From IMG/VR virus record IMGVR_UViG_3300044796_000662, positions 298,938 through 362,937 of that record: a stretch of 64,000 nt of DNA. The stretch is one strand, 5' to 3'. This document shows, one piece after another, positions 1 through 64,000 of this stretch. Numbering within the stretch: the first letter of the stretch is position 1; every line of letters starts with the position of its first letter. The position numbers and the translations under genes are program-made. The notes beneath the pieces are model-generated. The model searched no databases. It was not told where the DNA came from and saw only the letters and a program-made list of their open reading frames with translations.

Positions 1-65
1 GGAGGAGTGTCTTCTCCTCCTCGGTCCAGAACGTGTAGGCCATCGACTAGAAGCCGTACACCATG

Positions 66-320
66 TCACTCGTCGGGATGAGAGGATTCGAACCTCCGAC
101 CCCCTGGTCCCGAACCAGGTGCGCTACCAGACTGCGCTACATCCCGTTGCTTCAGCATCTTCGCGTACCGCTTCTCGCGGTCCCTCACCGTAACCTTGCC
201 AACCCCAAGCGCGTTGGCGATGAACCAGGTCTGCGAACCGTCCGCCCGCATCTGCGCCACCTGCTTGCAGAAGCGCTCCAGTTCCTCGTCCGACAGGTTG
301 CGGTTGTCAATCGACGCCAT
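66..320 (-). CDS. small HTH-like DNA-binding protein; its C-terminal codons run through the tRNA-Pro gene
   Basis: N-terminal 57 aa look like an HTH (…IANALGVGKVTVRDR…); the remainder is a translation of the tRNA-Pro sequence. Confidence 0.45.
   Translation of the reverse strand: MASIDNRNLSDEELERFCKQVAQMRADGSQTWFIANALGVGKVTVRDREKRYAKMLKQRDVAQSGSAPGSGPGGRRFESSHPDE
73..146 (-). tRNA. trnP: tRNA-Pro(CGG)
   Basis: Cloverleaf CGGGATG/CATCCCG; anticodon arm CCTGG-TTCGGGA-CCAGG; T-loop TTCGAAT; no encoded CCA. Confidence 0.95.
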
Positions 321-342
321 GACCCCCTAGCCTATCACACAG

Positions 343-415
343 TGCGGCCTTCCGGAATCGAACCGGCATGGTCCGTGTTTCAAACGGATGCAATCACCAG
401 ACTTGCTCAGGCCGC
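343..415 (-). tRNA. trnF: tRNA-Phe(GAA), atypical body
   Basis: Acceptor GCGGCCT/AGGCCGC; anticodon arm TCCGT-TTGAAAC-ACGGA; T-loop TTCGATT. Confidence 0.8.
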
Positions 416-417
416 GT

Positions 418-486
418 TGCGGGCCGGGGAGTCGCGCCCCGTCAGGCTGGCTTATGAGACCGACCCAGCATCTCCGCTTGCCCCGC
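418..486 (-). tRNA. degenerate tRNA-like gene with CAT anticodon (Met/Ile2-like or pseudo-tRNA)
   Basis: Loop CTCATAA; T-stem CGGGG/CCCCG with non-canonical loop CGCGACT; short D-arm; 6-bp acceptor with a bulge; packed directly between two tRNA-Phe genes. Confidence 0.5.
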
Positions 487-488
487 GG

Positions 489-561
489 TGGTCACGGAGG
501 GACTCGAACCCCCGACGCACTGCTCTTCAGGCAGTCGCTCTACCAACTGAGCTACGCGACC
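489..561 (-). tRNA. trnF: tRNA-Phe(GAA)
   Basis: GGTCGCG/CGTGACC acceptor; D-arm GCTC-AGTTGGTA-GAGC; anticodon arm ACTGC-CTGAAGA-GCAGT. Confidence 0.93.
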
Positions 562-577
562 ATGTTTTTCGTGAACG

Positions 578-1081
578 TCAGGTTGTCGGTGGCTCCTCGG
601 GAGGAGGCAACGACAGCGTGTGAACTTGCTCTACCGGAACCCCGAGCATCGCTGCGATCTGCTCTCGTTCGCTCTGACCCACGGCGGGCTCGGCCACCTT
701 GGGCGGCTCCTCTTCCTCCCACTTGATGTCCCCGGTCTCGTTGACCTTGACGATGCAGGCCCAGCATCCCCGCATGTCCTTGTCGAAGATGTAGCCGGGC
801 GCTTCAGTCGAGTGCGTGTGCAGCTTGCGCCAGGCTTCCCACTGCCCGCCCGCCTCAACCATCTCGTGGTGGTCGAAGCCGTCGATGCCCTTGAGCAGGA
901 AGCGGTTGTTCATGCCGAGGATACGGGCGAAGTCCCTGTTCTTCGCCTTGACGCGCACCGTACCAGCGCGGGGGTCAAGCCACCGTGCCTGCGTGTTGCC
1001 GCAGCGGCAGACCGTCCAACCGCACTCGGGGTCAAGGGCTCGGATGTCGAGGCACTTCGCGCAGAGCAGAGCTTTCGTCAT
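578..1081 (-). CDS. hypothetical protein with Cys-rich N-terminus (CxxC…CxC)
   Basis: 167-aa ORF with phage-like codon usage; GGTGTA motif 10 nt upstream of ATG. Confidence 0.75.
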   Translation of the reverse strand: MTKALLCAKCLDIRALDPECGWTVCRCGNTQARWLDPRAGTVRVKAKNRDFARILGMNNRFLLKGIDGFDHHEMVEAGGQWEAWRKLHTHSTEAPGYIFDKDMRGCWACIVKVNETGDIKWEEEEPPKVAEPAVGQSEREQIAAMLGVPVEQVHTLSLPPPEEPPTT

Positions 1082-1099
1082 GCCCTCGCTCTACACCAA

Positions 1100-1135
1100 A
1101 AGCGGAACCCCGGAGAGTAGCCTTCCCCGGGGTCC
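1100..1135 (-). terminator. hairpin plus U-tract closing the permuted-tRNA RNA
   Basis: Minus strand CCCCGGGGAAG-GCTA-CTCTCCGGGG followed by TTCCGCTTTT. Confidence 0.5.
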
Positions 1136-1206
1136 CTTTGTGCGACTTGCGCCGCTCGTCTTTTTAGGGTGACCACTGGCGTTTAAGGTCGGCAGTGAGT
1201 CCTGAG

Positions 1207-1304
1207 CCTCTAGTGTCCTGTCGCTAGACGACCGCCCTGTAGGTGTTGCGTAGCTGCGCGAGGCAGCAGCAGGGTGGGCGGGATTCAAACCCGCGTCCTA
1301 GAGA
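1207..1304 (-). ncRNA. permuted tRNA-like module B (Glu/Asp-like D-arm)
   Basis: TCTCTAG; T-arm GCGGG-TTTGAAT-CCCGC (1278-1294); 3' acceptor CCACCCT (1271-1277); 31-nt linker; 5' acceptor AGGGCGG (1232-1238, 6/7 pairs); D-arm GTC-TAGCGACAG-GAC; CTAGAGG pairing with TCTCTAG (7 bp). Confidence 0.8.
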
Positions 1305-1375
1305 ATTGTTGCCTTCCGTTCGATTGGCCTCCCGACGATGTTGCTGAGTCTGGAGTAGTAGTCTCAGGCTGAGCC

Positions 1376-1505
1376 GCGCTACGGGTTGCGTCTGCCAATT
1401 TCGCCACCCCCGTGTTGTCAGGTCCAGCCTTTACGGCCGGGCCTTGCACCCTGCGGTGCAGTACGGGGGGAAGGATTCGAACCTTCAGCTTTCGCCGTCG
1501 CGCTA
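1376..1505 (-). ncRNA. permuted tRNA-like module A (Leu-like D-arm)
   Basis: Order on minus strand: GCGC-G-ACGG; T-arm GAAGG-TTCGAAT-CCTTC (1470-1486); 3' acceptor CCCCCGT (1463-1469); 48-nt two-hairpin linker; 5' acceptor ACGGGGG (1407-1413, 7/7 pairs); D-arm GCG-AAATTGGCAGA-CGC; CCGT-A-GCGC pairing back to the upstream strand. Confidence 0.85.
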
Positions 1506-1562
1506 GATGAGTCTGAATCTGAGTCTGAGCTTGAACTCCACTCTTGTCTTACACCGCCGAGG

Positions 1563-2315
1563 TCACGGCGCGAAGACGAAATCGAAGATGGGCTTGCCGG
1601 CGGACAGATCCTTCGGCACGTCGTGGCTGTTGGCGGTCTCCTTGGCCTGCTTGACCGCGTGCTGGAGCTTCTCGATCCGAGCGAGCAGGAGATCCTTCTG
1701 GTCCATCGGCATCGCCCCGGAATACTTGATGGTCTTCCAGGTGCCGGTGATCTTGTCCTCCGTAATGAGCTGGACCTGCGCCGGGTGCTCCTTCGAGCCC
1801 GGGTGCATCACGAGAGGCACCTGGAGCTTCTTCGTGCGGACCGTCTCGGTCGGCTGCGTCGCGTAGAGGCTCTGCTCCTTGTCGAGCGTCCACTTCTCGG
1901 CCGGGTCGAGCGTCGGCATCTTCTTGACCTCCGTGTAGAGGTCGTCGAGCTGGTGCCCGAGCCAGAGCAGGTACGTGACCGGGGCATCCTTCAGGATCGT
2001 CTTGCCCTCCACGACCACGTCCGCCTTCGCGGAGCAGTTCGTGACGTCGCGCTGGAAGGTCATGTCGAACAGCTCGGTCTGCTCCTTCTGAATGGTCTTC
2101 AGGAGGACGGCCGTGTTCTGCTGGACGTTCTGGCGCTCGTCCGGCAGCATCTCGTGCAGGTTCGACTCCGGGTTCGCGTCGCGAGCCGACCACGTCTTCA
2201 CGTGGCCGCTGAAAAGCGCCGGCTTCTGGAACGTGTGGTAGATGGCGGTCAGCTTCTCGGCCACCTTCGTCTTGAGGCCCGACTCGATGGCAAGAACGTG
2301 ATGCAGCTTCGACAT
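1563..2315 (-). CDS. conserved uncharacterised ~250-aa protein (resembles, from memory, the DUF7873-type family of actinobacteria and phages)
   Basis: MSKLHHVLAIE… start with GGAGA RBS; motifs PVTYLLWL, RTKK, HPAQVQ, YSGA; family name is an unverified recollection. Confidence 0.8.
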   Translation of the reverse strand: MSKLHHVLAIESGLKTKVAEKLTAIYHTFQKPALFSGHVKTWSARDANPESNLHEMLPDERQNVQQNTAVLLKTIQKEQTELFDMTFQRDVTNCSAKADVVVEGKTILKDAPVTYLLWLGHQLDDLYTEVKKMPTLDPAEKWTLDKEQSLYATQPTETVRTKKLQVPLVMHPGSKEHPAQVQLITEDKITGTWKTIKYSGAMPMDQKDLLLARIEKLQHAVKQAKETANSHDVPKDLSAGKPIFDFVFAP

Positions 2316-2388
2316 GGTGGTCTCCGATCCGATTTGGGTCTGTGGGTCAGTAGTACACCGGACCCCCACCCCTTCAGGACCGTCAACG

Positions 2389-2463
2389 TGGTACCCCGTG
2401 CGAGAATCGAACTCGCGTTCCGAGATTGAAAGTCTCGTAGCCTGCCACTAGCGTGAACGGGGC
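2389..2463 (-). tRNA. trnE: tRNA-Glu(TTC)
   Basis: Anticodon arm CGAGA-CTTTCAA-TCTCG; encoded CCA. Confidence 0.92.
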
Positions 2464-2511
2464 GAAAATAGCTGGCCTGAAGCGGTTGGGGTTCGGTGTT
2501 CAATAAGGGTA

Positions 2512-2910
2512 ATGTCCGTCCTGCTCCGGTTGCCCCTCTACATCGAGCCCGCCCTTGCACTCGTTCCCACGCCGACCCCCGAGCCGGCCGAGGAAGACCT
2601 CACGTGGCCCGAGGGTGAGGAACCCGTGCGGCCAAGGACCCGCGGCGAGTGCGAGGATGCCCCGCGCCCGTGCCCGTGGGTCTCGTGCAAGCAGCACCTC
2701 TTCTGGGAATACCTGAAGCACCATCCGGAGGCGACGGTCGAAACGATGAAGCACTCGTGCGTGCTGGACATCGCCGACGAGGGCGGCATGACCCTGGAAG
2801 ATGTCGGCGAGATCTTCGGGCTCACCCGAGAGCGCATCCGACAGCTCGAAACCGATGCCCTGCGGAAGCTCAAGAAGCGCCCGCAGTTGATGCAGTACCG
2901 GGCCGAGTAG
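2512..2910 (+). CDS. sigma70 region-4-like HTH protein with N-terminal Cys motif (myxobacterial type)
   Basis: RPRTRGEC…PCPWVSCK + GGMTLEDVGEIFGLTRERIRQLE; start uncertain. Confidence 0.8.
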   Translation: MSVLLRLPLYIEPALALVPTPTPEPAEEDLTWPEGEEPVRPRTRGECEDAPRPCPWVSCKQHLFWEYLKHHPEATVETMKHSCVLDIADEGGMTLEDVGEIFGLTRERIRQLETDALRKLKKRPQLMQYRAE

Positions 2911-2983
2911 TGCTCTCACGGGGGGTCGAACCCGCGTTTTCCTGGTTGAGAACCAAGCGTCCTAGCCGGTAGACGATGAGAGC
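2911..2983 (-). tRNA. trnE: tRNA-Glu(CTC)
   Basis: GCTCTCA/TGAGAGC acceptor; anticodon arm CTTGG-TTCTCAA-CCAGG; T-stem with a mismatch. Confidence 0.85.
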
Positions 2984-3005
2984 ATGTGCACGGTTGTGAG
3001 CTTCA

Positions 3006-3113
3006 CACCGGGGGACGGACTCGAACCGCCCACCAGAAGCCCGTGCAACTCGGTCCCTAACGCCAGGGTCCTACTATGCACGGGGCGTTACCCTCTGGCG
3101 CCCAAGCCCCAGT
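3006..3113 (-). ncRNA. tRNA-like RNA with a 29-nt insert replacing the anticodon loop
   Basis: Acceptor ACTGGGG/CCCCGGT; D-arm GGCG…CGCC; stem CCGTGCA/TGCACGG enclosing TAGTAGGACCCTGGCGTTAGGGACCGAGT; T-arm GGCGG-TTCGAGT-CCGTC. Confidence 0.65.
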
Positions 3114-3133
3114 GGGAAGCCCACAACCGTCAG

Positions 3134-3205
3134 AGCCGGAGAAGGGAATCGAACCCTCTGCGACCTCCTTACGAAAGAGGTGCCCCGCCATGGGGCCTCA
3201 CCGGC
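3134..3205 (-). tRNA. trnT: tRNA-Thr(CGT)
   Basis: Anticodon arm CCTCT-TTCGTAA-GGAGG; T-loop TTCGATT. Confidence 0.88.
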
Positions 3206-3323
3206 AGAAGCAGACCACCGTCGTCACAACGACGGCAAAGAGACCGACGACCAACCGCCAGTCCGGAGGGAGCGGCGCCTGATATGCGGCAGGCAAGAGA
3301 GCGAAGTTGAAGTCGAGGGTCAC
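3198..3323 (-). CDS. 41-aa putative single-pass membrane peptide
   Basis: MTLDFNFALLPAAYQAPLPPDWRLVVGLFAVVVTTVVCFCR; GTGA overlap with upstream ORF; stop lies in the tRNA-Thr 5' end. Confidence 0.4.
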   Translation of the reverse strand: MTLDFNFALLPAAYQAPLPPDWRLVVGLFAVVVTTVVCFCR

Positions 3324-3436
3324 GTTTCCACGTCCTTGCAGTTGCGGCCGTTCTCGGCCGTGATCTCGTCCCACTCCTCGTCGAGGGACTTGATCCAGTT
3401 CTTGATGGTCGTCCAGAGCTTGGCGAAGATGTTCAT
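3320..3436 (-). CDS. 38-aa hypothetical amphipathic peptide
   Basis: MNIFAKLWTTIKNWIKSLDEEWDEITAENGRNCKDVET; strong C/G third-position bias. Confidence 0.55.
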   Translation of the reverse strand: MNIFAKLWTTIKNWIKSLDEEWDEITAENGRNCKDVET

Positions 3437-3479
3437 GCCCTGGGGCATCAACTGAAACGTCAAGATGACGACCACGTAG

Positions 3480-3563
3480 CGTACGGGGCAGGATTCGAAC
3501 CTGCGATGGGTGTTACCCCGGTCGGTTAACGGCCGACTGCCTTGGCCTCTAGGCTACCCGCAC
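3480..3563 (-). tRNA. tRNA with Asn anticodon (GTT) on a class-II (long variable arm, Tyr-like) body
   Basis: Anticodon arm GTCGG-CCGTTAA-CCGAC (C33); variable arm GGG-TAACA-CCC; G73. Confidence 0.8.
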
Positions 3564-3564
3564 A

Positions 3565-3639
3565 TGGCTGCACCCGCAGGACTCGAACCTGCATCTTATC
3601 CGTTAACAGCGGAGCGCACGGCCATTGTGCTAGGGTGCA
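3565..3639 (-). tRNA. trnN: tRNA-Asn(GTT)
   Basis: Loop CTGTTAA; acceptor TGCACCC/GGGTGCA; encoded CCA. Confidence 0.92.
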
Positions 3640-3980
3640 AAAATGAGATGGGTGCGCCTCCCCTTGCGGTTTGGCGCACCCGTCCCCGAAACGACCAAGC
3701 CTTGACCCCGAAGGGCCTCAGCTCGCCCGTTTCCACGAAACGAACAGGAGCGGATGTCATGCCTGCGGATGCGGATTGGTGGTCCACACTCTTGAGCACC
3801 ACTTGACCCCACCTGTCTTATCGGTGGTAGAGAGCCAGTAAGGCGCCGCTTTTCCACGCATTAGGCTCAAAACTTCTGGGCCCAACCGTGGTGGAGATGA
3901 GGGGCTCTCGGTGCGAACCGGGGCCTTTCATCAGTCCCTGCTAAATTGTCAATGAACGGAGACGCCCCGAAGGGCGGCTC
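3640..3980 (-). ncRNA. structured non-coding spacer inside the tRNA array (candidate ncRNA)
   Basis: Hairpins GGGTGCGCC/GGCGCACCC with an inner GCAA tetraloop, GGCCC-TTCG-GGGTC, CGTTTC-GTG-GAAACG and GCCGCCC-TTCG-GGGCG; no convincing ORF. Confidence 0.35.
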
Positions 3981-3985
3981 GTTAG

Positions 3986-4057
3986 ATCCAGGAGGGGGAG
4001 TTGAACCCACCGTAGCGAGTTTCAGAGTCTCGCGTCCTACCGTTGGACGATCCTGGA
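3986..4057 (-). tRNA. trnQ: tRNA-Gln(CTG)
   Basis: TCCAGGA/TCCTGGA acceptor; loop CTCTGAA (A31-A39 mismatch). Confidence 0.85.
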
Positions 4058-4108
4058 ACAGCGATGCCGTCTTCTGATTCGATCTGATCTGGGTACTGCT
4101 TGACCTAG

Positions 4109-4180
4109 TGCGCCCGGAGGGACTTGAACCCTCACTTCAACGGGTAAGAGCCGCGTATGCTGCATTGACATCACAGGCGC
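4109..4180 (-). tRNA. trnK: tRNA-Lys(CTT)
   Basis: GCGCCTG/CGGGCGC acceptor; loop CTCTTAC; T-loop TTCAAGT. Confidence 0.85.
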
Positions 4181-4188
4181 ATTGACTG

Positions 4189-4261
4189 TGGGAGGCACGG
4201 GAGTTGAACCCGCATCTTGGGACTTAAAAGGAACCTGCTCTACCGATTGAGCTAACCTCCC
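4189..4261 (-). tRNA. trnK: tRNA-Lys(TTT)
   Basis: GGGAGGT/GCCTCCC acceptor; canonical D-arm; loop CTTTTAA; weak anticodon stem with two mismatches. Confidence 0.8.
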
Positions 4262-4312
4262 AGCGACGTGGTAGGGCAGGTCTGTTTGAGTTGAGTGTGC
4301 ATGGTCTTGTGT

Positions 4313-4399
4313 TGGTGGAGCCGTGCGGAATCGAACCGCCTAGCGCAGAGGCCCGACGTTTACAGCGTCAGTCGCCTTCCAAGGACGAACCCCGACTCC
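4313..4399 (-). tRNA. trnY: tRNA-Tyr(GTA)
   Basis: Anticodon arm TGACG-CTGTAAA-CGTCG; long variable arm; encoded CCA; unusual D-arm. Confidence 0.85.
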
Positions 4400-4544
4400 A
4401 GAGGGGATATGGAGGATCGGAGTTCTGATAGCTCTCTCGGTTCATCATCGGATACACGTCTCCTGTGATTCCAAGGAACACGCCGGGCAGATCCCGAGCG
4501 TCGGATTCCTCAGATTCGCGAATTTTTCGAGCCCTGAAACGACG

Positions 4545-4578
4545 AAGGCCGCCACCGGGGTTCCCGGGGCGGCCTTTT
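4545..4578. terminator. GC-rich hairpin, possibly a bidirectional intrinsic terminator
   Basis: AAGGCCGCC…GGCGGCCTTTT. Confidence 0.55.
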
Positions 4579-4890
4579 GCACGAGCACTTGCTCGGCTTC
4601 GGACCGCCCCTTACTCTCCCACCTCCGGCTTGGCTTGATTCAAGGAGGTGGGATATGCGGGCGTGTGGAGAATCTGGGCGAACTGGAGGGTCTGATCGAC
4701 GCTACCGCGCAGAACGCAAGATCCCGCCATCGCCTTGAGCGATTTGGCAGACCTTGATTCGAGCGACCAGCGTGTAGACACAGCGTTCTCCGTTGCACCG
4801 TGATGGTGCGTTGACTCTTGCTTGTATACGGGCACCACGAAAAGCGCGCAAGGACTTTTCTTGACCCTCGCGCATTTTCTCCCGCACCTT

Positions 4891-5556
4891 TCACGCGGGG
4901 GTCGGGAAGACGGGCGCGACGGGCGACCCGGCCGCGAGCTGCACGATGGTGATCCCGGTCACGTTCGGGAACGGCGAGAGTGCGGCGAGGCTGATGCCCA
5001 CGCCGAGTTCGAGAGCCACTGGCAGGAACGGCGTCCACGCCGTGGTCGGGCTGGTGGTGAACGGCACGCTGGTTCCGTTGACCGTGAGCGACACGTACGG
5101 CTTCCGCGCGTCCCACGAGAACACAATGATCGCCGGGGTACCCGCGACGCCGGCGGCACCGCTCGGAACGGCCGCTGCGACCAAGTTGCCATAGATGTCC
5201 GTGATCTTCGCGCCGACGCGGTTCGAAGAGTCGAGGTAGATGCCGCAGTACCCGAGCGGCGTCGAGGCGTTGTCCACCGAGAACGCGAGCGAGTACGCCG
5301 TGCCCGCGGTCGGCAGAATGACCTGCGCGTTCATGATCCCGCAGACGCCACCGTAGGCTTGGGGGACATTGAGCGAGGTGAGGTCTGTCTCACCAAGACC
5401 TCGGCGGATCAGCGAACCGCCCATGTTCTTCTGAACCGGGGCCACGGTGTAGGGGGTGGCTGCCTGTCCAACACCGCGCAGAGTCGGACCTGCCGAAACC
5501 GTGGGCCAGTTGGGCAGCGCGAGGAACCCTGCCGGGGAGATGATGAAATCGGACAT
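4891..5556 (-). CDS. hypothetical beta-rich protein (possibly virion-associated)
   Basis: MSDFIISP… with GAGGAG RBS; G/A/T/V/P-rich. Confidence 0.7.
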   Translation of the reverse strand: MSDFIISPAGFLALPNWPTVSAGPTLRGVGQAATPYTVAPVQKNMGGSLIRRGLGETDLTSLNVPQAYGGVCGIMNAQVILPTAGTAYSLAFSVDNASTPLGYCGIYLDSSNRVGAKITDIYGNLVAAAVPSGAAGVAGTPAIIVFSWDARKPYVSLTVNGTSVPFTTSPTTAWTPFLPVALELGVGISLAALSPFPNVTGITIVQLAAGSPVAPVFPTPA

Positions 5557-5608
5557 GTCGGTCTCCTCTACCTGGGAGGACATAAGGTTCTTTTGCGGCG
5601 CACGAGGT

Positions 5609-6259
5609 GTGAACCCCTACGACGTTCCGGCGCCTGACTCGGTGGAGGAGGTGCGCAAGCTCCTCATCGAAGCCTCGCAACCCTCCTCCACCAAGACCGC
5701 CGCCGAAGCTCCGCGCTTCACGTGCCGCGTGTTCAACAGCCCGTGGGATCAGTTCGTCGAGCTGTGGGCTCCCCGCATCTACGCGTTCGTCGGCCACGCC
5801 CTCGGACCCTACGGCAAGACCCCCTTGCCCGAGATCAAGCGGATGCCCGACGCGGAGCACACCTCCGGCGCAACCGCCAGCTTCCAACCGGACACCGGCC
5901 AAGTCCGACTCTCAACCTCCGTTGAGGGCAAGGCAGGCCAAACGTTGGAGAAGCTCACCCACGAGTTCACGCACGGCTCCCTCGCCCTGTTCCCCGAGGG
6001 CGACGCCTTCTACGAGGAAGGCTTCGTGGACTACAGCGTGTGGGTCATGGCACACGCTCCCGCCTGGGAGCCCTACCGCGATCAGATGATCGAGGCCGCT
6101 GCCTTCAACATCACCATGCGCCGCGAGCGCGCGATGATGGACATGTCGGACTGGGATCGCAAGCGTTGGGCTGGCGGGCTCTACGCTAGCCTCTCGCGTG
6201 GCCCGCTCGTGATCGCGAGCCTCAAGCAGCGCAAGATGGAAGGCACGCTCTACTGGTAA
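5609..6259 (+). CDS. putative zincin metallopeptidase-like protein
   Basis: HEFTH (HExxH) followed by YEEG; GTG start with GAGGT RBS. Confidence 0.7.
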   Translation: MNPYDVPAPDSVEEVRKLLIEASQPSSTKTAAEAPRFTCRVFNSPWDQFVELWAPRIYAFVGHALGPYGKTPLPEIKRMPDAEHTSGATASFQPDTGQVRLSTSVEGKAGQTLEKLTHEFTHGSLALFPEGDAFYEEGFVDYSVWVMAHAPAWEPYRDQMIEAAAFNITMRRERAMMDMSDWDRKRWAGGLYASLSRGPLVIASLKQRKMEGTLYW

Positions 6260-6333
6260 CCCTCACGGACGATCTCTGGCGTGAGATCGAAGCACACACC
6301 GCCGAGCGCGTCCTCGCGCACACGGGCTGGTGT

Positions 6334-6582
6334 GTGTATATACTGCACGGCGTCGAGAAGGACACCCTCTACACGGGGATCTCGAACCGTATCGCCTTCC
6401 GCGTGCGTGCTCACAACACCGGCAAGGGCGCGCGGTATACACGCACAGGCGGACCCTGGAAGGTCGTCTTCCTCCTGCCGGTCGCCTCGAAGAGCGAGGC
6501 ACTCAAGACCGAGTGGCGCATCAAGCAGATGCCCCGAACTGAGAAGCTCAGGATCATTCAGCAACGCGCCGTGGACGGGTGA
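6334..6582 (+). CDS. GIY-YIG nuclease family protein
   Basis: VYIL…LYTG…R…HN.GKGARYT…PWK signature; frame is open further upstream, so start may be ~6253. Confidence 0.9.
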   Translation: MYILHGVEKDTLYTGISNRIAFRVRAHNTGKGARYTRTGGPWKVVFLLPVASKSEALKTEWRIKQMPRTEKLRIIQQRAVDG

Positions 6583-6583
6583 C

Positions 6584-9394
6584 CTACTCGGGCAGGTCGG
6601 CCATCTCGTCGAAGAGGTCCTTCTGACTGCGCTCTGCTTCGGCCTGCGCGTGCTTCGTCAATACACGCTTGGACGCGATGTCGTGGAAGTGCTCGTCCTT
6701 CTCGATGCCGACGAAGGACAGGCCCGCCTCGGTCGCAGCCGCGCACGTCGTCCCTGATCCGCAGTAAGGGTCGAGCACGATGCCATCCTTGGGGGTCACG
6801 AGGCGCACGAGAAAGCTCATGAGCGCAATGGGCTTGACCGTGGGATGGTCGTTGCCGCCCGCCATGTCGTCCACCTCGAAGTGCTCCCGCAGGCTCTCCG
6901 GGATGATCCGCTCGAAGATGGTCGCCTCCAAGCTCTCTGTCTCCGGGTCGAAGGAGCCGAGCACCTCCGTGACCGTCTCCTGGATGCGCATGGTGACGTC
7001 TGTATCGACGCCCTCCTTGATCTTGAAGTAGACGAGCTTGGGCTGGTTTTTGGACTTCGTCTTCGGCGGCTTGGGCTTCTCGAACGCGCTGTTGCGCTCC
7101 GACCTCGACGCCTTCGCCGAGTAGTAGAATGGTGCCTCCGGGACGAACTGACCGAAGAAGCGGCTCGCTCCGCCCGAGTCCCCGTAGTGGAACGGCAGGT
7201 GCTCGCCCTTCGACCAGGACGCACCCGCAGCGTCACTCGTGGCCCTCGGCTGTACATACGGACCGCGACCATCGACGCGACCGCTCTGCTCGTCCATCGC
7301 CTTGACCGGGCACCCCTCGACGCACTCGAAGACCGCGACCTCTTCGTTGCCCTCTGTGTCGCCCGTCTGCGTGCTCGTGAAAGGGTGGCGTGCGCCACCC
7401 CCGAACGGCTTCATACCGTCGTCGAAGCGGTTGATGACGGGCGCCGGGACCTTCTTCGTGCCGACCTTCTCGCAGCCCGCTGCGTGGACCATGACCACGT
7501 TCGCGGGCCAGCGGCCGCCTTCCTTGACGTCGTTGGCACCCGAGAGGTCGGACGAGTTCTTCCAGGAGTTGCCGAGCTTGCCGCCCTTGGCCTTGAGCGC
7601 GGCCACCATCGCCTTGTGGGCTTCGAGATCTGCGGCGTTGGCGTGCTTGATGCGCGTGCCGTCGATGTTCAGACCGCCCGTGCCGGTCGTGACCACCTGC
7701 TCCGCGATGGACGACTCCTCGACCGGCTTGCGGAAACAGAGGACAGGCTCCCATGCGGGCTTGAGGGCGGTGCCCCACCCGTCCCACTTCTTGGCCAGCT
7801 CCGCGATCTCTGCTCGACGGCGCTCCACCTCGTCTTCCGACAAGCCTTCCGCGATTTCGAGCTTCGCGATGGCCTTGCCGATGTTGAGGCTCTTGGGGAA
7901 GCCCTGCCCATGAACCCACTGGAGCACGCTGGGCCCGAACATCGTCGCCACCGTGTCGCGGTTCTCGAAGCCTGCGGCCCGGATGCCGATCGACATGATG
8001 TCCCATGTGCGGGTATTCCCACACCACACGGCCTTGCCGTTGCGTCGAACGTAGAGAGTATGGTGCCTCTCCAGCTCGACGCAGTAGACCGTCCGTCCCT
8101 GCCACTCTTCCGCCGGGACAAGGGTGCGAACGGGATTCTTCAAGCCGGATCGGTCATAAACCTCAGGCTGGTTCTGTACATGGTTAAACGTCACCGCGTA
8201 GGACGGTCGCCGCGCATGAATCTCGCGCCCGTTGATCTTCGGGACACGCTTCTTGGGCTTCGTAACCACCCAGTCGGCAGAGATCCCCATGTACATCGCA
8301 ACCTCTTGCCAATCGTCCCGAAGGCGACTGGAGGTTGTGTACCCCACACGGTGGTCGTGACCGTCACCGCGCATGTACCAATCCCACAGAACCTTCAGAC
8401 GAGAGGAAGGCAGGGTCTTGATCCAGTCGGGAATAAACTTCTCCCAAGACTTGCCGAACTGGCGCAAGTACAGGGTGAGCTGCTTGTCATTGATACGGAG
8501 CTTCCCGATGCTCTCGTAGACCTTCACGTCGAACCAGTCCGACAGACGACGCTGTACTTCTCGAAGATTCTCGGTGTCGAAGTGTGCGATCGAGACGTTG
8601 TACCCGAATCCCTGTTCGTGGCCATCTCGCGGCTTGTTCTTGACGATGCTGGCGCTTCCTTCGGCCAGATACAACCCAAAAAAAGGCAGCCAAGCGTCAA
8701 GTGGGATCACCTTCTCCGGTAGCTCGACTTGATGCCCGTGACTCGTCGTCTGCATGACGGCTGGCAGTTTGAAAGAGTCAGGGTTCTGGAGGTCCATCCG
8801 CCCCCGACTCGTCTTGGTCATCTTGATCGCTCGCCCATGTTCGTCTGCCCTGACGAGGCTGAACTTGGCAGGTGAGCCGAGCGTAGCGACAAACATGTTG
8901 TGGTTTGGCGTGACCAGCAGATCGACCTTGTTGGTCTTGTACCGCACCATCTCGCCAGGATTCGGCTGACGGACAACTTCCTTAGCCCGCTGCCAACCCA
9001 CCTTGTGGGTCTCCGGGTCTAGGGACGCAAACTCTTCGTCCCCGGTCACGTCAGGGAAGCGGACCCAGCCCTTGCGCGTGAGCACCTCCGTGTGCTCGTC
9101 GTAGCACCCCGCGAACGCCAAGAGGTGCCCACCTGGCTTCAGGATGCGGTAACACTCCTGCCAGACGGCGACGGGCGGGATCTCCCACTCCTTGCCCATG
9201 AAGTCACCCCCAGTGTCGAGGCGCTCGCCCTTGAGATAGTGCGCGATGTCTTCGCCCGTTGGCTCGCGATTGCCGATGCCATAGGGGGGATCCGTGACGA
9301 CGCTGTCCATACAGGCGTCCGGCATCGTCTTGAGGACTTCCAGGCAGTCGCCGTTGAGGATCCGATTCCGGAACGCCGCGTCGAGGGTCTTCAC
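6584..9394 (-). CDS. DNA methyltransferase (N6-adenine/N4-cytosine, beta-class motif order) containing an intein
   Basis: GDCLEVL, TDPPY, LKPGG, HPTVKP, VLDPYCGSGTT motifs. Confidence 0.93.
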   Translation of the reverse strand: MKTLDAAFRNRILNGDCLEVLKTMPDACMDSVVTDPPYGIGNREPTGEDIAHYLKGERLDTGGDFMGKEWEIPPVAVWQECYRILKPGGHLLAFAGCYDEHTEVLTRKGWVRFPDVTGDEEFASLDPETHKVGWQRAKEVVRQPNPGEMVRYKTNKVDLLVTPNHNMFVATLGSPAKFSLVRADEHGRAIKMTKTSRGRMDLQNPDSFKLPAVMQTTSHGHQVELPEKVIPLDAWLPFFGLYLAEGSASIVKNKPRDGHEQGFGYNVSIAHFDTENLREVQRRLSDWFDVKVYESIGKLRINDKQLTLYLRQFGKSWEKFIPDWIKTLPSSRLKVLWDWYMRGDGHDHRVGYTTSSRLRDDWQEVAMYMGISADWVVTKPKKRVPKINGREIHARRPSYAVTFNHVQNQPEVYDRSGLKNPVRTLVPAEEWQGRTVYCVELERHHTLYVRRNGKAVWCGNTRTWDIMSIGIRAAGFENRDTVATMFGPSVLQWVHGQGFPKSLNIGKAIAKLEIAEGLSEDEVERRRAEIAELAKKWDGWGTALKPAWEPVLCFRKPVEESSIAEQVVTTGTGGLNIDGTRIKHANAADLEAHKAMVAALKAKGGKLGNSWKNSSDLSGANDVKEGGRWPANVVMVHAAGCEKVGTKKVPAPVINRFDDGMKPFGGGARHPFTSTQTGDTEGNEEVAVFECVEGCPVKAMDEQSGRVDGRGPYVQPRATSDAAGASWSKGEHLPFHYGDSGGASRFFGQFVPEAPFYYSAKASRSERNSAFEKPKPPKTKSKNQPKLVYFKIKEGVDTDVTMRIQETVTEVLGSFDPETESLEATIFERIIPESLREHFEVDDMAGGNDHPTVKPIALMSFLVRLVTPKDGIVLDPYCGSGTTCAAATEAGLSFVGIEKDEHFHDIASKRVLTKHAQAEAERSQKDLFDEMADLPE
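8015..9106 (-). mobile_element. 364-aa intein with LAGLIDADG homing endonuclease
   Basis: Starts CYDEHTEVLT, ends …RRNGKAVWCGN, with +1 Thr; LAGLIDADG-like blocks FFGLYLAEG and WYMRGDG; extein rejoins as LLAFAG|TRTWD. Confidence 0.92.
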
Positions 9395-9402
9395 GCCCGC
9401 CC

Positions 9403-10164
9403 TTACACCGCCGATACGACCTCTGACCCGAGCAACCCGTTGGGCGCAAGGGGATCCAAAACTTTTCCTCCAAGGGGACTGACGAGCCGAAGAAGCCAGT
9501 CCACAAGCTCTGTCTCAGTCATGAACTGCGGGATGAATCTACCAGCCGCACCGTCATCCGCATGCAAGCCCCCCTCGACCCTGGAACCCATGACACCCGC
9601 TGCCTTGCTCTGACGCTCCAGGAAAGGCAAGGGGCACTCTGCCGTGCAGTCTATCACCGGGATCTCGACCCCGTGCTGCTTCTTCACACCACGGTGGACG
9701 CACCCTGCCGTATGCCGGATGAGCATGTTCGTGGGCCAACGGCCGAGTTGGTTGGGTGGGGGTGGGGCCACAAGCTTCGGAAGGTCCCCTTTCGTATCGA
9801 ACCGTCTATACTCTCGCACGGTAGTGGGTGCTGGGACGACGCCCTGGATGCGTACACGGTCGATGTTGTAGGCCCCGGTATCTGTAGCAAGAACCTGTTC
9901 GAGAGCGCTGGATCCCGACAGGGGCTTACGAAAGACAAGAATGGGCACCCACCGCAGGCCCCCATCGAAGTAAAGAATAGTGTCGCGGTTCTCGAACCCT
10001 GCTCCGCGCAGAGCTATGGACGTATCAACCCAGGAGCCGTCAGCGATAACGAGCACGGGCGAACCAGGCTTCAATACCCGCCAACTCGGCCCCGCATCAA
10101 ACGGACGGCCACACCTAGTGATGAGAGCGTGTGCACTCGTGGGGGGTAGACTGGCGATGCGCAC
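9403..10164 (-). CDS. degenerate paralogue of the adjacent methyltransferase lacking catalytic motifs
   Basis: Shares LKPG, AGFENRDT, FRKP, NID..RI, GRWP.N and VLDP blocks; DPPY and the GxG motif are absent. Confidence 0.75.
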   Translation of the reverse strand: MRIASLPPTSAHALITRCGRPFDAGPSWRVLKPGSPVLVIADGSWVDTSIALRGAGFENRDTILYFDGGLRWVPILVFRKPLSGSSALEQVLATDTGAYNIDRVRIQGVVPAPTTVREYRRFDTKGDLPKLVAPPPPNQLGRWPTNMLIRHTAGCVHRGVKKQHGVEIPVIDCTAECPLPFLERQSKAAGVMGSRVEGGLHADDGAAGRFIPQFMTETELVDWLLRLVSPLGGKVLDPLAPNGLLGSEVVSAV

Positions 10165-10173
10165 AAGCGCTGA

Positions 10174-11100
10174 TTACACCGGGCCGTTCTTCTTGTACCA
10201 CTCCGGCCCCTTCTTGAGGACACCCTTCTCACCGCGGAGTCGCGGGGACATCTTCTCCGGATCCCCAAGATACTCCGGGGCATGCCGCTGGAAAACGCGC
10301 AGGATCTTTGGCAGAATTCTGTAACCCCAGAGCTGTGGGACGGCCTTGTAGTGCGGGAGCATGGACGGGAGATCCTTCCTGGGGTCCCCCAGGATCTCAT
10401 TCGACGTGTACCCTTGCATGAGCAGGTCCAACCACAACGGAGCATCAGGATGTGCGCCAGTCTCCAGTTCCCGTTTGATATGGGGGTCGTTCCAGATGTG
10501 CCCCCTTCCTTCAAGCATATGGCGAAGGGCCTTCGGGTCATCCGGAGTGAAGAGGGGTGTTCCCTCCTCGTCCGTCCTGTCAATACTGATGTCTCTGTGC
10601 TGGCGCTTGTCGCCACGAAGTTGGTTGATGGTGGCGTTCTCCAAGCTACGGAGCACGAAGCTACGTGCCTCCGTAAGAGAGATACCAGACCGCATCTGCT
10701 CCCACTTGTTATCCAGGATGAACGTGAAGAGCCACGCGCTAATCGCGCGGTCTACAGCATCATCATTGTGATACTTGCGGTGCAGAAGTTCCTGAAGGCT
10801 CTCGGCGAAACCTTCGAGGTAGTTCGGGGGCAGGAACCGCGAAGGATCCTTGCCCTCGGCTCGAAGCTGCTTGACGGGGAAGTCAAGGGCCGGACCCGCG
10901 TACTTACCCGAGGAGATGTCGGGGAGCCCGTGCACCTCCTTCTCGATGAAGACGACCCCCAACGTGCGGCCGAGAGACCGTACGTCGGTCCCGGCAAGGA
11001 TCGAAAACACGTACGCCAGGCGCACGCTTGGGGGTAGAGACGCAAAAAGCGCGCGACCAAGGAAGGCCGCGCGCTTCTGGAGTGCCGAGATCTTGACCAT
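10174..11100 (-). CDS. hypothetical protein, weakly sigma-factor-like
   Basis: 308-aa ORF; region-2-like FVLRSLENATINQLR segment and C-terminal HTH-like segment. Confidence 0.6.
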   Translation of the reverse strand: MVKISALQKRAAFLGRALFASLPPSVRLAYVFSILAGTDVRSLGRTLGVVFIEKEVHGLPDISSGKYAGPALDFPVKQLRAEGKDPSRFLPPNYLEGFAESLQELLHRKYHNDDAVDRAISAWLFTFILDNKWEQMRSGISLTEARSFVLRSLENATINQLRGDKRQHRDISIDRTDEEGTPLFTPDDPKALRHMLEGRGHIWNDPHIKRELETGAHPDAPLWLDLLMQGYTSNEILGDPRKDLPSMLPHYKAVPQLWGYRILPKILRVFQRHAPEYLGDPEKMSPRLRGEKGVLKKGPEWYKKNGPV

Positions 11101-11127
11101 CCTACGCAGGTGCGCAGGATGAATGGA

Positions 11128-12129
11128 TTAGGACGCCATGGCCTGTTGCAGGAGACGGCGGTTTCCGCAGACCTCACGCTTGGTTGCGCGCTTGGCCTCG
11201 GTCGCCAGGTCCAGCTTGTCGATGGCCTCCTCCATGGAGTAACCATCTTCGAGCAGCTCGAACAGCTCGTTCTTGAGCGGAGCTGCGGGGGTGCGGTCGA
11301 TACGGCGGATGAGGAGCCCAAGCTCGGCGTGCACTTCGGCCGAAGCAGAGGACACGTCCGGCAGGCGCGTCTCCCACGGCGTCGGATCGTCCACCGCGGG
11401 GCGAAGCTCGGCGAACGTGTCGTGGAGGCGCTCCTTGTGGTGCCGGTCCTCGGTGCGGCAGAAGTTGGCGAAGCGGTTGTGCACACACTTCGACAGGTAG
11501 TGTTGGAAGTGCTTGCGGGTCGGCTTGGGGATGATGTCGGCGTGGTCCTTGTGGCCCACCTTCTTGAAGTACTCCATCGCGTCGAGCTGCATGATCTCGG
11601 ACGTCTTGTAGATGGCCTTCTTGCTCTGGTAGCTGCCCTCGATCGGGAGGGGCATCCAGGCGGTCTTGCGGCGCTTAATGTCGGCTGGAGCGGCCTTGAC
11701 CATACCGCGCGCCCCGCTCGCCTTCTCGGGGTAGCCCTTGGCGAAGTGCCAGATGGCGACGCGGAACTGGTCCCACCCCACACCTAGCACGCGATGTGCT
11801 TGTTCCGCGGTGATGGTCTCCGGCATCGAGTCACGCGCCTGGTCGAAGAACTTCTCGATGAGGCGCGCCTCCATGAGCTGCTTGAACAACTCCTGGACGA
11901 TCTCGCGCGAATTGCGCGTGACTTTGTTGCGCTTTGACACGAGGTGGACCACGAACGGCCCGAACTGCTCGAAGAACGCCGAGTACACCTCGGCACGGTT
12001 CAGGGTCGTGATCCCGAACACGGCCTCGATGAACGAAGCGTAGAAATCATCAAACGTGTCCGGCACCTTTGGTGCCGCTGGTCCCGCGATCTCGACCGAC
12101 TTGCCCGCTACGATTTGACCTTCCGCCAT
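11128..12129 (-). CDS. sigma-factor-like protein (region 2 with insertion, region-4-like tail)
   Basis: REIVQELFKQLME…FQHYLSKCVHNRFANFCR; LLEDGYSMEEAIDKL; start MAEGQ. Confidence 0.65.
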   Translation of the reverse strand: MAEGQIVAGKSVEIAGPAAPKVPDTFDDFYASFIEAVFGITTLNRAEVYSAFFEQFGPFVVHLVSKRNKVTRNSREIVQELFKQLMEARLIEKFFDQARDSMPETITAEQAHRVLGVGWDQFRVAIWHFAKGYPEKASGARGMVKAAPADIKRRKTAWMPLPIEGSYQSKKAIYKTSEIMQLDAMEYFKKVGHKDHADIIPKPTRKHFQHYLSKCVHNRFANFCRTEDRHHKERLHDTFAELRPAVDDPTPWETRLPDVSSASAEVHAELGLLIRRIDRTPAAPLKNELFELLEDGYSMEEAIDKLDLATEAKRATKREVCGNRRLLQQAMAS

Positions 12130-12298
12130 CTGCCGCACCGCCCCTTCGATTTGATTGCGCGCTCCGATCAGCGCTCCGCACATTGGAAAAGTTACGTGAA
12201 ATCAGAGAGTTAGGTATGAATCTGAAAAGTGAAGCGTTCCTTCAGGGCTCACGGTGTAAGATTGATGGTAGACAAGGTCGATCCCTTCGGCCCAAACC

Positions 12299-12961
12299 GT
12301 GCATCGTGAGACCGCCGTGACCATCGACTCCATCCCCTCGTTGCGGGCCATGCCCGCAGTTCCCTCGACGAGTGAACTCGATAGCGCCATCGACGACTTC
12401 GACGAACGCCGTACCGTCGATGACATCGTCGCCGAGATGAACGCCCTCAACGCTGCGGGTCGCGCCGTTCGGAACCAGGAACGACCTGAAGAAGCAAAGC
12501 GTATGGTGGCTGAGGTCTTCACCGTTCGTCAAGACCTGCCGCCGTTCCTCGCCGAGGACTACGCCATCCACTGCGCCATGGCCAAGATCGTTGGAGCCGA
12601 CGTGACCCCCTTCCTCGTTCCTGCGGCCCCCGATGATGAGGCGACCTGGACCACGTTCACCGTCCGCACGGTGCTCAACGCATGGACGCTTTGGGCTGCC
12701 GGTTCCATCCCGGAAGCTCTGAGCAGCCTCCAGCGGTTCCGGGATCGGCAGTACAGGGAGGAGACCGTCACCACCCGCAAGGGCGGTGTCAACCTCATGT
12801 CGCTCTACTTCTGGGCTGGCGGCATCGAAGCGCTTGCTCGCGGAGAACGCAGCGAGGCCATGCGTCTGTGGAACCGCTCGCTCGAACTCGCGGCGACGCA
12901 CGGAACGAGCAGCAGTCCGCTCATTCAGTGGACGTTCGTGGCGAGCTTCTTCCCGGTCTGA
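12299..12961 (+). CDS. hypothetical helical protein
   Basis: Strong codon bias; start uncertain (12299-12350). Confidence 0.7.
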   Translation: MHRETAVTIDSIPSLRAMPAVPSTSELDSAIDDFDERRTVDDIVAEMNALNAAGRAVRNQERPEEAKRMVAEVFTVRQDLPPFLAEDYAIHCAMAKIVGADVTPFLVPAAPDDEATWTTFTVRTVLNAWTLWAAGSIPEALSSLQRFRDRQYREETVTTRKGGVNLMSLYFWAGGIEALARGERSEAMRLWNRSLELAATHGTSSSPLIQWTFVASFFPV

Positions 12962-13913
12962 CCGGCCGGTCTGAAGAAGGCTGTTCTTCTGTGCGAGGAG
13001 AATGGTCACGACGCTCCCTCACCACGGCCCCGAGTTCACCCTGCTAGTGAACTACAAGAGCCCGTAGTTGTTCCACGCTTTTTCGAGAGCCGCGTACTCT
13101 TTTTCAAGAAGCAGTTCGCGGTGTCCGTCTCTCGTTCGACCCGAGATCGAACGTCAGAGGCAGCTCTGACGAGTGTCATGGCTTTTAGCTCCGAAGTCTG
13201 GCAGGACGCAAGGCAAAAAGTCCCCACCGAGACATTTTTCCTCGTCTCACCCGAGGCGAGAAGGCACTCACAGGATCTCCACAAGCAGATCTCGGACCGG
13301 GGTCTACGAGAGACCCTGATCCTGAAGGTAAGGATTCCACCGTACCCAGCCTGCGTAGAACTACGCAGCGCGTCTAGTCGCGTGTCAAGTTTTCGGCTGC
13401 TGTTTTGGTTGTCGCTGTCACTGTCGTTCGCGTTGTCGTTGTTGCTCGCGTTCGCTTGGTTGCTAGTAGTTTTCGTCGTCGTTTTGTTCTTAGGATGATC
13501 GATGGGACCACACTATTCGGGTACTACTCCAGAGAGTATTTAACTCACAGAGCCGTTGGATGTTCTGAGCCATCCGCTAGTGCCCCTACTCCACTCCGCC
13601 ATGGCAGAAGCCGAAGCTCCCAGACTGCGTAGACGGATCTGCCGACCACCCGTGATCTCTCTCCGTGACGAGGTGAGTCGGTTCGAAAGGGATCGTCGGA
13701 ACGCCGACGCAACAGCCTCTCGCATGTGCTTTACGACTTTTCGAAGGGATCCTCGCCGGAGAGCGAGCCCTTGGCTCCTTTCGAAGCACGAAGCCTTTGA
13801 AACGAGGCGCCTGTTGAGCACCATGGCAGCGTCATACACCGCAGTGTCTCGGCGATAAGCGGGAAAGCGACGAAGGAAGCTTCGTTGCGATCTGCACGGT
13901 GTAGGACTGAGCG

Positions 13914-14231
13914 ATGATGACGCTCCTCGAACTCTCCGACGTGGTCGGCAAGCCGAAGGTCAAGATGAACCTTCCTCTGTGCCAGCTCGGCCATCGGGTG
14001 CAACTTCACTTCTGCCTGCGTCGCAAGAACGCCGGCAGGGTCGAGACCCTCGATGTGCGCGGTCAGTTCCGAGTCATGGCTGTTGGCCTCGATGCTGCAA
14101 GCATGCCCCAGCGGCAAGTGCTTGCGGTCGAGGCCGTGGGCAAGACCCCCTCCTGGCAAGCCGTCAAGAAGGCCAGCGAGTGGAAACGTGTGCTGCCTCC
14201 CGCAATCGCACGGAGGACGGTGATCGAATGA
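13914..14231 (+). CDS. hypothetical protein
   Basis: 105-aa ORF; GGTGTA motif 10 nt upstream. Confidence 0.65.
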   Translation: MMTLLELSDVVGKPKVKMNLPLCQLGHRVQLHFCLRRKNAGRVETLDVRGQFRVMAVGLDAASMPQRQVLAVEAVGKTPSWQAVKKASEWKRVLPPAIARRTVIE

Positions 14232-14527
14232 AGATGACACCCGTGACCCCTGAGGCTCTGAAACGCCTTCCTGGGGCAATCTGGATGCAGGGATCCAGGT
14301 CCATCTACCGGGGCTCCCCCGTCGAGATGGTCCGACAGATGGCCGCCGAGATGGGCGCCGACCTCTCTGTACATACAACCATCGACACGCTGCTCACGGC
14401 ACTGTACCTGAAGCGTGGGTTGCTCATCGCCATCCCGGAGGACGCGCCCGAGGACGTAGTGGCGGCTCTCTTCGTCCACGCCCTGCTCGACGCCAAGGTT
14501 TCCAAGCCTATCGTGGCCCTCGGATAG
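14228..14527 (+). CDS. hypothetical protein
   Basis: ATGA overlap with upstream gene; MKMTPVTPEAL…. Confidence 0.65.
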   Translation: MKMTPVTPEALKRLPGAIWMQGSRSIYRGSPVEMVRQMAAEMGADLSVHTTIDTLLTALYLKRGLLIAIPEDAPEDVVAALFVHALLDAKVSKPIVALG

Positions 14528-14551
14528 CCTTCTTGTACATACGGTGGGGGT

Positions 14552-15247
14552 ATGGCCCTGCTGATAGCTGCCCGGGTTGCAGCCCGTCACCTGATGCGCG
14601 TCGCCTTCGGCCACGCCCTCGTGGCGTTCGGCATGAAGGATCTCGACCAGCTCTCGAAGATGGGTCGGTCCTTCGGGGTGCTCAGCGCCTACCGTTCGAA
14701 CCTGTCCAAGTCCGAGAACCAAAAGCGCCATGGCGAGCTGGTCGCTGACCTCCAGAAGCTCGGCTTCCCACACACGACCGCGCTCAAGTCGCAGTGGGAG
14801 GACATGGACTCGAAGGTCGTCAAGCACGAGAAGTCGATCCTCGTGCCCAACATCTCGTTCAAGGCCCTCCACGAGCTGGGCAAGAAGTACGAGCAGGACG
14901 CGGTGCTCTACAAGGACCCCTCCGGCTCGGTCGGTATTTACTTCAAAGACGGCACGGCCACGATGGCGTTCGACCCCAAGGGCGACGCCTCGCTCAGCAA
15001 GTCCGTCGATCCGAAGGGCGACTACTCGCGCGGCCGCGGGCTCTCGTTCGGGCTCAAGCTCGTCGAGGACCAGAAGTTCCACTACGACAACGGCCCCATC
15101 ACCCGCGACGATGTCATCAAGAAGCTCGCGCCGGCCGAAGAGTCCAAGGGCGGCGGCGAGTCCGAATGGTGGAAGGGCCAGTCCCCAGAGGCCAAGAAGC
15201 GGTACTGTGAAGACCACCCTGACTCCGGCTACTGCGCGGCGGCCTGA
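14552..15247 (+). CDS. conserved phage hypothetical protein
   Basis: FGVLSAYR…EN..RH..L..DL…GKKYEQDAVLY pattern; N-terminal IAARVAARHL motif. Confidence 0.8.
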   Translation: MALLIAARVAARHLMRVAFGHALVAFGMKDLDQLSKMGRSFGVLSAYRSNLSKSENQKRHGELVADLQKLGFPHTTALKSQWEDMDSKVVKHEKSILVPNISFKALHELGKKYEQDAVLYKDPSGSVGIYFKDGTATMAFDPKGDASLSKSVDPKGDYSRGRGLSFGLKLVEDQKFHYDNGPITRDDVIKKLAPAEESKGGGESEWWKGQSPEAKKRYCEDHPDSGYCAAA

Positions 15248-15249
15248 GT

Positions 15250-15606
15250 ATGTACACCTACGACAGGCGTACAGCCTCGGCCTGGGCGTATCACGGCACC
15301 CTCGCCAAACATCTCGCGAGTATACACAAGCACGGGCTCCAGCCCGGCTTCTACCCGAACTACAACGACGCCTACAGCGAGTATGACGACGGGCGTCACC
15401 TCTTCTTCGCTGACGATCCGGAGAACGTGCGGGGCCACTACGGGGACACGCTCGTTCGGTTCCCGTGGCCTGCGGACGCGAAGCCCGACCAGAACACCTT
15501 CGGGCGCATCCTACCGCACCAGTTCGTATCGAAGGGGAAGGTCGCCCCTGAGCACATCGAGGTGGAGCAGGACGGCCGTTGGGTCGGTCTGAGCGACCTG
15601 GTCTAG
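15250..15606 (+). CDS. putative ADP-ribosyltransferase-fold protein
   Basis: YHGT…SIHKHGL and LFFA motifs, typical of HGT-class ART/Tpt1-like folds. Confidence 0.55.
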   Translation: MYTYDRRTASAWAYHGTLAKHLASIHKHGLQPGFYPNYNDAYSEYDDGRHLFFADDPENVRGHYGDTLVRFPWPADAKPDQNTFGRILPHQFVSKGKVAPEHIEVEQDGRWVGLSDLV

Positions 15607-15788
15607 TTCTTGGGCTCGTCCTTCGTCCGGCGCACGATCTCGGCCTCGGTCTCCTCGACGAGTTCGGCGGGCGTGCTGGCCTTGACCACGATGCCGCTGG
15701 GGACGAACTCGATCTTCGTCTCCCGGTGCGTGAAGCTCCTCCAGCGAGCGAGGCGGTCCTTCGGTTCGGCCATGGTCTTCACCCTACC

Positions 15789-16355
15789 CTAGTTCTGGTC
15801 TGCGGTCGATCCGTTGGCATCCCGGTGCTTGTCCACGGCGGACAGTGCCACGGCGCGGAACCAGCACCAGAGGTCCGTCATCTTGGCGTCGTCCTTGAAG
15901 ACCAGCTCGTTCGCAGTCTCCTCGACGAGGTTCCAGCGGCCGTCCACGACCCCCTGAACGATCTCCTCGGCGATGGCCACCTCGACCGGCCCCTTGTAGA
16001 CGTCGAGGATCTTCGCCAGCTCCGCGGACAGTGCCACGGTCGTGTCGAGGCGGAGCCGGCGCTCTTCGGGAGCGGTCCCGCGTTCGAGGTCGTCGATCTT
16101 GCGCTGGAGGCGCTGGACCCGGCGTGACCAGAACTCGGGGCCGAGTACCGAATCGGGATCGCCCTCGCGGTAGAGCATCTCCCACTCGATCACGATCATC
16201 ATCCACTTGTAGCCGACATCGGCGTTGATCGCGTCGCGCATGTCCTTGAGGAACTTGCGCCGATCGTCATTGAGCTTCGAGAGGTGATCGGCGTCGCCGT
16301 TGGCGAAACGCTCTTCGACGGTAGGGTACTTCTTGTCGTTGTTCATCGGCGCCAT
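15789..16355 (-). CDS. hypothetical protein
   Basis: 188-aa ORF with strong codon bias. Confidence 0.75.
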   Translation of the reverse strand: MAPMNNDKKYPTVEERFANGDADHLSKLNDDRRKFLKDMRDAINADVGYKWMMIVIEWEMLYREGDPDSVLGPEFWSRRVQRLQRKIDDLERGTAPEERRLRLDTTVALSAELAKILDVYKGPVEVAIAEEIVQGVVDGRWNLVEETANELVFKDDAKMTDLWCWFRAVALSAVDKHRDANGSTADQN

Positions 16356-16756
16356 CCGCAGGCATGAAGCAGTTCGTTGTGGGCGTCACGCACCGCGTAC
16401 TCGTAGGGCGTGACCATGGACCTGTAGAGCTTCGTGTTCTTGTAACCGCCGCCGTAGGTTCCGAGGTTGACCCCCGCCTCTCGTGCGGCGTCGGCCCATC
16501 GTCGGTGCGCGGCTGCGTGCATCGTCACCGCGTCCGTGTACTTCTTGGCCGCCTGGTCGATCATGGAGGGGCGCACGGCCGCCAGCGCGGACTGGTCGTT
16601 GGTCTGGTAGACCACCAGAGAGGGATCGCTCGGAAGCTCGATGCCCTCGCCCGCGCGAAGCGCTGAGGTGGTCTCGGCCACCCTGCGCGCGAACATGTCG
16701 GGGGACACGTCCTCGTTGAGCAGGAAGGTCAGAGACAGCTTCAACTTGTGATTCAC
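16343..16756 (-). CDS. hypothetical protein
   Basis: GTG start (MNHKLKLSL…) in a coupled gene run. Confidence 0.65.
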   Translation of the reverse strand: MNHKLKLSLTFLLNEDVSPDMFARRVAETTSALRAGEGIELPSDPSLVVYQTNDQSALAAVRPSMIDQAAKKYTDAVTMHAAAHRRWADAAREAGVNLGTYGGGYKNTKLYRSMVTPYEYAVRDAHNELLHACGWRR

Positions 16757-17106
16757 GGCTCGTACTCCTGTTCGGATCGGTTGAAGACACTCGCGGCGAA
16801 GAGCAGGTCCGCGATGACCTTGGACGAGAGCTTGCCCTTGCCCCGTGCTCCGAGCTGCTTGGCAGCGCGGACGATGATGTCCGAGACGTACGGGTGCCAG
16901 ATGAGGCGATGACCCTTCTGCTCGTAGAAGCCGCCGCGCCCCTGGTCCTTCTCGCCGCAGGTGTTGCAGGGGTACGTCTGCCGGATCTTCTTGAGGACGA
17001 CGGGGCAGTTGTCGTTGCCGTACTTGCACCCGTGCTTGTCGCAGCAATGCGTCCGGTGGACGCCGCCGTTCTCGATGGGGTGACTTCGAGCTTCCTTGGC
17101 GTTCAT
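16753..17106 (-). CDS. hypothetical Cys-rich protein
   Basis: HRTHCCDKHGCKYG..CPV…YPCNTC motif. Confidence 0.7.
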   Translation of the reverse strand: MNAKEARSHPIENGGVHRTHCCDKHGCKYGNDNCPVVLKKIRQTYPCNTCGEKDQGRGGFYEQKGHRLIWHPYVSDIIVRAAKQLGARGKGKLSSKVIADLLFAASVFNRSEQEYEP

Positions 17107-17318
17107 CGCACCCTCAACTTCTGGCGGCTGACTTCGGACACGCAGAAAGGGCAGAGGCGGGTCTCGGTGCTCGCTCCGGTGATGACCAGCACCTTGGCCG
17201 TCTTTCGATCCAGGTCCCGCTGACGGTTGCAGGCGGTGCAGCTCCCGGCGTCGGACACTGTTGACCAGCGGATCCGGGGCGCCGCGTCGAAGCGGTCCGT
17301 CTCTTCGCAGGTGCACAT
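17103..17318 (-). CDS. small Zn-finger-like protein
   Basis: CTACN…CPFC. Confidence 0.6.
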   Translation of the reverse strand: MCTCEETDRFDAAPRIRWSTVSDAGSCTACNRQRDLDRKTAKVLVITGASTETRLCPFCVSEVSRQKLRVR

Positions 17319-17319
17319 G

Positions 17320-17700
17320 TCAGACCTCCAACTTGACGAAGCCGACGCGGTCGGTGACGAAGAAGCGGCCGTTGACCTCGAAGATGTCGCCGACCGACAT
17401 GCTCGTGTGTTCGAGCCCGAGCGAGTCGATGAACGCGCGAGCCTCGCCGTTGGGGCTCCAGATGCAGCCCTGCATCATGTGGAACGCGGCCTCGGGCGAC
17501 TCCGTGTCCAGCGCTCCGACGCAGATGTAGTTCTCGGCGATGGTGGCGGGCGTCGGCAAGGTTCCGTTGGCCTTCATCCACGCGACGCCCATGAAGCTCT
17601 CGCGGGAGAAGCGCGGCTTGGCGTACCAGACCTTGGCGCGGCCGGTGCCGTAGCGCTTGTCGAAGACGGATGCGGATGCGTCGCTCAGGTTCGTGTACAC
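17320..17700 (-). CDS. YodL-like domain protein
   Basis: C-terminal HTSMSVGDI…D.VGF motif. Confidence 0.65.
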   Translation of the reverse strand: MYTNLSDASASVFDKRYGTGRAKVWYAKPRFSRESFMGVAWMKANGTLPTPATIAENYICVGALDTESPEAAFHMMQGCIWSPNGEARAFIDSLGLEHTSMSVGDIFEVNGRFFVTDRVGFVKLEV

Positions 17701-17702
17701 GT

Positions 17703-18110
17703 TCAGGCTCCCTTGTTGGTGATGTGGCGGGTCTTCATGCTGTTGATGATGTCGTCGAGGAGCACGCGCTCCTTGCGCTCAGCGGTCACGGCCGCAAGGC
17801 GCTCGGCCTTGGTCGGCTTACGCCACGGGCGCGGGAAAGCTCTCGCGTTCGCGTGGTCGATGGCCCCTAAGACGGCCTTGTCCAGTGCATCCAAGAGCTG
17901 AAGCTCCTGCCGGAAGCACGCGATCTCCTCAGCGCGCTCGGCATTCTTGAGCTTCTTGTTCGCCTTGGCCTTCTCGATGGCGTCGTACGCGTGCAGCGCA
18001 GCGCTGGTGAAGATGTCGCGCAGGTCACGGTAGTCGAGCCCCGAGAGGGTCGCCCGTCCGCCCTTGTGGATCGTGACGCGGGGGATCGAATGGGGGTCAC
18101 GCCTGCTCAT
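17703..18110 (-). CDS. hypothetical early protein
   Basis: ATG 6 nt downstream of the conserved promoter. Confidence 0.7.
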   Translation of the reverse strand: MSRRDPHSIPRVTIHKGGRATLSGLDYRDLRDIFTSAALHAYDAIEKAKANKKLKNAERAEEIACFRQELQLLDALDKAVLGAIDHANARAFPRPWRKPTKAERLAAVTAERKERVLLDDIINSMKTRHITNKGA

Positions 18111-18116
18111 ACAGGC

Positions 18117-18145
18117 ACTACAACCCAACCCCGGCCGGAATCAAC
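18117..18145 (-). promoter_or_regulatory. conserved phage promoter, copy 1
   Basis: GTTGATTC-N11-GGGTTGTAGT; ATG 6 nt downstream. Confidence 0.8.
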
Positions 18146-18157
18146 CGGCCGGCACGG

Positions 18158-18796
18158 CTACACGCGGAAAAGCCGCCGGAAAGCGGAGGCGACCGGCCCT
18201 TGGGCCAGGCCCCTCGTGTAGTTTCCTCTCTCACTGTAGAGCTTGCCCACCTCGCCACAGATGGTGTGGAAGCGCACCTGGCCGATGAGCATTCCCGGGT
18301 AGAGTCGGATCGCGTGGGTCGCGGTGACTTCCAGAGTGAACTGGCCGTCGAAGCCGGGGTCGCCGTAGCCCGCCGTCTGGTGGATCGCGACGAAGAGGCG
18401 GCCCACGGTGCTCTTGCCGTCGATGATGGGCACGAAGCTGGTCGTCTGGATGCGCTCGTGCGTGTGCATGAGGTACCCGATGCCGGGACGGATGACCCAC
18501 CCCACCTCGGGGTTGATCTTGAAGTGCCTGGCGAAGCCGGCGTTGTTCGGGTCGTCGTTCTTGGGGTCCAAGACCTGCCAGGAGGCCGCGGTGGGCGCCC
18601 AGTGGAAGCCGTCCTCGATCTCCTTGTCGTTGGGCACGCAGCGGACCCACTTGTCGTAGACGGTCAGCTCATCGCCCAGGGTCACGTCGTAGCTCGTAGG
18701 ATTGACGTGATCGTCACGGAACGGCTCGATCCGGATGCGACCATCTGCGACCGCCGCCCTGATCTCCGAGTCCGCAAGGATTCCTTCTTTCGCCAT
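18158..18796 (-). CDS. dcd: dCTP deaminase
   Basis: ILADSEI, NPTSYDVTLG, GKSTVGR, GYGDPGFDGQFTLE, PGMLIGQ motifs. Confidence 0.93.
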   Translation of the reverse strand: MAKEGILADSEIRAAVADGRIRIEPFRDDHVNPTSYDVTLGDELTVYDKWVRCVPNDKEIEDGFHWAPTAASWQVLDPKNDDPNNAGFARHFKINPEVGWVIRPGIGYLMHTHERIQTTSFVPIIDGKSTVGRLFVAIHQTAGYGDPGFDGQFTLEVTATHAIRLYPGMLIGQVRFHTICGEVGKLYSERGNYTRGLAQGPVASAFRRLFRV

Positions 18797-18812
18797 CCCT
18801 GGAGGTACACCG

Positions 18813-19025
18813 ATGCCGCAGCATCCGACCGACGTTCTGTCTTTCCCGGTGGTCCTTCCCTCGGATCCAATGGCCATCCGGTTCGTCAAGCGCCTCACGA
18901 CGGTGCTCCACTGCCCGTCCATGCGCGTAGAGAACGTCGTGTACGTCGTGATCCTCCGGGAACAGTTGAACATGCTACAGACTCTTGCGTCCGACCTCGA
19001 AGGCACCGTAGGGTACAAGGAATGA
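18813..19025 (+). CDS. hypothetical protein
   Basis: GGAGGT RBS; overlaps the def start. Confidence 0.55.
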   Translation: MPQHPTDVLSFPVVLPSDPMAIRFVKRLTTVLHCPSMRVENVVYVVILREQLNMLQTLASDLEGTVGYKE

Positions 19026-19528
19026 TGCGGCTGTATTACTGGCCTGACCCGATCCTGAAGACGCGCTGCGCGCCGGTCCCCGAGGTCACGGACGAGATCC
19101 GTGAGCTGGTCGCTGGGATGTTCGACGTCATGTACGCGAACGACGGGATCGGCATCGCGGCGCCGCAGGTCGGCCGCGCGCTCCGGCTCTTCGTGCTCGA
19201 CGTGTGGTGGCCGCAGACGGGCCAGTACGACCAGGGCAAGGTCTTCATCAACCCCGTGGTCACCCCGAGCAAGGCCGTGCAGCGCACGCGTGAGGGCTGC
19301 TTGTCACTGCCGGGGGTGCGTGAGTACGTCGAACGGAGCAGCACGTGCCACGTCGAGGCGCTCGACGAGCACGGTGAGAAGTTCTCCCTCGATGCTGAGG
19401 GTGTGCTCGCGGTCTGCATCCAGCACGAGAACGATCACCTGGATGGGCTGACGATGATCGACCGCGTGGGACCGATGACGCGGCGGCTCCTCAAGAAGGT
19501 GCTGCCCTCGAAGCCACCGCCCCGCTGA
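19022..19528 (+). CDS. def: peptide deformylase
   Basis: GIGIAAPQVG, EGCLS and QHENDHLDG motifs. Confidence 0.96.
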   Translation: MMRLYYWPDPILKTRCAPVPEVTDEIRELVAGMFDVMYANDGIGIAAPQVGRALRLFVLDVWWPQTGQYDQGKVFINPVVTPSKAVQRTREGCLSLPGVREYVERSSTCHVEALDEHGEKFSLDAEGVLAVCIQHENDHLDGLTMIDRVGPMTRRLLKKVLPSKPPPR

Positions 19529-19553
19529 CGGTCGGCAACACGCTCGGCAATGC

Positions 19554-19946
19554 TCATTTTTCGAACTTCACCAGCTCGACGGTGCGATCGTACCGTGTGC
19601 TGAGCGTCGTCACCTCGCCCCCGTCGTACTGCCAGTCGGAGTCGGTCTCAATCTGGACCGTCCCCCAATCCGTGAAGTCCCCGCCGCCGACGAAGTCGAT
19701 CTCCCCAGTCTCCGAGTGCACGTGCAGCTCTTGAGCCTTGAGATACTTCTGGAAGAAGGCCACCACATTCTTCTTCTCGTCGGGTGGCAGCTTCTTGAAC
19801 TTCTCCGTGGGCTCGAAGCGGATCGTGACCGTGGATTCCTCCCCGCGAACGATCTGCTCCGAGCGGTGAAGCTTCACCTTCATAGATGGGAGGCCCCCGG
19901 ATGCGGCAGCGGTCTTCCAACGTAGGTCGTTTGTCGAGACGGCCAT
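19554..19946 (-). CDS. hypothetical protein
   Basis: MAVSTNDLRWK…; strong codon bias. Confidence 0.65.
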   Translation of the reverse strand: MAVSTNDLRWKTAAASGGLPSMKVKLHRSEQIVRGEESTVTIRFEPTEKFKKLPPDEKKNVVAFFQKYLKAQELHVHSETGEIDFVGGGDFTDWGTVQIETDSDWQYDGGEVTTLSTRYDRTVELVKFEK

Positions 19947-21148
19947 CACGCCTTCTCCTTCTGCATCTCTTCCAGGAGCTTCCGGTTGACGTGGTGCGCA
20001 GCTTCCTCGAACCAGTCCTTCAAGGGGGTGCCTTCCTTCGGCAGGTCGCGCACCTTCCAGTTCTCCACGAGCCACTTGTAGACGTCGCGCTCGGCCTCGA
20101 TTCCCTTGATCTTGTACTGCGTCTCTTTGATGTGCCTCTGGAGGATGTGCTCCCAAAACGAGATCCCGTGCCGAGCGACGATCACTTCCTTCTTCTGGAT
20201 GTCGGGACTCGGGGAACTCCACCAGTAGTGGTCGTCGAACTGTTCGAGCGTCGGCGATGACAAGGACTTGAGGTACTTGTAGGCGTCCGCGACTCGCTGG
20301 TTGCCCTCGTCGAGCATCATCTTCGTGGCGGAGCAGCCCAACTCGTAGGGCTCGTGATCGCCGCCCCAGCACTTGCCGACGACGTACCCGAAGCCGGGAC
20401 GGTTGTACCCGTGCAGGGCCATGACCGTGTTGTCCTCGCTCTTGCGAACGAGTTTGATGTTGCGGAAGCAGGCGCCGCAGGTGCCGGTGTTGTCGCGCGA
20501 GCGCTTGGCGGACGGGACGTGCTCTTCCATCCCGAGCACTTCGTTGATCTGTGCGATGTAGCTCGTCTCTTTTTTGAGCCAGGCCATCGCATCGTAGATC
20601 AGGATCTTCTTGCGGTCGCGGCCACGGGGACCTTTCAGCTCACCCCGATTCGGGAGCAGCTCGAAGGTCTTGCCGTCCGGCGAGGTGATGCGCCAGCCCT
20701 GCGCGCCGGTCCACGACTTGTAGTCCGCGCCGTGGCCCTTGCCGGTCTTGCTGTACTGAAGCTCCCACGACTTGAAGGGCTTGAGGTCCATCACATACTC
20801 GCGACCCTCCTCGGGGTGCGAAGGCAGGGTCTTGACGACCTTCGCCTGGATCTCTTCGTACTTGCGCCGAGCGAAGTCCTCGTTTTCGTCGAACACACTA
20901 TCGCGGTGCTCTTTCGGCTCATCGTGGCCCGACTGGTACGTGTAGTGCGACGGGACGAGGCCGATGATCGGCTCCACTCGCCAGCCGCCGAGCAGCGCGA
21001 GCACCTTCCAGAGACCGCCCTGCGAGAGCGACGCATCCGCCCCCTTGCGCAGCTTGAGCAAGAGCGTCTTCATCTTCTCGTCGAGCTGCGCCGACGCGTA
21101 GCGTCCGGCGACCCGCGAGACCAAGTCCTGGTCGGTGGTCTTGCTCAT
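19946..21148 (-). CDS. hypothetical protein with Zn-ribbon (CGAC…H…C)
   Basis: ~400 aa; ATG 6 nt after promoter; N-terminal LVSRVAGRYA motif. Confidence 0.8.
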   Translation of the reverse strand: MSKTTDQDLVSRVAGRYASAQLDEKMKTLLLKLRKGADASLSQGGLWKVLALLGGWRVEPIIGLVPSHYTYQSGHDEPKEHRDSVFDENEDFARRKYEEIQAKVVKTLPSHPEEGREYVMDLKPFKSWELQYSKTGKGHGADYKSWTGAQGWRITSPDGKTFELLPNRGELKGPRGRDRKKILIYDAMAWLKKETSYIAQINEVLGMEEHVPSAKRSRDNTGTCGACFRNIKLVRKSEDNTVMALHGYNRPGFGYVVGKCWGGDHEPYELGCSATKMMLDEGNQRVADAYKYLKSLSSPTLEQFDDHYWWSSPSPDIQKKEVIVARHGISFWEHILQRHIKETQYKIKGIEAERDVYKWLVENWKVRDLPKEGTPLKDWFEEAAHHVNRKLLEEMQKEKA

Positions 21149-21154
21149 GGTGCG

Positions 21155-21183
21155 ACTACAACCCAAAGGGCTCCGGAATCAAC
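21155..21183 (-). promoter_or_regulatory. conserved phage promoter, copy 2
   Basis: GTTGATTC-N11-GGGTTGTAGT; ATG 6 nt downstream. Confidence 0.8.
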
Positions 21184-21339
21184 CTCCTACCAGAAGATCC
21201 TGGCACCGTGTGGGATAATGGCCCACCTATCGTCGGGGACGGTTGATTCCCGGCCGGTTCGAGGTCAAGCAGGGCTCCGCGCTGCGCTCAGAGATCGAGG
21301 GGCTGGTCACCACGGTAGTTCGTAGCCTGGAGGCCGTCC

Positions 21340-21612
21340 ATGGCTGACAGCAAGCGCTGTGGGGGTTGTGGCGAGCGGACGACAGCGTCAGGGCCTTACT
21401 GCCGCACCTGCCAGAGCAAGCGGTTCCACGCCCGTCAGGACATCAAGGCCGGGAAATACATCCTGGACCAGGTGGGCGGCGCCTGGTGGGTCTGGACGGA
21501 CAAGGGCGAGGTGGTCGTCATCGGTAGGGAGACCAAGGAACTCGCCTTTCACTGCCTCGCACACGGCGATCCACTCCTGACGGAAACGGACGAATCGGAG
21601 GCAACCCCGTAA
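21340..21612 (+). CDS. small Zn-finger protein
   Basis: CGGC…CRTC; GGAGG RBS. Confidence 0.7.
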   Translation: MADSKRCGGCGERTTASGPYCRTCQSKRFHARQDIKAGKYILDQVGGAWWVWTDKGEVVVIGRETKELAFHCLAHGDPLLTETDESEATP

Positions 21613-21617
21613 CCTCG

Positions 21618-21646
21618 GTTGATTCTGACCGGGGTTGGGTTGTAGT
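21618..21646 (+). promoter_or_regulatory. conserved phage promoter, copy 3
   Basis: GTTGATTC-N11-GGGTTGTAGT; ATG at 21653. Confidence 0.8.
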
Positions 21647-21652
21647 TCACAC

Positions 21653-22138
21653 ATGAAGCCCACCTACTACCTGACCTGGACGCGCGGCTACGCCTTCTCG
21701 AAAGGGGTGCGCCTTCACAGCAAGGAAGGGCACTACTCGATCATCCCCGTCAAGGGCGGCAAGTTCCGGGTCGAGCGCTCGCACACCGCCGAACCTGGCG
21801 GCTCTTGGGTATCCGCCGAGGTGGACTCCGAGGAGCAGGCGAAGCACGTCGCCCTGGAGCACGACTGGACCTTCATCCGTCGCAACTTCCTTGTCACGAA
21901 GGCGCCCGGCGTCTTCGAGGCTGCGGACGGTCGCATCACCGTCAAGCGCCTCAAGGTGGACGAACTCCGTGCGGTGATGCCGCACGGGCACACCTCGACG
22001 AAGGCGGGCTACGCGATCTTCGTGGACGGCAAGTACCGCGACTGCGGGTACAGCCTCCGCAGCGTGCAGCACTCGATCTCGAACACGAAGCGCTTCGCCG
22101 ATGTTGGCGAGTCCGTGCAGACGGCGGTGGCGTCGTGA
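21653..22138 (+). CDS. hypothetical early protein
   Basis: Leaderless ATG after the promoter. Confidence 0.7.
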   Translation: MKPTYYLTWTRGYAFSKGVRLHSKEGHYSIIPVKGGKFRVERSHTAEPGGSWVSAEVDSEEQAKHVALEHDWTFIRRNFLVTKAPGVFEAADGRITVKRLKVDELRAVMPHGHTSTKAGYAIFVDGKYRDCGYSLRSVQHSISNTKRFADVGESVQTAVAS

Positions 22139-22527
22139 CCCCCGACAACAGCGCGCTCAGGAAGCTCATGGAGCAGGTCGCCGCCGCGCTCGGGGAGAGC
22201 GTCGAGTACGTCTCTCTGACGTACGAGTGCATGGACGGGCAGTTTCTCTGGAACTGCACCGTGAAGCCGCGCTACCGCAAGCGCGGCACCGGCCGCGAGA
22301 TGGTTCGAGGATCCTTCTGCACGGTGCCGGAGAATGGTGAGGGCTCGCCGGCCGAGGTCGTGGCCGACATGCTGCACAAGATCGAGAACTACAAGAACCC
22401 GGCGGCGGCCGAGGCTGCGAAGAACCGCGAGTCTGTCCTTCAACTGTTGAGCGAGCTGCTTGACAGCGGGGAGCTGACCCTCGACCAGTACACGAGCGCC
22501 GTGGGGAAGCTCCCGGAGCTTCCGTAG
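22135..22527 (+). CDS. hypothetical protein
   Basis: GTGA overlap; strong codon bias. Confidence 0.65.
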   Translation: MTPDNSALRKLMEQVAAALGESVEYVSLTYECMDGQFLWNCTVKPRYRKRGTGREMVRGSFCTVPENGEGSPAEVVADMLHKIENYKNPAAAEAAKNRESVLQLLSELLDSGELTLDQYTSAVGKLPELP

Positions 22528-22564
22528 CCTGTCAGAAGTTGACGGCCCGTGCGTCTTGGTAGCC

Positions 22565-23155
22565 ATGGAGACCCAAATGCAAACGCTGAAGATCATCACC
22601 TCGGACATCTGCTCGGCCCTTGACACCCACACCATCGGGAGCAAGGTGACGCACCACGGGCCGTTCTTCGATGCCATGGAGGAGCGCGTCCGCCGCTTCG
22701 ACTTTGCGGGCGCACGCGTCCCCGGTCAGGGGTTCATCCTGTGCCCCGAGCTGGTCCCGTTCGTCTCGGCGGGCGTCGGTCCGCGCTCGAAGAACCCCGA
22801 GGACTACGTCTGCCGCGTCCACCGGGGAATCGTCAGCGCCTACTTGAAGCGCGAGTTCGCAGCCAAGGTGACCGGCTGCGCCCTCGTTGTGTACACGAAG
22901 GACGCCTACCTGGCGGATCCCGACACGATCCACGCCGGCCACGAGGCCGAGCACATCCGGGACATGGACCCGACGCATGTCCTCGTGGCGGTGCTTGCGT
23001 TCGCCGGCCCCGACTCCCCGCTGCCGCCCTACCGGCTGGTGTGGAACCTTGCCGGGGGCAACCGCGAAGCGGCCCTGTACACGGCGGACGAGATCCGGGC
23101 CAAGGCGAAGGCCGCCATTGACTACGACAACGCTTGGGCGACCGTCGCGGACTAG
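22565..23155 (+). CDS. hypothetical protein
   Basis: ~196-aa ORF with strong codon bias. Confidence 0.75.
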   Translation: METQMQTLKIITSDICSALDTHTIGSKVTHHGPFFDAMEERVRRFDFAGARVPGQGFILCPELVPFVSAGVGPRSKNPEDYVCRVHRGIVSAYLKREFAAKVTGCALVVYTKDAYLADPDTIHAGHEAEHIRDMDPTHVLVAVLAFAGPDSPLPPYRLVWNLAGGNREAALYTADEIRAKAKAAIDYDNAWATVAD

Positions 23156-23526
23156 CTGCGCGAGAGGAACACGGCCACGAACACGTTCTGTTCCGTGATG
23201 TAGAACTCGTGGCAGATCACGTTTTCGACGCGGGCGGCCGCCGTCTCCATCGCGGTCTCGAAGGTGGTCGGCCCGCCGTCGAGTGCCCCGAGGGTCACCG
23301 CGGTGACCTTCACCGGGTAACCGGGCTCGTCGTCGCGGTAGCCGAGGCTCAGGAACAGGCGCTTGTCGCTCTCCCTGAACTCGATGCCGAGGCTCTTGGG
23401 GGCGACGCGGCCGTCACGTGAGAACGCCTCGACCATGCCACTCAGACGGCGCATGGCCTCGTCGTGGGTGAGACCGGCCTCGGGGATGAAGAACTTGAAC
23501 TTGGAATGAACCTGTGCGGTGGACAT
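23152..23526 (-). CDS. hypothetical protein
   Basis: MSTAQVHSKFKFF…; convergent with upstream gene. Confidence 0.65.
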   Translation of the reverse strand: MSTAQVHSKFKFFIPEAGLTHDEAMRRLSGMVEAFSRDGRVAPKSLGIEFRESDKRLFLSLGYRDDEPGYPVKVTAVTLGALDGGPTTFETAMETAAARVENVICHEFYITEQNVFVAVFLSRS

Positions 23527-23596
23527 GAGTAACCCCCATAAACCATCTGCGCGCGGGCGGCAAGCATAAGAACCGTTTGATAGTGTAAGCTGTGTC

Positions 23597-25420
23597 GTGG
23601 ACACGCAGCGCCTCGTTCTTCAGGTCGTCCAGCGCCATCTGAGCGCCCAAAGGGGGCCTCTCACCGCTGCCGAGATGCTTTCGAAGCCTTGGCTCATGGG
23701 CGTGCGGCGCGGCTGGCTGTCCCTCTTGAGTCCGACCGTGCACGGTTGGGACGACGTCTTCCGCGCGTTCGACCGACTCATCGCGTTCGTGGACAACCTC
23801 GAAGAGCAGGTCCGCTACGTGCGCCAGGCTCCCTCGCTCGTGCTGACGGACTTCCAGAAGGAAGACGCCGAAGAGATCAAGGGGCTCTTCAAGAAACTGC
23901 ACGACGAGCTGGTGGACAAGAGGCGCAGCGCCGAGCACTGGTTCAACGTCGCGCACGGCAACACACCCTCGGGCACCTTCAACAAGGAAGAGGGCGAGAC
24001 GATGCTCACCCTCTACGAGACGAAGTTCGGCGACCTGCTCGAAGTGCACGTCCCTACGAAGACCAACCCGTCGAAGGGCCAGTGGAACAAGACGCGGTCT
24101 GCGCATCTGACCGAGATCCTCGACAAGCTCCTCGCGCTGCTCCGCGCCCAGGCGCAGATCATCAACAAGGACAAGGATCTCACTCCGGAGGTGCAGGAGG
24201 ACACGGAGCGCCAGTGGGGTTCGCCGGCGTTCAAGGAATTCTCCTTCGGCCACATGAAGGTCGTGGTCACCGACCCCAAGTTCCACGGCAAGCTCATTGA
24301 GCGCTACATCCGTTGGGTCGATGCGGCCTACCAGCTCCTCGAAAACAAGGGGTTCCAGAAGCTCTGGTATGGGACCATGTTCATCGAGTCGGACTCCGTG
24401 GAGAAGCTGAGCGAGCAGGAGCAGGCCGGATACAAGGCGCTTGGCTACAAGGACATGCGCGCCCGTGCTGGCCGGTACCACGAAGGCGCGGATGTGTTCT
24501 ACCTCACGCAGCCGCCGGACGTGCACATCGCCTACTCGATCGTCCACGAGCTGGGACACCGCTACTGGTTCAAGTTCATGACCAGTGGCCAGCGTGCGAG
24601 ATTCGAGGCCCTGGTCAAGGTGCACCCCGAGGTCAAGGAAGAGAAATGGCGGCCGGCTCCCAACCCGCCCTTGGACCCGAGCGTGCTTCACGGTGTGCTA
24701 TCCGCGATCGACAAGCATGCGGGCGAGGTCGAGAAGGCCCTGCACAAGTTCGAGCGGTCGAAGGAAGGGTTCACCCGAGACCTCGACGCCTCGGGGTACC
24801 TCTACATGGCCGCCCACACCTTCGCGCAAGCCGTCCAGGATGAGCGCCAAAAGCTCTCCCCCTGGTCGTTGGGGGACGAGGAGACGCGTGCCTGGAAGGA
24901 CGTCCTCGAAGCTACCGAGCACCTCTACAAATTCCTGTTCAAGGTGGACACGGTCATCAAGGAGAGGATGAACGCGATGTCCGACTCCGAGGCCCTCAAG
25001 TACAAGTCCCCCAAGAACCCGGATCACCTCTGGCAGACCGTCTACGAGAAAAAGCTGCGCCCCGAGTGGCTGGCAGAGGCGCGCAGCGAGCTTGCTATCA
25101 CGGTCGAGAAGACCAAGGGATACATGACCTCGGTCTTCGACTGGTACAACGAGAAGGCCGAGAAGGCGAGGGCTGAGTACCAGAAGGAGATGGGGCCGGG
25201 AGTCGAGCTGGACGCCGAAGGCTTCGCCAAGGATGATCCCAGGGTCATCCTCCCGGTGACGGAGTACGGTCGGTCCCACATCCGTGAAGCCTTCGCGGAG
25301 GTCTTCACGCACTACGTCTACAACGCGGACATGGACAGGGACCAGCTTGAGAGCTTCCGGTCGGTCCTGTCCTCCAGCTCCGCAGACGACCTTTTCCAGG
25401 CTTTTCTGGCCCTGCTCTAG
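23597..25420 (+). CDS. large protein with zincin metallopeptidase motifs
   Basis: VHELGH plus distal TEYG…EAFAE; N-terminal LVLQVVQRHL motif. Confidence 0.8.
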   Translation: MDTQRLVLQVVQRHLSAQRGPLTAAEMLSKPWLMGVRRGWLSLLSPTVHGWDDVFRAFDRLIAFVDNLEEQVRYVRQAPSLVLTDFQKEDAEEIKGLFKKLHDELVDKRRSAEHWFNVAHGNTPSGTFNKEEGETMLTLYETKFGDLLEVHVPTKTNPSKGQWNKTRSAHLTEILDKLLALLRAQAQIINKDKDLTPEVQEDTERQWGSPAFKEFSFGHMKVVVTDPKFHGKLIERYIRWVDAAYQLLENKGFQKLWYGTMFIESDSVEKLSEQEQAGYKALGYKDMRARAGRYHEGADVFYLTQPPDVHIAYSIVHELGHRYWFKFMTSGQRARFEALVKVHPEVKEEKWRPAPNPPLDPSVLHGVLSAIDKHAGEVEKALHKFERSKEGFTRDLDASGYLYMAAHTFAQAVQDERQKLSPWSLGDEETRAWKDVLEATEHLYKFLFKVDTVIKERMNAMSDSEALKYKSPKNPDHLWQTVYEKKLRPEWLAEARSELAITVEKTKGYMTSVFDWYNEKAEKARAEYQKEMGPGVELDAEGFAKDDPRVILPVTEYGRSHIREAFAEVFTHYVYNADMDRDQLESFRSVLSSSSADDLFQAFLALL

Positions 25421-25476
25421 TTCTACTTATCGCCGGCCCTCATCGAGGCCCCGTGTGGGGTGCTCTGAGGTAGCCG

Positions 25477-28400
25477 ATGCCCGTCTCCCCGATTTGCCTC
25501 GTTGCCGATGGCGTTGGACCGTTCCTGCCGACCCTCAACGGGTTGAACATCGGTCCCGGCGACGTCACGTCCATTCAGCTCGCGAGCACCGCGGGTGTGA
25601 CGAACTGGTACCTCCAGATCACTGGAACGGACGAACTGGTCACCACGTTGCCCACGCTGACGGGTGTCGGCGGCGGTAACCTGGTCGCCACACCCTCTAC
25701 GACTGTCACCTTCACGTTCCCGCCTGCGGGGACGGCGCTGCTCTTCCAGAGCACGGTTGACGGCGTCGGAGGCCCCGTCACCACGACCTTCGGGCTCTTC
25801 TCGCTCACGACCGGCGGTCATCGCGTCGGCGCCAAGGGGATGATCCTGGAGGGCAGCACCTCGACGGCCGCTCTTGGGGGTGGTTGGACCACCATCGTCA
25901 ACCCGGCGATCCGCAACATCGGTGTGTCCGTTGGGGCCGTGACCTCCGTTTCCGGTTCGAGCCCCATCGCCTCCTCGGGCGGCACGACGCCGACCATCAG
26001 CCTCTCGGTCCCATCACAGGCGCAAGGCGACCTGCTCTACTTCAATGGGACCAACTGGGTACGCCTCCCGGCAGGATCCACAGGACAGTTCCTCAAGACC
26101 TTCGGCGCCGGTCAGAATCCCGCATGGGCCACGGTGAGCGGTGGCGGTGGCGGGGGTTTCTCGGACAACGCCACTGCGGAGCGCGTCCGTCAACTCCCTG
26201 CGTTGCGTGGGAACAACGTCAGGACACTTCCCTTCGATGACATTCCGAGGCTCACGGACAGCCCTGGATCACGTGCCGGCGCTGCCTTGGCCACTCTCGC
26301 GGACAAGGCTTTCATCGTCAATGGCAGCGGCATCATGTACGGGATGGACCTGCTCACGGGTGCGAACTGCGCGGGGGCAAACAACTCCTTGTTCAACTTG
26401 GGGGCCGGGCCGGTCGAGCTTCTTGGCGTGCGCGGGCAGAGCAGCTCCGGGTCACAGGACTATCTCTTTGCAGCGCTGCCTCCCCTACCCGTCGAGAACC
26501 CCTGGGATCTATCATTCAGCTCGGGAACGAATCGCGTCTGGGTTGTCCTCAACAACCAGAAGGGTCAGACGGTACTCTCCTTCGACGCCACCTCTCTGTC
26601 GTTGATTACGGCGACAGACGTGAGTTCTTTGCTCAACTACCCATCACGCGTCATCACGGACAACACCTACGCCTACGTGGCTGCGGGCTACTGGGGTGAT
26701 GGAGATCGCTACGCCGTCATCATCAACCAATCGACGGGCGCGCTAGTCGGTGCGATCGATGTCGGCAGCGGGTTTCAAGCCAACGACATGGCGCTCGATG
26801 GCGCTGGCAACCTGTACGTGACTGCATACGCCACTGGCCCCGGCGTGCAGACCAGCACCGTGCAGAAGTTCAGCATCGCTGCCGCCATCACAGCGGGGCC
26901 CCTGTCGCCCATCACTTACTCGGTCAAGACACCAGTCACACGTGCGTACTACTCCGTGGCATACGACACGGTGACGTCCTCGATCTTCGCCGGGACGATG
27001 GGAGCTACGGACGGAGCTGAGCACCTTGTTCAGCTCAATCCATCAACCCTCGTGGAGATCGCTCACTTGGACATTGTCCCAGACATGTCCACGTTCACAT
27101 TCCAGCACTTCGAGTTCTTGCTTCCTGCCTTCGGCTCCCTCTGGGTCAGTTCGTACGGGAAGTACCTTCTCCGCATCAACACGAGCACCTTCCCCACGGG
27201 GACACCGTTTACGGCACCGTTCCTGAGCAGCGGTTGCGTGACCGTGATCAACCTCTCCTCTGCGAGCAACCTGTTCGGGCTCAGCGCCGACACCACGGAC
27301 AACACCATCCTGATCGGCAACGAGAATGCGGCAGACATCTTCCGGGTCAGCTCCGCAAGCAACACCCAGGTCTCTACCATCTCCGGCGGCGGTGGGTTTA
27401 CGGCAGAAACAGCCGTCTTCACAACATCCGCGATCTGGACCACGTTCACTGTTGTCGTGCTCTACACGCCAGCGGTTGGGACCGAGACCATCATCCAAGA
27501 CGCGACGGCTGCGGAAGTAAGCCTCATGGGTGTTAGCGGTCAGTCTCCGAGCGTGGCTGTCTCTCCGATTTACGAGTCCATCTGTCCGGCCCCCGTGCGA
27601 GCATGCCTTGTGTCGAGCGGGGGAGCCCCGAAAGACCTCACCGCCGGCAACTCGCAGGTGTTCGCAGTCAGCACCACTACCGGAGAGATCGTCCTCATCG
27701 ATCCGTCTGGGGGCGTTCACAGTGCCTACAGCACGGGGGATACCCCAGGAGCGATGTTCGTTGACGACTCGGGGTTCCTGTGGGTCGCCTGCACGACCTC
27801 GAACAACATCCTGAAATTCTCGGTCAATCTGACGGCCTACACCTTGAGCCTCGTGCAAACGATCTCGGCCGGGGTCACTGCGCTGGACATGATTTCGGAC
27901 GGGCGTTTCGCACGGGTAGTCGCAAACATCGCGGGAACCCCCACGCTTTATTCCTGGGATCTGCAAACGGGCAACGCTGGCCCCGTGCTGCCTCTCACGG
28001 GCACGAACTTCGGTGGGTTCACGTTCACGTACCCCCGAGACTTCTACTACAACTCGGCGAAAGACTGGCTCTGGGTTACTGACCAAAGCAGCACCACAAC
28101 CACTGTCGTAGCTGTCAAGACAAGCAATCAGGCTGTAGAGCAAGTCCTGAGTGTTCCGAGTCTGCCGCTCAGCGGGCAACTGCCAAACACCTGGACTGGT
28201 GCTCGGAGAGTCATCGGAGACAGCACTAACGTGTACGTCACCGACGCGACCAACAGTTCTCCTTACGTAGCCATCATCAACCAGACAAGCGGCCTAGTCG
28301 TGGGGCTCATCTCTGTCGGCTCGAATCAAGCCAGAGACATGGCACTTGACGGGCTGGGGAACATCTTCGTCGTCAACCGTATCAGCTCGGTCACGAGCAG

Positions 28401-29151
28401 CACCATCAAGAAGTACAACATCGCTGCGGCCATTGCGGCGTACCCCTCGACGTACACCACCACAGCAGCCGTCACAGCCACCACTCGCGGCTATCACGTA
28501 TGCGCTTGGGACCCCGTGACCTCCAATCTCTGGGCAGGGACTCAGAACAACGGGAACTCACCGTACGCCACCGTGGAAACGATGGTGCAGCTAGACCCCT
28601 CGACGCTCAATGAGATCGCGCATCTCGATTTCACACAGTCGGGGGGCTACTTCCAGTACATGATCGCGGCGTTCGGTTCTCTCTGGTTCTCAAGCGCTTC
28701 CTCGGCACCGTTCACGGGATACTCGGGAAACCTTTTCCGCGTGAATCCTTCGACGTTCCCAGCCGGAGGCTCCGTCACCGCCATCACAACCTCCACCGTG
28801 AGCACGGACGCCATCTCGGCTGACACGACCAACAACACCATCTTGGTCGGCGACAACTACAGCGGCAACATCGTCTCTCGTGTCAGCGCTGGGAGCAACA
28901 CCCAGGTGTCCACTATCAGCCCGCCCACCAGCGGGAACAACATGGCATTTGCTACGCCCACGGCCATCTGGATCACCGCGGGGTCTCTATCGCCAGGTCT
29001 GTTCCTATACACGACCGGCGTTGGCACAGAGACAGAGATCAGCGAGTTCACGCAGGTTCCTTTGCCCGGCGCTGGGGCACGTCTCGCGTGGGATGGGGTG
29101 TCGATCTACCTCGCTGTGTCCCCGGGCCTCGGGGCAGGAAACGAAGGCTGA
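25477..29151 (+). CDS. tail fibre / receptor-binding protein with tandem beta-propeller repeats
   Basis: 1224 aa, S/T/G-rich; QGDLLYFNGTNWVRL fibre motif; two homologous ~330-aa internal units. Confidence 0.8.
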   Translation: MPVSPICLVADGVGPFLPTLNGLNIGPGDVTSIQLASTAGVTNWYLQITGTDELVTTLPTLTGVGGGNLVATPSTTVTFTFPPAGTALLFQSTVDGVGGPVTTTFGLFSLTTGGHRVGAKGMILEGSTSTAALGGGWTTIVNPAIRNIGVSVGAVTSVSGSSPIASSGGTTPTISLSVPSQAQGDLLYFNGTNWVRLPAGSTGQFLKTFGAGQNPAWATVSGGGGGGFSDNATAERVRQLPALRGNNVRTLPFDDIPRLTDSPGSRAGAALATLADKAFIVNGSGIMYGMDLLTGANCAGANNSLFNLGAGPVELLGVRGQSSSGSQDYLFAALPPLPVENPWDLSFSSGTNRVWVVLNNQKGQTVLSFDATSLSLITATDVSSLLNYPSRVITDNTYAYVAAGYWGDGDRYAVIINQSTGALVGAIDVGSGFQANDMALDGAGNLYVTAYATGPGVQTSTVQKFSIAAAITAGPLSPITYSVKTPVTRAYYSVAYDTVTSSIFAGTMGATDGAEHLVQLNPSTLVEIAHLDIVPDMSTFTFQHFEFLLPAFGSLWVSSYGKYLLRINTSTFPTGTPFTAPFLSSGCVTVINLSSASNLFGLSADTTDNTILIGNENAADIFRVSSASNTQVSTISGGGGFTAETAVFTTSAIWTTFTVVVLYTPAVGTETIIQDATAAEVSLMGVSGQSPSVAVSPIYESICPAPVRACLVSSGGAPKDLTAGNSQVFAVSTTTGEIVLIDPSGGVHSAYSTGDTPGAMFVDDSGFLWVACTTSNNILKFSVNLTAYTLSLVQTISAGVTALDMISDGRFARVVANIAGTPTLYSWDLQTGNAGPVLPLTGTNFGGFTFTYPRDFYYNSAKDWLWVTDQSSTTTTVVAVKTSNQAVEQVLSVPSLPLSGQLPNTWTGARRVIGDSTNVYVTDATNSSPYVAIINQTSGLVVGLISVGSNQARDMALDGLGNIFVVNRISSVTSSTIKKYNIAAAIAAYPSTYTTTAAVTATTRGYHVCAWDPVTSNLWAGTQNNGNSPYATVETMVQLDPSTLNEIAHLDFTQSGGYFQYMIAAFGSLWFSSASSAPFTGYSGNLFRVNPSTFPAGGSVTAITTSTVSTDAISADTTNNTILVGDNYSGNIVSRVSAGSNTQVSTISPPTSGNNMAFATPTAIWITAGSLSPGLFLYTTGVGTETEISEFTQVPLPGAGARLAWDGVSIYLAVSPGLGAGNEG

Positions 29152-29154
29152 GCC

Positions 29155-30327
29155 ATGTCCGGACCCTCTCCGACTGTTTGGCGGATCCACCCTGACACGG
29201 GTGAGATCCTGTCCGCTGTTGCCCCCCAATACCCGTACGCCAGAGCTATCGCGATCGATAGCTCTGGGACACTGGTCGTCTCGTCCTACAATCACAGTGG
29301 GTCCACGGGTGTTCACGGCCTTACCGCAGTCTCCGGTGCCTTCGAAGATCGCAGCTTCAACAGCATCCGTACCCTGACGCGTCCGCTCATCTTCAACAAC
29401 GGTGGCAACCCCTATCTGGGTGCCATCTATGGCTACGGCACTATCAACCTCACATGGACGTCGCAGACCGCGATGGTCCTGTCGAACATCACCTCCACCA
29501 CCGTCTACCTGCTCCCGCCATCTGGTGGACTGAATACGGTGCAAGCCAACTCGGTTGTGGTGGTTGTGGACGCGGGTGGAAACGCGGGTACCAACAACAT
29601 CACCGTCAACGGTAACGGGTTCAACGTCGAGAACCCTGCCTCGCCTGGAAGCTACGCCTCCTCTGTCTCGCTTACGACGAGCGGGCAAGTTGTCGCGTGG
29701 ATCTTTGACATAGACAACAGCCGCTACAAGTTCCTGTTCGCGAACGGGGGTGGTAGCGGTGGGGGCATCACCGTCGATCAAGGTGGCGCGGACATCGGCG
29801 GCAACCCTCACACGGTCCTGAACTTCACGACCAACATGACGGCGACCAACGCCGGCGGTGGGGTCGCAACGATCACGGCGGGCATCACCGTCCAATCTGC
29901 CGGCACGGGGCTCGCCAACAACCCCCACACGACGCTCAACTTCGCGGGCGGCGCTGTGGCGGTCGATTCAGGAAGCGGCGTCGCTACCATCAACGTCGCC
30001 CCAGGCCCTGGTGGGTACGTCCTGGTCGGGAACGCGAACCCCTCTACGGGAAACCTCAGCAACACCGTCCTTCAGGCCATCGTCGATTCGAGCGTGGCCA
30101 CGACCACCGTGAACGCACCGGACCTGGTCAGCGGCACCTTCATGCAGCAGACCTTCCGTGTGACTGACGATACGGGGCACGCAGCGACCAACCCCATCAC
30201 CATCACCAGCGGGCAGCCCCTCGAAGATCCGAACGTCCACGGGACGTACGCGACTTCGGTCCAGATCACCGTCAACAGCCAGTCGATCGACTGGCAGTGG
30301 ACTGGTTCGCACTACAAGATCGTCTGA
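29155..30327 (+). CDS. tail-fibre-associated structural protein (in frame with the preceding gene)
   Basis: 390 aa; repeated VVVVDAGGNA.TNNITV / TDDTG.AATNPITI and NPHT.LNF motifs. Confidence 0.75.
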   Translation: MSGPSPTVWRIHPDTGEILSAVAPQYPYARAIAIDSSGTLVVSSYNHSGSTGVHGLTAVSGAFEDRSFNSIRTLTRPLIFNNGGNPYLGAIYGYGTINLTWTSQTAMVLSNITSTTVYLLPPSGGLNTVQANSVVVVVDAGGNAGTNNITVNGNGFNVENPASPGSYASSVSLTTSGQVVAWIFDIDNSRYKFLFANGGGSGGGITVDQGGADIGGNPHTVLNFTTNMTATNAGGGVATITAGITVQSAGTGLANNPHTTLNFAGGAVAVDSGSGVATINVAPGPGGYVLVGNANPSTGNLSNTVLQAIVDSSVATTTVNAPDLVSGTFMQQTFRVTDDTGHAATNPITITSGQPLEDPNVHGTYATSVQITVNSQSIDWQWTGSHYKIV

Positions 30328-30334
30328 GGCGAGG

Positions 30335-31369
30335 ATGAGTTTTCTCCCCCTCCCCGACATCACGCTATCAGGTACCACCACCGGAAGTGGTGCGGGGGAG
30401 ACTATTGAGCTTCTGCCGACCTTCACGTTGAAGGGCAACGTCTCCGCGACGATCGAAGTCCGGGTCATCGCCAATGGGACCACGTACCCTTATGCGCGGG
30501 TCGTTCAGTCCTTCATCCAAAGGGTCACTGTTCGACGGAACTTCGGGGTTACGTCCGTAGAGGCCGCCGATACCCCAGTCCAGTTTGGCGACTCGGGGGC
30601 CTCCTCCTGGGCGATCTCCGTAGCAGCGGCGTCGAGCCCGGACCGGCTCAAGATCACATTCTCGACAGGTACAACGCAGGCCATCGCCACGGCAACGGCC
30701 GACTTGTTCATCACGAAGACCGCCACTCCACCGCCGATCCCTACGGGGTACATTCAGTTCCTTCGAGGAGACCTCGGTCTGACCCTGAGCGGGTCCGATG
30801 TCCTGGCTTGGGCCGATCAGAGCACGTTCGGATACAACGAAACGTTGGAGGGTGGTTCGACGCCCATCACATCCGGAACGTCTGGATCGTTCAACGGCCA
30901 GAACGTGCTCACTGGCACCTCCGGTTCCTATCTGAGTGTACCCAGCCCGCCTTCAACCCCCGTGTCCGGGACTACGATGGCCCTGGTCTTTCAGGCCAGC
31001 ATTGGTGTTAGTAACCAGTTGAGTTGGTTCTACGGGAACAATGGGGCGCTGGCAGTTCAGGTTCAGCCGAACGGCCACGCACAGCTCGCCTACAACACGA
31101 CACTCTTCTCGACTACCTCTTCGACGAACGCGCAGGTTCTCCTGTTCACGATCGACACTGGCGCCAACGCCACGATGTACGTCAACAGCTACACAACAAC
31201 CTCGACGGGCAACATCGGGGCGCCCTGGAACACGCAGTTCCAGGGCACGTCCCAGAACATCGCCTATCCCTTCGCGGAACAAGTTGTGTGGCCGTTCGTC
31301 CTGAGCAGCACTAGCATCAAAGACTACATGCTGTACGCGAGCGCTCGCTACGGGATCACCCTGGTCTGA
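30335..31369 (+). CDS. putative tail spike: shared N-terminal adaptor plus LamG/ConA-like head
   Basis: N-terminal ~130 aa homologous to the next two genes; WADQS and beta-sandwich C-terminus. Confidence 0.7.
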   Translation: MSFLPLPDITLSGTTTGSGAGETIELLPTFTLKGNVSATIEVRVIANGTTYPYARVVQSFIQRVTVRRNFGVTSVEAADTPVQFGDSGASSWAISVAAASSPDRLKITFSTGTTQAIATATADLFITKTATPPPIPTGYIQFLRGDLGLTLSGSDVLAWADQSTFGYNETLEGGSTPITSGTSGSFNGQNVLTGTSGSYLSVPSPPSTPVSGTTMALVFQASIGVSNQLSWFYGNNGALAVQVQPNGHAQLAYNTTLFSTTSSTNAQVLLFTIDTGANATMYVNSYTTTSTGNIGAPWNTQFQGTSQNIAYPFAEQVVWPFVLSSTSIKDYMLYASARYGITLV

Positions 31370-31371
31370 CC

Positions 31372-32574
31372 ATGAGCTACCTACCCCTCCCCTACACGAC
31401 TCTCAAGGGCACCACTCCGGGCTCCACGTCGGGGGAGTCGGTGGAGCTGACCCCCTTCTGGCCGACGCCTGGGCTCCTGAACAACAGGAGCGCCACACTC
31501 GAAATGCGGGTGGTCGCCGCCGGTTTCGCCTACGGCTCTGCAACCCTGACGCTTCAGTCATTCGTACAACGGTTCACGATCAAGCGCAGCTCCGGGGTCA
31601 CTACCATCACAGGCCAAGACACGCAGCACCAGTTCGGTGACTCGGGCGGGTCCTCCTGGACCGTGACCGCCTCCGTTGGCACCTCCCCGGACAGGTTCTC
31701 GATCGTGTTTACGACCGGGAGCACCACCTACTCGGTCAATGTGACAGCCGACGTGTACTTCACCTTCTCTGGGGCCACGGTCCCCGCCCCCACTCCGCTC
31801 GTCGAGTGGAGGACAGACCACGCGCTCTCTTTGGCGGCGGGAAACAACACCTGGAACTCACGCGTCCCATCCAACACCTACGAACTTCTGAGCATCGACT
31901 CGCACGACTTGACGTTGACGTCTTCGTGGCAGAACGGTCAGAACGGTGTTGGGTACCCCCACCACAACGCAGGGTATGCCGTTTCTGGTGGACGGGACTG
32001 CTTCTTGTCTCAGACCAACCCCCCACTCAGTGGCAACGACCTCACGGTTTACCTCGTGATGGACTTCCACACGTTCGGCAACCCGCCCGGCCCCGCGAGC
32101 ACAGGACCCATCTCGATCTTCCAGATCGGCGAGAGAAATCAACTGTCGGGCAACTGGCCTCAGTTCCAGATCGCGATCGACAACTCGTCCAGCTACATCT
32201 CTCTTTTCGACAGGGACACACCCGGTGTGGCGGGTGAGTACGCCCACGGGTTCAGCGTGCCAGCCATTGGCAACTCCCCGTATCTGATCGGGCCTACGCT
32301 CGTCGTCTGCCAGACGCAGCGCAACAGCGGTCACAACGTCATCTTCGGTGGGGTCCAGCTTTCCCCGATCGTCATCAACATCGCGGGAACCGTACCGGCC
32401 CTGACGACAGACGTCATGATGGTCTGCGGTGACGAGTATTACAACTCCGGGGGGACCAAGCTCACCGACGAGTGTGGGTGCACGCTCGGCAACATCCTCA
32501 TCTACAACGCCTACCACAACTCCACGACCATCTCGGCGGTATCGTCGGCCCTCAACACATACTGGGGGCTCTGA
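31372..32574 (+). CDS. putative tail spike: shared N-terminal adaptor plus LamG/ConA-like head
   Basis: QFGDSG.SSW…PDRF..F.TG block shared with neighbours. Confidence 0.7.
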   Translation: MSYLPLPYTTLKGTTPGSTSGESVELTPFWPTPGLLNNRSATLEMRVVAAGFAYGSATLTLQSFVQRFTIKRSSGVTTITGQDTQHQFGDSGGSSWTVTASVGTSPDRFSIVFTTGSTTYSVNVTADVYFTFSGATVPAPTPLVEWRTDHALSLAAGNNTWNSRVPSNTYELLSIDSHDLTLTSSWQNGQNGVGYPHHNAGYAVSGGRDCFLSQTNPPLSGNDLTVYLVMDFHTFGNPPGPASTGPISIFQIGERNQLSGNWPQFQIAIDNSSSYISLFDRDTPGVAGEYAHGFSVPAIGNSPYLIGPTLVVCQTQRNSGHNVIFGGVQLSPIVINIAGTVPALTTDVMMVCGDEYYNSGGTKLTDECGCTLGNILIYNAYHNSTTISAVSSALNTYWGL

Positions 32575-34115
32575 TGACCTACCTGTCTCTGCCACTCATC
32601 ACCCTCACGGGGTCCACTCCAGGAGCATCGTCGGGCGAATCCGTGGAGCTGGAGCCGAACCTCATCCTGAAAAACGGAGAGGCGTACACGGTCACCGTCC
32701 AGGGAATCGCAACGGGGACCATCGGTGCATCAACAGTCACGCAGGGATTCATCCAGCACTTCTCCGTGCGGAAGGACTCCTCGGTTTCGACGATCACCGG
32801 CCAGGACACGCAGGACCAGTTCGGTGACTCGGGAGCCTCTTCCTGGACACTTGCAGCATCGATCGCGAGCGGGCCTGATCGCTTCAAGGTGCTCTTCACG
32901 ACCGGCTCCACGACAGCGAACACTCAAGTGGCCGTGGACGTCTTCGTGACGCAAAATGTTACCCCTGCGGGCTACACGCAGACGCTCTTCAAGGACATCT
33001 CGGACCTGTACTACAACCCGTCCACGGACCTCGTGTGGGTTGCAGACTTGGAACAGACGTCCGCGGTCATCCCGGTGATTCATGCTACGGCCCGCACGAC
33101 AGCAGCCGTGGTCAATGTACCCTCAGGCGCAGGCTGGGGCACAGGCGGCAACAACGGAGCGGGCGGTTTCGCGGCCGACGCAACGTACGTCTACGCGTGC
33201 CCCTCAGGGTCGTTCAGCAACACAATCGTTGTGATCAACCAGTCCACGTTCACGGTCGTGGGCTACTTGAACCCCACCTGGGGGAGCATTTCCTACTATA
33301 CGGCAAATCAGCCAAACAGGATGGTTGCGGTAGGCGGCTTCCTCTATGTGGTCGCGCAATCGACGATCTCGGGAAGAGCCAACGTTCTCAAGTTCAACAT
33401 CGCTTCCGCTGTCTCTTCGTTTCCGACGCCCGTCACCCCCACCGCTGCGAACACGGACTCGCATCTTTGGCAGGGTACAACCTCCGCAGCGTTCAACGCC
33501 AGGAGCATCACCTACAACTCAACCTCAGGCAACCTATGGGTGGGTTCGACCAACAACCTCGGTGGGCCGGTTACTGATACTGAGGCACTGTTCGAGATCA
33601 ATACATCCCTCACGACCGTTTCGGCGACCGAATACAACAGCGCGAACCGAAACCCGTCCACCTACTGGCTGACATACGCGTTCAGTCACGTCCTTTGGTC
33701 CGTTGGCGGCAACACCGCTTCGCCGCACATCACATTCAACAGCTCCACGGCTCAGATCTTCGCGGATGGGTCCCCCTTCGTCACGTTGCCGACCTCGCCC
33801 TCTCCGTACACGAGCAACATGCAGGCGTACAACACAGTCTACGACGGGGTAGACTCCACAATCCTTGTGGCAACTCCCAACGCACCAATTGGCTTCGGGT
33901 CGCCAGAGATCGTGTCTAGGTACAACTCCTCGGCGACCCTTGTGTCTACCATCGACACAGGAGCCACGGGCACGGTGACCGCGATCACTGCTACAACGAC
34001 AACAGGCGGCATCTGGCTCGGTCTCTTCGACCAGACCGGCAATATCGCGCACATCGCGGTCTACTCGCACACGATCGGATCTGAAACGCAGATCGCCAAC
34101 ATCACGGGGTTCTAG
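32574..34115 (+). CDS. putative tail spike: shared N-terminal adaptor plus beta-propeller
   Basis: ATG overlaps the upstream TGA; propeller homologous to the units of the 1224-aa protein. Confidence 0.72.
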   Translation: MTYLSLPLITLTGSTPGASSGESVELEPNLILKNGEAYTVTVQGIATGTIGASTVTQGFIQHFSVRKDSSVSTITGQDTQDQFGDSGASSWTLAASIASGPDRFKVLFTTGSTTANTQVAVDVFVTQNVTPAGYTQTLFKDISDLYYNPSTDLVWVADLEQTSAVIPVIHATARTTAAVVNVPSGAGWGTGGNNGAGGFAADATYVYACPSGSFSNTIVVINQSTFTVVGYLNPTWGSISYYTANQPNRMVAVGGFLYVVAQSTISGRANVLKFNIASAVSSFPTPVTPTAANTDSHLWQGTTSAAFNARSITYNSTSGNLWVGSTNNLGGPVTDTEALFEINTSLTTVSATEYNSANRNPSTYWLTYAFSHVLWSVGGNTASPHITFNSSTAQIFADGSPFVTLPTSPSPYTSNMQAYNTVYDGVDSTILVATPNAPIGFGSPEIVSRYNSSATLVSTIDTGATGTVTAITATTTTGGIWLGLFDQTGNIAHIAVYSHTIGSETQIANITGF

Positions 34116-34117
34116 TC

Positions 34118-34351
34118 ATGACGGGTACAGTGGTTTTCAGCGTCCCGCGAGGGGTCAACGTCAAGATGGACACCCCAGGCATAGTGCCCCCTGGCACCTA
34201 CCAGATCCTCAGTCAGAAGGATCAGAAGGTCATCGGCACGGTCACGCTCCTTCGACAGGGCGTCAACTGGTGCCGGTTCAACTGGAACCCGAAGACTGAT
34301 CCCATGCCCGTCGCCCAGCCTGGCGACCTGCTCCGTCCCGTTAGCGGATGA
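34118..34351 (+). CDS. hypothetical protein
   Basis: 77 aa, coupled to neighbours. Confidence 0.55.
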   Translation: MTGTVVFSVPRGVNVKMDTPGIVPPGTYQILSQKDQKVIGTVTLLRQGVNWCRFNWNPKTDPMPVAQPGDLLRPVSG

Positions 34352-34710
34352 GGAAGACCATGAACCCCAAGATCGCCGAACGCGTCGTCTCTCGTTTCCT
34401 CACGGCCAGCGAGAAAGTCATCGACAAGAAGAACACGGGCAACTACGTCGTGGAGCTGGTCTTCGACCCTCGCGACGCCTACGCCTTGAAGGTCCAGTTC
34501 ACGGGCGCCTGGGCGGGCGGTGACAAGGTCGAGATCTCCCTCGAAAGCAACGAATGGGAGCTGGACGAAGAGGCCGAGGACGACATGAAGAAGTGGTTCC
34601 ACTCCACGGTGCGTGGGGACCACGACGTGTCCGGACTCCTTGCTCACGCCGGCTTCGACGAGGCAGGAAACCCCCGCGGTCGCTCCAAGCCGGTCGAGGT
34701 AGACCTCTAG
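34348..34710 (+). CDS. hypothetical protein
   Basis: 120 aa; N-terminal IAERVVSRFL motif. Confidence 0.7.
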   Translation: MRKTMNPKIAERVVSRFLTASEKVIDKKNTGNYVVELVFDPRDAYALKVQFTGAWAGGDKVEISLESNEWELDEEAEDDMKKWFHSTVRGDHDVSGLLAHAGFDEAGNPRGRSKPVEVDL

Positions 34711-34877
34711 TTCGCGGTCGCGGTCTTGGGCCGGCGGCCCTTGGCCTCGTACTTCACGCCGCGTTCTGAGCCCTTGGCGAGGCTCTGGCAGTGGGAGCAG
34801 AGGGAAACCGTGCCCGAGCTAGGGGACGCGGGCCGCTCTCCACACGCAAGGCACATCTGGGGCTCTTTCTTGGCCAT
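34707..34877 (-). CDS. 56-aa Zn-ribbon protein
   Basis: MAKKEPQMCLACGE…LCSHCQ… (below the ORF-track size cut-off). Confidence 0.55.
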   Translation of the reverse strand: MAKKEPQMCLACGERPASPSSGTVSLCSHCQSLAKGSERGVKYEAKGRRPKTATAN

Positions 34878-34903
34878 ACCTACCCAACCGTACTGAAAGA
34901 ACC

Positions 34904-36136
<1,233 letters not shown>

Positions 36137-36141
36137 GGGGG

Positions 36142-36351
36142 TCACTCCGAAACGGAGGGCAGCTTCTTGATCTCGCCCTTGGCGAGCTTCCACGCGCGCT
36201 GGACGACCCAAGAGAGCGAGCGATCGAGACGCTTGGCCTCCTCGGCGATCTCCTTGAGCATGTCCTCGGGGAAGTAGAGGGACTGCTTCCTCTTGTCCGT
36301 CTTCACGTTGTCGGCGGGCATCAACTTCTCCTGGTCTTCTTTGGTGCTCAT
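36142..36351 (-). CDS. small RHH-like protein of the Myxococcales MXAN_4361/4362 (TIGR04563-like) family
   Basis: DKRKQSLYFPEDML.EI..EA.RLDRSLSWVVQ.AW signature (recognised from memory); GGAG RBS. Confidence 0.8.
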   Translation of the reverse strand: MSTKEDQEKLMPADNVKTDKRKQSLYFPEDMLKEIAEEAKRLDRSLSWVVQRAWKLAKGEIKKLPSVSE

Positions 36352-36527
36352 GGTAAACTCCGAGCCGTAACAAGAATGACGTCCACCTAAGGACGTCCCC
36401 GACCAAGGTAGTTGGCCGGGTTCCCGATAAGCAGATCGCTACAGAGGATCCTCAAGAAGATCCTCACGCTACAGCTTCTTCGAGTGAGCCGGTTTTGTCT
36501 GCCCTGGTCCGTGTAAAGGACAGACAA

Positions 36528-37295
36528 ATGCGTACTTTTGCGATCGGTGATGTGCACGGCTGCCTGGAGCTGCTCGAACGGCTCCTTGACAGCCTCAACT
36601 ACGAGCCGTCTTCGGACCAGCTTGTTTTCGTGGGGGACCTCATCGACCGAGGTCCGTCCCCAGCGTCAGTGGTTCGCCTCGTGCGGACCCTGCAACTGAG
36701 CGGGAAGGTCGTTGCCATCAAGGGCAACCACGAGGACAAGTGCAACCGCTGGTTCCAGCGGGTGGAGCGGGAGCGACTGACCGGGAAGAAGAACGGGATG
36801 TCTCCGCCAAATCCTGAGCGGCTCGCCGAATGGAACGAGCTGACAGTCGAGGAGCGACAGTGGATGGACAGCCTTCCCCTCATCGCTGAGGTGTCGGAAG
36901 GATGGCTGGCCGTTCACGCCGGCTTCGAGGCCGTTCCGATGGACCAACAAGAACCCGACAGGGTGATGCGGGTCCGTTGGGTGGATGAGAAGACGGGCAA
37001 GCACAAGGGAATCGACCGTGACTCGGACGACCCCTTCGCGATGCCTCCCGGTTGCGTTCCCTGGATGTCCCTCTGGAAGGGACCCAAGAACGTGGTCTAC
37101 GGTCACGCGGTCCATAGCAGACGAACCCCCCGCATCGATCGCCCGGCTCCGGGCGTCGAAGTGTGGGGGATCGATACAGGTGCGTGCTTCGGCGGGCACC
37201 TGACGGCCCTGTGCCTGGAGACCCGTGAAGTCATCCAGGTTGCAGACGGCAAGAGCTACGCAAAGCTCTTCGCCAAGTTGGCAGATGGTTCATGA
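36528..37295 (+). CDS. metallophosphoesterase (ApaH/PrpE-like)
   Basis: GDVHG, GDLIDRGP, GNHE, VHAG, YGH and IDTGA motifs. Confidence 0.92.
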   Translation: MRTFAIGDVHGCLELLERLLDSLNYEPSSDQLVFVGDLIDRGPSPASVVRLVRTLQLSGKVVAIKGNHEDKCNRWFQRVERERLTGKKNGMSPPNPERLAEWNELTVEERQWMDSLPLIAEVSEGWLAVHAGFEAVPMDQQEPDRVMRVRWVDEKTGKHKGIDRDSDDPFAMPPGCVPWMSLWKGPKNVVYGHAVHSRRTPRIDRPAPGVEVWGIDTGACFGGHLTALCLETREVIQVADGKSYAKLFAKLADGS

Positions 37296-37376
37296 CAGTG
37301 TCCCCAGAGTAGCGTTCTGGGGACACTGCCAGTCTGAGTAGCGCGCTGGTACTTCATCGTTTACTCTGTATGTACG

Positions 37377-37601
37377 ATGGCCCGCCGACGCCGAGTCACG
37401 CAGGACACGCGCTGCCCCCGTGGCAAGTGCGAGCGCTGCCACGACATCGGGCGCGAGTCCAAGCGGACGTGCGTCGCCATCCCGGGACCGAAGAACAAGG
37501 CCAAGCACAAGTTCCACGTCTGCGACACGTGCGGGCGGGACATCATCCGCCAGTGGGACTACATCCTCTGGCGCATCATCGACGGCGGCGCCTCGGTGTA
37601 A
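37377..37601 (+). CDS. small Cys/His-rich Zn-binding protein
   Basis: CPRGKCERCHD…HVCDTCG. Confidence 0.65.
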   Translation: MARRRRVTQDTRCPRGKCERCHDIGRESKRTCVAIPGPKNKAKHKFHVCDTCGRDIIRQWDYILWRIIDGGASV

Positions 37602-37609
37602 CTGAGGGC

Positions 37610-37837
37610 ATGGCCCGCCCGACGCTCCCGTACGTGGACTACGCCTCGATCGAGCTGCGGATCGCCGCTCTCAAGTTGGAGTACGAGGAACGCAAGCGTG
37701 CTGGTCTGGCCGTGTGTGAGAAGCCGAGCCGTCAGCATGCGCAAACGGTCAACTTCGCCATCCTCTACGGCACTTCCGACCACGTGGAAGACACGCTCCG
37801 CAAGATAGTGGGTCTCCCACCTACCGATTTTCGCTGA
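37610..37837 (+). CDS. 75-aa protein carrying family-A DNA polymerase motif A- and B-like sequences
   Basis: DYASIELRIAA and RQHAQTVNFAILYG; GGTGTA motif 9 nt upstream. Confidence 0.6.
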   Translation: MARPTLPYVDYASIELRIAALKLEYEERKRAGLAVCEKPSRQHAQTVNFAILYGTSDHVEDTLRKIVGLPPTDFR

Positions 37838-37897
37838 CCCCTGAGACGCCCGACACAGCTAGGCGAGGGCGGCGATGCAACGCCTCCCGTCTACCAG

Positions 37898-38137
37898 GTG
37901 GAGGCGAACATGGGTTGGATCAGCAAGCGCAAGATGGAGACCGGGGGCAGCATCGGCCCGGGAGGACTGAGCGAACGCAAGAAGGGCGCTCCGCTCCGGA
38001 AGGTCGTGGGCACGGTCGCGTATCACGGCAACCTCTTTCAGGCCGACCGCGTGCTGCTCGAATGCGGACACGAGGCCGAGAGTTGGGGAGGCGTCCGCGC
38101 CCGCTGCGTCAAGTGCAAGGAGGCGGCGTCCCGGTAA
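37898..38137 (+). CDS. hypothetical protein
   Basis: LECGH…CVKC motif. Confidence 0.55.
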   Translation: MEANMGWISKRKMETGGSIGPGGLSERKKGAPLRKVVGTVAYHGNLFQADRVLLECGHEAESWGGVRARCVKCKEAASR

Positions 38138-38331
38138 CCTTCTTCAGGTTTTCACCCCTTGTTTTGTAGCAGATCGTAGCGGACGGCCGTTTCGACCTTC
38201 AGGTTGCGGCCGTCCATTCCTTGGAAGCCCCGTGTTCCTGCGGGTCTTTCCCCATGGGGCGATTTCACTCCTGAAGAACACGCCAGCGGTGTAGGTACCA
38301 TAGGTGAGTGAACTGACCCGAGAGGATACCC

Positions 38332-40707
38332 ATGACGACGCCGAGTAGCCACAAGATCTCCAAGGACATGTATCTCGTGCGGCAGCCGATCAGCAAAGCC
38401 GCGCCCGCGGTGGCGAAGGCTGTCGAAGTCCCCACGGACCACATCTACGTCATCGACTGCTCCGGCAGCATGACCTACGACCTGCCGAAGGTCGCCAACC
38501 AGGTGAAGCGGAAGCTGCCGAAGTCGCTCAAGGAGAGCGACACGCTGACCGTCATCTGGTTCTCGGGTCGCGGGCAGTGCGGCGTGCTCCTCGAAGCCGA
38601 GCCGGTCGCCACGCTCAAGGACTTGAAGAAGGTCGAGGATGCGGTCGATCGCTGGATCCGCCCGATCGGGATGACGGGCTTCAAGGAGCCCCTCGTTCTC
38701 GCCAAGGAAGTGGCCGAGCGCCTGACCAAGGGCAACAAGGGTCGCGCGACCTCGCTCTACTTCATGAGCGACGGCTGCGACAACCAGTGGAGCCGTGGCG
38801 AGATCCTCAAGGTGATCGAGGACGTGGGCACGAAGGTCCAGTCGGTCACGATCGTGGAGTACGGCTACTACGCCGACCGTCCGCTGCTCACGTCGATGGC
38901 CGAGAAGGCGGGCGGTACGTTCATCTTCGCCGAGACCTTCGATCGGTACGAGCCGCTCATCGAGGCGGCGATCCACAAGAAGGTCACGACGGCCAAGCGC
39001 ATCGAGGTCGAGGTGAAGGGCGACCAGATCGGCGGCTTCGCGTATGCTCTCTCGGGCGGTGACCTCGTCACGTTCGGAATCGAGGGCGGCAAGATCGCTG
39101 TGCCGGAAGACCTGTCCGAGGTCTACTACCTCTCGCCCTCCGTGATCGGCAAGGGCGATGGCGACGTGGACTACAAGGACTCGGCGCAGGCCGCCGCGCT
39201 CTACGCTGCGGTCAGTCTCTTCGCGGTCCGCATGAAGCCCGACGTCGTCTACCCGCTGCTCAAGGTGCTCGGCGACGTGCAGTACATCGAGCAGTTCAGC
39301 GTGTGCTTCGGCAAGCAGAAGTACAGCGAGTTCATGGACGTCGCGAAGCAGGCGGCGTTCGAGCCGAAGCTGCGGCTCGTCAAGGGCTACGATCCGAAGC
39401 GCGTGCCCCGTGAGGACGCCTTCACCGTGCTCGACGTGCTGAACCTCCTCCAGCAAGACGACCTGGCGACCGTGCTGCTCGACGCTCCGGAGTTCAAGTA
39501 CAGCAAGATCGGCCGTGGGCGCGTCGATGCGTCCGACCAGCTCGACTCGGACGAGCAGGCCGAGATCGAGCGTCTGACCGCCGAGATGAAGGGCGTGAAG
39601 GACTCGAAGAAGATCAAGGAGCTGACCGACAAGATCGCCGAGCTGGCGAACAAGCCCGAGGCTCTCAAGCCCGTGCGCGTCAAGCAGCCGGGCGGCTACC
39701 CGATCCTCGATCTCACCTTCAACGAGGACCGTCCGAACGTCTCGATGAGGGTCAAGCACCAGGTCACCATCGATCTGACCAAGCGCCTCAAGACGGCCCC
39801 CAAGGGGACGGAGAAGGTGCCTGCGAACTTCGAGTGCTTCCAGTTCCGCAACTACGCGGTCATCAAGGATGGCCTCATCAACATCGAGACGCTGCCGGCG
39901 CGCATCTCGACGGGCACCTTCGAGAAGCTTCTCGCTGAAGGGGTCATCGACAAGAACGGGGTCAAGTCGATGGTTCACGGCACGTGGGATGTCCTGCTCG
40001 ACCTCCGCAAGCTGCCGGTCATCAACCGGCAGATGGTCAAGACCCTCAGCGCCAAGGACTTCTTCCAGCGCAGCTACGACCTGACGAAGGCTCAGGCCGC
40101 GCAGAAGGTCTTCAAGGACTACGCCAAGTCCCTGCTCCCTGCGAAGGAAAGCAAGGGCTACGTGGACCAGTACGGCGCGGATGCTGCCACCTGGCTCAAG
40201 GAGCAGGGCATCACGGACTACAACGGCTACCAGCCGCCCAAGACCACGCAGGCCCCGACGACGGACGTCTACGTTGGCAAGGAGCTGAAGGTCAGCCTCA
40301 AGGGGTTGTCGTCGCTCCCCAAGGTCGCCGACGTTCAGGCCAAGATCATGAAGAAGGCCGCTGACGGCACGGTCGAATGGCTGAAGAACCCCAAGCTCAA
40401 CGCCCCGGGCGCCCTCATGGCCGACGCCGTGAAGGAAGTCGAGACGTTCCTGGCCAGCCCTGCGTACACGAAGGCCAAGGACCAGGGAGAGACCCTGAAG
40501 AACTGGCTCGAAGTCCAGAAGAAGGCATCGATCGAGAAGGCCCGCCAGCTCATCTTCGAGGTCGCGCAGGCGACGTTCGTGACGGTCGTGGGCCAGGTCT
40601 GGTTCCAGGAGTTCGCGTCGATCGACGAGAACACCATGAACATCAAGGTCGATGGCAACGAGATCGAGTGCAAGGTCGAGATGAAGGAAGTCGAGATCCG
40701 CATCTGA
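38332..40707 (+). CDS. large vWA (MIDAS) domain protein
   Basis: VIDCSGSM, G.TGF.EPL and FMSDG motifs; 791 aa; GAGGA RBS. Confidence 0.88.
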   Translation: MTTPSSHKISKDMYLVRQPISKAAPAVAKAVEVPTDHIYVIDCSGSMTYDLPKVANQVKRKLPKSLKESDTLTVIWFSGRGQCGVLLEAEPVATLKDLKKVEDAVDRWIRPIGMTGFKEPLVLAKEVAERLTKGNKGRATSLYFMSDGCDNQWSRGEILKVIEDVGTKVQSVTIVEYGYYADRPLLTSMAEKAGGTFIFAETFDRYEPLIEAAIHKKVTTAKRIEVEVKGDQIGGFAYALSGGDLVTFGIEGGKIAVPEDLSEVYYLSPSVIGKGDGDVDYKDSAQAAALYAAVSLFAVRMKPDVVYPLLKVLGDVQYIEQFSVCFGKQKYSEFMDVAKQAAFEPKLRLVKGYDPKRVPREDAFTVLDVLNLLQQDDLATVLLDAPEFKYSKIGRGRVDASDQLDSDEQAEIERLTAEMKGVKDSKKIKELTDKIAELANKPEALKPVRVKQPGGYPILDLTFNEDRPNVSMRVKHQVTIDLTKRLKTAPKGTEKVPANFECFQFRNYAVIKDGLINIETLPARISTGTFEKLLAEGVIDKNGVKSMVHGTWDVLLDLRKLPVINRQMVKTLSAKDFFQRSYDLTKAQAAQKVFKDYAKSLLPAKESKGYVDQYGADAATWLKEQGITDYNGYQPPKTTQAPTTDVYVGKELKVSLKGLSSLPKVADVQAKIMKKAADGTVEWLKNPKLNAPGALMADAVKEVETFLASPAYTKAKDQGETLKNWLEVQKKASIEKARQLIFEVAQATFVTVVGQVWFQEFASIDENTMNIKVDGNEIECKVEMKEVEIRI

Positions 40708-40820
40708 CTCACTTCGTGGTCGGTCGGTACACCCGATCGGTGTAGTACCAGAGGGCGACGGGATGTTTTCCCGCCGCCCTCTTTCATGTAGAGGGACGAC
40801 TCCAAGAAAGGCAGGGCAGC

Positions 40821-41513
40821 GTGTCGGACAAGGGAAAGGGACTCTTCGGCGGCTTGAAGGGGATGTTCGTGGAGGAGACTCCCGAGCCCACGCACGCCGC
40901 ACAACCGGCTCCGGCCGCCGCTCCGCCGCCTCCTGCGCGGAACACCCCCGTGCCGGTTATGTCGTCGTTCTCGACGCTTCCCCGCACGCCTGCGGCGCCC
41001 CCTCCCGTCCAGGCGGATGAGGGCTCGCTCAAGTATCTGCGTGGTGAGCTGGCCAAGGCCATCTCGCCGGCCTACGCGGGCTTCATGGCGCAGTACGACG
41101 CTCTCGCGGAAGTCATCCCGGGCGAGGACATGCGCTTCAAGGCCGCCCTGAAGGCGAGCAAGACCACGGTGGCGGATCTCGCGAACGCCCTGGACGGTCT
41201 GACGGCCACGCTGACGGCCACGCACGACAAGTTCAGCGCCACCTACGAGGCGAGCAAGAAGAAGGCGATGGACGCCGCGAACGCGCAGGTCGAGGCCACG
41301 CAGCGCCTCATCGAGACCCGCACGCAACAGCTCGCTGCCATCCAGGCGGAGATCCAGTCCCTCCAGGGCAAGCTTCAGACGGACACGGAAGCTGCACAGA
41401 ACGAAGAGCGGCGCATCGAAGGGACCCGGGCGGGCTTCGAGGCGGCGTACGCACAAGTCGCCGGGGAACTCAACGCACAGAAGGCGCACGTCGGTGCGCA
41501 GCCGAGGAACTGA
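40821..41513 (+). CDS. coiled-coil protein with Pro-rich linker
   Basis: A/Q/E/K heptads in the C-terminal half. Confidence 0.8.
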   Translation: MSDKGKGLFGGLKGMFVEETPEPTHAAQPAPAAAPPPPARNTPVPVMSSFSTLPRTPAAPPPVQADEGSLKYLRGELAKAISPAYAGFMAQYDALAEVIPGEDMRFKAALKASKTTVADLANALDGLTATLTATHDKFSATYEASKKKAMDAANAQVEATQRLIETRTQQLAAIQAEIQSLQGKLQTDTEAAQNEERRIEGTRAGFEAAYAQVAGELNAQKAHVGAQPRN

Positions 41514-41516
41514 CCA

Positions 41517-42566
41517 ATGCCCGAGACATCGAAGCCCTGGACCTCACGTCCTGAGGGCAAGTTCGGAACCGCCGTGCTCTTCGCGGCGATCATCGCGGGC
41601 GGCGGAGCCCTGCTCTACTTCTGGGGTCTCATCCTGCCGTTCCTCATCGGCGTGGTGACCAACACCATCGAGCTGGCTGCGCTCTGCGGCGTTCTCGCCC
41701 TCATGGCTGTCGTGGTCTTCGACCCGCGGTGGAGGAACCTGGCCGTCTACGGGTACAAGTCGCTCATGCGTGCCATCACCGGCATGTTCATCGAGATCGA
41801 TCCCATCGGCATCCTCAAGACCTACGTCGTGAGCCTGCGCAAGCGCCTGGACGAGATGGACCAGTCGATCTCCAACCTCTCGGGCCAGATCCGCAAGCTC
41901 AAGGAGCAGATCAGCTCCAACGAGCAGAAGCGCGTGCACAGCCTGCAAGTCATGCAACAGGCCCAACAGCGCGTGAAGGACGATGCGACGGCCACGGGCA
42001 TGAAGAACGTCTTCACGCTCCAGGCTCGCCAGGCCGGGCGCCTGGAGAAGTCGAACCTGACCCTGCAAGGTCTCCTCGACAAGATGGAGGGGATGCTCAA
42101 GGTGCTCCGCAAGTACCGTGAGGCGTCTGCGCTCCTCATCGAGGACATCAACGGCGAAGTCGAGGTCAAGAGCGCCGAGCGCGCCGCGCTGCTCGCCGGG
42201 TACAACGCGTTCTCCAAGGCCAAGAAGATCATGGCCGGTGGTGGCGACGAGAAGGAACTCTTCGACATGACCATGGAGAAGCTGGCCGACGACTACGGCA
42301 TGAAGATGGGCGAGATCGAGAACTTCATGGACATGTCCAAGGGGTTCATCGACGGCGTGGACCTCGACAAGGGCGTCTTCGAGGCGCAGGGTCTCGCGCA
42401 GCTCGAAGCATGGGAGAAGAAGAGCGACAGTCTTCTCCTGCACGGCAGCAACGGCAACGGGAACAACGTCCGCATCGACGTCGCCCCGTCGTACGAAGCG
42501 GCTGCCCCTTTGGATGACGATGCTGCCCCCAACAGCATCTCGGAACTCTTCAACAAGCACAACTGA
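41517..42566 (+). CDS. membrane-anchored PspA/IM30-like coiled-coil protein
   Basis: Two N-terminal hydrophobic helices, DPIGIL motif and long coiled coil. Confidence 0.75.
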
Positions 42567-42589
42567 CAAGGACGAAGGACGACAACCCC

Positions 42590-44398
42590 ATGGCTACTCG
42601 ACTCAAGCCCCTCCCGAAGGTCCTCATCGGCCTCGCCGGATTCGGGCTCCTGTTCGGACTGTTCAAGTACCTCGTGAGCACGGGCGTCATCGCGATGCCC
42701 GGCCATGCTGCCGAGGTGCCCAAGGCCGCAGCCCTGCCGGACGCCCCGGCGGCCGCCGCAACGACGGCGAACGCTTCGGTTGCCGCTGTCCCCCTGCCCG
42801 GGTCCACGGCCGTCCACAAGGGCACGGACGTGCGCGTCAGCATGTGGGCGTGGAACGCGCAGATGGGCTTCATGTTCGCCAACGGCGGTCCGGACACCAC
42901 GGACGGCTCGCTCATGTCGCAGCACAACGTGAACGTCCACATCACCCGTGAGGACGACACGACCAAGATGCAGGGCATGCTCCTCGCGATGGCGAAGGCG
43001 TACCAGTCGAACCCCAACACGACCGAGGGCGTGCACTTCATCACCCTCATGGGCGACGGTACCGCCGCGTTCTTCGCCGGGATCAATCCGCTCCTCACGA
43101 AGATCTGCAAGGACTGCACGGCCGAAGTCGTCGGCGTGCTCGGCTACTCGCGCGGCGAGGACAAGCTCATGGGGCCGCCCGCCTGGAAGCAGAGCCCCAA
43201 GGCGGCCGTCACAGGCGACGGAGCCCTCATCGCGGGCGTGCTCCGCGATGGCGACTGGAACGTGGCCATGAAGTGGGCAGCGGACAACAACCTGCCCAAC
43301 AACCCGGACGAGACGACGTTCGACCCCGACGCGCTCAACTGGCTCAACGCCAATGACTACATCGAGGCGGGGACCAAGTACATCACGGGCACCTGCGAAG
43401 ATCGCCCCGTCGTCCACCAGGGCAAGCGCACCGGCCAGACGAAGCACGTCTGCGTCAACGGCGTCGTGACCTGGACCCCCGGTGACGTGAACGTCGCGCA
43501 GAAGAAGGGCGGGCTCGTCTCCATCGTCTCGACCAAGGAGTACCGCGCTCAGATGCCCTGCGCCCTCATCGGCATCCACAAGTGGGACGCCGCTCACCCG
43601 GACGCGGTCAAGGGCATGCTCCAGGCCGCGTTCGACGGCGCCGACCAGGTGCGCTCGTACCCGGCTGCTCTCTCGAAGGCGGCTGCGATCAGCGCTGCGG
43701 TCTACCACGGTTCGACCGAGGAGAACGCCGCCTACTGGGAGAAGTATTACAAGGGGGTCACGGAAGCTGACGCGACCGGCCTCCAGGTGCAGCTCGGCGG
43801 GTCGTCGGTCTCGAACCTCGCCGACGACATGCAGATCTTCGGGCTCGCTCCCGGCGCGGCCAACCTGTTCGACGCGACCTACAGCGTCTTCGGAGACATC
43901 GTCGTTCAACAGTACCCGAAGCTCGTACCGAACTACCCGCCGACGAGCGCCATCCTCGACACGTCCTACGTGAAGGCGCTGGCCGCCACTTCGACGGCCA
44001 CGACCACGGCGGACCTGCCCAAGTATGACCAGAACGAGGGCATCACGCAGCTCGTCTCCAAGAAGGCGTGGGCCATCAACTTCGACACGGGCAAGGCCAC
44101 CTTCACGCCCGATGCGAACACGGCGCTCAGCCAGATCACGAAGAACACGGAGATCACCGACCTGCTCATCGAGATCGACGGCTACACGGACAACACCGGG
44201 GACCCGGGGTTCAACAAGACCCTGTCGCAGCAGAGGGCTGACGCCGTGCGCCAGTACCTCATGAAGCAGTCCGCCTCGAACTTCCCGCCCACGCGCTTCA
44301 CCGTGCATGGGTACGGGCAGGACAAGCCGATCGCCAGCAACGAGACCGAGGCTGGCAAGGCGAAGAACCGGCGCGTCGAAATCCTCATGGGGAACTAG
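42590..44398 (+). CDS. ABC-type (NitT/TauT-like) substrate-binding domain fused to OmpA C-terminal domain
   Basis: N-terminal TM; periplasmic binding region; IDGYTDNTG…N.TLSQQRA.AV…GYG…P.ASN…NRRVEI OmpA motif. Confidence 0.88.
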
Positions 44399-45249
44399 TG
44401 GCCAACTCCATCCCCACCGCACCCGCGAGTCCGGCGGCGATTCAAAGTCGCCGGGCTTCGCCCCTCTGGGGCTTCCAGGAAGCCTGGAGGCCAAACGGGC
44501 ACCCGCCCGCCTCCGTGCAGCGGGGCATGGTCATCGTCACGGTTCTCCTCTTCCTCGGGGCTTGGGCCATGAACTCGGGAGGAGTCCTCCCGAGCCCCGG
44601 GGAGGTTCTCGACGCCTTCCCCGCCCTCTTCCAGCAAGGGCTCGTCTTCCAGCTCTACGTGAGCCTTGCGACGAACCTCCAGGCCATCGCCCTCTCGTGC
44701 CTGCTCACGGTTCCTCTCGCGTACCTGACCGTCCTGCCCGCGCTGCGCCCCCTCGTGCACGCGTTCTGCAAGGCACGGTTCCTCAGCCTCACCGGGTTCG
44801 TCATCCTCTTCACGATCACGTTCGGCGGCGGGCACGGCCTCAAGGTCGCGCTCCTTGTCTTCGGGATGAGCACCTTCCTCATCACGAGTCTCAACGAAGT
44901 CGTCGAGAGCATCCCCCGGGAGGAATTCGATCACGCCCGCACGCTCCGCATGGGACCGTGGGGCTCAGTTTGGGAGGTCGTCGTCATCGGCCGCTTCGAT
45001 GCCGTGCTCGACACCATCCGCCAGAACGCAGCCATGGGATTGCTCATGCTGACGATGGTGGAAGGGCTCGTGCGCTTCGAAGGCGGCCTCGGAGCGATGA
45101 TGCTCGCCGAGGACAAGCACCTCAAGCTCGCGGCCGTTGCCGCTGTCCAGCTCATCGTGCTCGGCATCGGCTTCTGTCAGGACTGGTTGATCCTGCTCTT
45201 GCGTCGTGTGATCTGCCCGTACGCCAGCCTGACCCTGGAGCGCCGATGA
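44398..45249 (+). CDS. ABC transporter permease (SsuC/TauC-like)
   Basis: LPSPGEV, multiple TM helices, EAA-like loop IPREEFDHARTL. Confidence 0.88.
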   Translation: MANSIPTAPASPAAIQSRRASPLWGFQEAWRPNGHPPASVQRGMVIVTVLLFLGAWAMNSGGVLPSPGEVLDAFPALFQQGLVFQLYVSLATNLQAIALSCLLTVPLAYLTVLPALRPLVHAFCKARFLSLTGFVILFTITFGGGHGLKVALLVFGMSTFLITSLNEVVESIPREEFDHARTLRMGPWGSVWEVVVIGRFDAVLDTIRQNAAMGLLMLTMVEGLVRFEGGLGAMMLAEDKHLKLAAVAAVQLIVLGIGFCQDWLILLLRRVICPYASLTLERR

Positions 45250-45542
45250 GTAGCAGCGCCAACTTCGTCTACCTGACCGGCTTCGCAGCCGTATGCATCG
45301 TGGGCATCATCGCCGCAGTCGCCGCCGCCGACGATCCAACGGCCGCAACCCACACCCTCGAAACGGAAGGGTGGTCCGACATCCACGTCTACGACTCGGG
45401 GGTTGCGACCGGCTTCGAGGGTTGCTCCGACGACGACGGGATCTACTACCGGGCCACCGGCAAGAACCCCGCGGGCAAGGAAGCGAAGGCCCTCGTGTGC
45501 TGCGGGGCCATTCTCAAGGCGTGCACGGTGAGGATCGAATGA
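45246..45542 (+). CDS. small exported/membrane protein with conserved Cys
   Basis: N-terminal TM; GCSDDD…ATGKNPAG…VCCG. Confidence 0.7.
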   Translation: MSSSANFVYLTGFAAVCIVGIIAAVAAADDPTAATHTLETEGWSDIHVYDSGVATGFEGCSDDDGIYYRATGKNPAGKEAKALVCCGAILKACTVRIE

Positions 45543-46363
45543 CAATGCAACCGTACGAGCTGCGCGACGTGCTGCTAAGCGTCCGCAACGTCTCGTTGTC
45601 CTACGACGGCAAGCCCGTGCTCACGAACGTCAACGCGGACGTGAGGGACATCGTGCGCCCCAACTGCGTGACGGGGCAGATCGTCGGCATCCTCGGTCCG
45701 AGCGGCGTCGGTAAGACGCAACTCTCGCGCATCATGGCGGGCCTCCAGGAACCGACCTCGGGGCAGGTGACGGTGACGTCCAAGGCCACCCCCGTCAGGG
45801 CGGGGCTCGTCGGGTACGTGCCGCAGAACTACCCACTGCTTCGCCACCGGACCGTGTCCGGCAACCTCATCGTCGCTGCCAAGATGGCCGGGGCGGATGA
45901 TGCGACCGCTCGCGCAAAGGCCCTCGACTACCTCCAGAAGTTCGAACTCGAAGACAAGTGGGACGTGTACCCGGCGCAGCTCTCGGGCGGCCAGCGGCAG
46001 CGCGTCGCCATCGCGCAACAGCTTCTCTGCTCCGAGCACTACCTGATCCTCGACGAGCCGACGACCGGCCTCGACCCGATCATGAAGGATGTCGTCTGCA
46101 ACTTCATCCGTCAGGTCGCGGCCCTCAACGAGGAGAACACCATCCTCGTCGTCACGCACGACATCCCCGCTGTGCTGACCATGGCCGACACGCTCTGGCT
46201 CGTCGGCCGTCAGCGCGACGCCGAGGGCAAGTCCATTGGCGCCAGCATCGCCCAGACCTACAACCTGATCGAGCGTGAGATCACCTGGGAACCGAACGTC
46301 GCCTCGACGGTGGCCTTCCAGGAACTCGCCCGCGAGATCCGAGCACGCTTCGAGACCCTATGA
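45539..46363 (+). CDS. ABC transporter ATP-binding protein
   Basis: GPSGVGKT, LSGGQRQR, ILDEP, VTHD motifs. Confidence 0.95.
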   Translation: MTMQPYELRDVLLSVRNVSLSYDGKPVLTNVNADVRDIVRPNCVTGQIVGILGPSGVGKTQLSRIMAGLQEPTSGQVTVTSKATPVRAGLVGYVPQNYPLLRHRTVSGNLIVAAKMAGADDATARAKALDYLQKFELEDKWDVYPAQLSGGQRQRVAIAQQLLCSEHYLILDEPTTGLDPIMKDVVCNFIRQVAALNEENTILVVTHDIPAVLTMADTLWLVGRQRDAEGKSIGASIAQTYNLIEREITWEPNVASTVAFQELAREIRARFETL

Positions 46364-47163
46364 ATCTTAAACTGAATCGGAGTGCAGTCCGTCTATACCT
46401 GCAACTCACTATCGCCCTCGCTCTCCTGCCATCGACCGCGTGGGCGTACCCCTCGGCTGTCGTCTTTTCCCCCAACGGCGAGGCGCACGTGCTCGGCAGC
46501 GTGGGCCTGCTCGCGTACACGTCTACGAACTTCTCCCCCGGCCACGTCACGCCAGGGGCCTCGTGGTTCGGGATCGAGACCGGCCTCCTGCCGCGTTGGG
46601 CGTACGGAGATTCCGGCGTGTCCTTCGGAGGTCTTGAGGTCGGCTTCGACGTCATCACCCCGTACGCCCTCGACACGGTCAAGCCCGTGTTCAACGCGAA
46701 GCTCGGCCTCGTGACCGAGGGCACCTACTCGCCGAGCGTGGCCGTGGGCGTCATGGAGGTCTCCCCGGCCTTCCCCGCGATGAACTTCCTGTTCGTCTCG
46801 GCCACGAAGACCCTCGGTCCCGCCGGCAGGCTGACGCTCGGGTTCGGGGACAACACCGGCTCCAGCTCCGTCTTCTACGGCAGCTTCCCGTTCACGACCG
46901 GGGCGAAGCAGGCGGTCATGGCCGCGTACGAGTCACCGCTCCTGTTCGACCGCATCGGCTTCGTCGCCGACTACTTCGGCGGTGTAAGCGAGGTGAGTGA
47001 CCTCTACACAGGCGTGACGCTGTCCCTCTCCGCCAACACCACCGTTGCCCTCGGAGCCTTCTTCGACAACGACCGCACCGCCGCTACGGGCAAGTACGAC
47101 GGGATGTTCGCGTACCTCACGAAGAACTTCGACGCTACCAAGCTCTTCGACAAGCAGCCATGA
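46360..47163 (+). CDS. exported protein, possibly an outer-membrane beta-barrel
   Basis: Signal peptide (…ALLPSTAWA); alternating beta-strand pattern with aromatic residues. Confidence 0.65.
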   Translation: MNLKLNRSAVRLYLQLTIALALLPSTAWAYPSAVVFSPNGEAHVLGSVGLLAYTSTNFSPGHVTPGASWFGIETGLLPRWAYGDSGVSFGGLEVGFDVITPYALDTVKPVFNAKLGLVTEGTYSPSVAVGVMEVSPAFPAMNFLFVSATKTLGPAGRLTLGFGDNTGSSSVFYGSFPFTTGAKQAVMAAYESPLLFDRIGFVADYFGGVSEVSDLYTGVTLSLSANTTVALGAFFDNDRTAATGKYDGMFAYLTKNFDATKLFDKQP

Positions 47164-47543
47164 CCAAGGACTCCTCCGACGAATCCGACGCCCCCGTGAT
47201 CCAGGCGGGAGTCGTCTACGTCGGAGAGGAGGAGTTCATCGGGGCGATGCCCGTCCGGACCGATCTGCCCATCGAGCCCCAAGACCCGAAGGACAGCATC
47301 GGCGCCAAGGAGTGGGCGCAGTACGGCAACTGCATCGTATACGTCCCCAATGGCGGTCCGCTCAACGCAGACTGGACCTTGGCCGAGGGCGGTACGGTGC
47401 TCATTCGCTCGACCAAAGGCGGATGGTGCATGACCGAGATGCGCAAGGACTCGAAGAGCTGGTTCGTCATCTGCGACAACAAGAGGGTGCCCATCGTCTG
47501 GAACAACGAGCGCGCCTGCTGGGTATCCACCGTAGAGGTCTGA
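47160..47543 (+). CDS. hypothetical protein
   Basis: ATGA overlap; 127 aa. Confidence 0.6.
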   Translation: MTKDSSDESDAPVIQAGVVYVGEEEFIGAMPVRTDLPIEPQDPKDSIGAKEWAQYGNCIVYVPNGGPLNADWTLAEGGTVLIRSTKGGWCMTEMRKDSKSWFVICDNKRVPIVWNNERACWVSTVEV

Positions 47544-47544
47544 C

Positions 47545-48072
47545 ATGAACAAGATCGCCGTTTACGCAGGCTCGTTCGATCCCATCACAACCGGCCACGA
47601 GAACATCATTCACAGGGCGGTGCCGCTCTTCGACAAGTTCATCATCGCCATCGGTCGCAACGCTTCGAAGAAGGGCGTCCTCTTCGACATTCAAGAGAGG
47701 ATCGACCTGATCAAGCACGCGTGCGGCCCCCTCATTTCAGCGAGGGAGATCGAGGTCACGAGCTTCGACGGCCTGCTCGTGAACTTCTGCCGAGACCGGG
47801 GTGCCAACATCATCGTCCGCGGCCTTCGCGCCGCGATGGACTTCGAGTACGAGTTGACCATCGCCCTCGCGAACAAGACACAGGCCAGCGACATCGAGAC
47901 GGTCTTCCTGCCCGCCGAGCCGAACGTGAGCTTCGTCTCGTCGAGCATCATCAAGGAGATCGCCTCACACGGAGGGAACGTCCGTGCCTTCTGCTCCCCC
48001 TACGTCGAGCAGAAGCTCTGGGCCAAGTTCGGCTACGGGGGCAAGAGTGGGCAAGCCGAACCCACACGCTAA
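47545..48072 (+). CDS. coaD: phosphopantetheine adenylyltransferase
   Basis: YAGSFDPIT.GH, RGLRA..DFEYE, SFVSSS motifs. Confidence 0.95.
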   Translation: MNKIAVYAGSFDPITTGHENIIHRAVPLFDKFIIAIGRNASKKGVLFDIQERIDLIKHACGPLISAREIEVTSFDGLLVNFCRDRGANIIVRGLRAAMDFEYELTIALANKTQASDIETVFLPAEPNVSFVSSSIIKEIASHGGNVRAFCSPYVEQKLWAKFGYGGKSGQAEPTR

Positions 48073-48364
48073 CCGGGGCGTCCCTCGGAACAAGAAGCCC
48101 CTCCAGAACATCCTCTACAAATTCGAGGAGCGCGGCGGCAAGTTCTTCATGCTGTGGGCCTACGAGCGGCATCACAACACCACAGGAGGGGCCTGGAACT
48201 TCCACGGCTCCGTGACCGAGGAGGAGATCAAGGCTCGCCTCACGGTCAACCAGTGGTCCAAGTTCCGCCAGGGCGTACGGACCTTCGTCCATCAGCGCCG
48301 CATCGGCGGACGCAACGTCCCTATCCCTTCGAAGCAGAAGCCCGAGGGTGCTGCGAGCACGTGA
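48047..48364 (+). CDS. hypothetical protein
   Basis: GTG start estimated; strong codon bias in the 3' part. Confidence 0.6.
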   Translation: MGKPNPHANRGVPRNKKPLQNILYKFEERGGKFFMLWAYERHHNTTGGAWNFHGSVTEEEIKARLTVNQWSKFRQGVRTFVHQRRIGGRNVPIPSKQKPEGAAST

Positions 48365-48538
48365 AGTCGTGCCCCTGCGTTGCCCGGCACTCTGGGCAGG
48401 CGTTTGGGTCGCAACGGTCGCACAGATGAGCGTCACGCGCGAGCCCGCACGCGATGCCCATGTAGGGGCACGACCAGTCCTCGCGCCGGCACTTGGAGCA
48501 CGGAGCCCCGCACTCGGTATCGTGCTCGTAGGCGGTGT

Positions 48539-48775
48539 TCACGGCTGACCCGAGGTGTGCCCGAAGTCGCACGCGGGGCACTTGCTGCTTGGACCTCGTT
48601 CGGTCCATTCGTGCCCCTGCGAACAGGAGTACCTGGAGTTCTTATGGTTTGGGTTGTGCACGTGCTCTTTACCTTCCTCGTCCCAGTAGTGCTGCATGGC
48701 CGCCGCTGTCGTGTACGACACACCCGGGTAGACCATGCTCTTGAGACCCGCGTCCTGACATTGCTTGCAGATCAT
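48539..48775 (-). CDS. small Zn-binding protein
   Basis: CKQC…CSQGHEW…CPAC. Confidence 0.6.
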   Translation of the reverse strand: MICKQCQDAGLKSMVYPGVSYTTAAAMQHYWDEEGKEHVHNPNHKNSRYSCSQGHEWTERGPSSKCPACDFGHTSGQP

Positions 48776-48812
48776 GCTCTGGATCTACACCGCACTGGTG
48801 TTAGGCACCGGA

Positions 48813-49295
48813 ATGGGAGTCGAGATCGAACGCCGGTTCTTGGTCAATCGCGCCTTGTTGCACGTAGAGAGCGCCGACTACACGGAGATCGTGCAAGGGT
48901 ACCTCACGAAGGACCCGTGGGTTCGCGTGCGAATCAAGACGCACGGGAACGTGCGGGCCGCCGAGCTGACCATCAAAGGCAAGGGCACTCTTGTCCGGTC
49001 GGAGTTCAACTACAAGATCCCGGTAGATGAGGCGGAAGGGCTACTCTGCCTCGTACGGTTCGGCGTCATCCACAAGAAGCGGTATCAGGCGCACCGCTGG
49101 GAGATCGACGAGTTCCTGGACGGAGACTTCAACGGCCTCTGGCTTGCTGAGATCGAGCTACACCGTGAAGACGAGCCGCTTCCCTCGACTCCAGATTGGC
49201 TAGGCCAAGAGGTCACAGATGACCCGCGGTACTCGAACGCGTACATGGCCGAGCACGGACCGCCCGGTGTAGAGGTTGCCCATGGGACCGAATGA
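48813..49295 (+). CDS. CYTH domain protein
   Basis: EIERRFLV, QGYL, VRVR, LTIKG, EFNY.IP, AEIEL, EVTDDPRYSN motifs. Confidence 0.93.
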   Translation: MGVEIERRFLVNRALLHVESADYTEIVQGYLTKDPWVRVRIKTHGNVRAAELTIKGKGTLVRSEFNYKIPVDEAEGLLCLVRFGVIHKKRYQAHRWEIDEFLDGDFNGLWLAEIELHREDEPLPSTPDWLGQEVTDDPRYSNAYMAEHGPPGVEVAHGTE

Positions 49296-49896
49296 CCAAC
49301 TCGCGCTTGTCGATCTAGACTCGACCATCGCCGACTATGACGCGGCCATGAAGGCAGCCATGCGGACGTTGCAAGCGCCAGAAGAGAAGAGCTATGCGGG
49401 TCGCTTCGAAGAGGGGGTGGAGCCGCCGTACCTCGAAGCTCGGCGCAAGCTGATCCAGAATCAGCCTGGCTTCTGGCGCAACCTGCACTTGCTGCCCACG
49501 GGGTTCGAGGTCGTGGACGAACTGCGCACGGTGGGCTTCCGTCTGCACGTGCTCACGAAGGGGCCGACCTCGACGCCGAGCGCGTGGACCGAGAAGGCCG
49601 AGTGGTGCCACAAGAACCTGCCCGACGCGCTGGTGACGGTCTCGGGAGACAAGTCCCTCGTGTACGGCCGCGTGCTCGTGGACGACTACCCGCCGTACTT
49701 CACGAAGTGGCTCGCGGTGCGCCCGAGAGGTCTCGTGGTCTGTGTGGCGCAGCTCTGGAACGCCGGCTACGCCCGAGGCGGGGTTCTGGAGCACCCGAAT
49801 GTCTTCCGGTACGACGGCACGAACCGGGCGGAGCTGCGGGCCGTTCTCCAGCGGGCTTTCGACAGAAGCCCTGGCGCGCCCCTCAACGCAGGGTGA
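49282..49896 (+). CDS. HAD-superfamily 5'(3')-nucleotidase-like protein
   Basis: DLDSTIAD motif I; K..W; LVDD motif IV. Confidence 0.85.
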   Translation: MGPNDQLALVDLDSTIADYDAAMKAAMRTLQAPEEKSYAGRFEEGVEPPYLEARRKLIQNQPGFWRNLHLLPTGFEVVDELRTVGFRLHVLTKGPTSTPSAWTEKAEWCHKNLPDALVTVSGDKSLVYGRVLVDDYPPYFTKWLAVRPRGLVVCVAQLWNAGYARGGVLEHPNVFRYDGTNRAELRAVLQRAFDRSPGAPLNAG

Positions 49897-50389
49897 ACCG
49901 GCGACTGGCCTGGAGGACCGTCTTCTCTTGGGGGTTCGGGACCCTTGCGGGGATCTTGCAGATCACTTCCACGAAGTAGCGGTTGCAGAGTGCCGCCTCT
50001 CGCTTCGCCTGGACGTGGTCAACGCACATGGTGCCCGCCCATCCGGTCAGCATGTGGAGCGCAAGCGCGTTGACGAGGCCCGAGCGGTTCAAGCCGGCCA
50101 TACACGTGACGAGCACCTTCTTGCCCGCCAGGACCCTCTTGACGACCTGCTTCGCGGCCTTCACCGCGATGTCCAGCTCCTCGCGCGTAGGCGGGCGCAC
50201 CGGGTTGTCGTCGTTGGGGGCGTGGATGACGTCGATGCCCTCGAACTTCCAAGCAGGCGGTTGGCTCTCGTCGGCGCAGAGAACGACGGCTGAGAAACCC
50301 ATCTCACGGAGAATGGGTCCCTGAGGCGGAACCGAACCTTGGAACAGAAGCGGAAAGATCTCGTTCGCGTCGAGCGGGTACAGGATCAT
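49883..50389 (-). CDS. dual-specificity / tyrosine protein phosphatase
   Basis: TCMAGLNRS (CX5R); upstream PNDD acid loop. Confidence 0.9.
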   Translation of the reverse strand: MILYPLDANEIFPLLFQGSVPPQGPILREMGFSAVVLCADESQPPAWKFEGIDVIHAPNDDNPVRPPTREELDIAVKAAKQVVKRVLAGKKVLVTCMAGLNRSGLVNALALHMLTGWAGTMCVDHVQAKREAALCNRYFVEVICKIPARVPNPQEKTVLQASRRFTLR

Positions 50390-50592
50390 CTATCTGCTTC
50401 AACACCGAGAAGCGGCGGGATCTCGGCGAGAAGTGCGTGCAGGCGCTCCGTGGAGTGGTGATGCCCGTTGGCCTTCCCGTTGGTCCCCTTGTGGCTCAGG
50501 TGCTCGTGGAGCTTCCGGGCGATCTCCTCGGTCTCCCTGGACTCATCGACCAGGGCGTTGATGGACTCGCGTTCTTCAGGGGTGATCGCCAT
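50386..50592 (-). CDS. hypothetical protein
   Basis: 68 aa, coupled to neighbours. Confidence 0.55.
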   Translation of the reverse strand: MAITPEERESINALVDESRETEEIARKLHEHLSHKGTNGKANGHHHSTERLHALLAEIPPLLGVEADR

Positions 50593-50601
50593 GGCTAGGG
50601 C

Positions 50602-51267
50602 TCACTTCTTCTTGAGGGGTGGAGGTGTGAACGGCCTGATCGGCGTCTGCGGGCGCGGAACAGGTGCTTGTCGCGGAACGGGACGGATCTCTGGGTTCGT
50701 GTCGCCCGTCTTGGGCGGCTCCGGATCGATGTACCCAAGAGCCGCCAGCACCCCTCGCAGGAACGAGTTGGTGGACTTGAGGTTCTCTTGGATCTTGCGG
50801 ATCTCCAGAGCGCGGCGCTTGGAGTCCTCTTCGTACTCCTCGCGGCTGACGAACGCCTTGAACTCCGGGCTGCTCTTCTCGATCTCGTCGTGGAGCTTGT
50901 CCTCACGGCGGTCGAGGTCCTCCTCAACGCGCTTGAGACGCTGGAAGATGCGATCCTCGAACTCGTGGAGCATCTCGTTGCTCGTCGAGCTGCGGCTCGC
51001 GCGCTGCGCGATACGCATGAGCCAGTCCGGGGGCGAGTCTCGCCAAGACTCGATCTCGTTCCTGAGCGCCCTCAGGGACTTGGAGAGCTGGTCTACCGTG
51101 CCGTGGAGACCCGTGGGGGGCTCGGAGTCGTTGTCCCCCAAGCCCTTCTCAAGGTCGGCTATCCGCTTCTTGATGTCCTTGAAGACGGCAAGGAAGGTCG
51201 TTCCCGCCGACGCGCCACCCGTCAGCAGACCAGAAGCGACCCCCTGGAGAATCGTCGGCAGATCCAT
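50602..51267 (-). CDS. membrane-anchored coiled-coil protein
   Basis: N-terminal hydrophobic helix, coiled coil and Pro-rich tail. Confidence 0.7.
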   Translation of the reverse strand: MDLPTILQGVASGLLTGGASAGTTFLAVFKDIKKRIADLEKGLGDNDSEPPTGLHGTVDQLSKSLRALRNEIESWRDSPPDWLMRIAQRASRSSTSNEMLHEFEDRIFQRLKRVEEDLDRREDKLHDEIEKSSPEFKAFVSREEYEEDSKRRALEIRKIQENLKSTNSFLRGVLAALGYIDPEPPKTGDTNPEIRPVPRQAPVPRPQTPIRPFTPPPLKKK

Positions 51268-51320
51268 GCGTCCCTACCCCATCTGGGCCTAATAGATTCT
51301 TCTTTTGGGGGCGAGCAGGT

Positions 51321-51746
51321 ATGGACATCGTCTCACGTGTGTGGAGAAGGTACGCCATCAAGGTCTTGGCGCTCACGACCAACCCGAAGAAGGTTGAAGG
51401 GCAATTCAAGGTACTTGAGGACGCCCTTCACGCCCTGGCCGCAGGCGCCGCCTCGGGTGACGACCTCATGCAGGGGGAGATGTTCCAGCACTTCTCGCTG
51501 GCGATCGACGCCTACCGGGAGATCCTGTACTTCATCCGAAAGGTGGGCACGCAGACCGGGACGGAGTTGGAGGAGGGCCGATTCCACAACCTGGCGCTCA
51601 TGTCCAAGCACCCCTTCGCTGCGGACGAAGTCCTTCAACATGGGGGTCCGCATGTGTTCGTGCGTGCCCTCGGGGAAGCGCACGTGCTCCGTCAGATGTT
51701 CGACGCCGCCAAGGGCGCGATGGTGGGAACGAGCGCCACGATCTGA
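51321..51746 (+). CDS. hypothetical protein
   Basis: 141 aa; N-terminal IVSRVWRRYA motif. Confidence 0.65.
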   Translation: MDIVSRVWRRYAIKVLALTTNPKKVEGQFKVLEDALHALAAGAASGDDLMQGEMFQHFSLAIDAYREILYFIRKVGTQTGTELEEGRFHNLALMSKHPFAADEVLQHGGPHVFVRALGEAHVLRQMFDAAKGAMVGTSATI

Positions 51747-51747
51747 G

Positions 51748-51859
51748 AGCGGCTGGGACGAGTCGAACGTCCGACCACCCCGGTTAAGTACCGGGTGCTC
51801 TTCCATCGGCCCTACTCACCCGGCGCCGGGCTTTGGAAACCTCGCTGAGCTACAGCCGC
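51748..51859 (-). tRNA. orphan tRNA-like gene (CTT/Lys anticodon, A33) with a ~40-nt insertion in the D-loop
   Basis: GCGGCTG/CAGCCGC acceptor; D-stem GCTC/GAGC around 46 nt; CCCGG-TACTTAA-CCGGG; T-arm GGACG-TTCGACT-CGTCC. Confidence 0.7.
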
Positions 51860-51916
51860 CTTCCTCTGTACACCGGCTAGTCCTCTTGTTGGCGGTCCTC
51901 CCTCAAGGAGACTGCC

Positions 51917-52699
51917 ATGCAACCCAGGAAGATTCAGCGCTACGGCTGGAAGCCCGACCTCCCGGACCACCGGGACCACCTTTATGCCGCTCCGCCGGCC
52001 GTTCTCGTGTCCCTTCCCGAGTCCGTGGATCTGCGCCCGCACTGCCCCGCGGTCTACGACCAGGGACAGCTCGGCTCGTGCACCGCGAACGCGATCGGTG
52101 CGGCCTTCGAGTTCGACCAGATCAAGGAGAAGGTCGCGCACGTGTGGCGCCCGAGCCGTCTCTTCATCTACTACAACGAGCGCGTCATGGAGGGCGACGT
52201 CTCCCAAGACGCCGGCGCTCAGATCCGTGACGGCATCAAGAGCGTCGCGACGCAGGGCGCGTGCTCTGAGGATCTCTGGACCTACGACATCACGAAGTTC
52301 GCAGACCAGCCGCCGCAGAACTGCTACGCGAACGCTGCCAAGCACCTCGCGACGAGCTACCAGAGCGTCGCGCAGTCGCTCTCGCAGATCCAGGGCTGCC
52401 TCGCAAGCGGTTACCCGGTTGTCTTCGGCTTCACCGTCTACGACAGCTTCGAGAGCGCGCAGGTCGCCTCAACGGGCGTCCTGAACATGCCCGCATCGAG
52501 CGAGTCGGTCCTCGGCGGCCATGCAGTCCTCTGCGTGGGCTACGACAACGCTTCGCAGCGCTTCATCGTTCGCAACTCGTGGGGCGACGCTTGGGGCCAG
52601 AAGGGCTACTTCACGATGCCGTACACGTACCTGCTCGACTCGAACCTCGCGAGCGACCTCTGGACGATTCGGTTCGTACAGAGCACTCCGACCTCCTGA
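51917..52699 (+). CDS. papain-like cysteine peptidase (C1A family)
   Basis: QGQLGSCTANA, GGHAV and NSWG..WG..GY motifs. Confidence 0.93.
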   Translation: MQPRKIQRYGWKPDLPDHRDHLYAAPPAVLVSLPESVDLRPHCPAVYDQGQLGSCTANAIGAAFEFDQIKEKVAHVWRPSRLFIYYNERVMEGDVSQDAGAQIRDGIKSVATQGACSEDLWTYDITKFADQPPQNCYANAAKHLATSYQSVAQSLSQIQGCLASGYPVVFGFTVYDSFESAQVASTGVLNMPASSESVLGGHAVLCVGYDNASQRFIVRNSWGDAWGQKGYFTMPYTYLLDSNLASDLWTIRFVQSTPTS

Positions 52700-52794
52700 C
52701 CGCGCGCAGAAGAATTCATTTGACAGCCTGGACGGGTTAGAGCAACCTCCCGTCCCACGAGCCCCAGGTCATCCCCCCCTGACCCTGGGTTCCA

Positions 52795-52825
52795 GAAGGC
52801 CGCCGAAAGGCGGCCTTCATTTTTT
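52795..52825 (+). terminator. intrinsic terminator
   Basis: GAAGGCCGCC-GAAA-GGCGGCCTTC followed by ATTTTTT. Confidence 0.85.
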
Positions 52826-53234
52826 AAGCCGTCTTCAACTCACCGCCGCCGACGAGGTGGACATGCGGGACGTGCATCTCCAGATCGGCGAGTAGACCTG
52901 CTCCGTCCTCGCCGAGAGGCACGCCCCGGTCTTCAAGGGTGGTGAGGATGCGGTAGGCGCGACCGAGCATATCCCACTCGCTTGGCTTGCGCGTCGCGTG
53001 CAGACGCAGCCAGTCCTTCAAGAACCGCGTCTCTTCGTAGCGTTGGGCGAGGGTGTGCTTGAGTTTCTGACGGAAGTCGTTGCGCTCGCGTCGATCGGTG
53101 ATGATGCGTCCGTCTTCGGCGGTCGGGGACTCGTCCTTGAGCAAAGCCTGCACGCGAACGACGTCGTCAGCGATCAGTCGTTTGCGCTGGAGCGCCTCTT
53201 CAACGCTCCGTGGCTGTGGAAAAGTCGTCATCAT
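52824..53234 (-). CDS. hypothetical protein
   Basis: 136 aa; GGTGTA motif 10 nt upstream. Confidence 0.65.
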   Translation of the reverse strand: MMTTFPQPRSVEEALQRKRLIADDVVRVQALLKDESPTAEDGRIITDRRERNDFRQKLKHTLAQRYEETRFLKDWLRLHATRKPSEWDMLGRAYRILTTLEDRGVPLGEDGAGLLADLEMHVPHVHLVGGGELKTA

Positions 53235-53289
53235 GTCCCTCTCTTACACCACGCGTCAGACGTTCTGTCTGCGCGCAGTGCAAGAGAGG

Positions 53290-53751
53290 TCACGGCTTCC
53301 GCGTCACCTGCGAGAGCTTGTGGATCACGTCTAGGCGAGTCTGGAACTGACCCCTGACGTACGCGAGAGATGACGGCCCGAAGCTCGGGTCGCCCTTCTC
53401 GACGAGCCTCAGGATGGTCATGTGCTTCTCGACCTCCTGAGCGAGGCGCTCCAGCTCCAGCACATAGTTCGTGAAGCGGTTGCGCAGACCGTCGAAGTCG
53501 GCGATCTGGTACATCTTGGACTCGGGCTCCACCTCCACGATGGGGACCGGAGGAGTGCCCTGCGCCGCAAGAGGAGTGCGCGCACCGCCCTCGTCCACGA
53601 GGGCGGTGGGAACAGCATCATCCGGAGACAGACAGGCGCCCTTGGGCGCCGTGTTGACGCCCACGAAGTGGGTCAGGGGCTCCGCGGTCCCGTCCGCGTC
53701 CAGACGGGCGCGTGCGGGCTTCTTGGGGCGGTTGCGCAGGTTGCTGGCCAT
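53290..53751 (-). CDS. hypothetical protein
   Basis: 153 aa. Confidence 0.6.
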   Translation of the reverse strand: MASNLRNRPKKPARARLDADGTAEPLTHFVGVNTAPKGACLSPDDAVPTALVDEGGARTPLAAQGTPPVPIVEVEPESKMYQIADFDGLRNRFTNYVLELERLAQEVEKHMTILRLVEKGDPSFGPSSLAYVRGQFQTRLDVIHKLSQVTRKP

Positions 53752-53752
53752 G

Positions 53753-54037
53753 TCAGTGCTCCGTCACGTTGTTTGGATCTTCGGCCCACGCCTCATCGGC
53801 AGACTTCGACTGGCGCAGCAACTCCCCCTCATCTTCGCGAGGGAAGAGTTCATGTAGGGTCGCGCCGATGACCGTGATCTTGCCAACGCCGTCACCGCTG
53901 ACGGCGTAGCCGGTACCGATCTCAGGATGCGCACCGACCCAATGCTGAGCGAAGCGCTGCGCCCCCTTGAGGGTCTTGTACGTCTTCGTTTGCGTGAAGC
54001 GGTCGATCGACTGGTACGACACTCGGATGGTGGCCAT
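53753..54037 (-). CDS. hypothetical early protein
   Basis: MATIRVSYQSIDRF…YAVSGDGVGKI; GGAG RBS. Confidence 0.65.
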   Translation of the reverse strand: MATIRVSYQSIDRFTQTKTYKTLKGAQRFAQHWVGAHPEIGTGYAVSGDGVGKITVIGATLHELFPREDEGELLRQSKSADEAWAEDPNNVTEH

Positions 54038-54039
54038 GT

Positions 54040-54285
54040 TCAGCTCCGCACCTTGAGGGTTCCGGTCAGGTTGAGGCTCTTGAGCACCTTCGCCACGTCG
54101 GCGACGGCTTCCTTGGCGGTGTCGCCTTCTCCGGTGATGTGGTCGAAGCCGCCCGAGCCCGTGAAGGCGCGGAGGCCGCACTTCGCGTACGACTCCTCGG
54201 CCAGCTCCGCATGAAAGTGCGGGCGGTCGTCGTCGCTGCGATCGGTCACGTCCACGAACAGGGTGCCAACGGTGCGGGTGCTCAT
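54040..54285 (-). CDS. hypothetical early protein
   Basis: Leaderless ATG 6 nt after the promoter. Confidence 0.7.
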   Translation of the reverse strand: MSTRTVGTLFVDVTDRSDDDRPHFHAELAEESYAKCGLRAFTGSGGFDHITGEGDTAKEAVADVAKVLKSLNLTGTLKVRS

Positions 54286-54291
54286 ACCCCT

Positions 54292-54320
54292 ACTACAACC
54301 CGAGACCGGCCAGAATCAAC
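54292..54320 (-). promoter_or_regulatory. conserved phage promoter, copy 4
   Basis: GTTGATTC-N11-GGGTTGTAGT; ATG 6 nt downstream. Confidence 0.8.
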
Positions 54321-54350
54321 CTGTCCCGGGGGTTCCTGTAAGTGCTCGGA

Positions 54351-54686
54351 TTACCGCCTGATCTTGCCGTGGATGACCAGGTGGTAGATCAACTCTTCCA
54401 CGGCCTGCTTGCGCGAGCCATACCGGAGACGAGCCGAGTTGAGCCCTGGGGCCTCGTAGCGCCAGCGCGGGCTGCGCATCTCGCGCTCTCCGTACCGGAG
54501 CCGCCCCGCCTTGCGGAACGTCACCTCGGTCGTGCGCTCGACCGTTCCGATGACCCTTCCCCGAAGCTGGACGCGGTAGCTCTTGAACTCGGGGTGCGCG
54601 GTGTTCCAGTGCGGTTGCTCTTCGAGCGTGGCGAGGTCCACGAGCTTGGCCACCAGCTCACGCTGCCGAAGTTCGCGATCGGTCAC
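54351..54686 (-). CDS. hypothetical protein
   Basis: 111 aa; overlaps the helicase stop. Confidence 0.6.
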   Translation of the reverse strand: MTDRELRQRELVAKLVDLATLEEQPHWNTAHPEFKSYRVQLRGRVIGTVERTTEVTFRKAGRLRYGEREMRSPRWRYEAPGLNSARLRYGSRKQAVEELIYHLVIHGKIRR

Positions 54687-57600
54687 GTCCCGACCTTCGC
54701 GGTGGGCGACGCCTTACGGCGCCGAGAGTCCAAAGGGACGACTTCGCCCATGCCGCCGATCATCGACCAGAGCTGCTTGCCGATCGACAGACCCGCAAGG
54801 TACTCGTCCTCTCCGAGCCCCGCCGCCTGGAGCGCGGACTCGGGGTCAAGGCCGTCCGTCGAGACCGAGACGGCAACCTTCTTCATGAGAAGGTCGTAGA
54901 GCGCCACCTGGAGAGTGCCCTTGTAGACCGGGACGTGGATCTCCGTGTCCCGAGTCTGCCCGATGCGATCAACGCGGCCGATGGCCTGACGGAACGTGAT
55001 CGCGTTGCAGCCAGGATTCTCCATCCAGATCTCGGCCGAGAAATGCACCAGGTTGTTCAAGCCGGTCTGAATCGCGACAGGGTTCGTGACCAGGATGCGG
55101 CGCCCCTTCTTGAGGATCTCGCGGTTGATCCAGTCCTGGCGCTTGCCCGTCGCAACCTTGTCCGCGTAGAGGATCGGCGCTTTCTCGCCCGTGCGCTTCT
55201 CGATGAGCCGCGCGAGCCGAGGCAGAAGCGCGACGTGCCAGGAGAAGACCATCACATTGCGGCCCTGCTCCAGCTTGCGCTCGATGAGATCGAGCATCCA
55301 CTCTTCCTTCGGAAGAAGCGTGTCCGAAGAGAACCCAGGCTGGCTGACGATGAGCTTACCCTCATCGACCGTCTCGGGGTAACGGATCTCGAAGTCGCCC
55401 GACTCGACGTTGCCCACGTCCGACGTCGCCCGGTCCAGGTAGCTCGGCAGCTCGGCAAGCTGGCCGAAGAGCTTTCCGGCCTTGCCATCGGTCGAGAACT
55501 GGTCAGCGCGGATCTGCGTGACGAGCTTGGTCTTGAGCGCCTCGAAGCGCGACAGAAGCTCGCGGCTCGGCTCAACCTCATGGCGATGCTGCGTGCATGC
55601 CGGGAGATCGATCGCGAGGTCAGCCTTGTGCAGCGTGACCGCGATCGGGAGCAGATGGCGCAGAAGGAAGAGCGGCAGCACCCCGGGGGCGCTCCCGATG
55701 ATGCGCTCCGAGCGGATCGTGACCCGGTCCGAATTCGAACCGAACTCCACGACCTTGCCCTCCAGATCCTTTTCCTGGACGGCGCGCTTCCGGTAGCCGT
55801 AGCGATCCACGAAGCGCTGGCGCTCCTCCCGACCGAACTCGGACCGGAAGTCGGCCGAGAGCGCCCACATGTTCATGAACAGCGACTCGGCGTAGCCGTT
55901 CATGATCGTGCCAGTCATCAGGATCGTCGGGAGGCCAAGGGTCGTCAGACGATGAGCCGAACGCTCCTGCGCGGACCCGTCCGTCGCGTACTCGTGCCCC
56001 TCGTCCAGGATCAGGAAATCGAAGAGATCGCGGTGGTAGCGGACGATGTGCTTCGCAAGCGCGACACGACGCGGCTCGGGGGACGCCCCGAACAGCTCCT
56101 CGCCGCACTCACGCGACCATCCGAACTGGCCGACGTGAGCCAGCGTCTCCAGCGCACGAACCGCCGCGTGAAGGCTGTAGCGCCCGTAGCCGTTCACGGT
56201 CACCACACCGCGATCGGTCCACTGGTACTTGATGTCAGAATCGTAGATCTTGACTTCCTTGAGGGCACGAAGATCGCCCTGCTCCCGCTGGAACGTCGAG
56301 AACGTGTAGTCGTACCCGCCCCGAGAAGGGTTGGCGGTGTTGAACGTCTCGACGGCCGCCTCGCCGTCCGGCCCGAGCAGGTGAAGGATCTGGCGAGAGA
56401 AGCTCTCCATGTGGCCCGTGAAAAGCTTCGACGCCACCTCCACGATCTTCGCATCGGAGCCCGCCGCGAGCAGTGAGAACACGATCGCCCGCTGGACGGC
56501 CGCCGAGAGCCCGAGTTCATCGTCCGACTTCAAGACACGGTCGGTGATGTTGTCGATTACGCGGTCGAGAGTGCCGAGCCCGAGACCCTTGAAGGTCCGC
56601 TTGACCCCAGACTCCGCGTAGTGCTTGGCGCGACGCGCATCGAAGCGGCCGTGCAGGATAGAACCCACGGTGCCCGAGGGCTCGAACGGCAGGAGCTTGA
56701 CGGCCAGCTCACGCGCCTCACGAGCCACCAGATCCTTGGCGATCAGCCGACGATGGGAGCAGCGGACGCGCTTCTTCGCGAGGGTATCCGCCTCGCCGAG
56801 CGTAGGAGCCCCGCACTTGGGGCACGAGCCCGCGGCGCCCTCCCACGAGTGCGAGAGCTTGGCAGCCTCGCGCGACATGATGCAGATCACGGTCCGGTCG
56901 CCCTTGATCTTCGCGACCCGCTCCAGATCTTCCACGTCAGCCAGGACATGAACCTCTGCGTCGGGAACGACAGCCGAGATCTGTTCCTTCCAGCCTTCGA
57001 GAAGATGCGGCGGGCACATGATGAGCGGACGATGAGCGCCGACCGTCCGCGCCGCCATGAGAGACACCGTGGACTTGCCCGAACCGATCTCGCCAAGCAG
57101 GATCGCGCTGCGGCCGCGACGGACCCTCTTGGGGGCGTTCGCACCGCCGAAGATCTTCACGAGCGCCTTGGTAACGTGGGTCTGCGCCGTGAAGAGCTTG
57201 CGGGGCGACGAGGCGAGAGTGATCGAGTCCCCGTCGCGGCGCGGATCGTAGAGCACCGGGCACTGGCGCTTCATTACGTCCATGAGGCTGTCGCCGTAGT
57301 GCGCCAGGAGATCCGCGACGTTCATCGAGGCAACGTCCTTCGAGCCCGTTGCTTCCGTGCCCGACGATAGCACGTGGTACTTGTGGGTCTCCAGATCCAG
57401 GACCGTGACGACGAGCTTGGGCTGCTGAACCTGAATGACGGTAGTGATCTCGCCGTCCTTGTTCTGCTTCTCCTCGATTGTCTTGTACTCCCGGTCGAAG
57501 ACGCCCTTGACGAGCAGCGCAGGGAGCACACCTTCGTCCGCGTCGATGCGAGCACCGTTGAACAGACCAGACGCGATACCGGCCGCGATGTGCGCAGGGC

Positions 57601-58567
57601 GCGGGGGGACCGCCAGCGGATACGTCCGAAGCATGAGTTCCTGGACAGGCACGTCCGGAAGCACACCGGGAATCGGAAGGGTCACGCCCGTCCGCGTCGA
57701 ATAGGACCACGGGCGCACCTTCGCGAGAATACCCGTGAGGTCCACCGGACGGATCTCCCACTCGTTGAGGCCGCCGTAGTGGCGCTTGGCGATGGGGATA
57801 GAGTAGAGCGGCTCGGAGCCTTCCGGGGGAAGCTCGGGCAACGTAGACGCATCGGCCGCCCACTCCTGGACTTGCGCGAGCACTTGAGGATCAGGTACGA
57901 GGAGAGGCTCACGCTTGCTGGCGATGAGCACCACCTGACGGTAGATGTCGAAGTCGGTACCCGGGAAACGGAAGCACCGCACGTCGCGGTACTCCTGCGC
58001 AAGGGTTTCGGCCGATGCCTTGAGCGCGTAGAAGGGCACGACGAAGAGCAGCACGCCGCCCATTGTCAGCGCCCGCGTGAAGCGCTCCAGGAACCGTTGC
58101 TCCAGCCGACCGTGCACCGGGTCAGTGTCGTAGGGAGGGTTCAGGTAGAGGAGCCCAACGCCGGTCTTGTTCGCGGTGCGCTCGAACATCGCGCGGAACG
58201 CGTCGCCCACCAGGGTGTCCTTCGCAATCGCGTAGGTGATGGACTCCAGGCTCTTCTTGAGCACGTCCGCCCGAGTCTTCTCCATCTCGCACGTGAAGAC
58301 GCGGATCTGATCAGCGGTTGCTCGGATCTCCTCGTCCGGACCGTAGAGCCGACGAATGAGCGCAAGAAGCGCGGCGCCCTCGCCCGCACAGGGGTCCATG
58401 AACGAGATCTCGCCCTTGGACGAGTCCTCCACGTACGTGTACGTGCCCGACGTGTGCATGACCGGAACAGGCATCCGGACCTTCGCGACGAGATCCGCGA
58501 TCCGCGATACGAGGTGCGGGGGCGTCGGGTAGTACCCACCCACCGCGACGCTTTCGAGCCTGGCCAT
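54683..58567 (-). CDS. fused class-I SAM DNA methyltransferase (DUF6094-like) and SNF2/SF2 helicase
   Basis: MARL…GYYPTP, DPCAGEG, LNPPY; GEIGSGKS, ILDEGHE, MTGT, QAIGRVDRIGQ. Confidence 0.92.
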   Translation of the reverse strand: MARLESVAVGGYYPTPPHLVSRIADLVAKVRMPVPVMHTSGTYTYVEDSSKGEISFMDPCAGEGAALLALIRRLYGPDEEIRATADQIRVFTCEMEKTRADVLKKSLESITYAIAKDTLVGDAFRAMFERTANKTGVGLLYLNPPYDTDPVHGRLEQRFLERFTRALTMGGVLLFVVPFYALKASAETLAQEYRDVRCFRFPGTDFDIYRQVVLIASKREPLLVPDPQVLAQVQEWAADASTLPELPPEGSEPLYSIPIAKRHYGGLNEWEIRPVDLTGILAKVRPWSYSTRTGVTLPIPGVLPDVPVQELMLRTYPLAVPPRPAHIAAGIASGLFNGARIDADEGVLPALLVKGVFDREYKTIEEKQNKDGEITTVIQVQQPKLVVTVLDLETHKYHVLSSGTEATGSKDVASMNVADLLAHYGDSLMDVMKRQCPVLYDPRRDGDSITLASSPRKLFTAQTHVTKALVKIFGGANAPKRVRRGRSAILLGEIGSGKSTVSLMAARTVGAHRPLIMCPPHLLEGWKEQISAVVPDAEVHVLADVEDLERVAKIKGDRTVICIMSREAAKLSHSWEGAAGSCPKCGAPTLGEADTLAKKRVRCSHRRLIAKDLVAREARELAVKLLPFEPSGTVGSILHGRFDARRAKHYAESGVKRTFKGLGLGTLDRVIDNITDRVLKSDDELGLSAAVQRAIVFSLLAAGSDAKIVEVASKLFTGHMESFSRQILHLLGPDGEAAVETFNTANPSRGGYDYTFSTFQREQGDLRALKEVKIYDSDIKYQWTDRGVVTVNGYGRYSLHAAVRALETLAHVGQFGWSRECGEELFGASPEPRRVALAKHIVRYHRDLFDFLILDEGHEYATDGSAQERSAHRLTTLGLPTILMTGTIMNGYAESLFMNMWALSADFRSEFGREERQRFVDRYGYRKRAVQEKDLEGKVVEFGSNSDRVTIRSERIIGSAPGVLPLFLLRHLLPIAVTLHKADLAIDLPACTQHRHEVEPSRELLSRFEALKTKLVTQIRADQFSTDGKAGKLFGQLAELPSYLDRATSDVGNVESGDFEIRYPETVDEGKLIVSQPGFSSDTLLPKEEWMLDLIERKLEQGRNVMVFSWHVALLPRLARLIEKRTGEKAPILYADKVATGKRQDWINREILKKGRRILVTNPVAIQTGLNNLVHFSAEIWMENPGCNAITFRQAIGRVDRIGQTRDTEIHVPVYKGTLQVALYDLLMKKVAVSVSTDGLDPESALQAAGLGEDEYLAGLSIGKQLWSMIGGMGEVVPLDSRRRKASPTAKVGT

Positions 58568-58586
58568 CGGAATCTCCCTCGAAGGA

Positions 58587-58615
58587 ACTACAACTCAAAG
58601 CCTACGGGAATCAAC
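58587..58615 (-). promoter_or_regulatory. conserved phage promoter, copy 5
   Basis: GTTGATTC-N11-GAGTTGTAGT; short leader with GAGGGAGA RBS. Confidence 0.75.
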
Positions 58616-59417
58616 GGGTCGCCAGGAAAAAACGATCCACCTCTTCCGAGAGCAACTCTTCGATCCTCGCGTGTTCAGCCTTGAACACAAGCCCGCGTGC
58701 GAGCCCGACCCTGTCGGTGTTGTACACATGGAATCGCAGCGACTGGTGGACGCCGAACTCCCTGTCCTGCCACGAACGGTGGGGTTCAGACGGCCAGGAA
58801 GCCAGCCCCTTGGACAGGCACGCCAACATGACCTGGAGGTAGAACCGACCGTCATGGTAGAGCGGCGCCCTCGTGCGTCGGTCCAGGGTGGCGCAGAACA
58901 GGAACGCCATGGGCACAAGCGCTTCGAGGTCGGCTGCCGAGACAGGGAACCCGAGCTTGACCGAGTGCTCGACGATCTCTTTCACGCCATCGATCTTCTG
59001 GCTCGCCAGGTAGCGCTTGTCCGGCATGAGCACGAAGGTTGCTCCCTTGGGGTCCACCATCCCGGGGTCGAATCGGAACAGATCCGCCATGCGGGCCGTC
59101 AAGATCGCGCCCTCAGTCTCGCGCTGCCACGTGTACTCGTAGCCGGCTGTCTTGAGCAGGACCAGCTTGTCAGAGCGCGACGCGGAGCGGAACCCGTGCG
59201 TCTCGCCGCCGTAGAGCACCTTGTGACCCAAGACCAGGTTGGCGTGGAACGGGCGCATTTCGGCATCGCTGGCCGAGAACATCGCGAAGATGGGCCGTTC
59301 GTCGTCCGTGTCCGTCTGCCCACCCTCCCACAGGGTGTCCGCTTCCGCGGAGGCAAGCAACGTCGCGAAGAACGTGCGTCCCTTGCCTTCCTTTGGTTCG
59401 ATTCGAACGTCACGCAT
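58611..59417 (-). CDS. hypothetical protein
   Basis: 268 aa; directly upstream of the MTase-helicase. Confidence 0.75.
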   Translation of the reverse strand: MRDVRIEPKEGKGRTFFATLLASAEADTLWEGGQTDTDDERPIFAMFSASDAEMRPFHANLVLGHKVLYGGETHGFRSASRSDKLVLLKTAGYEYTWQRETEGAILTARMADLFRFDPGMVDPKGATFVLMPDKRYLASQKIDGVKEIVEHSVKLGFPVSAADLEALVPMAFLFCATLDRRTRAPLYHDGRFYLQVMLACLSKGLASWPSEPHRSWQDREFGVHQSLRFHVYNTDRVGLARGLVFKAEHARIEELLSEEVDRFFLATR

Positions 59418-59435
59418 GGTGCCCTCTGAAGCGGT

Positions 59436-59464
59436 ACTACAACCCGAAGTCGGCCAGAATCAAC
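59436..59464 (-). promoter_or_regulatory. conserved phage promoter, copy 6
   Basis: GTTGATTC-N11-GGGTTGTAGT; short leader with GAGGG RBS. Confidence 0.8.
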
Positions 59465-59699
59465 TTGTGGTCGTACGGAGGGCTTCCTCGACACGATGAC
59501 ACCGGGCGGAATGCGCGGCATCCGCGAGGTTGAAGCGGCGGCAGTTGTGGAGCCCGGTGGCGATGATGCTTTCGAGGCGCTGGATCTCGTGCTTGGACGC
59601 CCTCTTCAGGCTCTTCATGTGCTCCGCGGTCGCCATGGTGCACTCGACCATGTAGCAGAGCGCTTCGCCCGCGTTCGGGAACACCTTGATGTCGTCCAT
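59460..59699 (-). CDS. hypothetical protein
   Basis: 79 aa; GGTGTA motif 11 nt upstream. Confidence 0.6.
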   Translation of the reverse strand: MDDIKVFPNAGEALCYMVECTMATAEHMKSLKRASKHEIQRLESIIATGLHNCRRFNLADAAHSARCHRVEEALRTTTS

Positions 59700-59724
59700 T
59701 GTCTTTTCCTTACACCGTTGGGGG

Positions 59725-60069
59725 TTAGCGGCGGAGCAGTTCCGCCATGAGCTTGGTGATGGTGATCCGCAGGGCCAGTGAGGTGCCCTCGGGCCAGTCG
59801 CCCTCGAAGTGTTCCCCGCCGAGGGACGAGTAGACGATCTGCGCCTCGTCGAACGTCAGCCGGCCGCCCGCGAACGCCCGCGACTGCGTCTGCTGGTAGA
59901 CGAAGAACTCGTCGGACGTCAGCGAGGCGGTCTTCTTGAGCGACTCCAGCTTGTCGGCAGGCAGCGTCGCCAGTCGCCCCTCGATCAGGGCGACGGCCGC
60001 CTCGATGCGGTTCGGCTTCGCACCCAAGAGAGTGTTAAGGGACATGGGGGTGACGGTCTTGGTGGCCAT
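59725..60069 (-). CDS. hypothetical protein
   Basis: 114 aa; GAGGT RBS. Confidence 0.65.
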   Translation of the reverse strand: MATKTVTPMSLNTLLGAKPNRIEAAVALIEGRLATLPADKLESLKKTASLTSDEFFVYQQTQSRAFAGGRLTFDEAQIVYSSLGGEHFEGDWPEGTSLALRITITKLMAELLRR

Positions 60070-60073
60070 GGGA

Positions 60074-60310
60074 TTACCTCAGCTCCAGTGCGTAGTAGGG
60101 CGTGGACCGTCCCTCCGCGAAGACGCGGAAGATGCGCTCCGCACCTTCGGTCAGAAGGCCCGGCAGGGAGGACCAGCGTTCCACGAGCTTCAACTCAGCG
60201 TGTCCCGGGAAGACCCCCAGGAACCCGTCCAGCGCCGCTCGTGTGCTCTGAACGCCGACGAACTCTGTCTGCTCGAACTTCTCGTGCCGGACGATGACGA
60301 ATGCGGCCAT
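60074..60310 (-). CDS. hypothetical early protein
   Basis: Leaderless ATG after the promoter. Confidence 0.65.
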   Translation of the reverse strand: MAAFVIVRHEKFEQTEFVGVQSTRAALDGFLGVFPGHAELKLVERWSSLPGLLTEGAERIFRVFAEGRSTPYYALELR

Positions 60311-60316
60311 GAGGGT

Positions 60317-60345
60317 ACTACAACCCGAAGTGCGCCGGAATCAAC
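60317..60345 (-). promoter_or_regulatory. conserved phage promoter, copy 7 (divergent pair)
   Basis: GTTGATTC-N11-GGGTTGTAGT; ATG 6 nt downstream. Confidence 0.8.
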
Positions 60346-60397
60346 CCGTTCTGTAAGTGCTCGGATCCGCAGCCGTTTCATGTTTTTTATCGGGCCG

Positions 60398-60426
60398 GTT
60401 GATTCCCGCCCGGCTCGGGTTGTAGT
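60398..60426 (+). promoter_or_regulatory. conserved phage promoter, copy 8 (divergent pair)
   Basis: GTTGATTC-N11-GGGTTGTAGT; ATG at 60433. Confidence 0.8.
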
Positions 60427-60432
60427 GCATGC

Positions 60433-60819
60433 ATGGACGCCAACCAGTTTCGCAACGCGATCGACTTCGACCGTAGCCTGGCCGTGGGTCAGGTGGTGGA
60501 AGCCCGCTGGACCGCGAACCACTGCGAGCACGCGGTGCGCGCTGAGATCGTGAAGCTCAATGAGAAGAGCCTTCGCGTGAAGCTCCTCGAAGAGGTCTCG
60601 ACCGTGGGCGGTTTCAAGTACCCCGTGGGCCATTCGATCTCGCTGCCGCGCCTCCTCGCGTTCGACAAGGTCTCGATCAAGAACTGTGCTGCGGCTCTGC
60701 CCAAGTTCAAGCGCGGCGAGATCATCGAGGGCCGGGGCAAGGTCGTGGAGGTCTGGTTCACCACCTACAGCCACGAGTACCGCTGCGAGGGTGAGAAGGT
60801 TCCTTCATCCGCTATCTGA
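60433..60819 (+). CDS. hypothetical early protein (SH3/KOW-like beta barrel possible)
   Basis: GQVVEARW…AEIVKLNEKSLRV pattern. Confidence 0.7.
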   Translation: MDANQFRNAIDFDRSLAVGQVVEARWTANHCEHAVRAEIVKLNEKSLRVKLLEEVSTVGGFKYPVGHSISLPRLLAFDKVSIKNCAAALPKFKRGEIIEGRGKVVEVWFTTYSHEYRCEGEKVPSSAI

Positions 60820-60859
60820 GTTCACCTAGTTGGGGTACAATCACCGCCACGAGGACATC

Positions 60860-62338
60860 ATGGGTTGGTACGAAGCAAGTAAGAAGGGCCTGGAGAAGAT
60901 CGCGCGTCGTCGGGGGCTCACGTACGTCCTCTTCGAGCTGGTCCAGAACGCGTGGGACACCGGAGCCAAGGAGGTCAAGGTGACCTTCACTCCCGTCGAT
61001 GGTCGCCCGCTTGTGGATGTCGTCGTCGAGGACGACGATCCGGACGGGTTCAAGAACCTCACGCACGCGTGGACGCTCTTCGCCGAGTCGGAGAAGAAGG
61101 GTGACCCCGAGAAGCGCGGCAAGTTCAATCTTGGCGAGAAGCTTGTCCTCGCGGTCTGCGAGAGCGCCGAGATCGTCTCGACCACTGGCAACGTGCGCTT
61201 CGACGAAGACGGCGAGGGCCGCCACGTCGGCCGCAAGCGTACCGAGAAGGGCTCGGTCTTCCAGGGTCGCGTCAAGATGACCCGCGAGGAGCTGATGGAC
61301 GTCCTCGCGGCCGCACGTCGCCTCATCCCGCCGCCCGGCGTCTCGACCACCATCAACGGGGAGCCCCTGCACACGAGGCCGCGCATCAAGGCCATCGAGT
61401 GCACGCTCGCGACGGAGATCGCCAACGAGGAAGGCTTCCTCGTTCCGCGCCAGCGCAAGACTACGGTCAACGTCTACGCGCCCGCCATCCAGACCGAGGG
61501 CTGGCTCTACGAGATGGGGATCCCCGTCTGCCAGACCGGCGATCAGTGGGACGTGGACATCATGCAGAAGGTCCCCGTCAACCTGGAGCGTAACAGCGTC
61601 AGCGAGGCGTACCTGCGCACCGTGCGCGTCTTCCTCCTGAACGAGTTGTTCGATCAGCTTCGCCCCGAAGACGCGGCCACGCCCGCCGTACAGGCCGCGC
61701 TGACCGACGAACGTGTGAAGCCGGAAGCCGTCGAGGTCGTGCTCACGCACCAGTACGGGGAGAAGCGCGCCATCTTCGATCCGAGCGATCAAGAGGCCAA
61801 CCGCCGTCTCGTCGCCGATGGGTACGCCCTCATCCCGCCCCGCGCCTTCACGAAGGACGCGTGGAAGAACATCCGGTCGAGCGGGGCCGCGCTTCCGAGC
61901 GGCCAGATCCGCCCGACCCCGAACCCATACGAGGGCGGTCCCGGCTCGCCGTCCGCGGAGTTCATCCCCGAGGACGAGTGGACGCCCGAGCTGCGGGGGA
62001 TGGCGGAATACTGCACGGACCTCGCGTGGAAGCTGATCCGCCGCTCGATCAAGGTCCGCTTCGAGAAGAAGCGCATGACCGATTCGTGGGGCGCGAACTA
62101 CGGCTCGTGCACGCTGACGTTCAACTACGACCGGCTCGGCAAGAACTGGTTCAACGAGCCGCGCGAGGATGTCAACGGTCTGATCATCCACGAGCTGGCG
62201 CACCAGTTCGAGAGCAACCACCTCTCGACGGAGTTCTACCACGCGATCCAACGCCTCGGCGCGAAGCTTGGGGACTTCATGTACGTCGAGCCCGAGTTCT
62301 TCAAGCGCCACGGCTACAAGCCGACGCACCACGGTTGA
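60860..62338 (+). CDS. GHKL (HSP90/MutL-like) ATPase fused to a C-terminal HExxH metallopeptidase-like domain
   Basis: ELVQNAWD, EDDDPDGF, GKFNLGEK; C-terminal IIHELAH. Confidence 0.85.
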   Translation: MGWYEASKKGLEKIARRRGLTYVLFELVQNAWDTGAKEVKVTFTPVDGRPLVDVVVEDDDPDGFKNLTHAWTLFAESEKKGDPEKRGKFNLGEKLVLAVCESAEIVSTTGNVRFDEDGEGRHVGRKRTEKGSVFQGRVKMTREELMDVLAAARRLIPPPGVSTTINGEPLHTRPRIKAIECTLATEIANEEGFLVPRQRKTTVNVYAPAIQTEGWLYEMGIPVCQTGDQWDVDIMQKVPVNLERNSVSEAYLRTVRVFLLNELFDQLRPEDAATPAVQAALTDERVKPEAVEVVLTHQYGEKRAIFDPSDQEANRRLVADGYALIPPRAFTKDAWKNIRSSGAALPSGQIRPTPNPYEGGPGSPSAEFIPEDEWTPELRGMAEYCTDLAWKLIRRSIKVRFEKKRMTDSWGANYGSCTLTFNYDRLGKNWFNEPREDVNGLIIHELAHQFESNHLSTEFYHAIQRLGAKLGDFMYVEPEFFKRHGYKPTHHG

Positions 62339-62349
62339 GGAGAAGTACC

Positions 62350-62643
62350 ATGCCCGACTCACAGCACCGCGACCCCAAGGCCCTCGCTCTCCTGCCCGAG
62401 GGCATGCACGACAGCATCGTTGCGTACATCGAGCACGGCATCCCGCTCGGGCACTTCCTCTACGCCCTGCTCACGAACGACTTCATGGGCGCTGTCAGGC
62501 GTGCCGACGAAGAGAACCTGCCAGCCCTCGGCAACTGGGGGACGTACCTCTACAACTACGCACCCTCCCGCTGCTTCGGCTCGGTCGAGCGTGTGCACGT
62601 GTGGCAAGACAAGGGCGGCCTTCTCGGGAAGTCGAGGCAGTGA
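62350..62643 (+). CDS. hypothetical protein
   Basis: YIEHG.P.G.FL.ALL.NDF..AV.RAD..N pattern typical of small phage proteins. Confidence 0.7.
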   Translation: MPDSQHRDPKALALLPEGMHDSIVAYIEHGIPLGHFLYALLTNDFMGAVRRADEENLPALGNWGTYLYNYAPSRCFGSVERVHVWQDKGGLLGKSRQ

Positions 62644-62831
62644 TGTTCAACCTCTCGAACAAGCAGAAGTTTTACTTCGAGGCGAGCTTCTTCACGTTCA
62701 TGCTCGTCTACCTGATGATCGGGTGGGATCAGATCAGCATGGCATGGCGCGGATTCTCGGTTGCCTTCATCACGTACCTGCTCCTGAACACTGTCAGCGC
62801 TTGGCGCCAGTGGACCAAGGAGAAGCCGTGA
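62643..62831 (+). CDS. small two-TM membrane protein
   Basis: Two hydrophobic helices; coupled start. Confidence 0.6.
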   Translation: MFNLSNKQKFYFEASFFTFMLVYLMIGWDQISMAWRGFSVAFITYLLLNTVSAWRQWTKEKP

Positions 62832-64000
62832 AAGTCGATCCCGCCGTCATCCTGGCGAAGCTTCGGGCCGAGGAGCGCCCACTGGTCAACATCCACACGG
62901 GTCCCCTGGAGGAGATGCGGGAACTCCGTCCCGGAGGGATGAAGGCCAACGAGTACGTCGAGGAGTGGCTCTCACAGCCTGGCCACGAGGCCCCCACGGG
63001 CGAGACCCCGGAACAGCTCGAACGCTACTACGTGGACACCGCCGAGTTGGCGTACGGGATGTCCTGGAAGTACACGAGCAACGACTTCGAAGCGTTCGAA
63101 CTCATGCGACAGGTCGTCTACGCGCGAGCCGTCGTAGGGGACAAGGACGCCAAGCAGTTCCTTCCGCACGTCATGACGACGGACGCCTTCAACGCCTTCG
63201 GCTGGCACGGCAAGTGGTACCACTACGGCTGCCAGTCCCTCGACATCGACGACAAGTACGCGGCCTCCCTCTGCGCGACGAAGATCTCTCCGAGCGAACT
63301 CGAACACGTCGAGCTGCCGTGGCCGTGCTTCCTCGTGCGCATCCCGAAGTTCCTCCGAGGGCTCGTGATCAACGGTGAGGAGGTGCGTCACATTCTGGTC
63401 AACCACGTGCGCTACCAAGGACGCGTCTCCCTGAGCAGTGCACCGGAGCAGGACAACCTCACGACCGACCATGAGGAGTACAGGCTGCACCTGCTCACGC
63501 CGAACAAGTACCGCATCCTGCCGGCCAGGACGCTCGCGCAGTGGGCCGAGCCGAACCCCATGAAGTCGTACGACGAGTTCCGTCTCGTCGAGGTCGAGTA
63601 CGGAGAGATCGATCGCCGGCAGCTCGAAGTGCTCGGGCGGCTCGTGCTCGGGGCGGTCATCGCGATGAACGACCCCAAGGTCCACAAGCGCTACGGTCCC
63701 ATCCTGCCGGGGCACGAACCTTCGATCGGGAGCCCACGCTACGGCACCGACAACAAGGTGGTGCTCCACAAGTTCGGGCGGCCCGTCAAGATCGACGCAC
63801 GGGAGACCATCGACGCGTACGTGAGCGGCAAGGCCGGGCGGGTCACGAACGTTCGCACCCTCGTCGCCGGCCACTGGAAGTGGCAGCCGCATGGGACCAG
63901 GAGTGCACTGCGCAAGTGGAAGCACATCGAATGCTACTGGCGCGGAGACGAGGACGCCCCGCGGATCATCCGCCCGCATGTTCTGACAGGAGAGGGCTAG
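62828..64000 (+). CDS. hypothetical phage protein
   Basis: ~390 aa; C-terminal VAGHWKWQPHG…KWKHIE.YWRG motif common in phage proteins. Confidence 0.75.
   Translation: MKVDPAVILAKLRAEERPLVNIHTGPLEEMRELRPGGMKANEYVEEWLSQPGHEAPTGETPEQLERYYVDTAELAYGMSWKYTSNDFEAFELMRQVVYARAVVGDKDAKQFLPHVMTTDAFNAFGWHGKWYHYGCQSLDIDDKYAASLCATKISPSELEHVELPWPCFLVRIPKFLRGLVINGEEVRHILVNHVRYQGRVSLSSAPEQDNLTTDHEEYRLHLLTPNKYRILPARTLAQWAEPNPMKSYDEFRLVEVEYGEIDRRQLEVLGRLVLGAVIAMNDPKVHKRYGPILPGHEPSIGSPRYGTDNKVVLHKFGRPVKIDARETIDAYVSGKAGRVTNVRTLVAGHWKWQPHGTRSALRKWKHIECYWRGDEDAPRIIRPHVLTGEG

What the first reader, a model, noticed from the sequence alone, without database searches (positions are those of the whole stretch)
1170..1555. 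Hexameric CUCAGA-like repeats between the modules, and a leaderless 12-aa alternating basic/hydrophobic ORF
Seen in sequence: all three single-stranded segments flanking the modules carry the same 6-nt periodic motif (TTCAAG CTCAGA CTCAGA TTCAGA CTCATC; GGCTCAGCCTGAGACT…CCAGACTCAG; GGCTCAGGACTCA). The first segment reads GTG GAG TTC AAG CTC AGA CTC AGA TTC AGA CTC ATC TAG = MEFKLRLRFRLI* (1503-1541). It begins 8 nt after the genome's GGTGTA promoter-like motif, and its stop sits at the base of module A. The second segment reads RLSLRLLLQTQ in one frame. TAGCGCG is directly repeated on both sides of module A. Inference: these are either protein-binding repeats or tmRNA-like mRNA segments encoding amphipathic beta-strand tags or peptides coupled to the tRNA mimics.
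Basis: partly seen in the sequence, partly recalled or inferred. Interest (0 to 1): 0.72.

Follow-up and report, generated by a model that had tools for sequence, protein, structure and literature searches.

The report
Hexamer repeats in a two-headed tRNA-like RNA
The 6-base repeats are real and conserved, but they are not a peptide gene: they are a hallmark of an undescribed ~450-base phage RNA with two rearranged tRNA look-alikes, always encoded next to one unknown protein.

Summary
On the minus strand, 1555-1098 is a terminator-ended ~450-nt non-coding RNA just downstream of a DUF7873 gene, inside the tRNA array of a 363-kb phage. It holds two circularly permuted tRNA-like domains: T-arm, acceptor 3' strand, loop, acceptor 5' strand, D-arm.

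The gene-RNA pair recurs in all but 2 of 83 related loci. These include cultured Gordonia, Arthrobacter, Klebsiella and Vibrio phages. No Rfam family covers the RNA.

The hexamers follow a family-wide consensus N-A-R-N-Y-U, usually four in a row 5' of module A. More copies lie in the other inter-helix segments. Periodicity is 6, with lag 3 depleted.

The 12-aa ORF loses its start and stop in the closest relative. A complete ORF in that frame occurs in only 7 of 58 loci.

One YUNAR pentad pairs with a complementary pentad across the arm; the following two have no partner in cis. My best reading is a periodic, mostly single-stranded recognition platform, probably for DUF7873. That step is inferred, not shown.

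N73-CCA is encoded after the acceptor strand in about 45% of modules. One metatranscriptome fragment ends in a non-templated C, so the modules are probably cut and CCA-tailed.

The parts
1550..1555 (-). GGTGTA promoter-like motif just upstream of the RNA. Not tested as a promoter.
   Evidence: Read. It is conserved upstream of the RNA in L198 and L117. The same hexamer lies upstream of the two neighbouring genes, at 2359 and 1097. In Klebsiella phage FBKp24 the depositors annotate a promoter at the same relative place.
1535..1539 (-). P1, 5' strand (GGAGU). It pairs with 1356-1352.
   Evidence: Predicted by RNAalifold. On alignment A5, helix 1 has 6 of 6 pairs with changes on both sides and 87% of cells paired.
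1504..1533 (-). Hexamer tract CAAGCU CAGACU CAGAUU CAGACU CAUCUA, with family consensus N-A-R-N-Y-U. Pentad U1 (1529-1525) pairs with 1367-1363. Pentads U3 and U4 (1517-1507) have no cis partner.
1503..1541 (-). Judged fortuitous.
1495..1503 (-). P2, 5' strand (GCGC-G-ACGG). This helix takes the place of the anticodon stem of module A and pairs with 1384-1376.
   Evidence: Helices 4 and 5 on A5 have all 8 pairs with changes on both sides and about 87% of cells paired.
1462..1486 (-). Module A: T-arm (GAAGG-UUCGAAU-CCUUC), acceptor 3' strand CCCCCGU and discriminator A.
   Evidence: On A5 the T-arm and acceptor are 99% paired.
1414..1461 (-). Insert closing the acceptor stem of module A (two hairpins). 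It is the presumed segment removed by processing.
   Evidence: Fold. Loop length ranges from 5 to 91 nt across the family.
1388..1413 (-). Module A: acceptor 5' strand ACGGGGG, U8, G9 and a D-arm with GG. The D-arm is most like the phage's own tRNA-Leu.
1376..1384 (-). P2, 3' strand (CCGU-A-GCGC).
1357..1375 (-). Segment 2a, holding pentads CUCAG (1373-1369) and CUGAG (1367-1363, the partner of U1), followed by ACUACU.
1352..1356 (-). P1, 3' strand (ACUCC).
1341..1351 (-). Segment 2b (AGACUCAGCAA) with pentad CUCAG at 1348-1344. It links the two domains.
1298..1333 (-). 5' strands of P4 (1333-1325), P5 (1317-1311) and P6 (1304-1298), which enclose module B. Includes the conserved AAUCGAAC loop.
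   Evidence: On A7, 95% of cells are paired and all 36 pairs show changes on both sides.
1270..1294 (-). Module B: T-arm (GCGGG-UUUGAAU-CCCGC), acceptor 3' strand CCACCCU and discriminator G.
   Evidence: A metatranscriptome fragment ends here, as ...CCACCCU-G-C-C.
1239..1269 (-). Insert closing the acceptor stem of module B.
1215..1238 (-). Module B: acceptor 5' strand AGGGCGG (one C.A mismatch), U8 and the D-arm.
1194..1213 (-). P6 3' strand (1213-1207) and segment 3, GCUCAGGACUCACU, with pentads at 1206-1202 and 1199-1195.
   Evidence: The family consensus for segment 3 is YUNA(N)RAYUNAY.
1167..1193 (-). 3' strands of P5 (1193-1187) and P4 (1175-1167), with the conserved CUUAAACG loop between them.
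1098..1136 (-). Intrinsic terminator (13-bp stem plus a U run), the likely 3' end of the primary transcript.
   Evidence: The stem covaries in relatives.
1563..2315 (-). DUF7873 gene (250 aa), the invariably adjacent protein partner candidate.
   Evidence: Pfam PF25283, E = 1.9e-84. The linkage to the RNA is shown.

Best explanation
The hexamers are RNA-level elements of a conserved phage non-coding RNA, not codons.

The RNA spans about 1545-1098 on the minus strand. It carries two circularly permuted tRNA-like domains. In each domain the anticodon stem-loop is replaced by a long arm made of helices separated by internal loops. The hexamers (N-A-R-N-Y-U, equivalent to YUNAR pentads spaced by one base) fill those loops.

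The first or second pentad of the 5' strand pairs with a complementary pentad on the 3' strand. The next two pentads form a conserved unpaired stretch of about 12 nt. The same-sense motif recurs on the opposite strand and in the arm of module B.

I infer that this periodic array is a docking platform read one hexamer at a time by a protein. The prime candidate is the co-encoded DUF7873. The result would be a Y-RNA-like particle whose two tRNA-like heads, probably cut in the acceptor loop and CCA-tailed, engage tRNA-binding factors.

Shown: the RNA family, its structure, the motif, its periodicity and its non-coding nature (about 0.9 on its own).
Inferred: protein binding, the identity of the binder, and the biological role (about 0.35-0.4). 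The confidence given is for the statement as a whole.
For: Family and linkage:
- 77 of 83 loci downstream of DUF7873 homologues have a permuted T-arm plus a 7-bp acceptor by strict pattern search. With models R1 and R2, only L177 and L178 lack any module.
- The pair is present in cultured phages: Mimi, Phendrix, FBKp24 and Vibrio D502.

Structure:
- The 5' domain has 93% of cells paired and the 3' domain 95%. Slid controls give 39-51%. No shuffle in 500 reaches the observed values.

Motif:
- A2 95%, R3 96%, Y5 90%, U6 86%.
- 52 of 73 loci have 4 or more consecutive hexamers, against 3% of shuffles.
- Lag-6 autocorrelation is 0.40 and lag-3 is 0.20.

Pairing of one pentad:
- The centre pair is GC 11, CG 10, GU 7.
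- In a permutation test, U1 and U2 are complementary to U2' (P = 0.03 and 0.01), while U3 and U4 are at the null level.

Same-sense copies on both strands:
- Seen in the window, FBKp24 and D502. In FBKp24 the copies cannot pair with each other (my own hand check of the sequence), which favours recognition over helix formation.
- The tract persists in variants that lack module A, namely L115 and D502.

Non-coding:
-.

Independent transcription unit:
- Terminator and an annotated promoter in FBKp24.

Expression:
- A relative's RNA fragment has depth 35 in a peat metatranscriptome where the flanking phage sequence has depth 0.
Against: - No binding data exist. The complex predictor would not fold a protein-RNA job.
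- The DUF7873 model (pLDDT 87.6) has no informative structural or sequence relative, so nothing marks it as RNA-binding. The only hints are a long beta-hairpin and a near-invariant RTKK stretch.
- The linkage could reflect co-regulation rather than binding.
- The pentad is a quasi-palindrome, so RNA-RNA pairing could explain its conservation.
- The A5 and A7 alignments are fitted to the models' structures, which inflates the paired percentages.
- The permutation P-values are modest and the sequences are phylogenetically related.
Confidence: 0.55

Rival explanations
1. Codon or anticodon mimicry. Each pentad Y-U-N-A-R overlaps a Leu/Phe codon (YUN) with a Leu/Phe anticodon (NAR), flanked as in an anticodon loop (Y32-U33 ... 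R37). On this reading the tract is a multi-copy decoy or sponge. It would act on a factor that reads tRNA-Leu/Phe anticodon loops (a host anticodon nuclease or a modification enzyme), or it would pair with tRNA anticodons as a T-box specifier does.
For: The motif's statistics fit the anticodon-loop pattern: Y5 90%, U6 86%, A2 95%, R3 96% and N4 72% purine. The D-arm of module A is most like the phage's own tRNA-Leu genes. Module A has discriminator A73 in 73% of loci. The locus sits in phage tRNA arrays.
Against: The mapping follows automatically from any YUNAR motif, so it may be numerology. N1 is A in about 20% of hexamers, which from general knowledge is rare at position 34 of bacterial anticodons. 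The FBKp24 lineage uses a NAWCUU variant. No target is known. No tool here can test it.
Confidence: 0.15
2. A purely RNA-structural role. The quasi-palindromic pentads would let the two strands pair in alternative registers, giving a sliding or switching helix. Alternatively they would let copies of the RNA pair with each other into multimers, as the large phage-associated RNAs ROOL and GOLLD do.
For: One pentad pair covaries. In several RNAs all four 5' pentads share a centre base complementary to the single 3' partner: the window, L198, L199, L168, L181 and L159. The motif matches its own reverse complement.
Against: U3 and U4 show no complementarity above the null to any 3' pentad. Self-duplexes would carry two mismatches per six bases. 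In the AU-rich FBKp24 lineage the repeats cannot pair at all (my own hand check of the sequence). There is no second tract in the genome for pairing in trans.
Confidence: 0.15
3. A tmRNA-like messenger. After cleavage in the acceptor loop, a charged tRNA-like head would enter stalled ribosomes, and a hexamer segment would be translated as an amphipathic (K/R)(L/F)n tag.
For: The gene order (T-arm, acceptor 3' strand, CCA, linker, acceptor 5' strand) is that of two-piece tmRNA precursors. CCA is encoded in about 45% of modules, and a CC(A) end is seen in RNA. By construction, the ARN-YUN frame rarely holds a stop inside the tract (8 of 58 loci). The two variable hexamer positions are third codon positions in that frame.
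Against: There is no conserved stop, and the frame runs into the T-arm in 31 of 58 loci. G3:U70, the alanine identity element of all tmRNAs, occurs in about 1 of 120 modules. Rfam tmRNA scores 13.6 bits against a threshold of 47. ARAGORN, which detects permuted tmRNAs, finds nothing here but finds a standard tmRNA elsewhere in this genome. Lag-3 periodicity is depleted. AGA is a rare codon in this genome. The neighbouring segments P1, P2 and P4-P6 covary as helices.
Confidence: 0.04
4. A genuine leaderless 12-aa peptide gene (MEFKLRLRFRLI).
For: The ORF exists, with a GTG start 8 nt after GGTGTA and its stop at the base of module A.
Against: The start and stop are lost in L198. A 1-nt indel shifts the frame in L117. 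Only 7 of 58 loci have a complete ORF in that frame, similar to the other two frames at 5 and 3.
Confidence: 0.02

Closest known systems
YrlA, the bacterial and mycobacteriophage Y RNA (Chen et al. 2014, PMC4201824)
   Same: Both have a tRNA-like domain in the same permuted order: variable region, T-arm, acceptor stem-loop, D-arm. In both it is closed by a helix in place of the anticodon stem. M. smegmatis YrlA has a 7-bp acceptor that is cut by RNase P and receives CCA. The family here has a 7-bp acceptor, encoded CCA and a CC(A) RNA end. Both appear to be modular scaffold RNAs encoded beside a protein partner.
   Different: The partner gene here is DUF7873, not Ro60/Rsr, and no TROVE domain is found in the genome. 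The GNCGAAN0-1G Rsr-binding motif is present in only 6 of 73 loci. This RNA has two tRNA-like heads in a single ~450-nt transcript. The hexamer tract has no counterpart in the passages of that paper I read.
Two-piece (circularly permuted) tmRNA of alpha-proteobacteria, cyanobacteria and others
   Same: The gene order is acceptor 3' half with CCA first, then a linker, then the acceptor 5' half. The tRNA-like domain lacks an anticodon arm and sits on a long helix.
   Different: There is no G3:U70, no conserved tag ORF and no Rfam or ARAGORN match. The D-arm is fully tRNA-like, with GG.
Protein-titrating or attenuator RNAs with periodic short motifs, such as the TRAP-binding (G/U)AG repeats of the trp leader, HutP UAG repeats and CsrB GGA repeats (from general knowledge)
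   Same: A short degenerate motif repeats at a fixed spacing in largely unpaired RNA. This is the signature of an oligomeric protein reading one unit per subunit.
   Different: The motif (N-A-R-N-Y-U), the period (6) and the context differ. No TRAP, HutP or CsrA homologue is implicated, and binding is untested.
GOLLD and ROOL, large ornate RNAs of phages and prophages that often lie near tRNA genes
   Same: They are large structured phage RNAs of unknown function located in or near tRNA clusters.
   Different: There is no Rfam match to either at gathering scores. This RNA is smaller and has a different architecture.

Membership tests
tmRNA (RF00023 and the permuted variants in clan CL00001) | Covariance-model score at or above the gathering threshold | tested here: not met
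   Best match 13.6 bits against 47, covering only the T-arm and acceptor of module B. Nothing at gathering in the window or in 20 related loci.
tmRNA (RF00023 and the permuted variants in clan CL00001) | G3:U70 alanine identity pair in the acceptor stem | tested here: not met
   The 3:70 pair is G-C or C-G in most modules. G-U occurs in 1 of 47 module B copies and in none of 73 module A copies.
tmRNA (RF00023 and the permuted variants in clan CL00001) | Conserved tag reading frame ending in a stop codon | tested here: not met
   No frame is conserved. The segments downstream of the acceptor 5' half are covarying helices.
tmRNA (RF00023 and the permuted variants in clan CL00001) | CCA 3' end on the tRNA-like domain | tested here: met
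   CCA is encoded in 34 of 73 module A and 19 of 47 module B copies. One RNA fragment ends in ...G-C-C.
YrlA / bacterial Y RNA | tRNA-like domain in the order T-arm, acceptor stem-loop, D-arm | tested here: met
   The definition is taken from PMC4201824.
YrlA / bacterial Y RNA | Encoded within about 4 kb of a Ro60/Rsr (TROVE) gene on the same strand | tested here: not met
   No TROVE match in the 363-kb genome, which is 76% complete. The adjacent gene is DUF7873 in every locus examined.
YrlA / bacterial Y RNA | GNCGAAN0-1G motif near the 5' end (the proposed Rsr contact) | tested here: not met
   Present in 6 of 73 loci within 100 nt 5' of the T-arm. The window's GGCGAAAG is one of them and is not conserved in L198 or L117.
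YrlA / bacterial Y RNA | Bound by Rsr in cells | not testable with these tools
   Needs immunoprecipitation.
Small protein-coding gene | Start and stop codons and the frame conserved in relatives | tested here: not met
Small protein-coding gene | Period-3 signal and genome-typical codon usage | tested here: not met
   Lag-3 autocorrelation is 0.20, the lowest of lags 1-14. AGA is used three times but makes up 4.4% of Arg codons.
Canonical tRNA gene (RF00005) | Cloverleaf with an anticodon arm, detected by ARAGORN or Rfam | tested here: not met
   Only a 14.6-bit T-arm fragment is matched. ARAGORN is silent at this locus.
Cas7-type (RAMP) backbone protein binding RNA in 6-nt steps (considered for DUF7873) | Significant structural similarity to Cas7 | tested here: not met
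   The top Foldseek hits are Cas7 chains, but with E about 1e-2 and TM 0.11-0.14. VIA-align finds only helical bundles, Z up to 8.3.

The most novel reading that the evidence does not exclude
A widespread phage ribonucleoprotein built on a two-headed tRNA mimic that is CCA-tailed and possibly aminoacylatable. Its arm displays four tandem copies of a Leu/Phe anticodon-loop-like (or codon-like) pentad. On this reading it is a multivalent tRNA decoy or sponge that phages carry inside their tRNA arrays, to defeat host tRNA-targeting defences or to retune translation, with DUF7873 as its dedicated partner.
Probability: 0.12. Interest if true: 0.9.

Novelty: new variant of a known kind. Interest (0 to 1): 0.72.

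Why it matters
Phage tRNA arrays are usually read as codon-usage aids or as replacements for tRNAs destroyed by host defences. This locus shows that the arrays also hide a conserved gene-plus-RNA module, for which at least 844 homologues of the protein are known. The RNA combines three features:
- tRNA mimicry of the Y-RNA type
- the permuted, CCA-ended layout of two-piece tmRNA
- a strictly periodic hexamer array

The module is unannotated in cultured phages, and in Klebsiella phage FBKp24 part of it is mis-called as a suppressor tRNA. It occurs in phages of Gordonia, Arthrobacter, Rhodococcus, Rhizobium, Vibrio, Klebsiella and Serratia, so it can be tested at the bench now. It offers a new handle on how tRNA-like RNAs are used outside translation, and on the function of DUF7873.

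Tried and rejected
- A DNA pattern search for the conserved D-arm 15-mer in viral contigs gave 111 hits. Only the three copies of one contig were real.
- A metagenome scan with the single protein gave one locus, L198.
- Three encoding-contig look-ups returned no DNA.
- I considered that DUF7873 might be Cas7-like, which would explain a 6-nt register. The weak Foldseek hits were not confirmed by VIA-align, so I dropped the idea.
- Other searches with DUF7873 gave nothing informative: PHROGs, PADLOC and NCBIfam, a PDB profile search, and AFDB and ESM Atlas fold searches.
- Complex prediction with two protein copies and the 219-nt RNA was not folded. The tool gives no verdict for RNA, so this is no evidence either way.
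- A longest-helix search for P1 did not separate real loci from shuffles. The covariance model replaced it.
- Tests for pairing between the 5' pentads and the segment 3 pentads were at the null level. The best case (U3' with S2, P = 0.03 among 14 tests) is not claimed.
- The RNA-library contig in run X2 spans 16.9 kb at flat depth, so it says nothing about transcript ends.
- No phage CCA-adding enzyme (PF01743) was found.
Full report
**Setting.** The window is the last 64 kb of a 362,937-bp IMG/VR virus record, about 62% G+C. ARAGORN finds 53 tRNA genes and a standard tmRNA in that genome, and an RtcB ligase is also present. The finding lies on the minus strand inside the tRNA array, between tRNA-Phe and tRNA-Glu. 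It sits directly downstream of a 250-aa gene of Pfam family DUF7873 (window 1563-2315, E = 1.9e-84).

**The observation.**
- The tract CAAGCU CAGACU CAGAUU CAGACU CAUCUA is at 1533-1504.
- The ORF runs from GTG at 1541 to TAG at 1503.
- GGTGTA is at 1555-1550.
- UAGCGCG occurs on both sides of module A.
- CUCAG-type copies lie in the two further segments.

Tandem Repeats Finder gives period 6, 3.7 copies. Within the window a loose 12-mer search is not above chance. However, a run of three or more perfect N-A-R-N-Y-U hexamers is unique in the 363-kb genome.

**What the locus is.** The two 'modules' are circularly permuted tRNA-like domains. Each has a T-arm, immediately followed by a 7-nt acceptor 3' strand. 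Then comes a loop or insert, the complementary acceptor 5' strand, U8, and a D-arm with GG. Rfam sees only fragments: tRNA at 14.6 bits and tmRNA at 13.6 bits. An intrinsic terminator at 1136-1104 closes the unit.

**Recurrence with DUF7873.** The same arrangement follows DUF7873 homologues that are only 40-47% identical.
- 77 of 83 downstream regions have a T-arm plus a perfect 7-bp acceptor, mostly twice, 150-190 nt apart.
- With the covariance models, only L177 and L178 lack any module.
- The protein has 844 homologues at E of 1e-5 or better, all annotated as hypothetical.
- 75 cultured phage records carry the gene.
- The RNA is present but unannotated in Arthrobacter phage Mimi and Gordonia phage Phendrix.
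- In Klebsiella phage FBKp24 part of it is annotated as 'tRNA-Sup-TTA', and a promoter is annotated between the gene and the RNA.
- No Rfam family reaches its gathering score over this RNA in the window or in 20 related loci.
- Literature searches for DUF7873, for permuted tRNAs in phages and for phage tRNA-like Y RNAs returned nothing describing it.

**Structure.** I built a model of the 5' domain (R1, from the window and three relatives) and one of the 3' domain (R2). Both align dozens of loci.
- 5' domain: 93% of cells form standard pairs, against 39-51% when partners are slid. P1 has 6 of 6 pairs with changes on both sides, P2 has 8 of 8, and the T-arm, acceptor and D-arm are 99% paired.
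- 3' domain: 95% paired, covariation score 0.84 against 0.19 in shuffles, and all 36 pairs show changes on both sides.

These alignments are fitted to the models, so the percentages lean high. Even so, the many G-C to C-G and A-U exchanges are hard to explain otherwise.

The resulting layout, 5' to 3', is:
- P1
- hexamer tract
- P2
- module A
- P2'
- segment 2a
- P1'
- segment 2b
- P4, P5 and P6
- module B
- P6'
- segment 3
- P5' and P4'
- tail and terminator

The hexamer-bearing segments are therefore the internal loops and linkers of the two arms that replace the anticodon stems.

**The hexamers across the family.**
- In 73 non-identical loci, the segment 5' of module A has autocorrelation of 0.40 at lag 6 and 0.35 at lag 12. 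Lag 3 is 0.20, the lowest of lags 1-14.
- The consensus is N-A(95%)-R(96%)-N-Y(90%)-U(86%).
- 52 of 73 loci have four or more consecutive hexamers, against 3% of shuffles. Four is the modal number, and the first hexamer is usually CAAGCU.
- The 3' strand of the same arm carries two same-sense hexamers followed by AUY before P1'. One more follows P1'. Segment 3 reads YUNA(N)RAYUNAY.
- The tract persists in variants that lack module A: L115 and Vibrio phage D502.
- In the 30%-identity Klebsiella lineage it persists as a NAWCUU variant.

**Is the tract paired?** Written as pentads Y-U-N-A-R, the unit is a quasi-palindrome.
- In the model alignment, the first 5' pentad pairs with the second pentad of segment 2a. 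U-A and A-U are invariant. The centre pair is GC 11, CG 10, GU 7 and other 16. The R-Y pair is AU 14, GC 13, GU 7.
- In a permutation test, the partner's centre base is complementary to pentads 1 and 2 more often than expected: 0.67 against 0.50 (P = 0.03) and 0.65 against 0.45 (P = 0.01).
- Pentads 3 and 4 are at the null level against every 3' pentad and against segment 3.
- In the window, CUCAG at 1529-1525 pairs with CUGAG at 1367-1363. All other pentads have C at the centre and have no partner, in the RNA or elsewhere in the genome.

So part of the array forms a short helix, and a conserved stretch of about 12 nt remains unpaired.

**Coding tested.**
- L198, whose neighbouring protein is 82% identical, has GCG in place of GTG and no stop. 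L117 has an indel that shifts the frame.
- Across 58 loci, a complete ORF in the K/R-L/F frame exists in 7, comparable to 5 and 3 in the other two frames. That frame runs into or past the T-arm in 31 loci.
- The frame is nearly always open inside the tract only because ARN and YUN cannot be stop codons.
- It is true that the two variable hexamer positions are third codon positions in that frame. But the nucleotides are more constrained than a basic/hydrophobic peptide would need: there is no CGN Arg and no Val, Ile or Met codon.
- In this genome AGA, used three times here, is 4.4% of Arg codons.

I conclude that the ORF is fortuitous.

**tRNA-like ends.**
- After the acceptor 3' strand, the next bases are N73-CCA in 34 of 73 module A copies and 19 of 47 module B copies, against a chance rate of about 1.6%. 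Most of the rest have C74.
- The discriminator is A in 73% of module A copies and U or G in module B.
- Acceptor loops range from 5 to 91 nt, often just ACCA plus a few bases.

In a peat metatranscriptome (X13), a 164-nt contig consists of an Illumina adaptor, one extra base, window 1269-1403, and a second adaptor. Its depth is 35, while the rest of the 4.5 kb laid has depth 0 apart from sub-1 depth over two tRNA genes. Its 12 differences from the window are exactly the L198 states. In RNA sense it ends ...CCACCCU-G-C-C, followed by the adaptor's A, where both genomes read G-C-U. This fits trimming and CCA addition at module B, as reported for M. smegmatis YrlA. It is one contig from a relative, so I treat it as suggestive.

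**Comparison with known systems.**
- The domain order and the RNase P/CCA behaviour match YrlA. However, the Ro60 gene is absent and the proposed Rsr-binding motif is present in only 6 of 73 loci.
- The gene order matches two-piece tmRNA. However, G3:U70, a tag frame and any model match are missing, and the phage has its own tmRNA.
- I therefore file it as a new variant of the tRNA-like scaffold RNAs, not as a member of either family.

**Mechanism.** The evidence consists of a strictly periodic, same-sense motif on both strands of an arm. It is largely unpaired, fixed at about four copies, and invariably next to one protein gene. From general knowledge of TRAP, HutP and CsrA targets, this is the pattern expected for an oligomeric protein that reads one unit per subunit.

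DUF7873 is the obvious candidate. Its AlphaFold model (pLDDT 87.6) is a helical bundle with a beta-sheet and a long hairpin, and the family alignment has a near-invariant RTKK stretch. It has no informative relatives. Binding is inferred, not shown.

Two rivals remain open:
- The pentads could mimic Leu/Phe anticodon loops or codons. The D-arm of module A is most like the phage's tRNA-Leu.
- The quasi-palindromes could serve alternative registers or multimerisation.

Noticed in passing
window 1269-1403 (minus strand), run X13: A peat metatranscriptome holds a discrete 136-nt fragment of a near relative's RNA at depth 35. It runs from the D-stem of module A to ...CCACCCU-G-C-C at the acceptor end of module B. 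The last C is not templated in the window or in L198. This suggests processing and CCA addition.
   Followed up: partly
family-wide: acceptor loops of both modules: N73-CCA is encoded right after the acceptor 3' strand in 34 of 73 module A and 19 of 47 module B copies. Loops are often just ACCA plus 2-10 nt, the layout of permuted tRNA or two-piece tmRNA genes.
   Followed up: yes
L207 2518-2597 (Klebsiella phage vB_KpM_FBKp24, NC_061421.1): The record's 'tRNA-OTHER / tRNA-Sup-TTA' feature overlaps the P5/P6 arm, T-arm and ACCA of module B of this RNA. It is probably a mis-call rather than a suppressor tRNA.
   Followed up: partly
L115 3764-4034; L209 1990-2260 (Vibrio phage D502): Natural variants carry only one tRNA-like module. 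Module A is replaced by a short hairpin, yet P1 and the hexamer tract are kept.
   Followed up: partly
window 1325-1318 and 1188-1181 (minus strand): Two strongly conserved internal-loop strands between P4 and P5, AAUCGAAC and CUUAAACG, are nearly invariant across the family. Their role is unknown.
   Followed up: no
window 2359, 1555, 1097 and 62 (minus strand): GGTGTA precedes the DUF7873 gene, the RNA and the next gene. Genome-wide it occurs 99 times on the minus strand and 61 on the plus strand, against about 66 in shuffles. It may be a phage promoter element.
   Followed up: partly
genome C1:273515-273899, outside the window: ARAGORN calls a standard one-piece tmRNA with tag ANDNGVAQARAA.
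   Followed up: no
genome C1:21351-21503, outside the window: ARAGORN calls a tRNA with a CUA anticodon (labelled Pyl, i.e. amber-reading) next to an odd tRNA with a two-base anticodon.
   Followed up: no
genome C1:267060-268319, outside the window: An RtcB RNA ligase gene (PF01139, E = 8.6e-88) lies at the edge of the tRNA array. No TROVE/Ro60 protein and no CCA-adding enzyme were found in the 76%-complete genome.
   Followed up: partly
window 2512-2910 (plus strand): A small ORF with a sigma-70 region 4 domain lies among the tRNA genes. L117 has a homologous gene in the same neighbourhood.
   Followed up: no
window 1404-1388 and the phage tRNA-Leu genes: The D-arm of module A (UGGCGAAAUUGGCAGACGC) is most similar to the phage's tRNA-Leu(caa) and tRNA-Leu(cag) D-arms. 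The hexamer core N-A-R spells Leu/Phe anticodons. This may be coincidence.
   Followed up: partly

What the first reader, a model, noticed from the sequence alone, without database searches (positions are those of the whole stretch)
38332..47163. Phage-encoded envelope operon: vWA, coiled-coil, PspA-like, OmpA-fused ABC binding protein, permease, ATPase and putative barrel
Seen in sequence: eight tightly coupled co-oriented genes forming a complete NitT/TauT-type ABC system whose binding domain is tethered to a peptidoglycan-binding OmpA domain, together with a membrane PspA-like protein and a large MIDAS vWA protein. Established knowledge: comparable vWA/PspA/OmpA-ABC neighbourhoods are known from bacterial Ter-associated stress-response clusters; complete ABC importers are rare in phages. 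Inference: an envelope-spanning complex for superinfection exclusion, membrane stabilisation during a long infection, or nutrient/nucleotide import.
Basis: partly seen in the sequence, partly recalled or inferred. Interest (0 to 1): 0.62.

Follow-up and report, generated by a model that had tools for sequence, protein, structure and literature searches.

The report
Huge-phage PspA-linked ABC transporter cassette
A very large phage carries an intact, conserved five-gene set, made of a membrane-repair-type protein (PspA-like), its partner, and a complete small-solute uptake pump whose binding protein is pinned to the cell wall; bacteria have the same set and recent papers have already noted it, so it is real and interesting but not new.

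Summary
Window 38332-47163 has eight co-oriented intact genes: a MIDAS vWA protein, a coiled-coil protein, a 2-TM PspA/Vipp1-like protein, a TauA/SsuA/NrtA-fold binding protein fused to an OmpA-like peptidoglycan-binding domain, a permease, a 98-aa membrane protein, an ABC ATPase and a signal-peptide beta-barrel candidate.

Only five genes form a conserved unit: coiled-coil, TM-PspA, SBP-OmpA, permease and ATPase.
- TM-PspA, SBP-OmpA, permease and ATPase recur together in 24 of 25 viral loci found through the PspA-like gene (GC 31-65%).
- They also recur in the curated 462-kb phage LR756500.1.
- The vWA gene is a separate, widespread phage gene (phrog_2426, Ackermannviridae-type), set off by a terminator-like hairpin.
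- The barrel is found only in the closest relative.

Chromosomes of Acidobacteriota, Armatimonadota and Myxococcota carry the counterpart [g2-like][canonical PspA][SBP-OmpA][permease][ATPase], plus a TM-helical protein and an AAA+ ATPase that the phage record lacks.

Phage and bacterial copies separate on trees, and dN/dS is 0.12-0.27, so this is not a decaying recent capture.

Ravi et al. 2024 described the bacterial operon. An October 2026 preprint reports complete ABC transporters next to huge-phage pspA genes.

The likely role is inner-membrane maintenance coupled to solute uptake during infection. Substrate and function are untested.

The parts
38332..40707 (+). g1: 791-aa MIDAS vWA protein. 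It is a neighbour, not part of the conserved core.
   Evidence: DxSxS is visible at residues 42-46. phrog_2426 matches at E 8e-181 over the full length. It is 34% identical over 96% of its length to the conserved Ackermannviridae vWA protein and is found in 507 phage records; there it sits beside NAMPT and ACP genes with no ABC genes. It is adjacent to the cassette only in L004 and L088.
40750..40782 (+). GC-rich hairpin followed by UUUCAU. It is a terminator-like element between g1 and g2.
   Evidence: RNA fold of 40705-40825 gives a 13-bp stem; z-score -2.3 against shuffles. The consensus terminator scan did not list it because the T-tract is short.
40821..41513 (+). g2: 230-aa cytoplasmic partner protein, made of an N-terminal amphipathic/acidic motif (KGLFGGLKGMFVEE), a Pro/Ala-rich linker and a C-terminal coiled-coil domain.
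   Evidence: The GTG start and the motif are conserved in L088. An ORF of the same build lies directly upstream of the g3 homologue in all 22 further viral loci examined. The N-terminal motif matches the bacterial operon's first gene by hhalign at 94%, E 1e-7, over 19 columns. There is no known Pfam family, only generic coiled-coil hits. The public gene call of 184 aa is probably truncated.
41517..42566 (+). g3: 349-aa inner-membrane-anchored PspA/Vipp1 (ESCRT-III superfamily)-like protein.
42590..44398 (+). g4: 602-aa protein with an N-terminal TM helix or signal anchor, a NitT/TauT-class substrate-binding domain (about residues 75-470) and an OmpA-like peptidoglycan-binding domain (495-600).
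44398..45249 (+). g5: 283-aa ABC permease with about 6 TM helices.
   Evidence: BPD_transp_1 scores 18.7 bits, below the cut-off. NCBIfam SaoP-type permease matches at E 2e-10. An EAA-like loop 'DHARTLRMGPWG' is seen in the sequence. It is conserved next to g4 and g6 in phage and bacterial loci.
45246..45542 (+). gx: 98-aa small membrane protein with an N-terminal TM helix and a Cys-containing C-terminal part. It is lineage-specific.
   Evidence: ATGA overlaps with the g5 stop and the g6 start, and GC3 is 0.85 like its neighbours. It is called as a 98-aa gene in a second contig of the same phage. No homologue was found in the other loci. L088 and several other phages have different inserts at this permease/ATPase junction.
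45539..46363 (+). g6: 274-aa ABC ATPase.
   Evidence: PF00005 scores 95.9 bits. Walker A GPSGVGKT, signature LSGGQ and Walker B LILDEP are present, and they are intact in 21 of 22 phage copies. The start is fixed by alignment to L088. The closest NCBIfam models are sulfate, taurine and PhnT-type importer ATPases.
46360..47163 (+). g7: 267-aa secreted protein, a probable outer-membrane beta-barrel. It is an accessory gene of this lineage only.
   Evidence: Signal-peptide-like N-terminus ending in AWA. The ESM Atlas model (pTM 0.75) matches 'outer membrane channel' and Phenol_MetA_deg-like transporter clusters at TM 0.64-0.73. It is 87% identical in L088 only. No relative was found in viral contigs, GenBank phages or five module-carrying bacterial genomes.
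47160..47543 (+). g8: 127-aa protein of unknown function, translationally coupled to g7.
   Evidence: ATGA overlap with the g7 stop. It is 59% identical in L088 only. No family hits.

Best explanation
The functional unit is a five-gene cassette, g2-g6, carried by a huge phage of diderm soil or freshwater bacteria. The host is probably in Acidobacteriota, Armatimonadota or Myxococcota.

The cassette is the phage version of a bacterial 'PspA-coupled ABC transporter' operon. Its parts are:
- a PspA/Vipp1-type (ESCRT-III superfamily) membrane-remodelling protein, held at the inner membrane by two N-terminal TM helices;
- a conserved cytoplasmic coiled-coil partner with a short N-terminal amphipathic motif;
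- a type-I ABC importer of the NitT/TauT kind, whose TauA/SsuA/NrtA-fold binding protein carries an OmpA-like domain, so it sits on the peptidoglycan layer above the permease.

Shown:
- the domain identities;
- intact catalytic and peptidoglycan-binding motifs;
- strict co-occurrence of the genes in many divergent phages and in bacteria;
- purifying selection;
- separation of phage copies from bacterial copies.

Inferred:
- During the long infection cycle the phage makes this module to keep the host inner membrane sealed and energised (PspA function) while importing a small solute.
- The two activities are physically or functionally coupled.
- The substrate is unknown.

The vWA gene upstream, and the small membrane protein, barrel and g8 within and downstream, are lineage-specific neighbours, not core parts.
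For: Domain identities:
- g3: PspA/Vipp1 fold, family-level Pfam hits and hhalign.
- g6: PF00005 and intact motifs.

Co-conservation:
- g2-g6 are syntenic in L004, L005 and L006, and g4-g6 plus alignable upstream genes in the curated huge phage LR756500.1.
- 24 of 25 viral loci found through g3 also carry homologues of at least two of g4, g5 and g6, across GC 31-65%.
- A g2-type ORF lies upstream of g3 in all of them.

Bacterial counterpart:
- The operon has canonical PspA (PF04012, 56.7 bits) and sits in bacterial flanks.
- It is described in Ravi et al. 2024 (PMC11237479).

Not a recent capture:
- 78 bacterial copies form one clade (SH-aLRT 96), and the window lies in a 7-member viral clade (99).
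- The ATPase tree agrees.
- dN/dS is 0.12-0.27 against the 90%-identical relative.

Phage identity of the record:
- baseplate wedge, DNA polymerase and helicase PHROGs;
- 12 tRNAs;
- relatives on 200-620 kb viral contigs.

An independent preprint reports complete ABC transporters beside 15 huge-phage pspA genes and proposes membrane-stress mitigation.
Against:
- The phage record lacks the AAA+ ATPase and the TM-helical protein that accompany PspA in the bacterial operon. The remodelling cycle may therefore differ or depend on host factors; the record is only about 76% complete.
- The permease hits are below curated cut-offs.
- Import direction and substrate are inferred from the family only.
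- The g2-g3 complex prediction gave no verdict.
Confidence: 0.55

Rival explanations
1. The cassette is a plain auxiliary metabolic gene set: an ABC importer that feeds the infected cell a limiting nutrient such as a sulfonate, taurine, nitrate, bicarbonate or a related small solute. The PspA-like protein only helps insert or tolerate the extra membrane proteins.
For: The binding-domain fold is closest to TauA, SsuA, CmpA and NrtA. The ATPase is closest to sulfate, taurine and phosphonate importer ATPases. Phage-borne nutrient transport components are a known category (established knowledge).
Against: PspA (or the TM-PspA) and the g2-type gene are linked to the transporter in both bacteria and phages over large evolutionary distances, which argues for a joint function. 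The binding protein is tethered to peptidoglycan, which is unusual for a simple scavenging importer. No assimilation genes such as sulfonate monooxygenase or nitrate reductase are nearby in the phage or bacterial loci examined.
Confidence: 0.2
2. The cassette is a counter-defence or superinfection-exclusion device. It seals or remodels the inner membrane against membrane-depolarising abortive-infection effectors or against DNA injection by competing phages. The ABC part then acts as an energiser or sensor rather than a nutrient pump.
For: PspA-family proteins counter membrane leakage (established knowledge; Ravi et al. 2024). The module is kept under purifying selection in many huge phages. 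The phage form is a distinct TM-anchored variant that was not found in 80 bacterial loci or in 301 sampled genomes of the phylum of the Acidobacteria MAG holding L016.
Against: There is no direct evidence. The same transporter-PspA set is chromosomal and apparently vertically inherited in bacteria, in ordinary housekeeping surroundings. That points to a general envelope function, not a phage-specific weapon.
Confidence: 0.1
3. One reading: all eight genes, from the vWA protein to the outer-membrane barrel, build one envelope-spanning complex.
For: The genes are co-oriented, and g2 to g8 are tightly packed. Their predicted locations cover cytoplasm, inner membrane, peptidoglycan and outer membrane. 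The preprint notes vWA proteins near other huge-phage pspA genes.
Against: The vWA gene is separated by a terminator-like hairpin. It belongs to a family present in more than 500 phages that lack the cassette, and it is adjacent only in L004 and L088. The barrel, gx and g8 are confined to this phage and its closest relative.
Confidence: 0.08
4. The region is a recently captured, decaying fragment of host DNA, or host DNA flanking a provirus.
For: IMG/VR labels the record 'provirus'. Bacterial homologues at 50-62% identity exist.
Against: All genes are intact with catalytic motifs, and dN/dS is 0.12-0.27. The nearest sequences are from viral contigs, and bacterial copies form a separate clade. 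The neighbours are phage-type: a tRNA array, phrog_2426, and synteny with 406-kb and 218-kb viral contigs.
Confidence: 0.02

Closest known systems
Bacterial PspA/Snf7 - AAA+ - ABC ATPase - permease - (PBPb+OmpA) operons (Ravi et al. 2024, mSystems 9:e00847-23; PMC11237479)
   Same: [quoted passage not shown] I recovered this operon in 80 bacterial loci at 50-62% identity to g4, in the same gene order, with a g2-like first gene.
   Different: The phage form has its PspA-like protein fused to two TM helices and strongly diverged from canonical PspA. It lacks the AAA+ ATPase and the roughly 300-350-aa TM-helical protein found in the bacterial loci. Its copies form separate clades.
Huge-phage pspA loci with adjacent complete ABC transporters (Yuan & Chen, bioRxiv 10.64898/2026.10.24.761521, Oct 2026)
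   Same: This is the same phenomenon: pspA in phages over 200 kb from soil and freshwater, with 15 loci next to a binding protein, an ATPase and a permease. The authors propose a role in membrane-stress mitigation.
   Different: The preprint text I read does not describe the OmpA fusion, the TM anchoring of PspA, the g2-type partner, the bacterial counterpart or the phylogeny. I could not check whether this phage is among their 15.
TauABC / SsuABC / NrtABCD / CmpABCD (NitT/TauT-type ABC importers)
   Different: Sequence identity to the solved binding proteins is only 9-13%, with no sequence-level match to the binding domain in PDB or Pfam. The binding protein carries a TM helix and an OmpA domain. 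The substrate is unknown.
PspA / Vipp1 (IM30), bacterial ESCRT-III
   Same: It shares the long alpha1-alpha2/3 hairpin and following helices, the 'DP' motif at the start of helix 1, and weak but specific profile matches.
   Different: It has an N-terminal 2-TM anchor ahead of the segment that aligns with the N-terminal helix of Vipp1/PspA. It is below the Pfam threshold, and polymer formation is untested.
Ackermannviridae vWA-containing protein (phrog_2426), for g1 only
   Same: g1 matches over the full length at 34% identity with a MIDAS vWA N-terminus.
   Different: In Ackermannviridae it sits beside NAMPT and acyl-carrier-protein genes, not beside a PspA-ABC cassette. Its function is unknown in both settings.

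Membership tests
ABC transporter ATPase (PF00005) | Pfam model above the gathering score, with Walker A, the LSGGQ signature and Walker B with the catalytic Glu | tested here: met
   95.9 bits against a cut-off of 25. GPSGVGKT, LSGGQ and LILDEP are present.
Type-I ABC importer permease (BPD_transp_1) | Pfam or NCBIfam model above the cut-off, with an EAA coupling loop | tested here: inconclusive
   PF00528 scores 18.7 bits, below the cut-off of 26.4. NCBIfam SaoP matches at E 2e-10 but far below its cut-off. An EAA-like 'DHARTLRMGPWG' loop and about 6 hydrophobic segments are seen by eye.
NitT/TauT-class substrate-binding protein (TauA/SsuA/NrtA/CmpA fold) | Two-lobe periplasmic binding fold closest to this class | tested here: met
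NitT/TauT-class substrate-binding protein (TauA/SsuA/NrtA/CmpA fold) | Known ligand-binding residues or a defined substrate | not tested
   No residue-level superposition or docking was possible. There is no sequence-level match of the domain to PDB or Pfam.
OmpA-like peptidoglycan-binding domain (PF00691) | Pfam model above the cut-off, with the conserved Asp and Arg of the TDxxG...NxxLSxxRA motif that contact diaminopimelate | tested here: met
PspA/IM30 (PF04012), ESCRT-III superfamily | Pfam model above the gathering score for this protein | tested here: not met
   g3 has no PF04012 hit at E<=0.01 or <=1. A whole-record scan with PF04012 at E<=10 does not touch g2 or g3.
PspA/IM30 (PF04012), ESCRT-III superfamily | Remote homology at family level, with the helical-hairpin fold | tested here: met
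PspA/IM30 (PF04012), ESCRT-III superfamily | Membrane binding and polymerisation into rings or rods | not testable with these tools
   This needs biochemistry or cryo-EM.
Bacterial PspA-AAA+-ABC-(PBPb-OmpA) operon (Ravi et al. 2024) | PspA-superfamily gene adjacent to an ABC ATPase, a permease and a binding-protein-OmpA fusion | tested here: met
   The gene order g3-g4-g5-g6 is conserved. The bacterial counterpart was recovered.
Bacterial PspA-AAA+-ABC-(PBPb-OmpA) operon (Ravi et al. 2024) | Associated AAA+ ATPase (two-domain, Vps4-like role) | tested here: not met
   blastp with the 572-aa AAA+ protein of L016 finds nothing in the 363-kb record. None lies in the phage loci next to the cassette. 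The record is about 76% complete, so absence from the whole phage is not proven.
vWA domain with MIDAS (g1) | DxSxS...T...D metal-ion site, with a vWA profile | tested here: inconclusive
   D42-x-S44-x-S46 and the downstream T and D are seen by eye. Pfam VWA_2 and VWA score 18.3 and 16.6 bits, below their cut-offs. There is a strong match to phrog_2426, whose members are often annotated as vWA.
Outer-membrane beta-barrel (g7) | Signal peptide, a closed barrel fold, and a C-terminal aromatic beta-signal | tested here: inconclusive
   The N-terminus looks like a signal peptide. The Atlas model (pTM 0.75) aligns at TM 0.64-0.73 with outer-membrane channel and Phenol_MetA_deg-like clusters. The protein ends in ...KLFDKQP rather than an aromatic residue. 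It has no Pfam, NCBIfam or PDB sequence hit. I did not fold it myself.

The most novel reading that the evidence does not exclude
Huge phages carry their own streamlined ESCRT-III/PspA machine: membrane-anchored, apparently free of an AAA+ partner, and working with a phage-specific partner (g2). It is physically coupled to a peptidoglycan-tethered ABC transporter. Its job would be to defeat membrane-depolarising host defences, to control the timing of envelope failure, or even to build internal membrane structures. That would make it a new class of phage infection-maintenance or counter-defence system, not a borrowed nutrient pump.
Probability: 0.15. Interest if true: 0.7.

Novelty: new member of a known kind. 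Interest (0 to 1): 0.4.

Why it matters
The cassette is a widespread module that huge phages keep under selection (more than 120 protein clusters; contigs of 200-620 kb). It touches the cytoplasmic face, the inner membrane and the cell wall of the host.

If its role in membrane maintenance or solute uptake were shown, it would explain part of how phages with very long, resource-heavy infections keep the host cell alive and energised.

It would also give a handle on the uncharacterised bacterial PspA-ABC operon, which is present in cultivable groups such as Fimbriimonas, Chthonomonas and Bryobacter.

As a discovery it is limited. The bacterial operon was described in 2024 and the phage association in an October 2026 preprint. 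What this analysis adds:
- the exact five-gene core;
- the TM-anchored PspA variant;
- the conserved g2 partner and its shared N-terminal motif;
- the exclusion of the vWA and barrel genes from the unit;
- the phylogenetic separation from bacterial copies.

Tried and rejected
Searches that found nothing:
- Megablast of the region against GenBank phages: no match.
- tblastn of the 1224-aa neighbour: uninformative.
- PDB sequence-profile searches for g2 and g3: only generic coiled-coil hits.
- PF04012 against the whole record, and an HMM of canonical operon PspA against all ORFs of the record: no hit on g2 or g3.
- HMMs of the bacterial TM-helical protein (A6) and g2-like protein (A7), and blastp with the bacterial AAA+ protein: no hit in the record.
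- hhalign of the g3 family against the bacterial A6 protein: no relation, 0.8%.
- g7 relatives: none in viral contigs, GenBank phages, PDB sequences or five module-carrying bacterial genomes.
- The word search with g2 found only 4 close relatives, because the protein evolves fast and public gene calls are truncated.
- Terminase Pfam models: only a weak Walker-A hit, in what PHROGs call a helicase. Phage identity therefore rests on the baseplate, polymerase and helicase PHROGs, the tRNAs and synteny.
- AAA_5 scan for a MoxR/CobS-type partner of the vWA protein: one borderline hit about 250 kb away, not followed up.

Tools that gave no usable result:
- Complex prediction for g3 (residues 70-310) with g2: no verdict, score 0.00. 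This is evidence neither for nor against binding.
- The look-up of encoding contigs for a protein near the window's end: not on record, so the 'provirus' boundary was not examined.
- Searches were input slips and returned errors.

Considered and rejected:
- The ORF from the ATG at 45293 as the ATPase start.
- The 411-aa ORF at 44307-45542 as a gene; only its last 98 codons (gx) look real.

Full report
**Where the window lies**

The window is the last 64 kb of a 362,937-bp IMG/VR virus record (62.6% GC), labelled 'provirus' and estimated 76% complete. The record is a huge tailed phage.
- It encodes a gp6-type baseplate wedge protein, a phage DNA polymerase and a phage helicase.
- The window opens with 12 tRNA genes.
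- The region of interest is syntenic with viral contigs of 218 kb, 406 kb and 436 kb.
- One protein of the locus is also on record on a 570-kb contig.

**What is in 38332-47163**

There are eight co-oriented intact genes with GC3 of 0.85-0.92.

- **g1 (38332-40707).** A 791-aa protein with a visible MIDAS DxSxS motif. Pfam vWA scores fall below threshold, but it matches phrog_2426 over the full length at E 8e-181.
- **g2 (40821-41513, GTG start).** It has a short N-terminal amphipathic/acidic motif, a Pro/Ala-rich linker and a coiled-coil C-terminal part.
- **g3 (41517-42566).** It has a 58-residue hydrophobic N-terminus, read as two TM helices, followed by long helices.
- **g4 (42590-44398).** It has an N-terminal TM helix and a low-confidence linker, then a two-lobe binding domain, then an OmpA-like domain.
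- **g5 (44398-45249).** A permease.
- **gx (45246-45542).** A 98-aa TM protein whose start and stop both overlap its neighbours by ATGA. The JGI gene caller also called it on a second contig of the same phage.
- **g6.** An ABC ATPase whose real start is 45539. The upstream ATG at 45293 would add an Arg-rich extension that relatives lack.
- **g7 (46360-47163).** It has a signal-peptide-like N-terminus. Its ESM Atlas model resembles outer-membrane channels at TM 0.64-0.73.

From g2 to g8, neighbouring genes overlap by 1-4 nt or are at most 23 nt apart. Between g1 and g2 there are 113 nt holding a 13-bp GC-rich hairpin followed by UUUCAU.

**Domain identities**

*The binding protein, g4.* I folded g4 with a 22-sequence alignment (pLDDT 82.8).
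- The peptidoglycan-contact motif, including D534 and R549, is invariant in the family.

*The PspA-like protein, g3.* g3 does not reach the PspA Pfam model itself. The case for a diverged PspA/IM30 relative rests on four results:
- 6 of 33 family members hit the Pfam model, best E 5e-6.
- The AF2 model has the long helical hairpin, and the 12 best Foldseek hits are all Vipp1 chains (best 7o3w, E 6e-4); PspA 7abk ranks 14.
- A profile-profile comparison with the canonical PspA of the bacterial operon gives 81.7% probability and E 1e-5 over 169 columns.
- That alignment starts at the invariant 'DPIGIL', which corresponds to PspA's 'AEDP'.

*The partner, g2.* g2 has no known family.

**What is conserved together**

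*The core cassette.*
- The order g2-g3-g4-g5-g6 is kept in L004, L005 and L006.
- In the curated 462-kb huge phage LR756500.1, g4-g6 match by BLAST and the two upstream genes are alignable.
- Searching viral contigs with the g3 family gave 25 loci spanning GC 31-65%. Of these, 24 also carry homologues of at least two of g4, g5 and g6 directly downstream.
- In all 22 further loci examined, the ORF directly upstream of g3 has the g2 build: motif, Pro/Ala linker, coiled coil.
- The g4 family alone has more than 120 protein clusters at 55% identity or more, many on contigs of 200-620 kb.

*The other genes.*
- g1 is adjacent only in L004 and in the 90%-identical relative L088. Its family occurs in 507 deposited phage genomes, mostly Ackermannviridae, beside NAMPT and ACP genes and without any ABC genes.
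- g7 and g8 are found only in L088.
- gx is found nowhere else, not even in L088. Other phages have other inserts at the permease/ATPase junction.

The unit is therefore five genes, not eight.

**The bacterial counterpart**

A scan of species-representative genomes with the binding domain found 381 relatives. The best 80 are almost all MAGs of Acidobacteriota, Armatimonadota and Myxococcota, including chromosomes of 1.7-3.5 Mb.
- All 80 have the same binding-protein-OmpA fusion, aligned over residues 69-601 at 49-62% identity, and most carry the permease and ATPase alongside.
- None has a g3-type gene.
- Instead, 34 loci have a canonical 243-aa PspA (PF04012, 56.7 bits, above the cut-off), and 35 have a g2-like first gene.
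- 56 loci have a TM-helical protein of about 300-350 aa, typically after the ATPase. In the two Acidobacteriota loci where I looked (L016, L018) a roughly 575-aa gene follows, and the L016 one is an AAA+ ATPase.
- Flanking genes are ordinary bacterial genes: a TonB-type outer-membrane protein, MGDG synthase, SDR and GFO oxidoreductases, and YhbY.
- The N-terminal motif of g2 matches the bacterial first gene: hhalign 94%, E 1e-7, over only 19 columns.

This operon is the one Ravi et al. [quoted passage not shown] They suggest a link between membrane remodelling and solute transport.

The 363-kb phage record has no AAA+ homologue, no A6 or A7 homologue and no canonical PspA.

In 301 genomes sampled from the phylum of the Acidobacteria MAG that holds L016, the binding protein was found in 5 and the g3 family in none.

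**Captured fragment or old phage module?**

- On a tree of 96 g4 homologues, the 78 bacterial sequences form one side of a branch (SH-aLRT 96) and follow bacterial taxonomy. The 18 viral sequences lie outside it.
- The window sits in a 7-member viral clade (support 99). Its nearest bacterial sequence is more than twice as far away as other phages.
- The ATPase tree gives the same split.
- Against L088, dN/dS is 0.12-0.27 for g1-g7.
- ATPase motifs are intact in 21 of 22 phage copies.

The root, and hence the direction of transfer, is not determined, and only the 80 best bacterial hits were sampled.

**How it most likely works**

*Shown.*
- The predicted topology puts the PspA-like domain, g2 and the ATPase in the cytoplasm; the g3 anchor, the permease and gx in the inner membrane; and the binding domain plus the OmpA domain in the periplasm on the peptidoglycan.
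- The host must therefore be diderm.

*Inferred.*
- The phage expresses a membrane-maintenance device of the PspA type together with a binding-protein-dependent importer.
- The persistent linkage of the two in bacteria and phages suggests they act together, for example by keeping the membrane sealed and energised around an active transporter, or during envelope stress late in a long infection.
- The substrate is unknown. The conserved loops of the binding domain are rich in Trp, Tyr, Asp and Glu, which makes a simple anion less obvious than the fold relatives suggest. This is only a reading of the alignment.

A complex prediction for g2 with g3 gave no verdict, and no expression data could be obtained.

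**Novelty**

Ravi et al. 2024 published the bacterial operon. A preprint of 24 October 2026 (Yuan & Chen) reports 189 pspA genes in huge phages, 15 of them next to complete ABC transporters, and proposes membrane-stress mitigation. This locus is thus a new member of a known kind.

What appears to be added here:
- the exact five-gene core;
- the TM-anchored and strongly diverged PspA form in phages;
- the conserved g2 partner;
- the absence of the AAA+ and A6 components;
- the exclusion of vWA and barrel from the unit;
- the phage/bacterium split on the trees.

Noticed in passing
window 72-4399 (- strand): There is an array of 12 tRNA genes in 4.3 kb: Pro, Phe x2, Glu x2, Thr, Asn x2, Gln, Lys x2 and Tyr. 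This is typical of very large phages.
   Followed up: no
window 47545-48072, 48765-49295, 49276-49896: Directly downstream of the cassette lie three genes: a cytidylyltransferase-like protein whose N-terminus looks like phosphopantetheine adenylyltransferase (CoaD), a CYTH-domain protein and an NT5C 5'-nucleotidase. The same trio follows the cassette in L088, and NT5C alone follows it in L004.
   Followed up: partly
window 45246-45542; L088:11812-12180 and L088:13022-13873: The junctions on either side of the permease gene are insertion hot spots. This phage has a 98-aa TM/Cys protein at the permease/ATPase junction. Its 90%-identical relative instead has a 122-aa lipoprotein-like gene at the g4/permease junction and a 283-aa AAA_23-like gene at the permease/ATPase junction. 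Several distant phages have 0.7-1.5 kb between the permease and the ATPase.
   Followed up: partly
window 40821-40958: Public gene calls start g2 at Met47, giving 184 aa. This cuts off the conserved N-terminal motif, which is encoded from a GTG start.
   Followed up: yes
window 54683-58567 (- strand): A 1294-aa protein combines a DUF6094 methyltransferase-like region with weak DEAD/SNF2 helicase signals. It may be a DNA-modification or anti-restriction type protein.
   Followed up: no
window 25477-29151 and 34904-36406 (-), 51917-52699: Three other genes stand out: a 1224-aa beta-propeller/lactonase-like protein, a UDP-glucose/GDP-mannose dehydrogenase, and a papain-family (C1) cysteine protease. 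The protease is also present in L088.
   Followed up: no
bacterial loci, e.g. L016:6334-13823, L018:6313-13882, L084:7650-12979: The bacterial operon has two uncharacterised conserved members with no Pfam family. One is a g2-like first gene of about 226-286 aa with the N-terminal motif ...L(V/F)VE(L/x)PP. The other is a TM-helical protein of about 300-350 aa after the ATPase. The gene order differs between Thermoanaerobaculia (permease-ATPase-A6-SBP) and Bryobacterales/Armatimonadota (SBP-permease-ATPase-A6).
   Followed up: partly
whole record G000 and a 569,965-bp contig: IMG/VR labels the 363-kb record 'provirus', while an identical protein is on record on a 570-kb contig. Either about 200 kb was trimmed as 'host' or the phage is larger than the record. 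The boundary at the window's right end was not examined.
   Followed up: no
G000:C1:120000-200000: An 80-kb stretch holds only minus-strand genes with a mean length of about 600 aa, including ORFs of 2033 and 2773 aa and the baseplate wedge homologue. It is probably the structural module.
   Followed up: no
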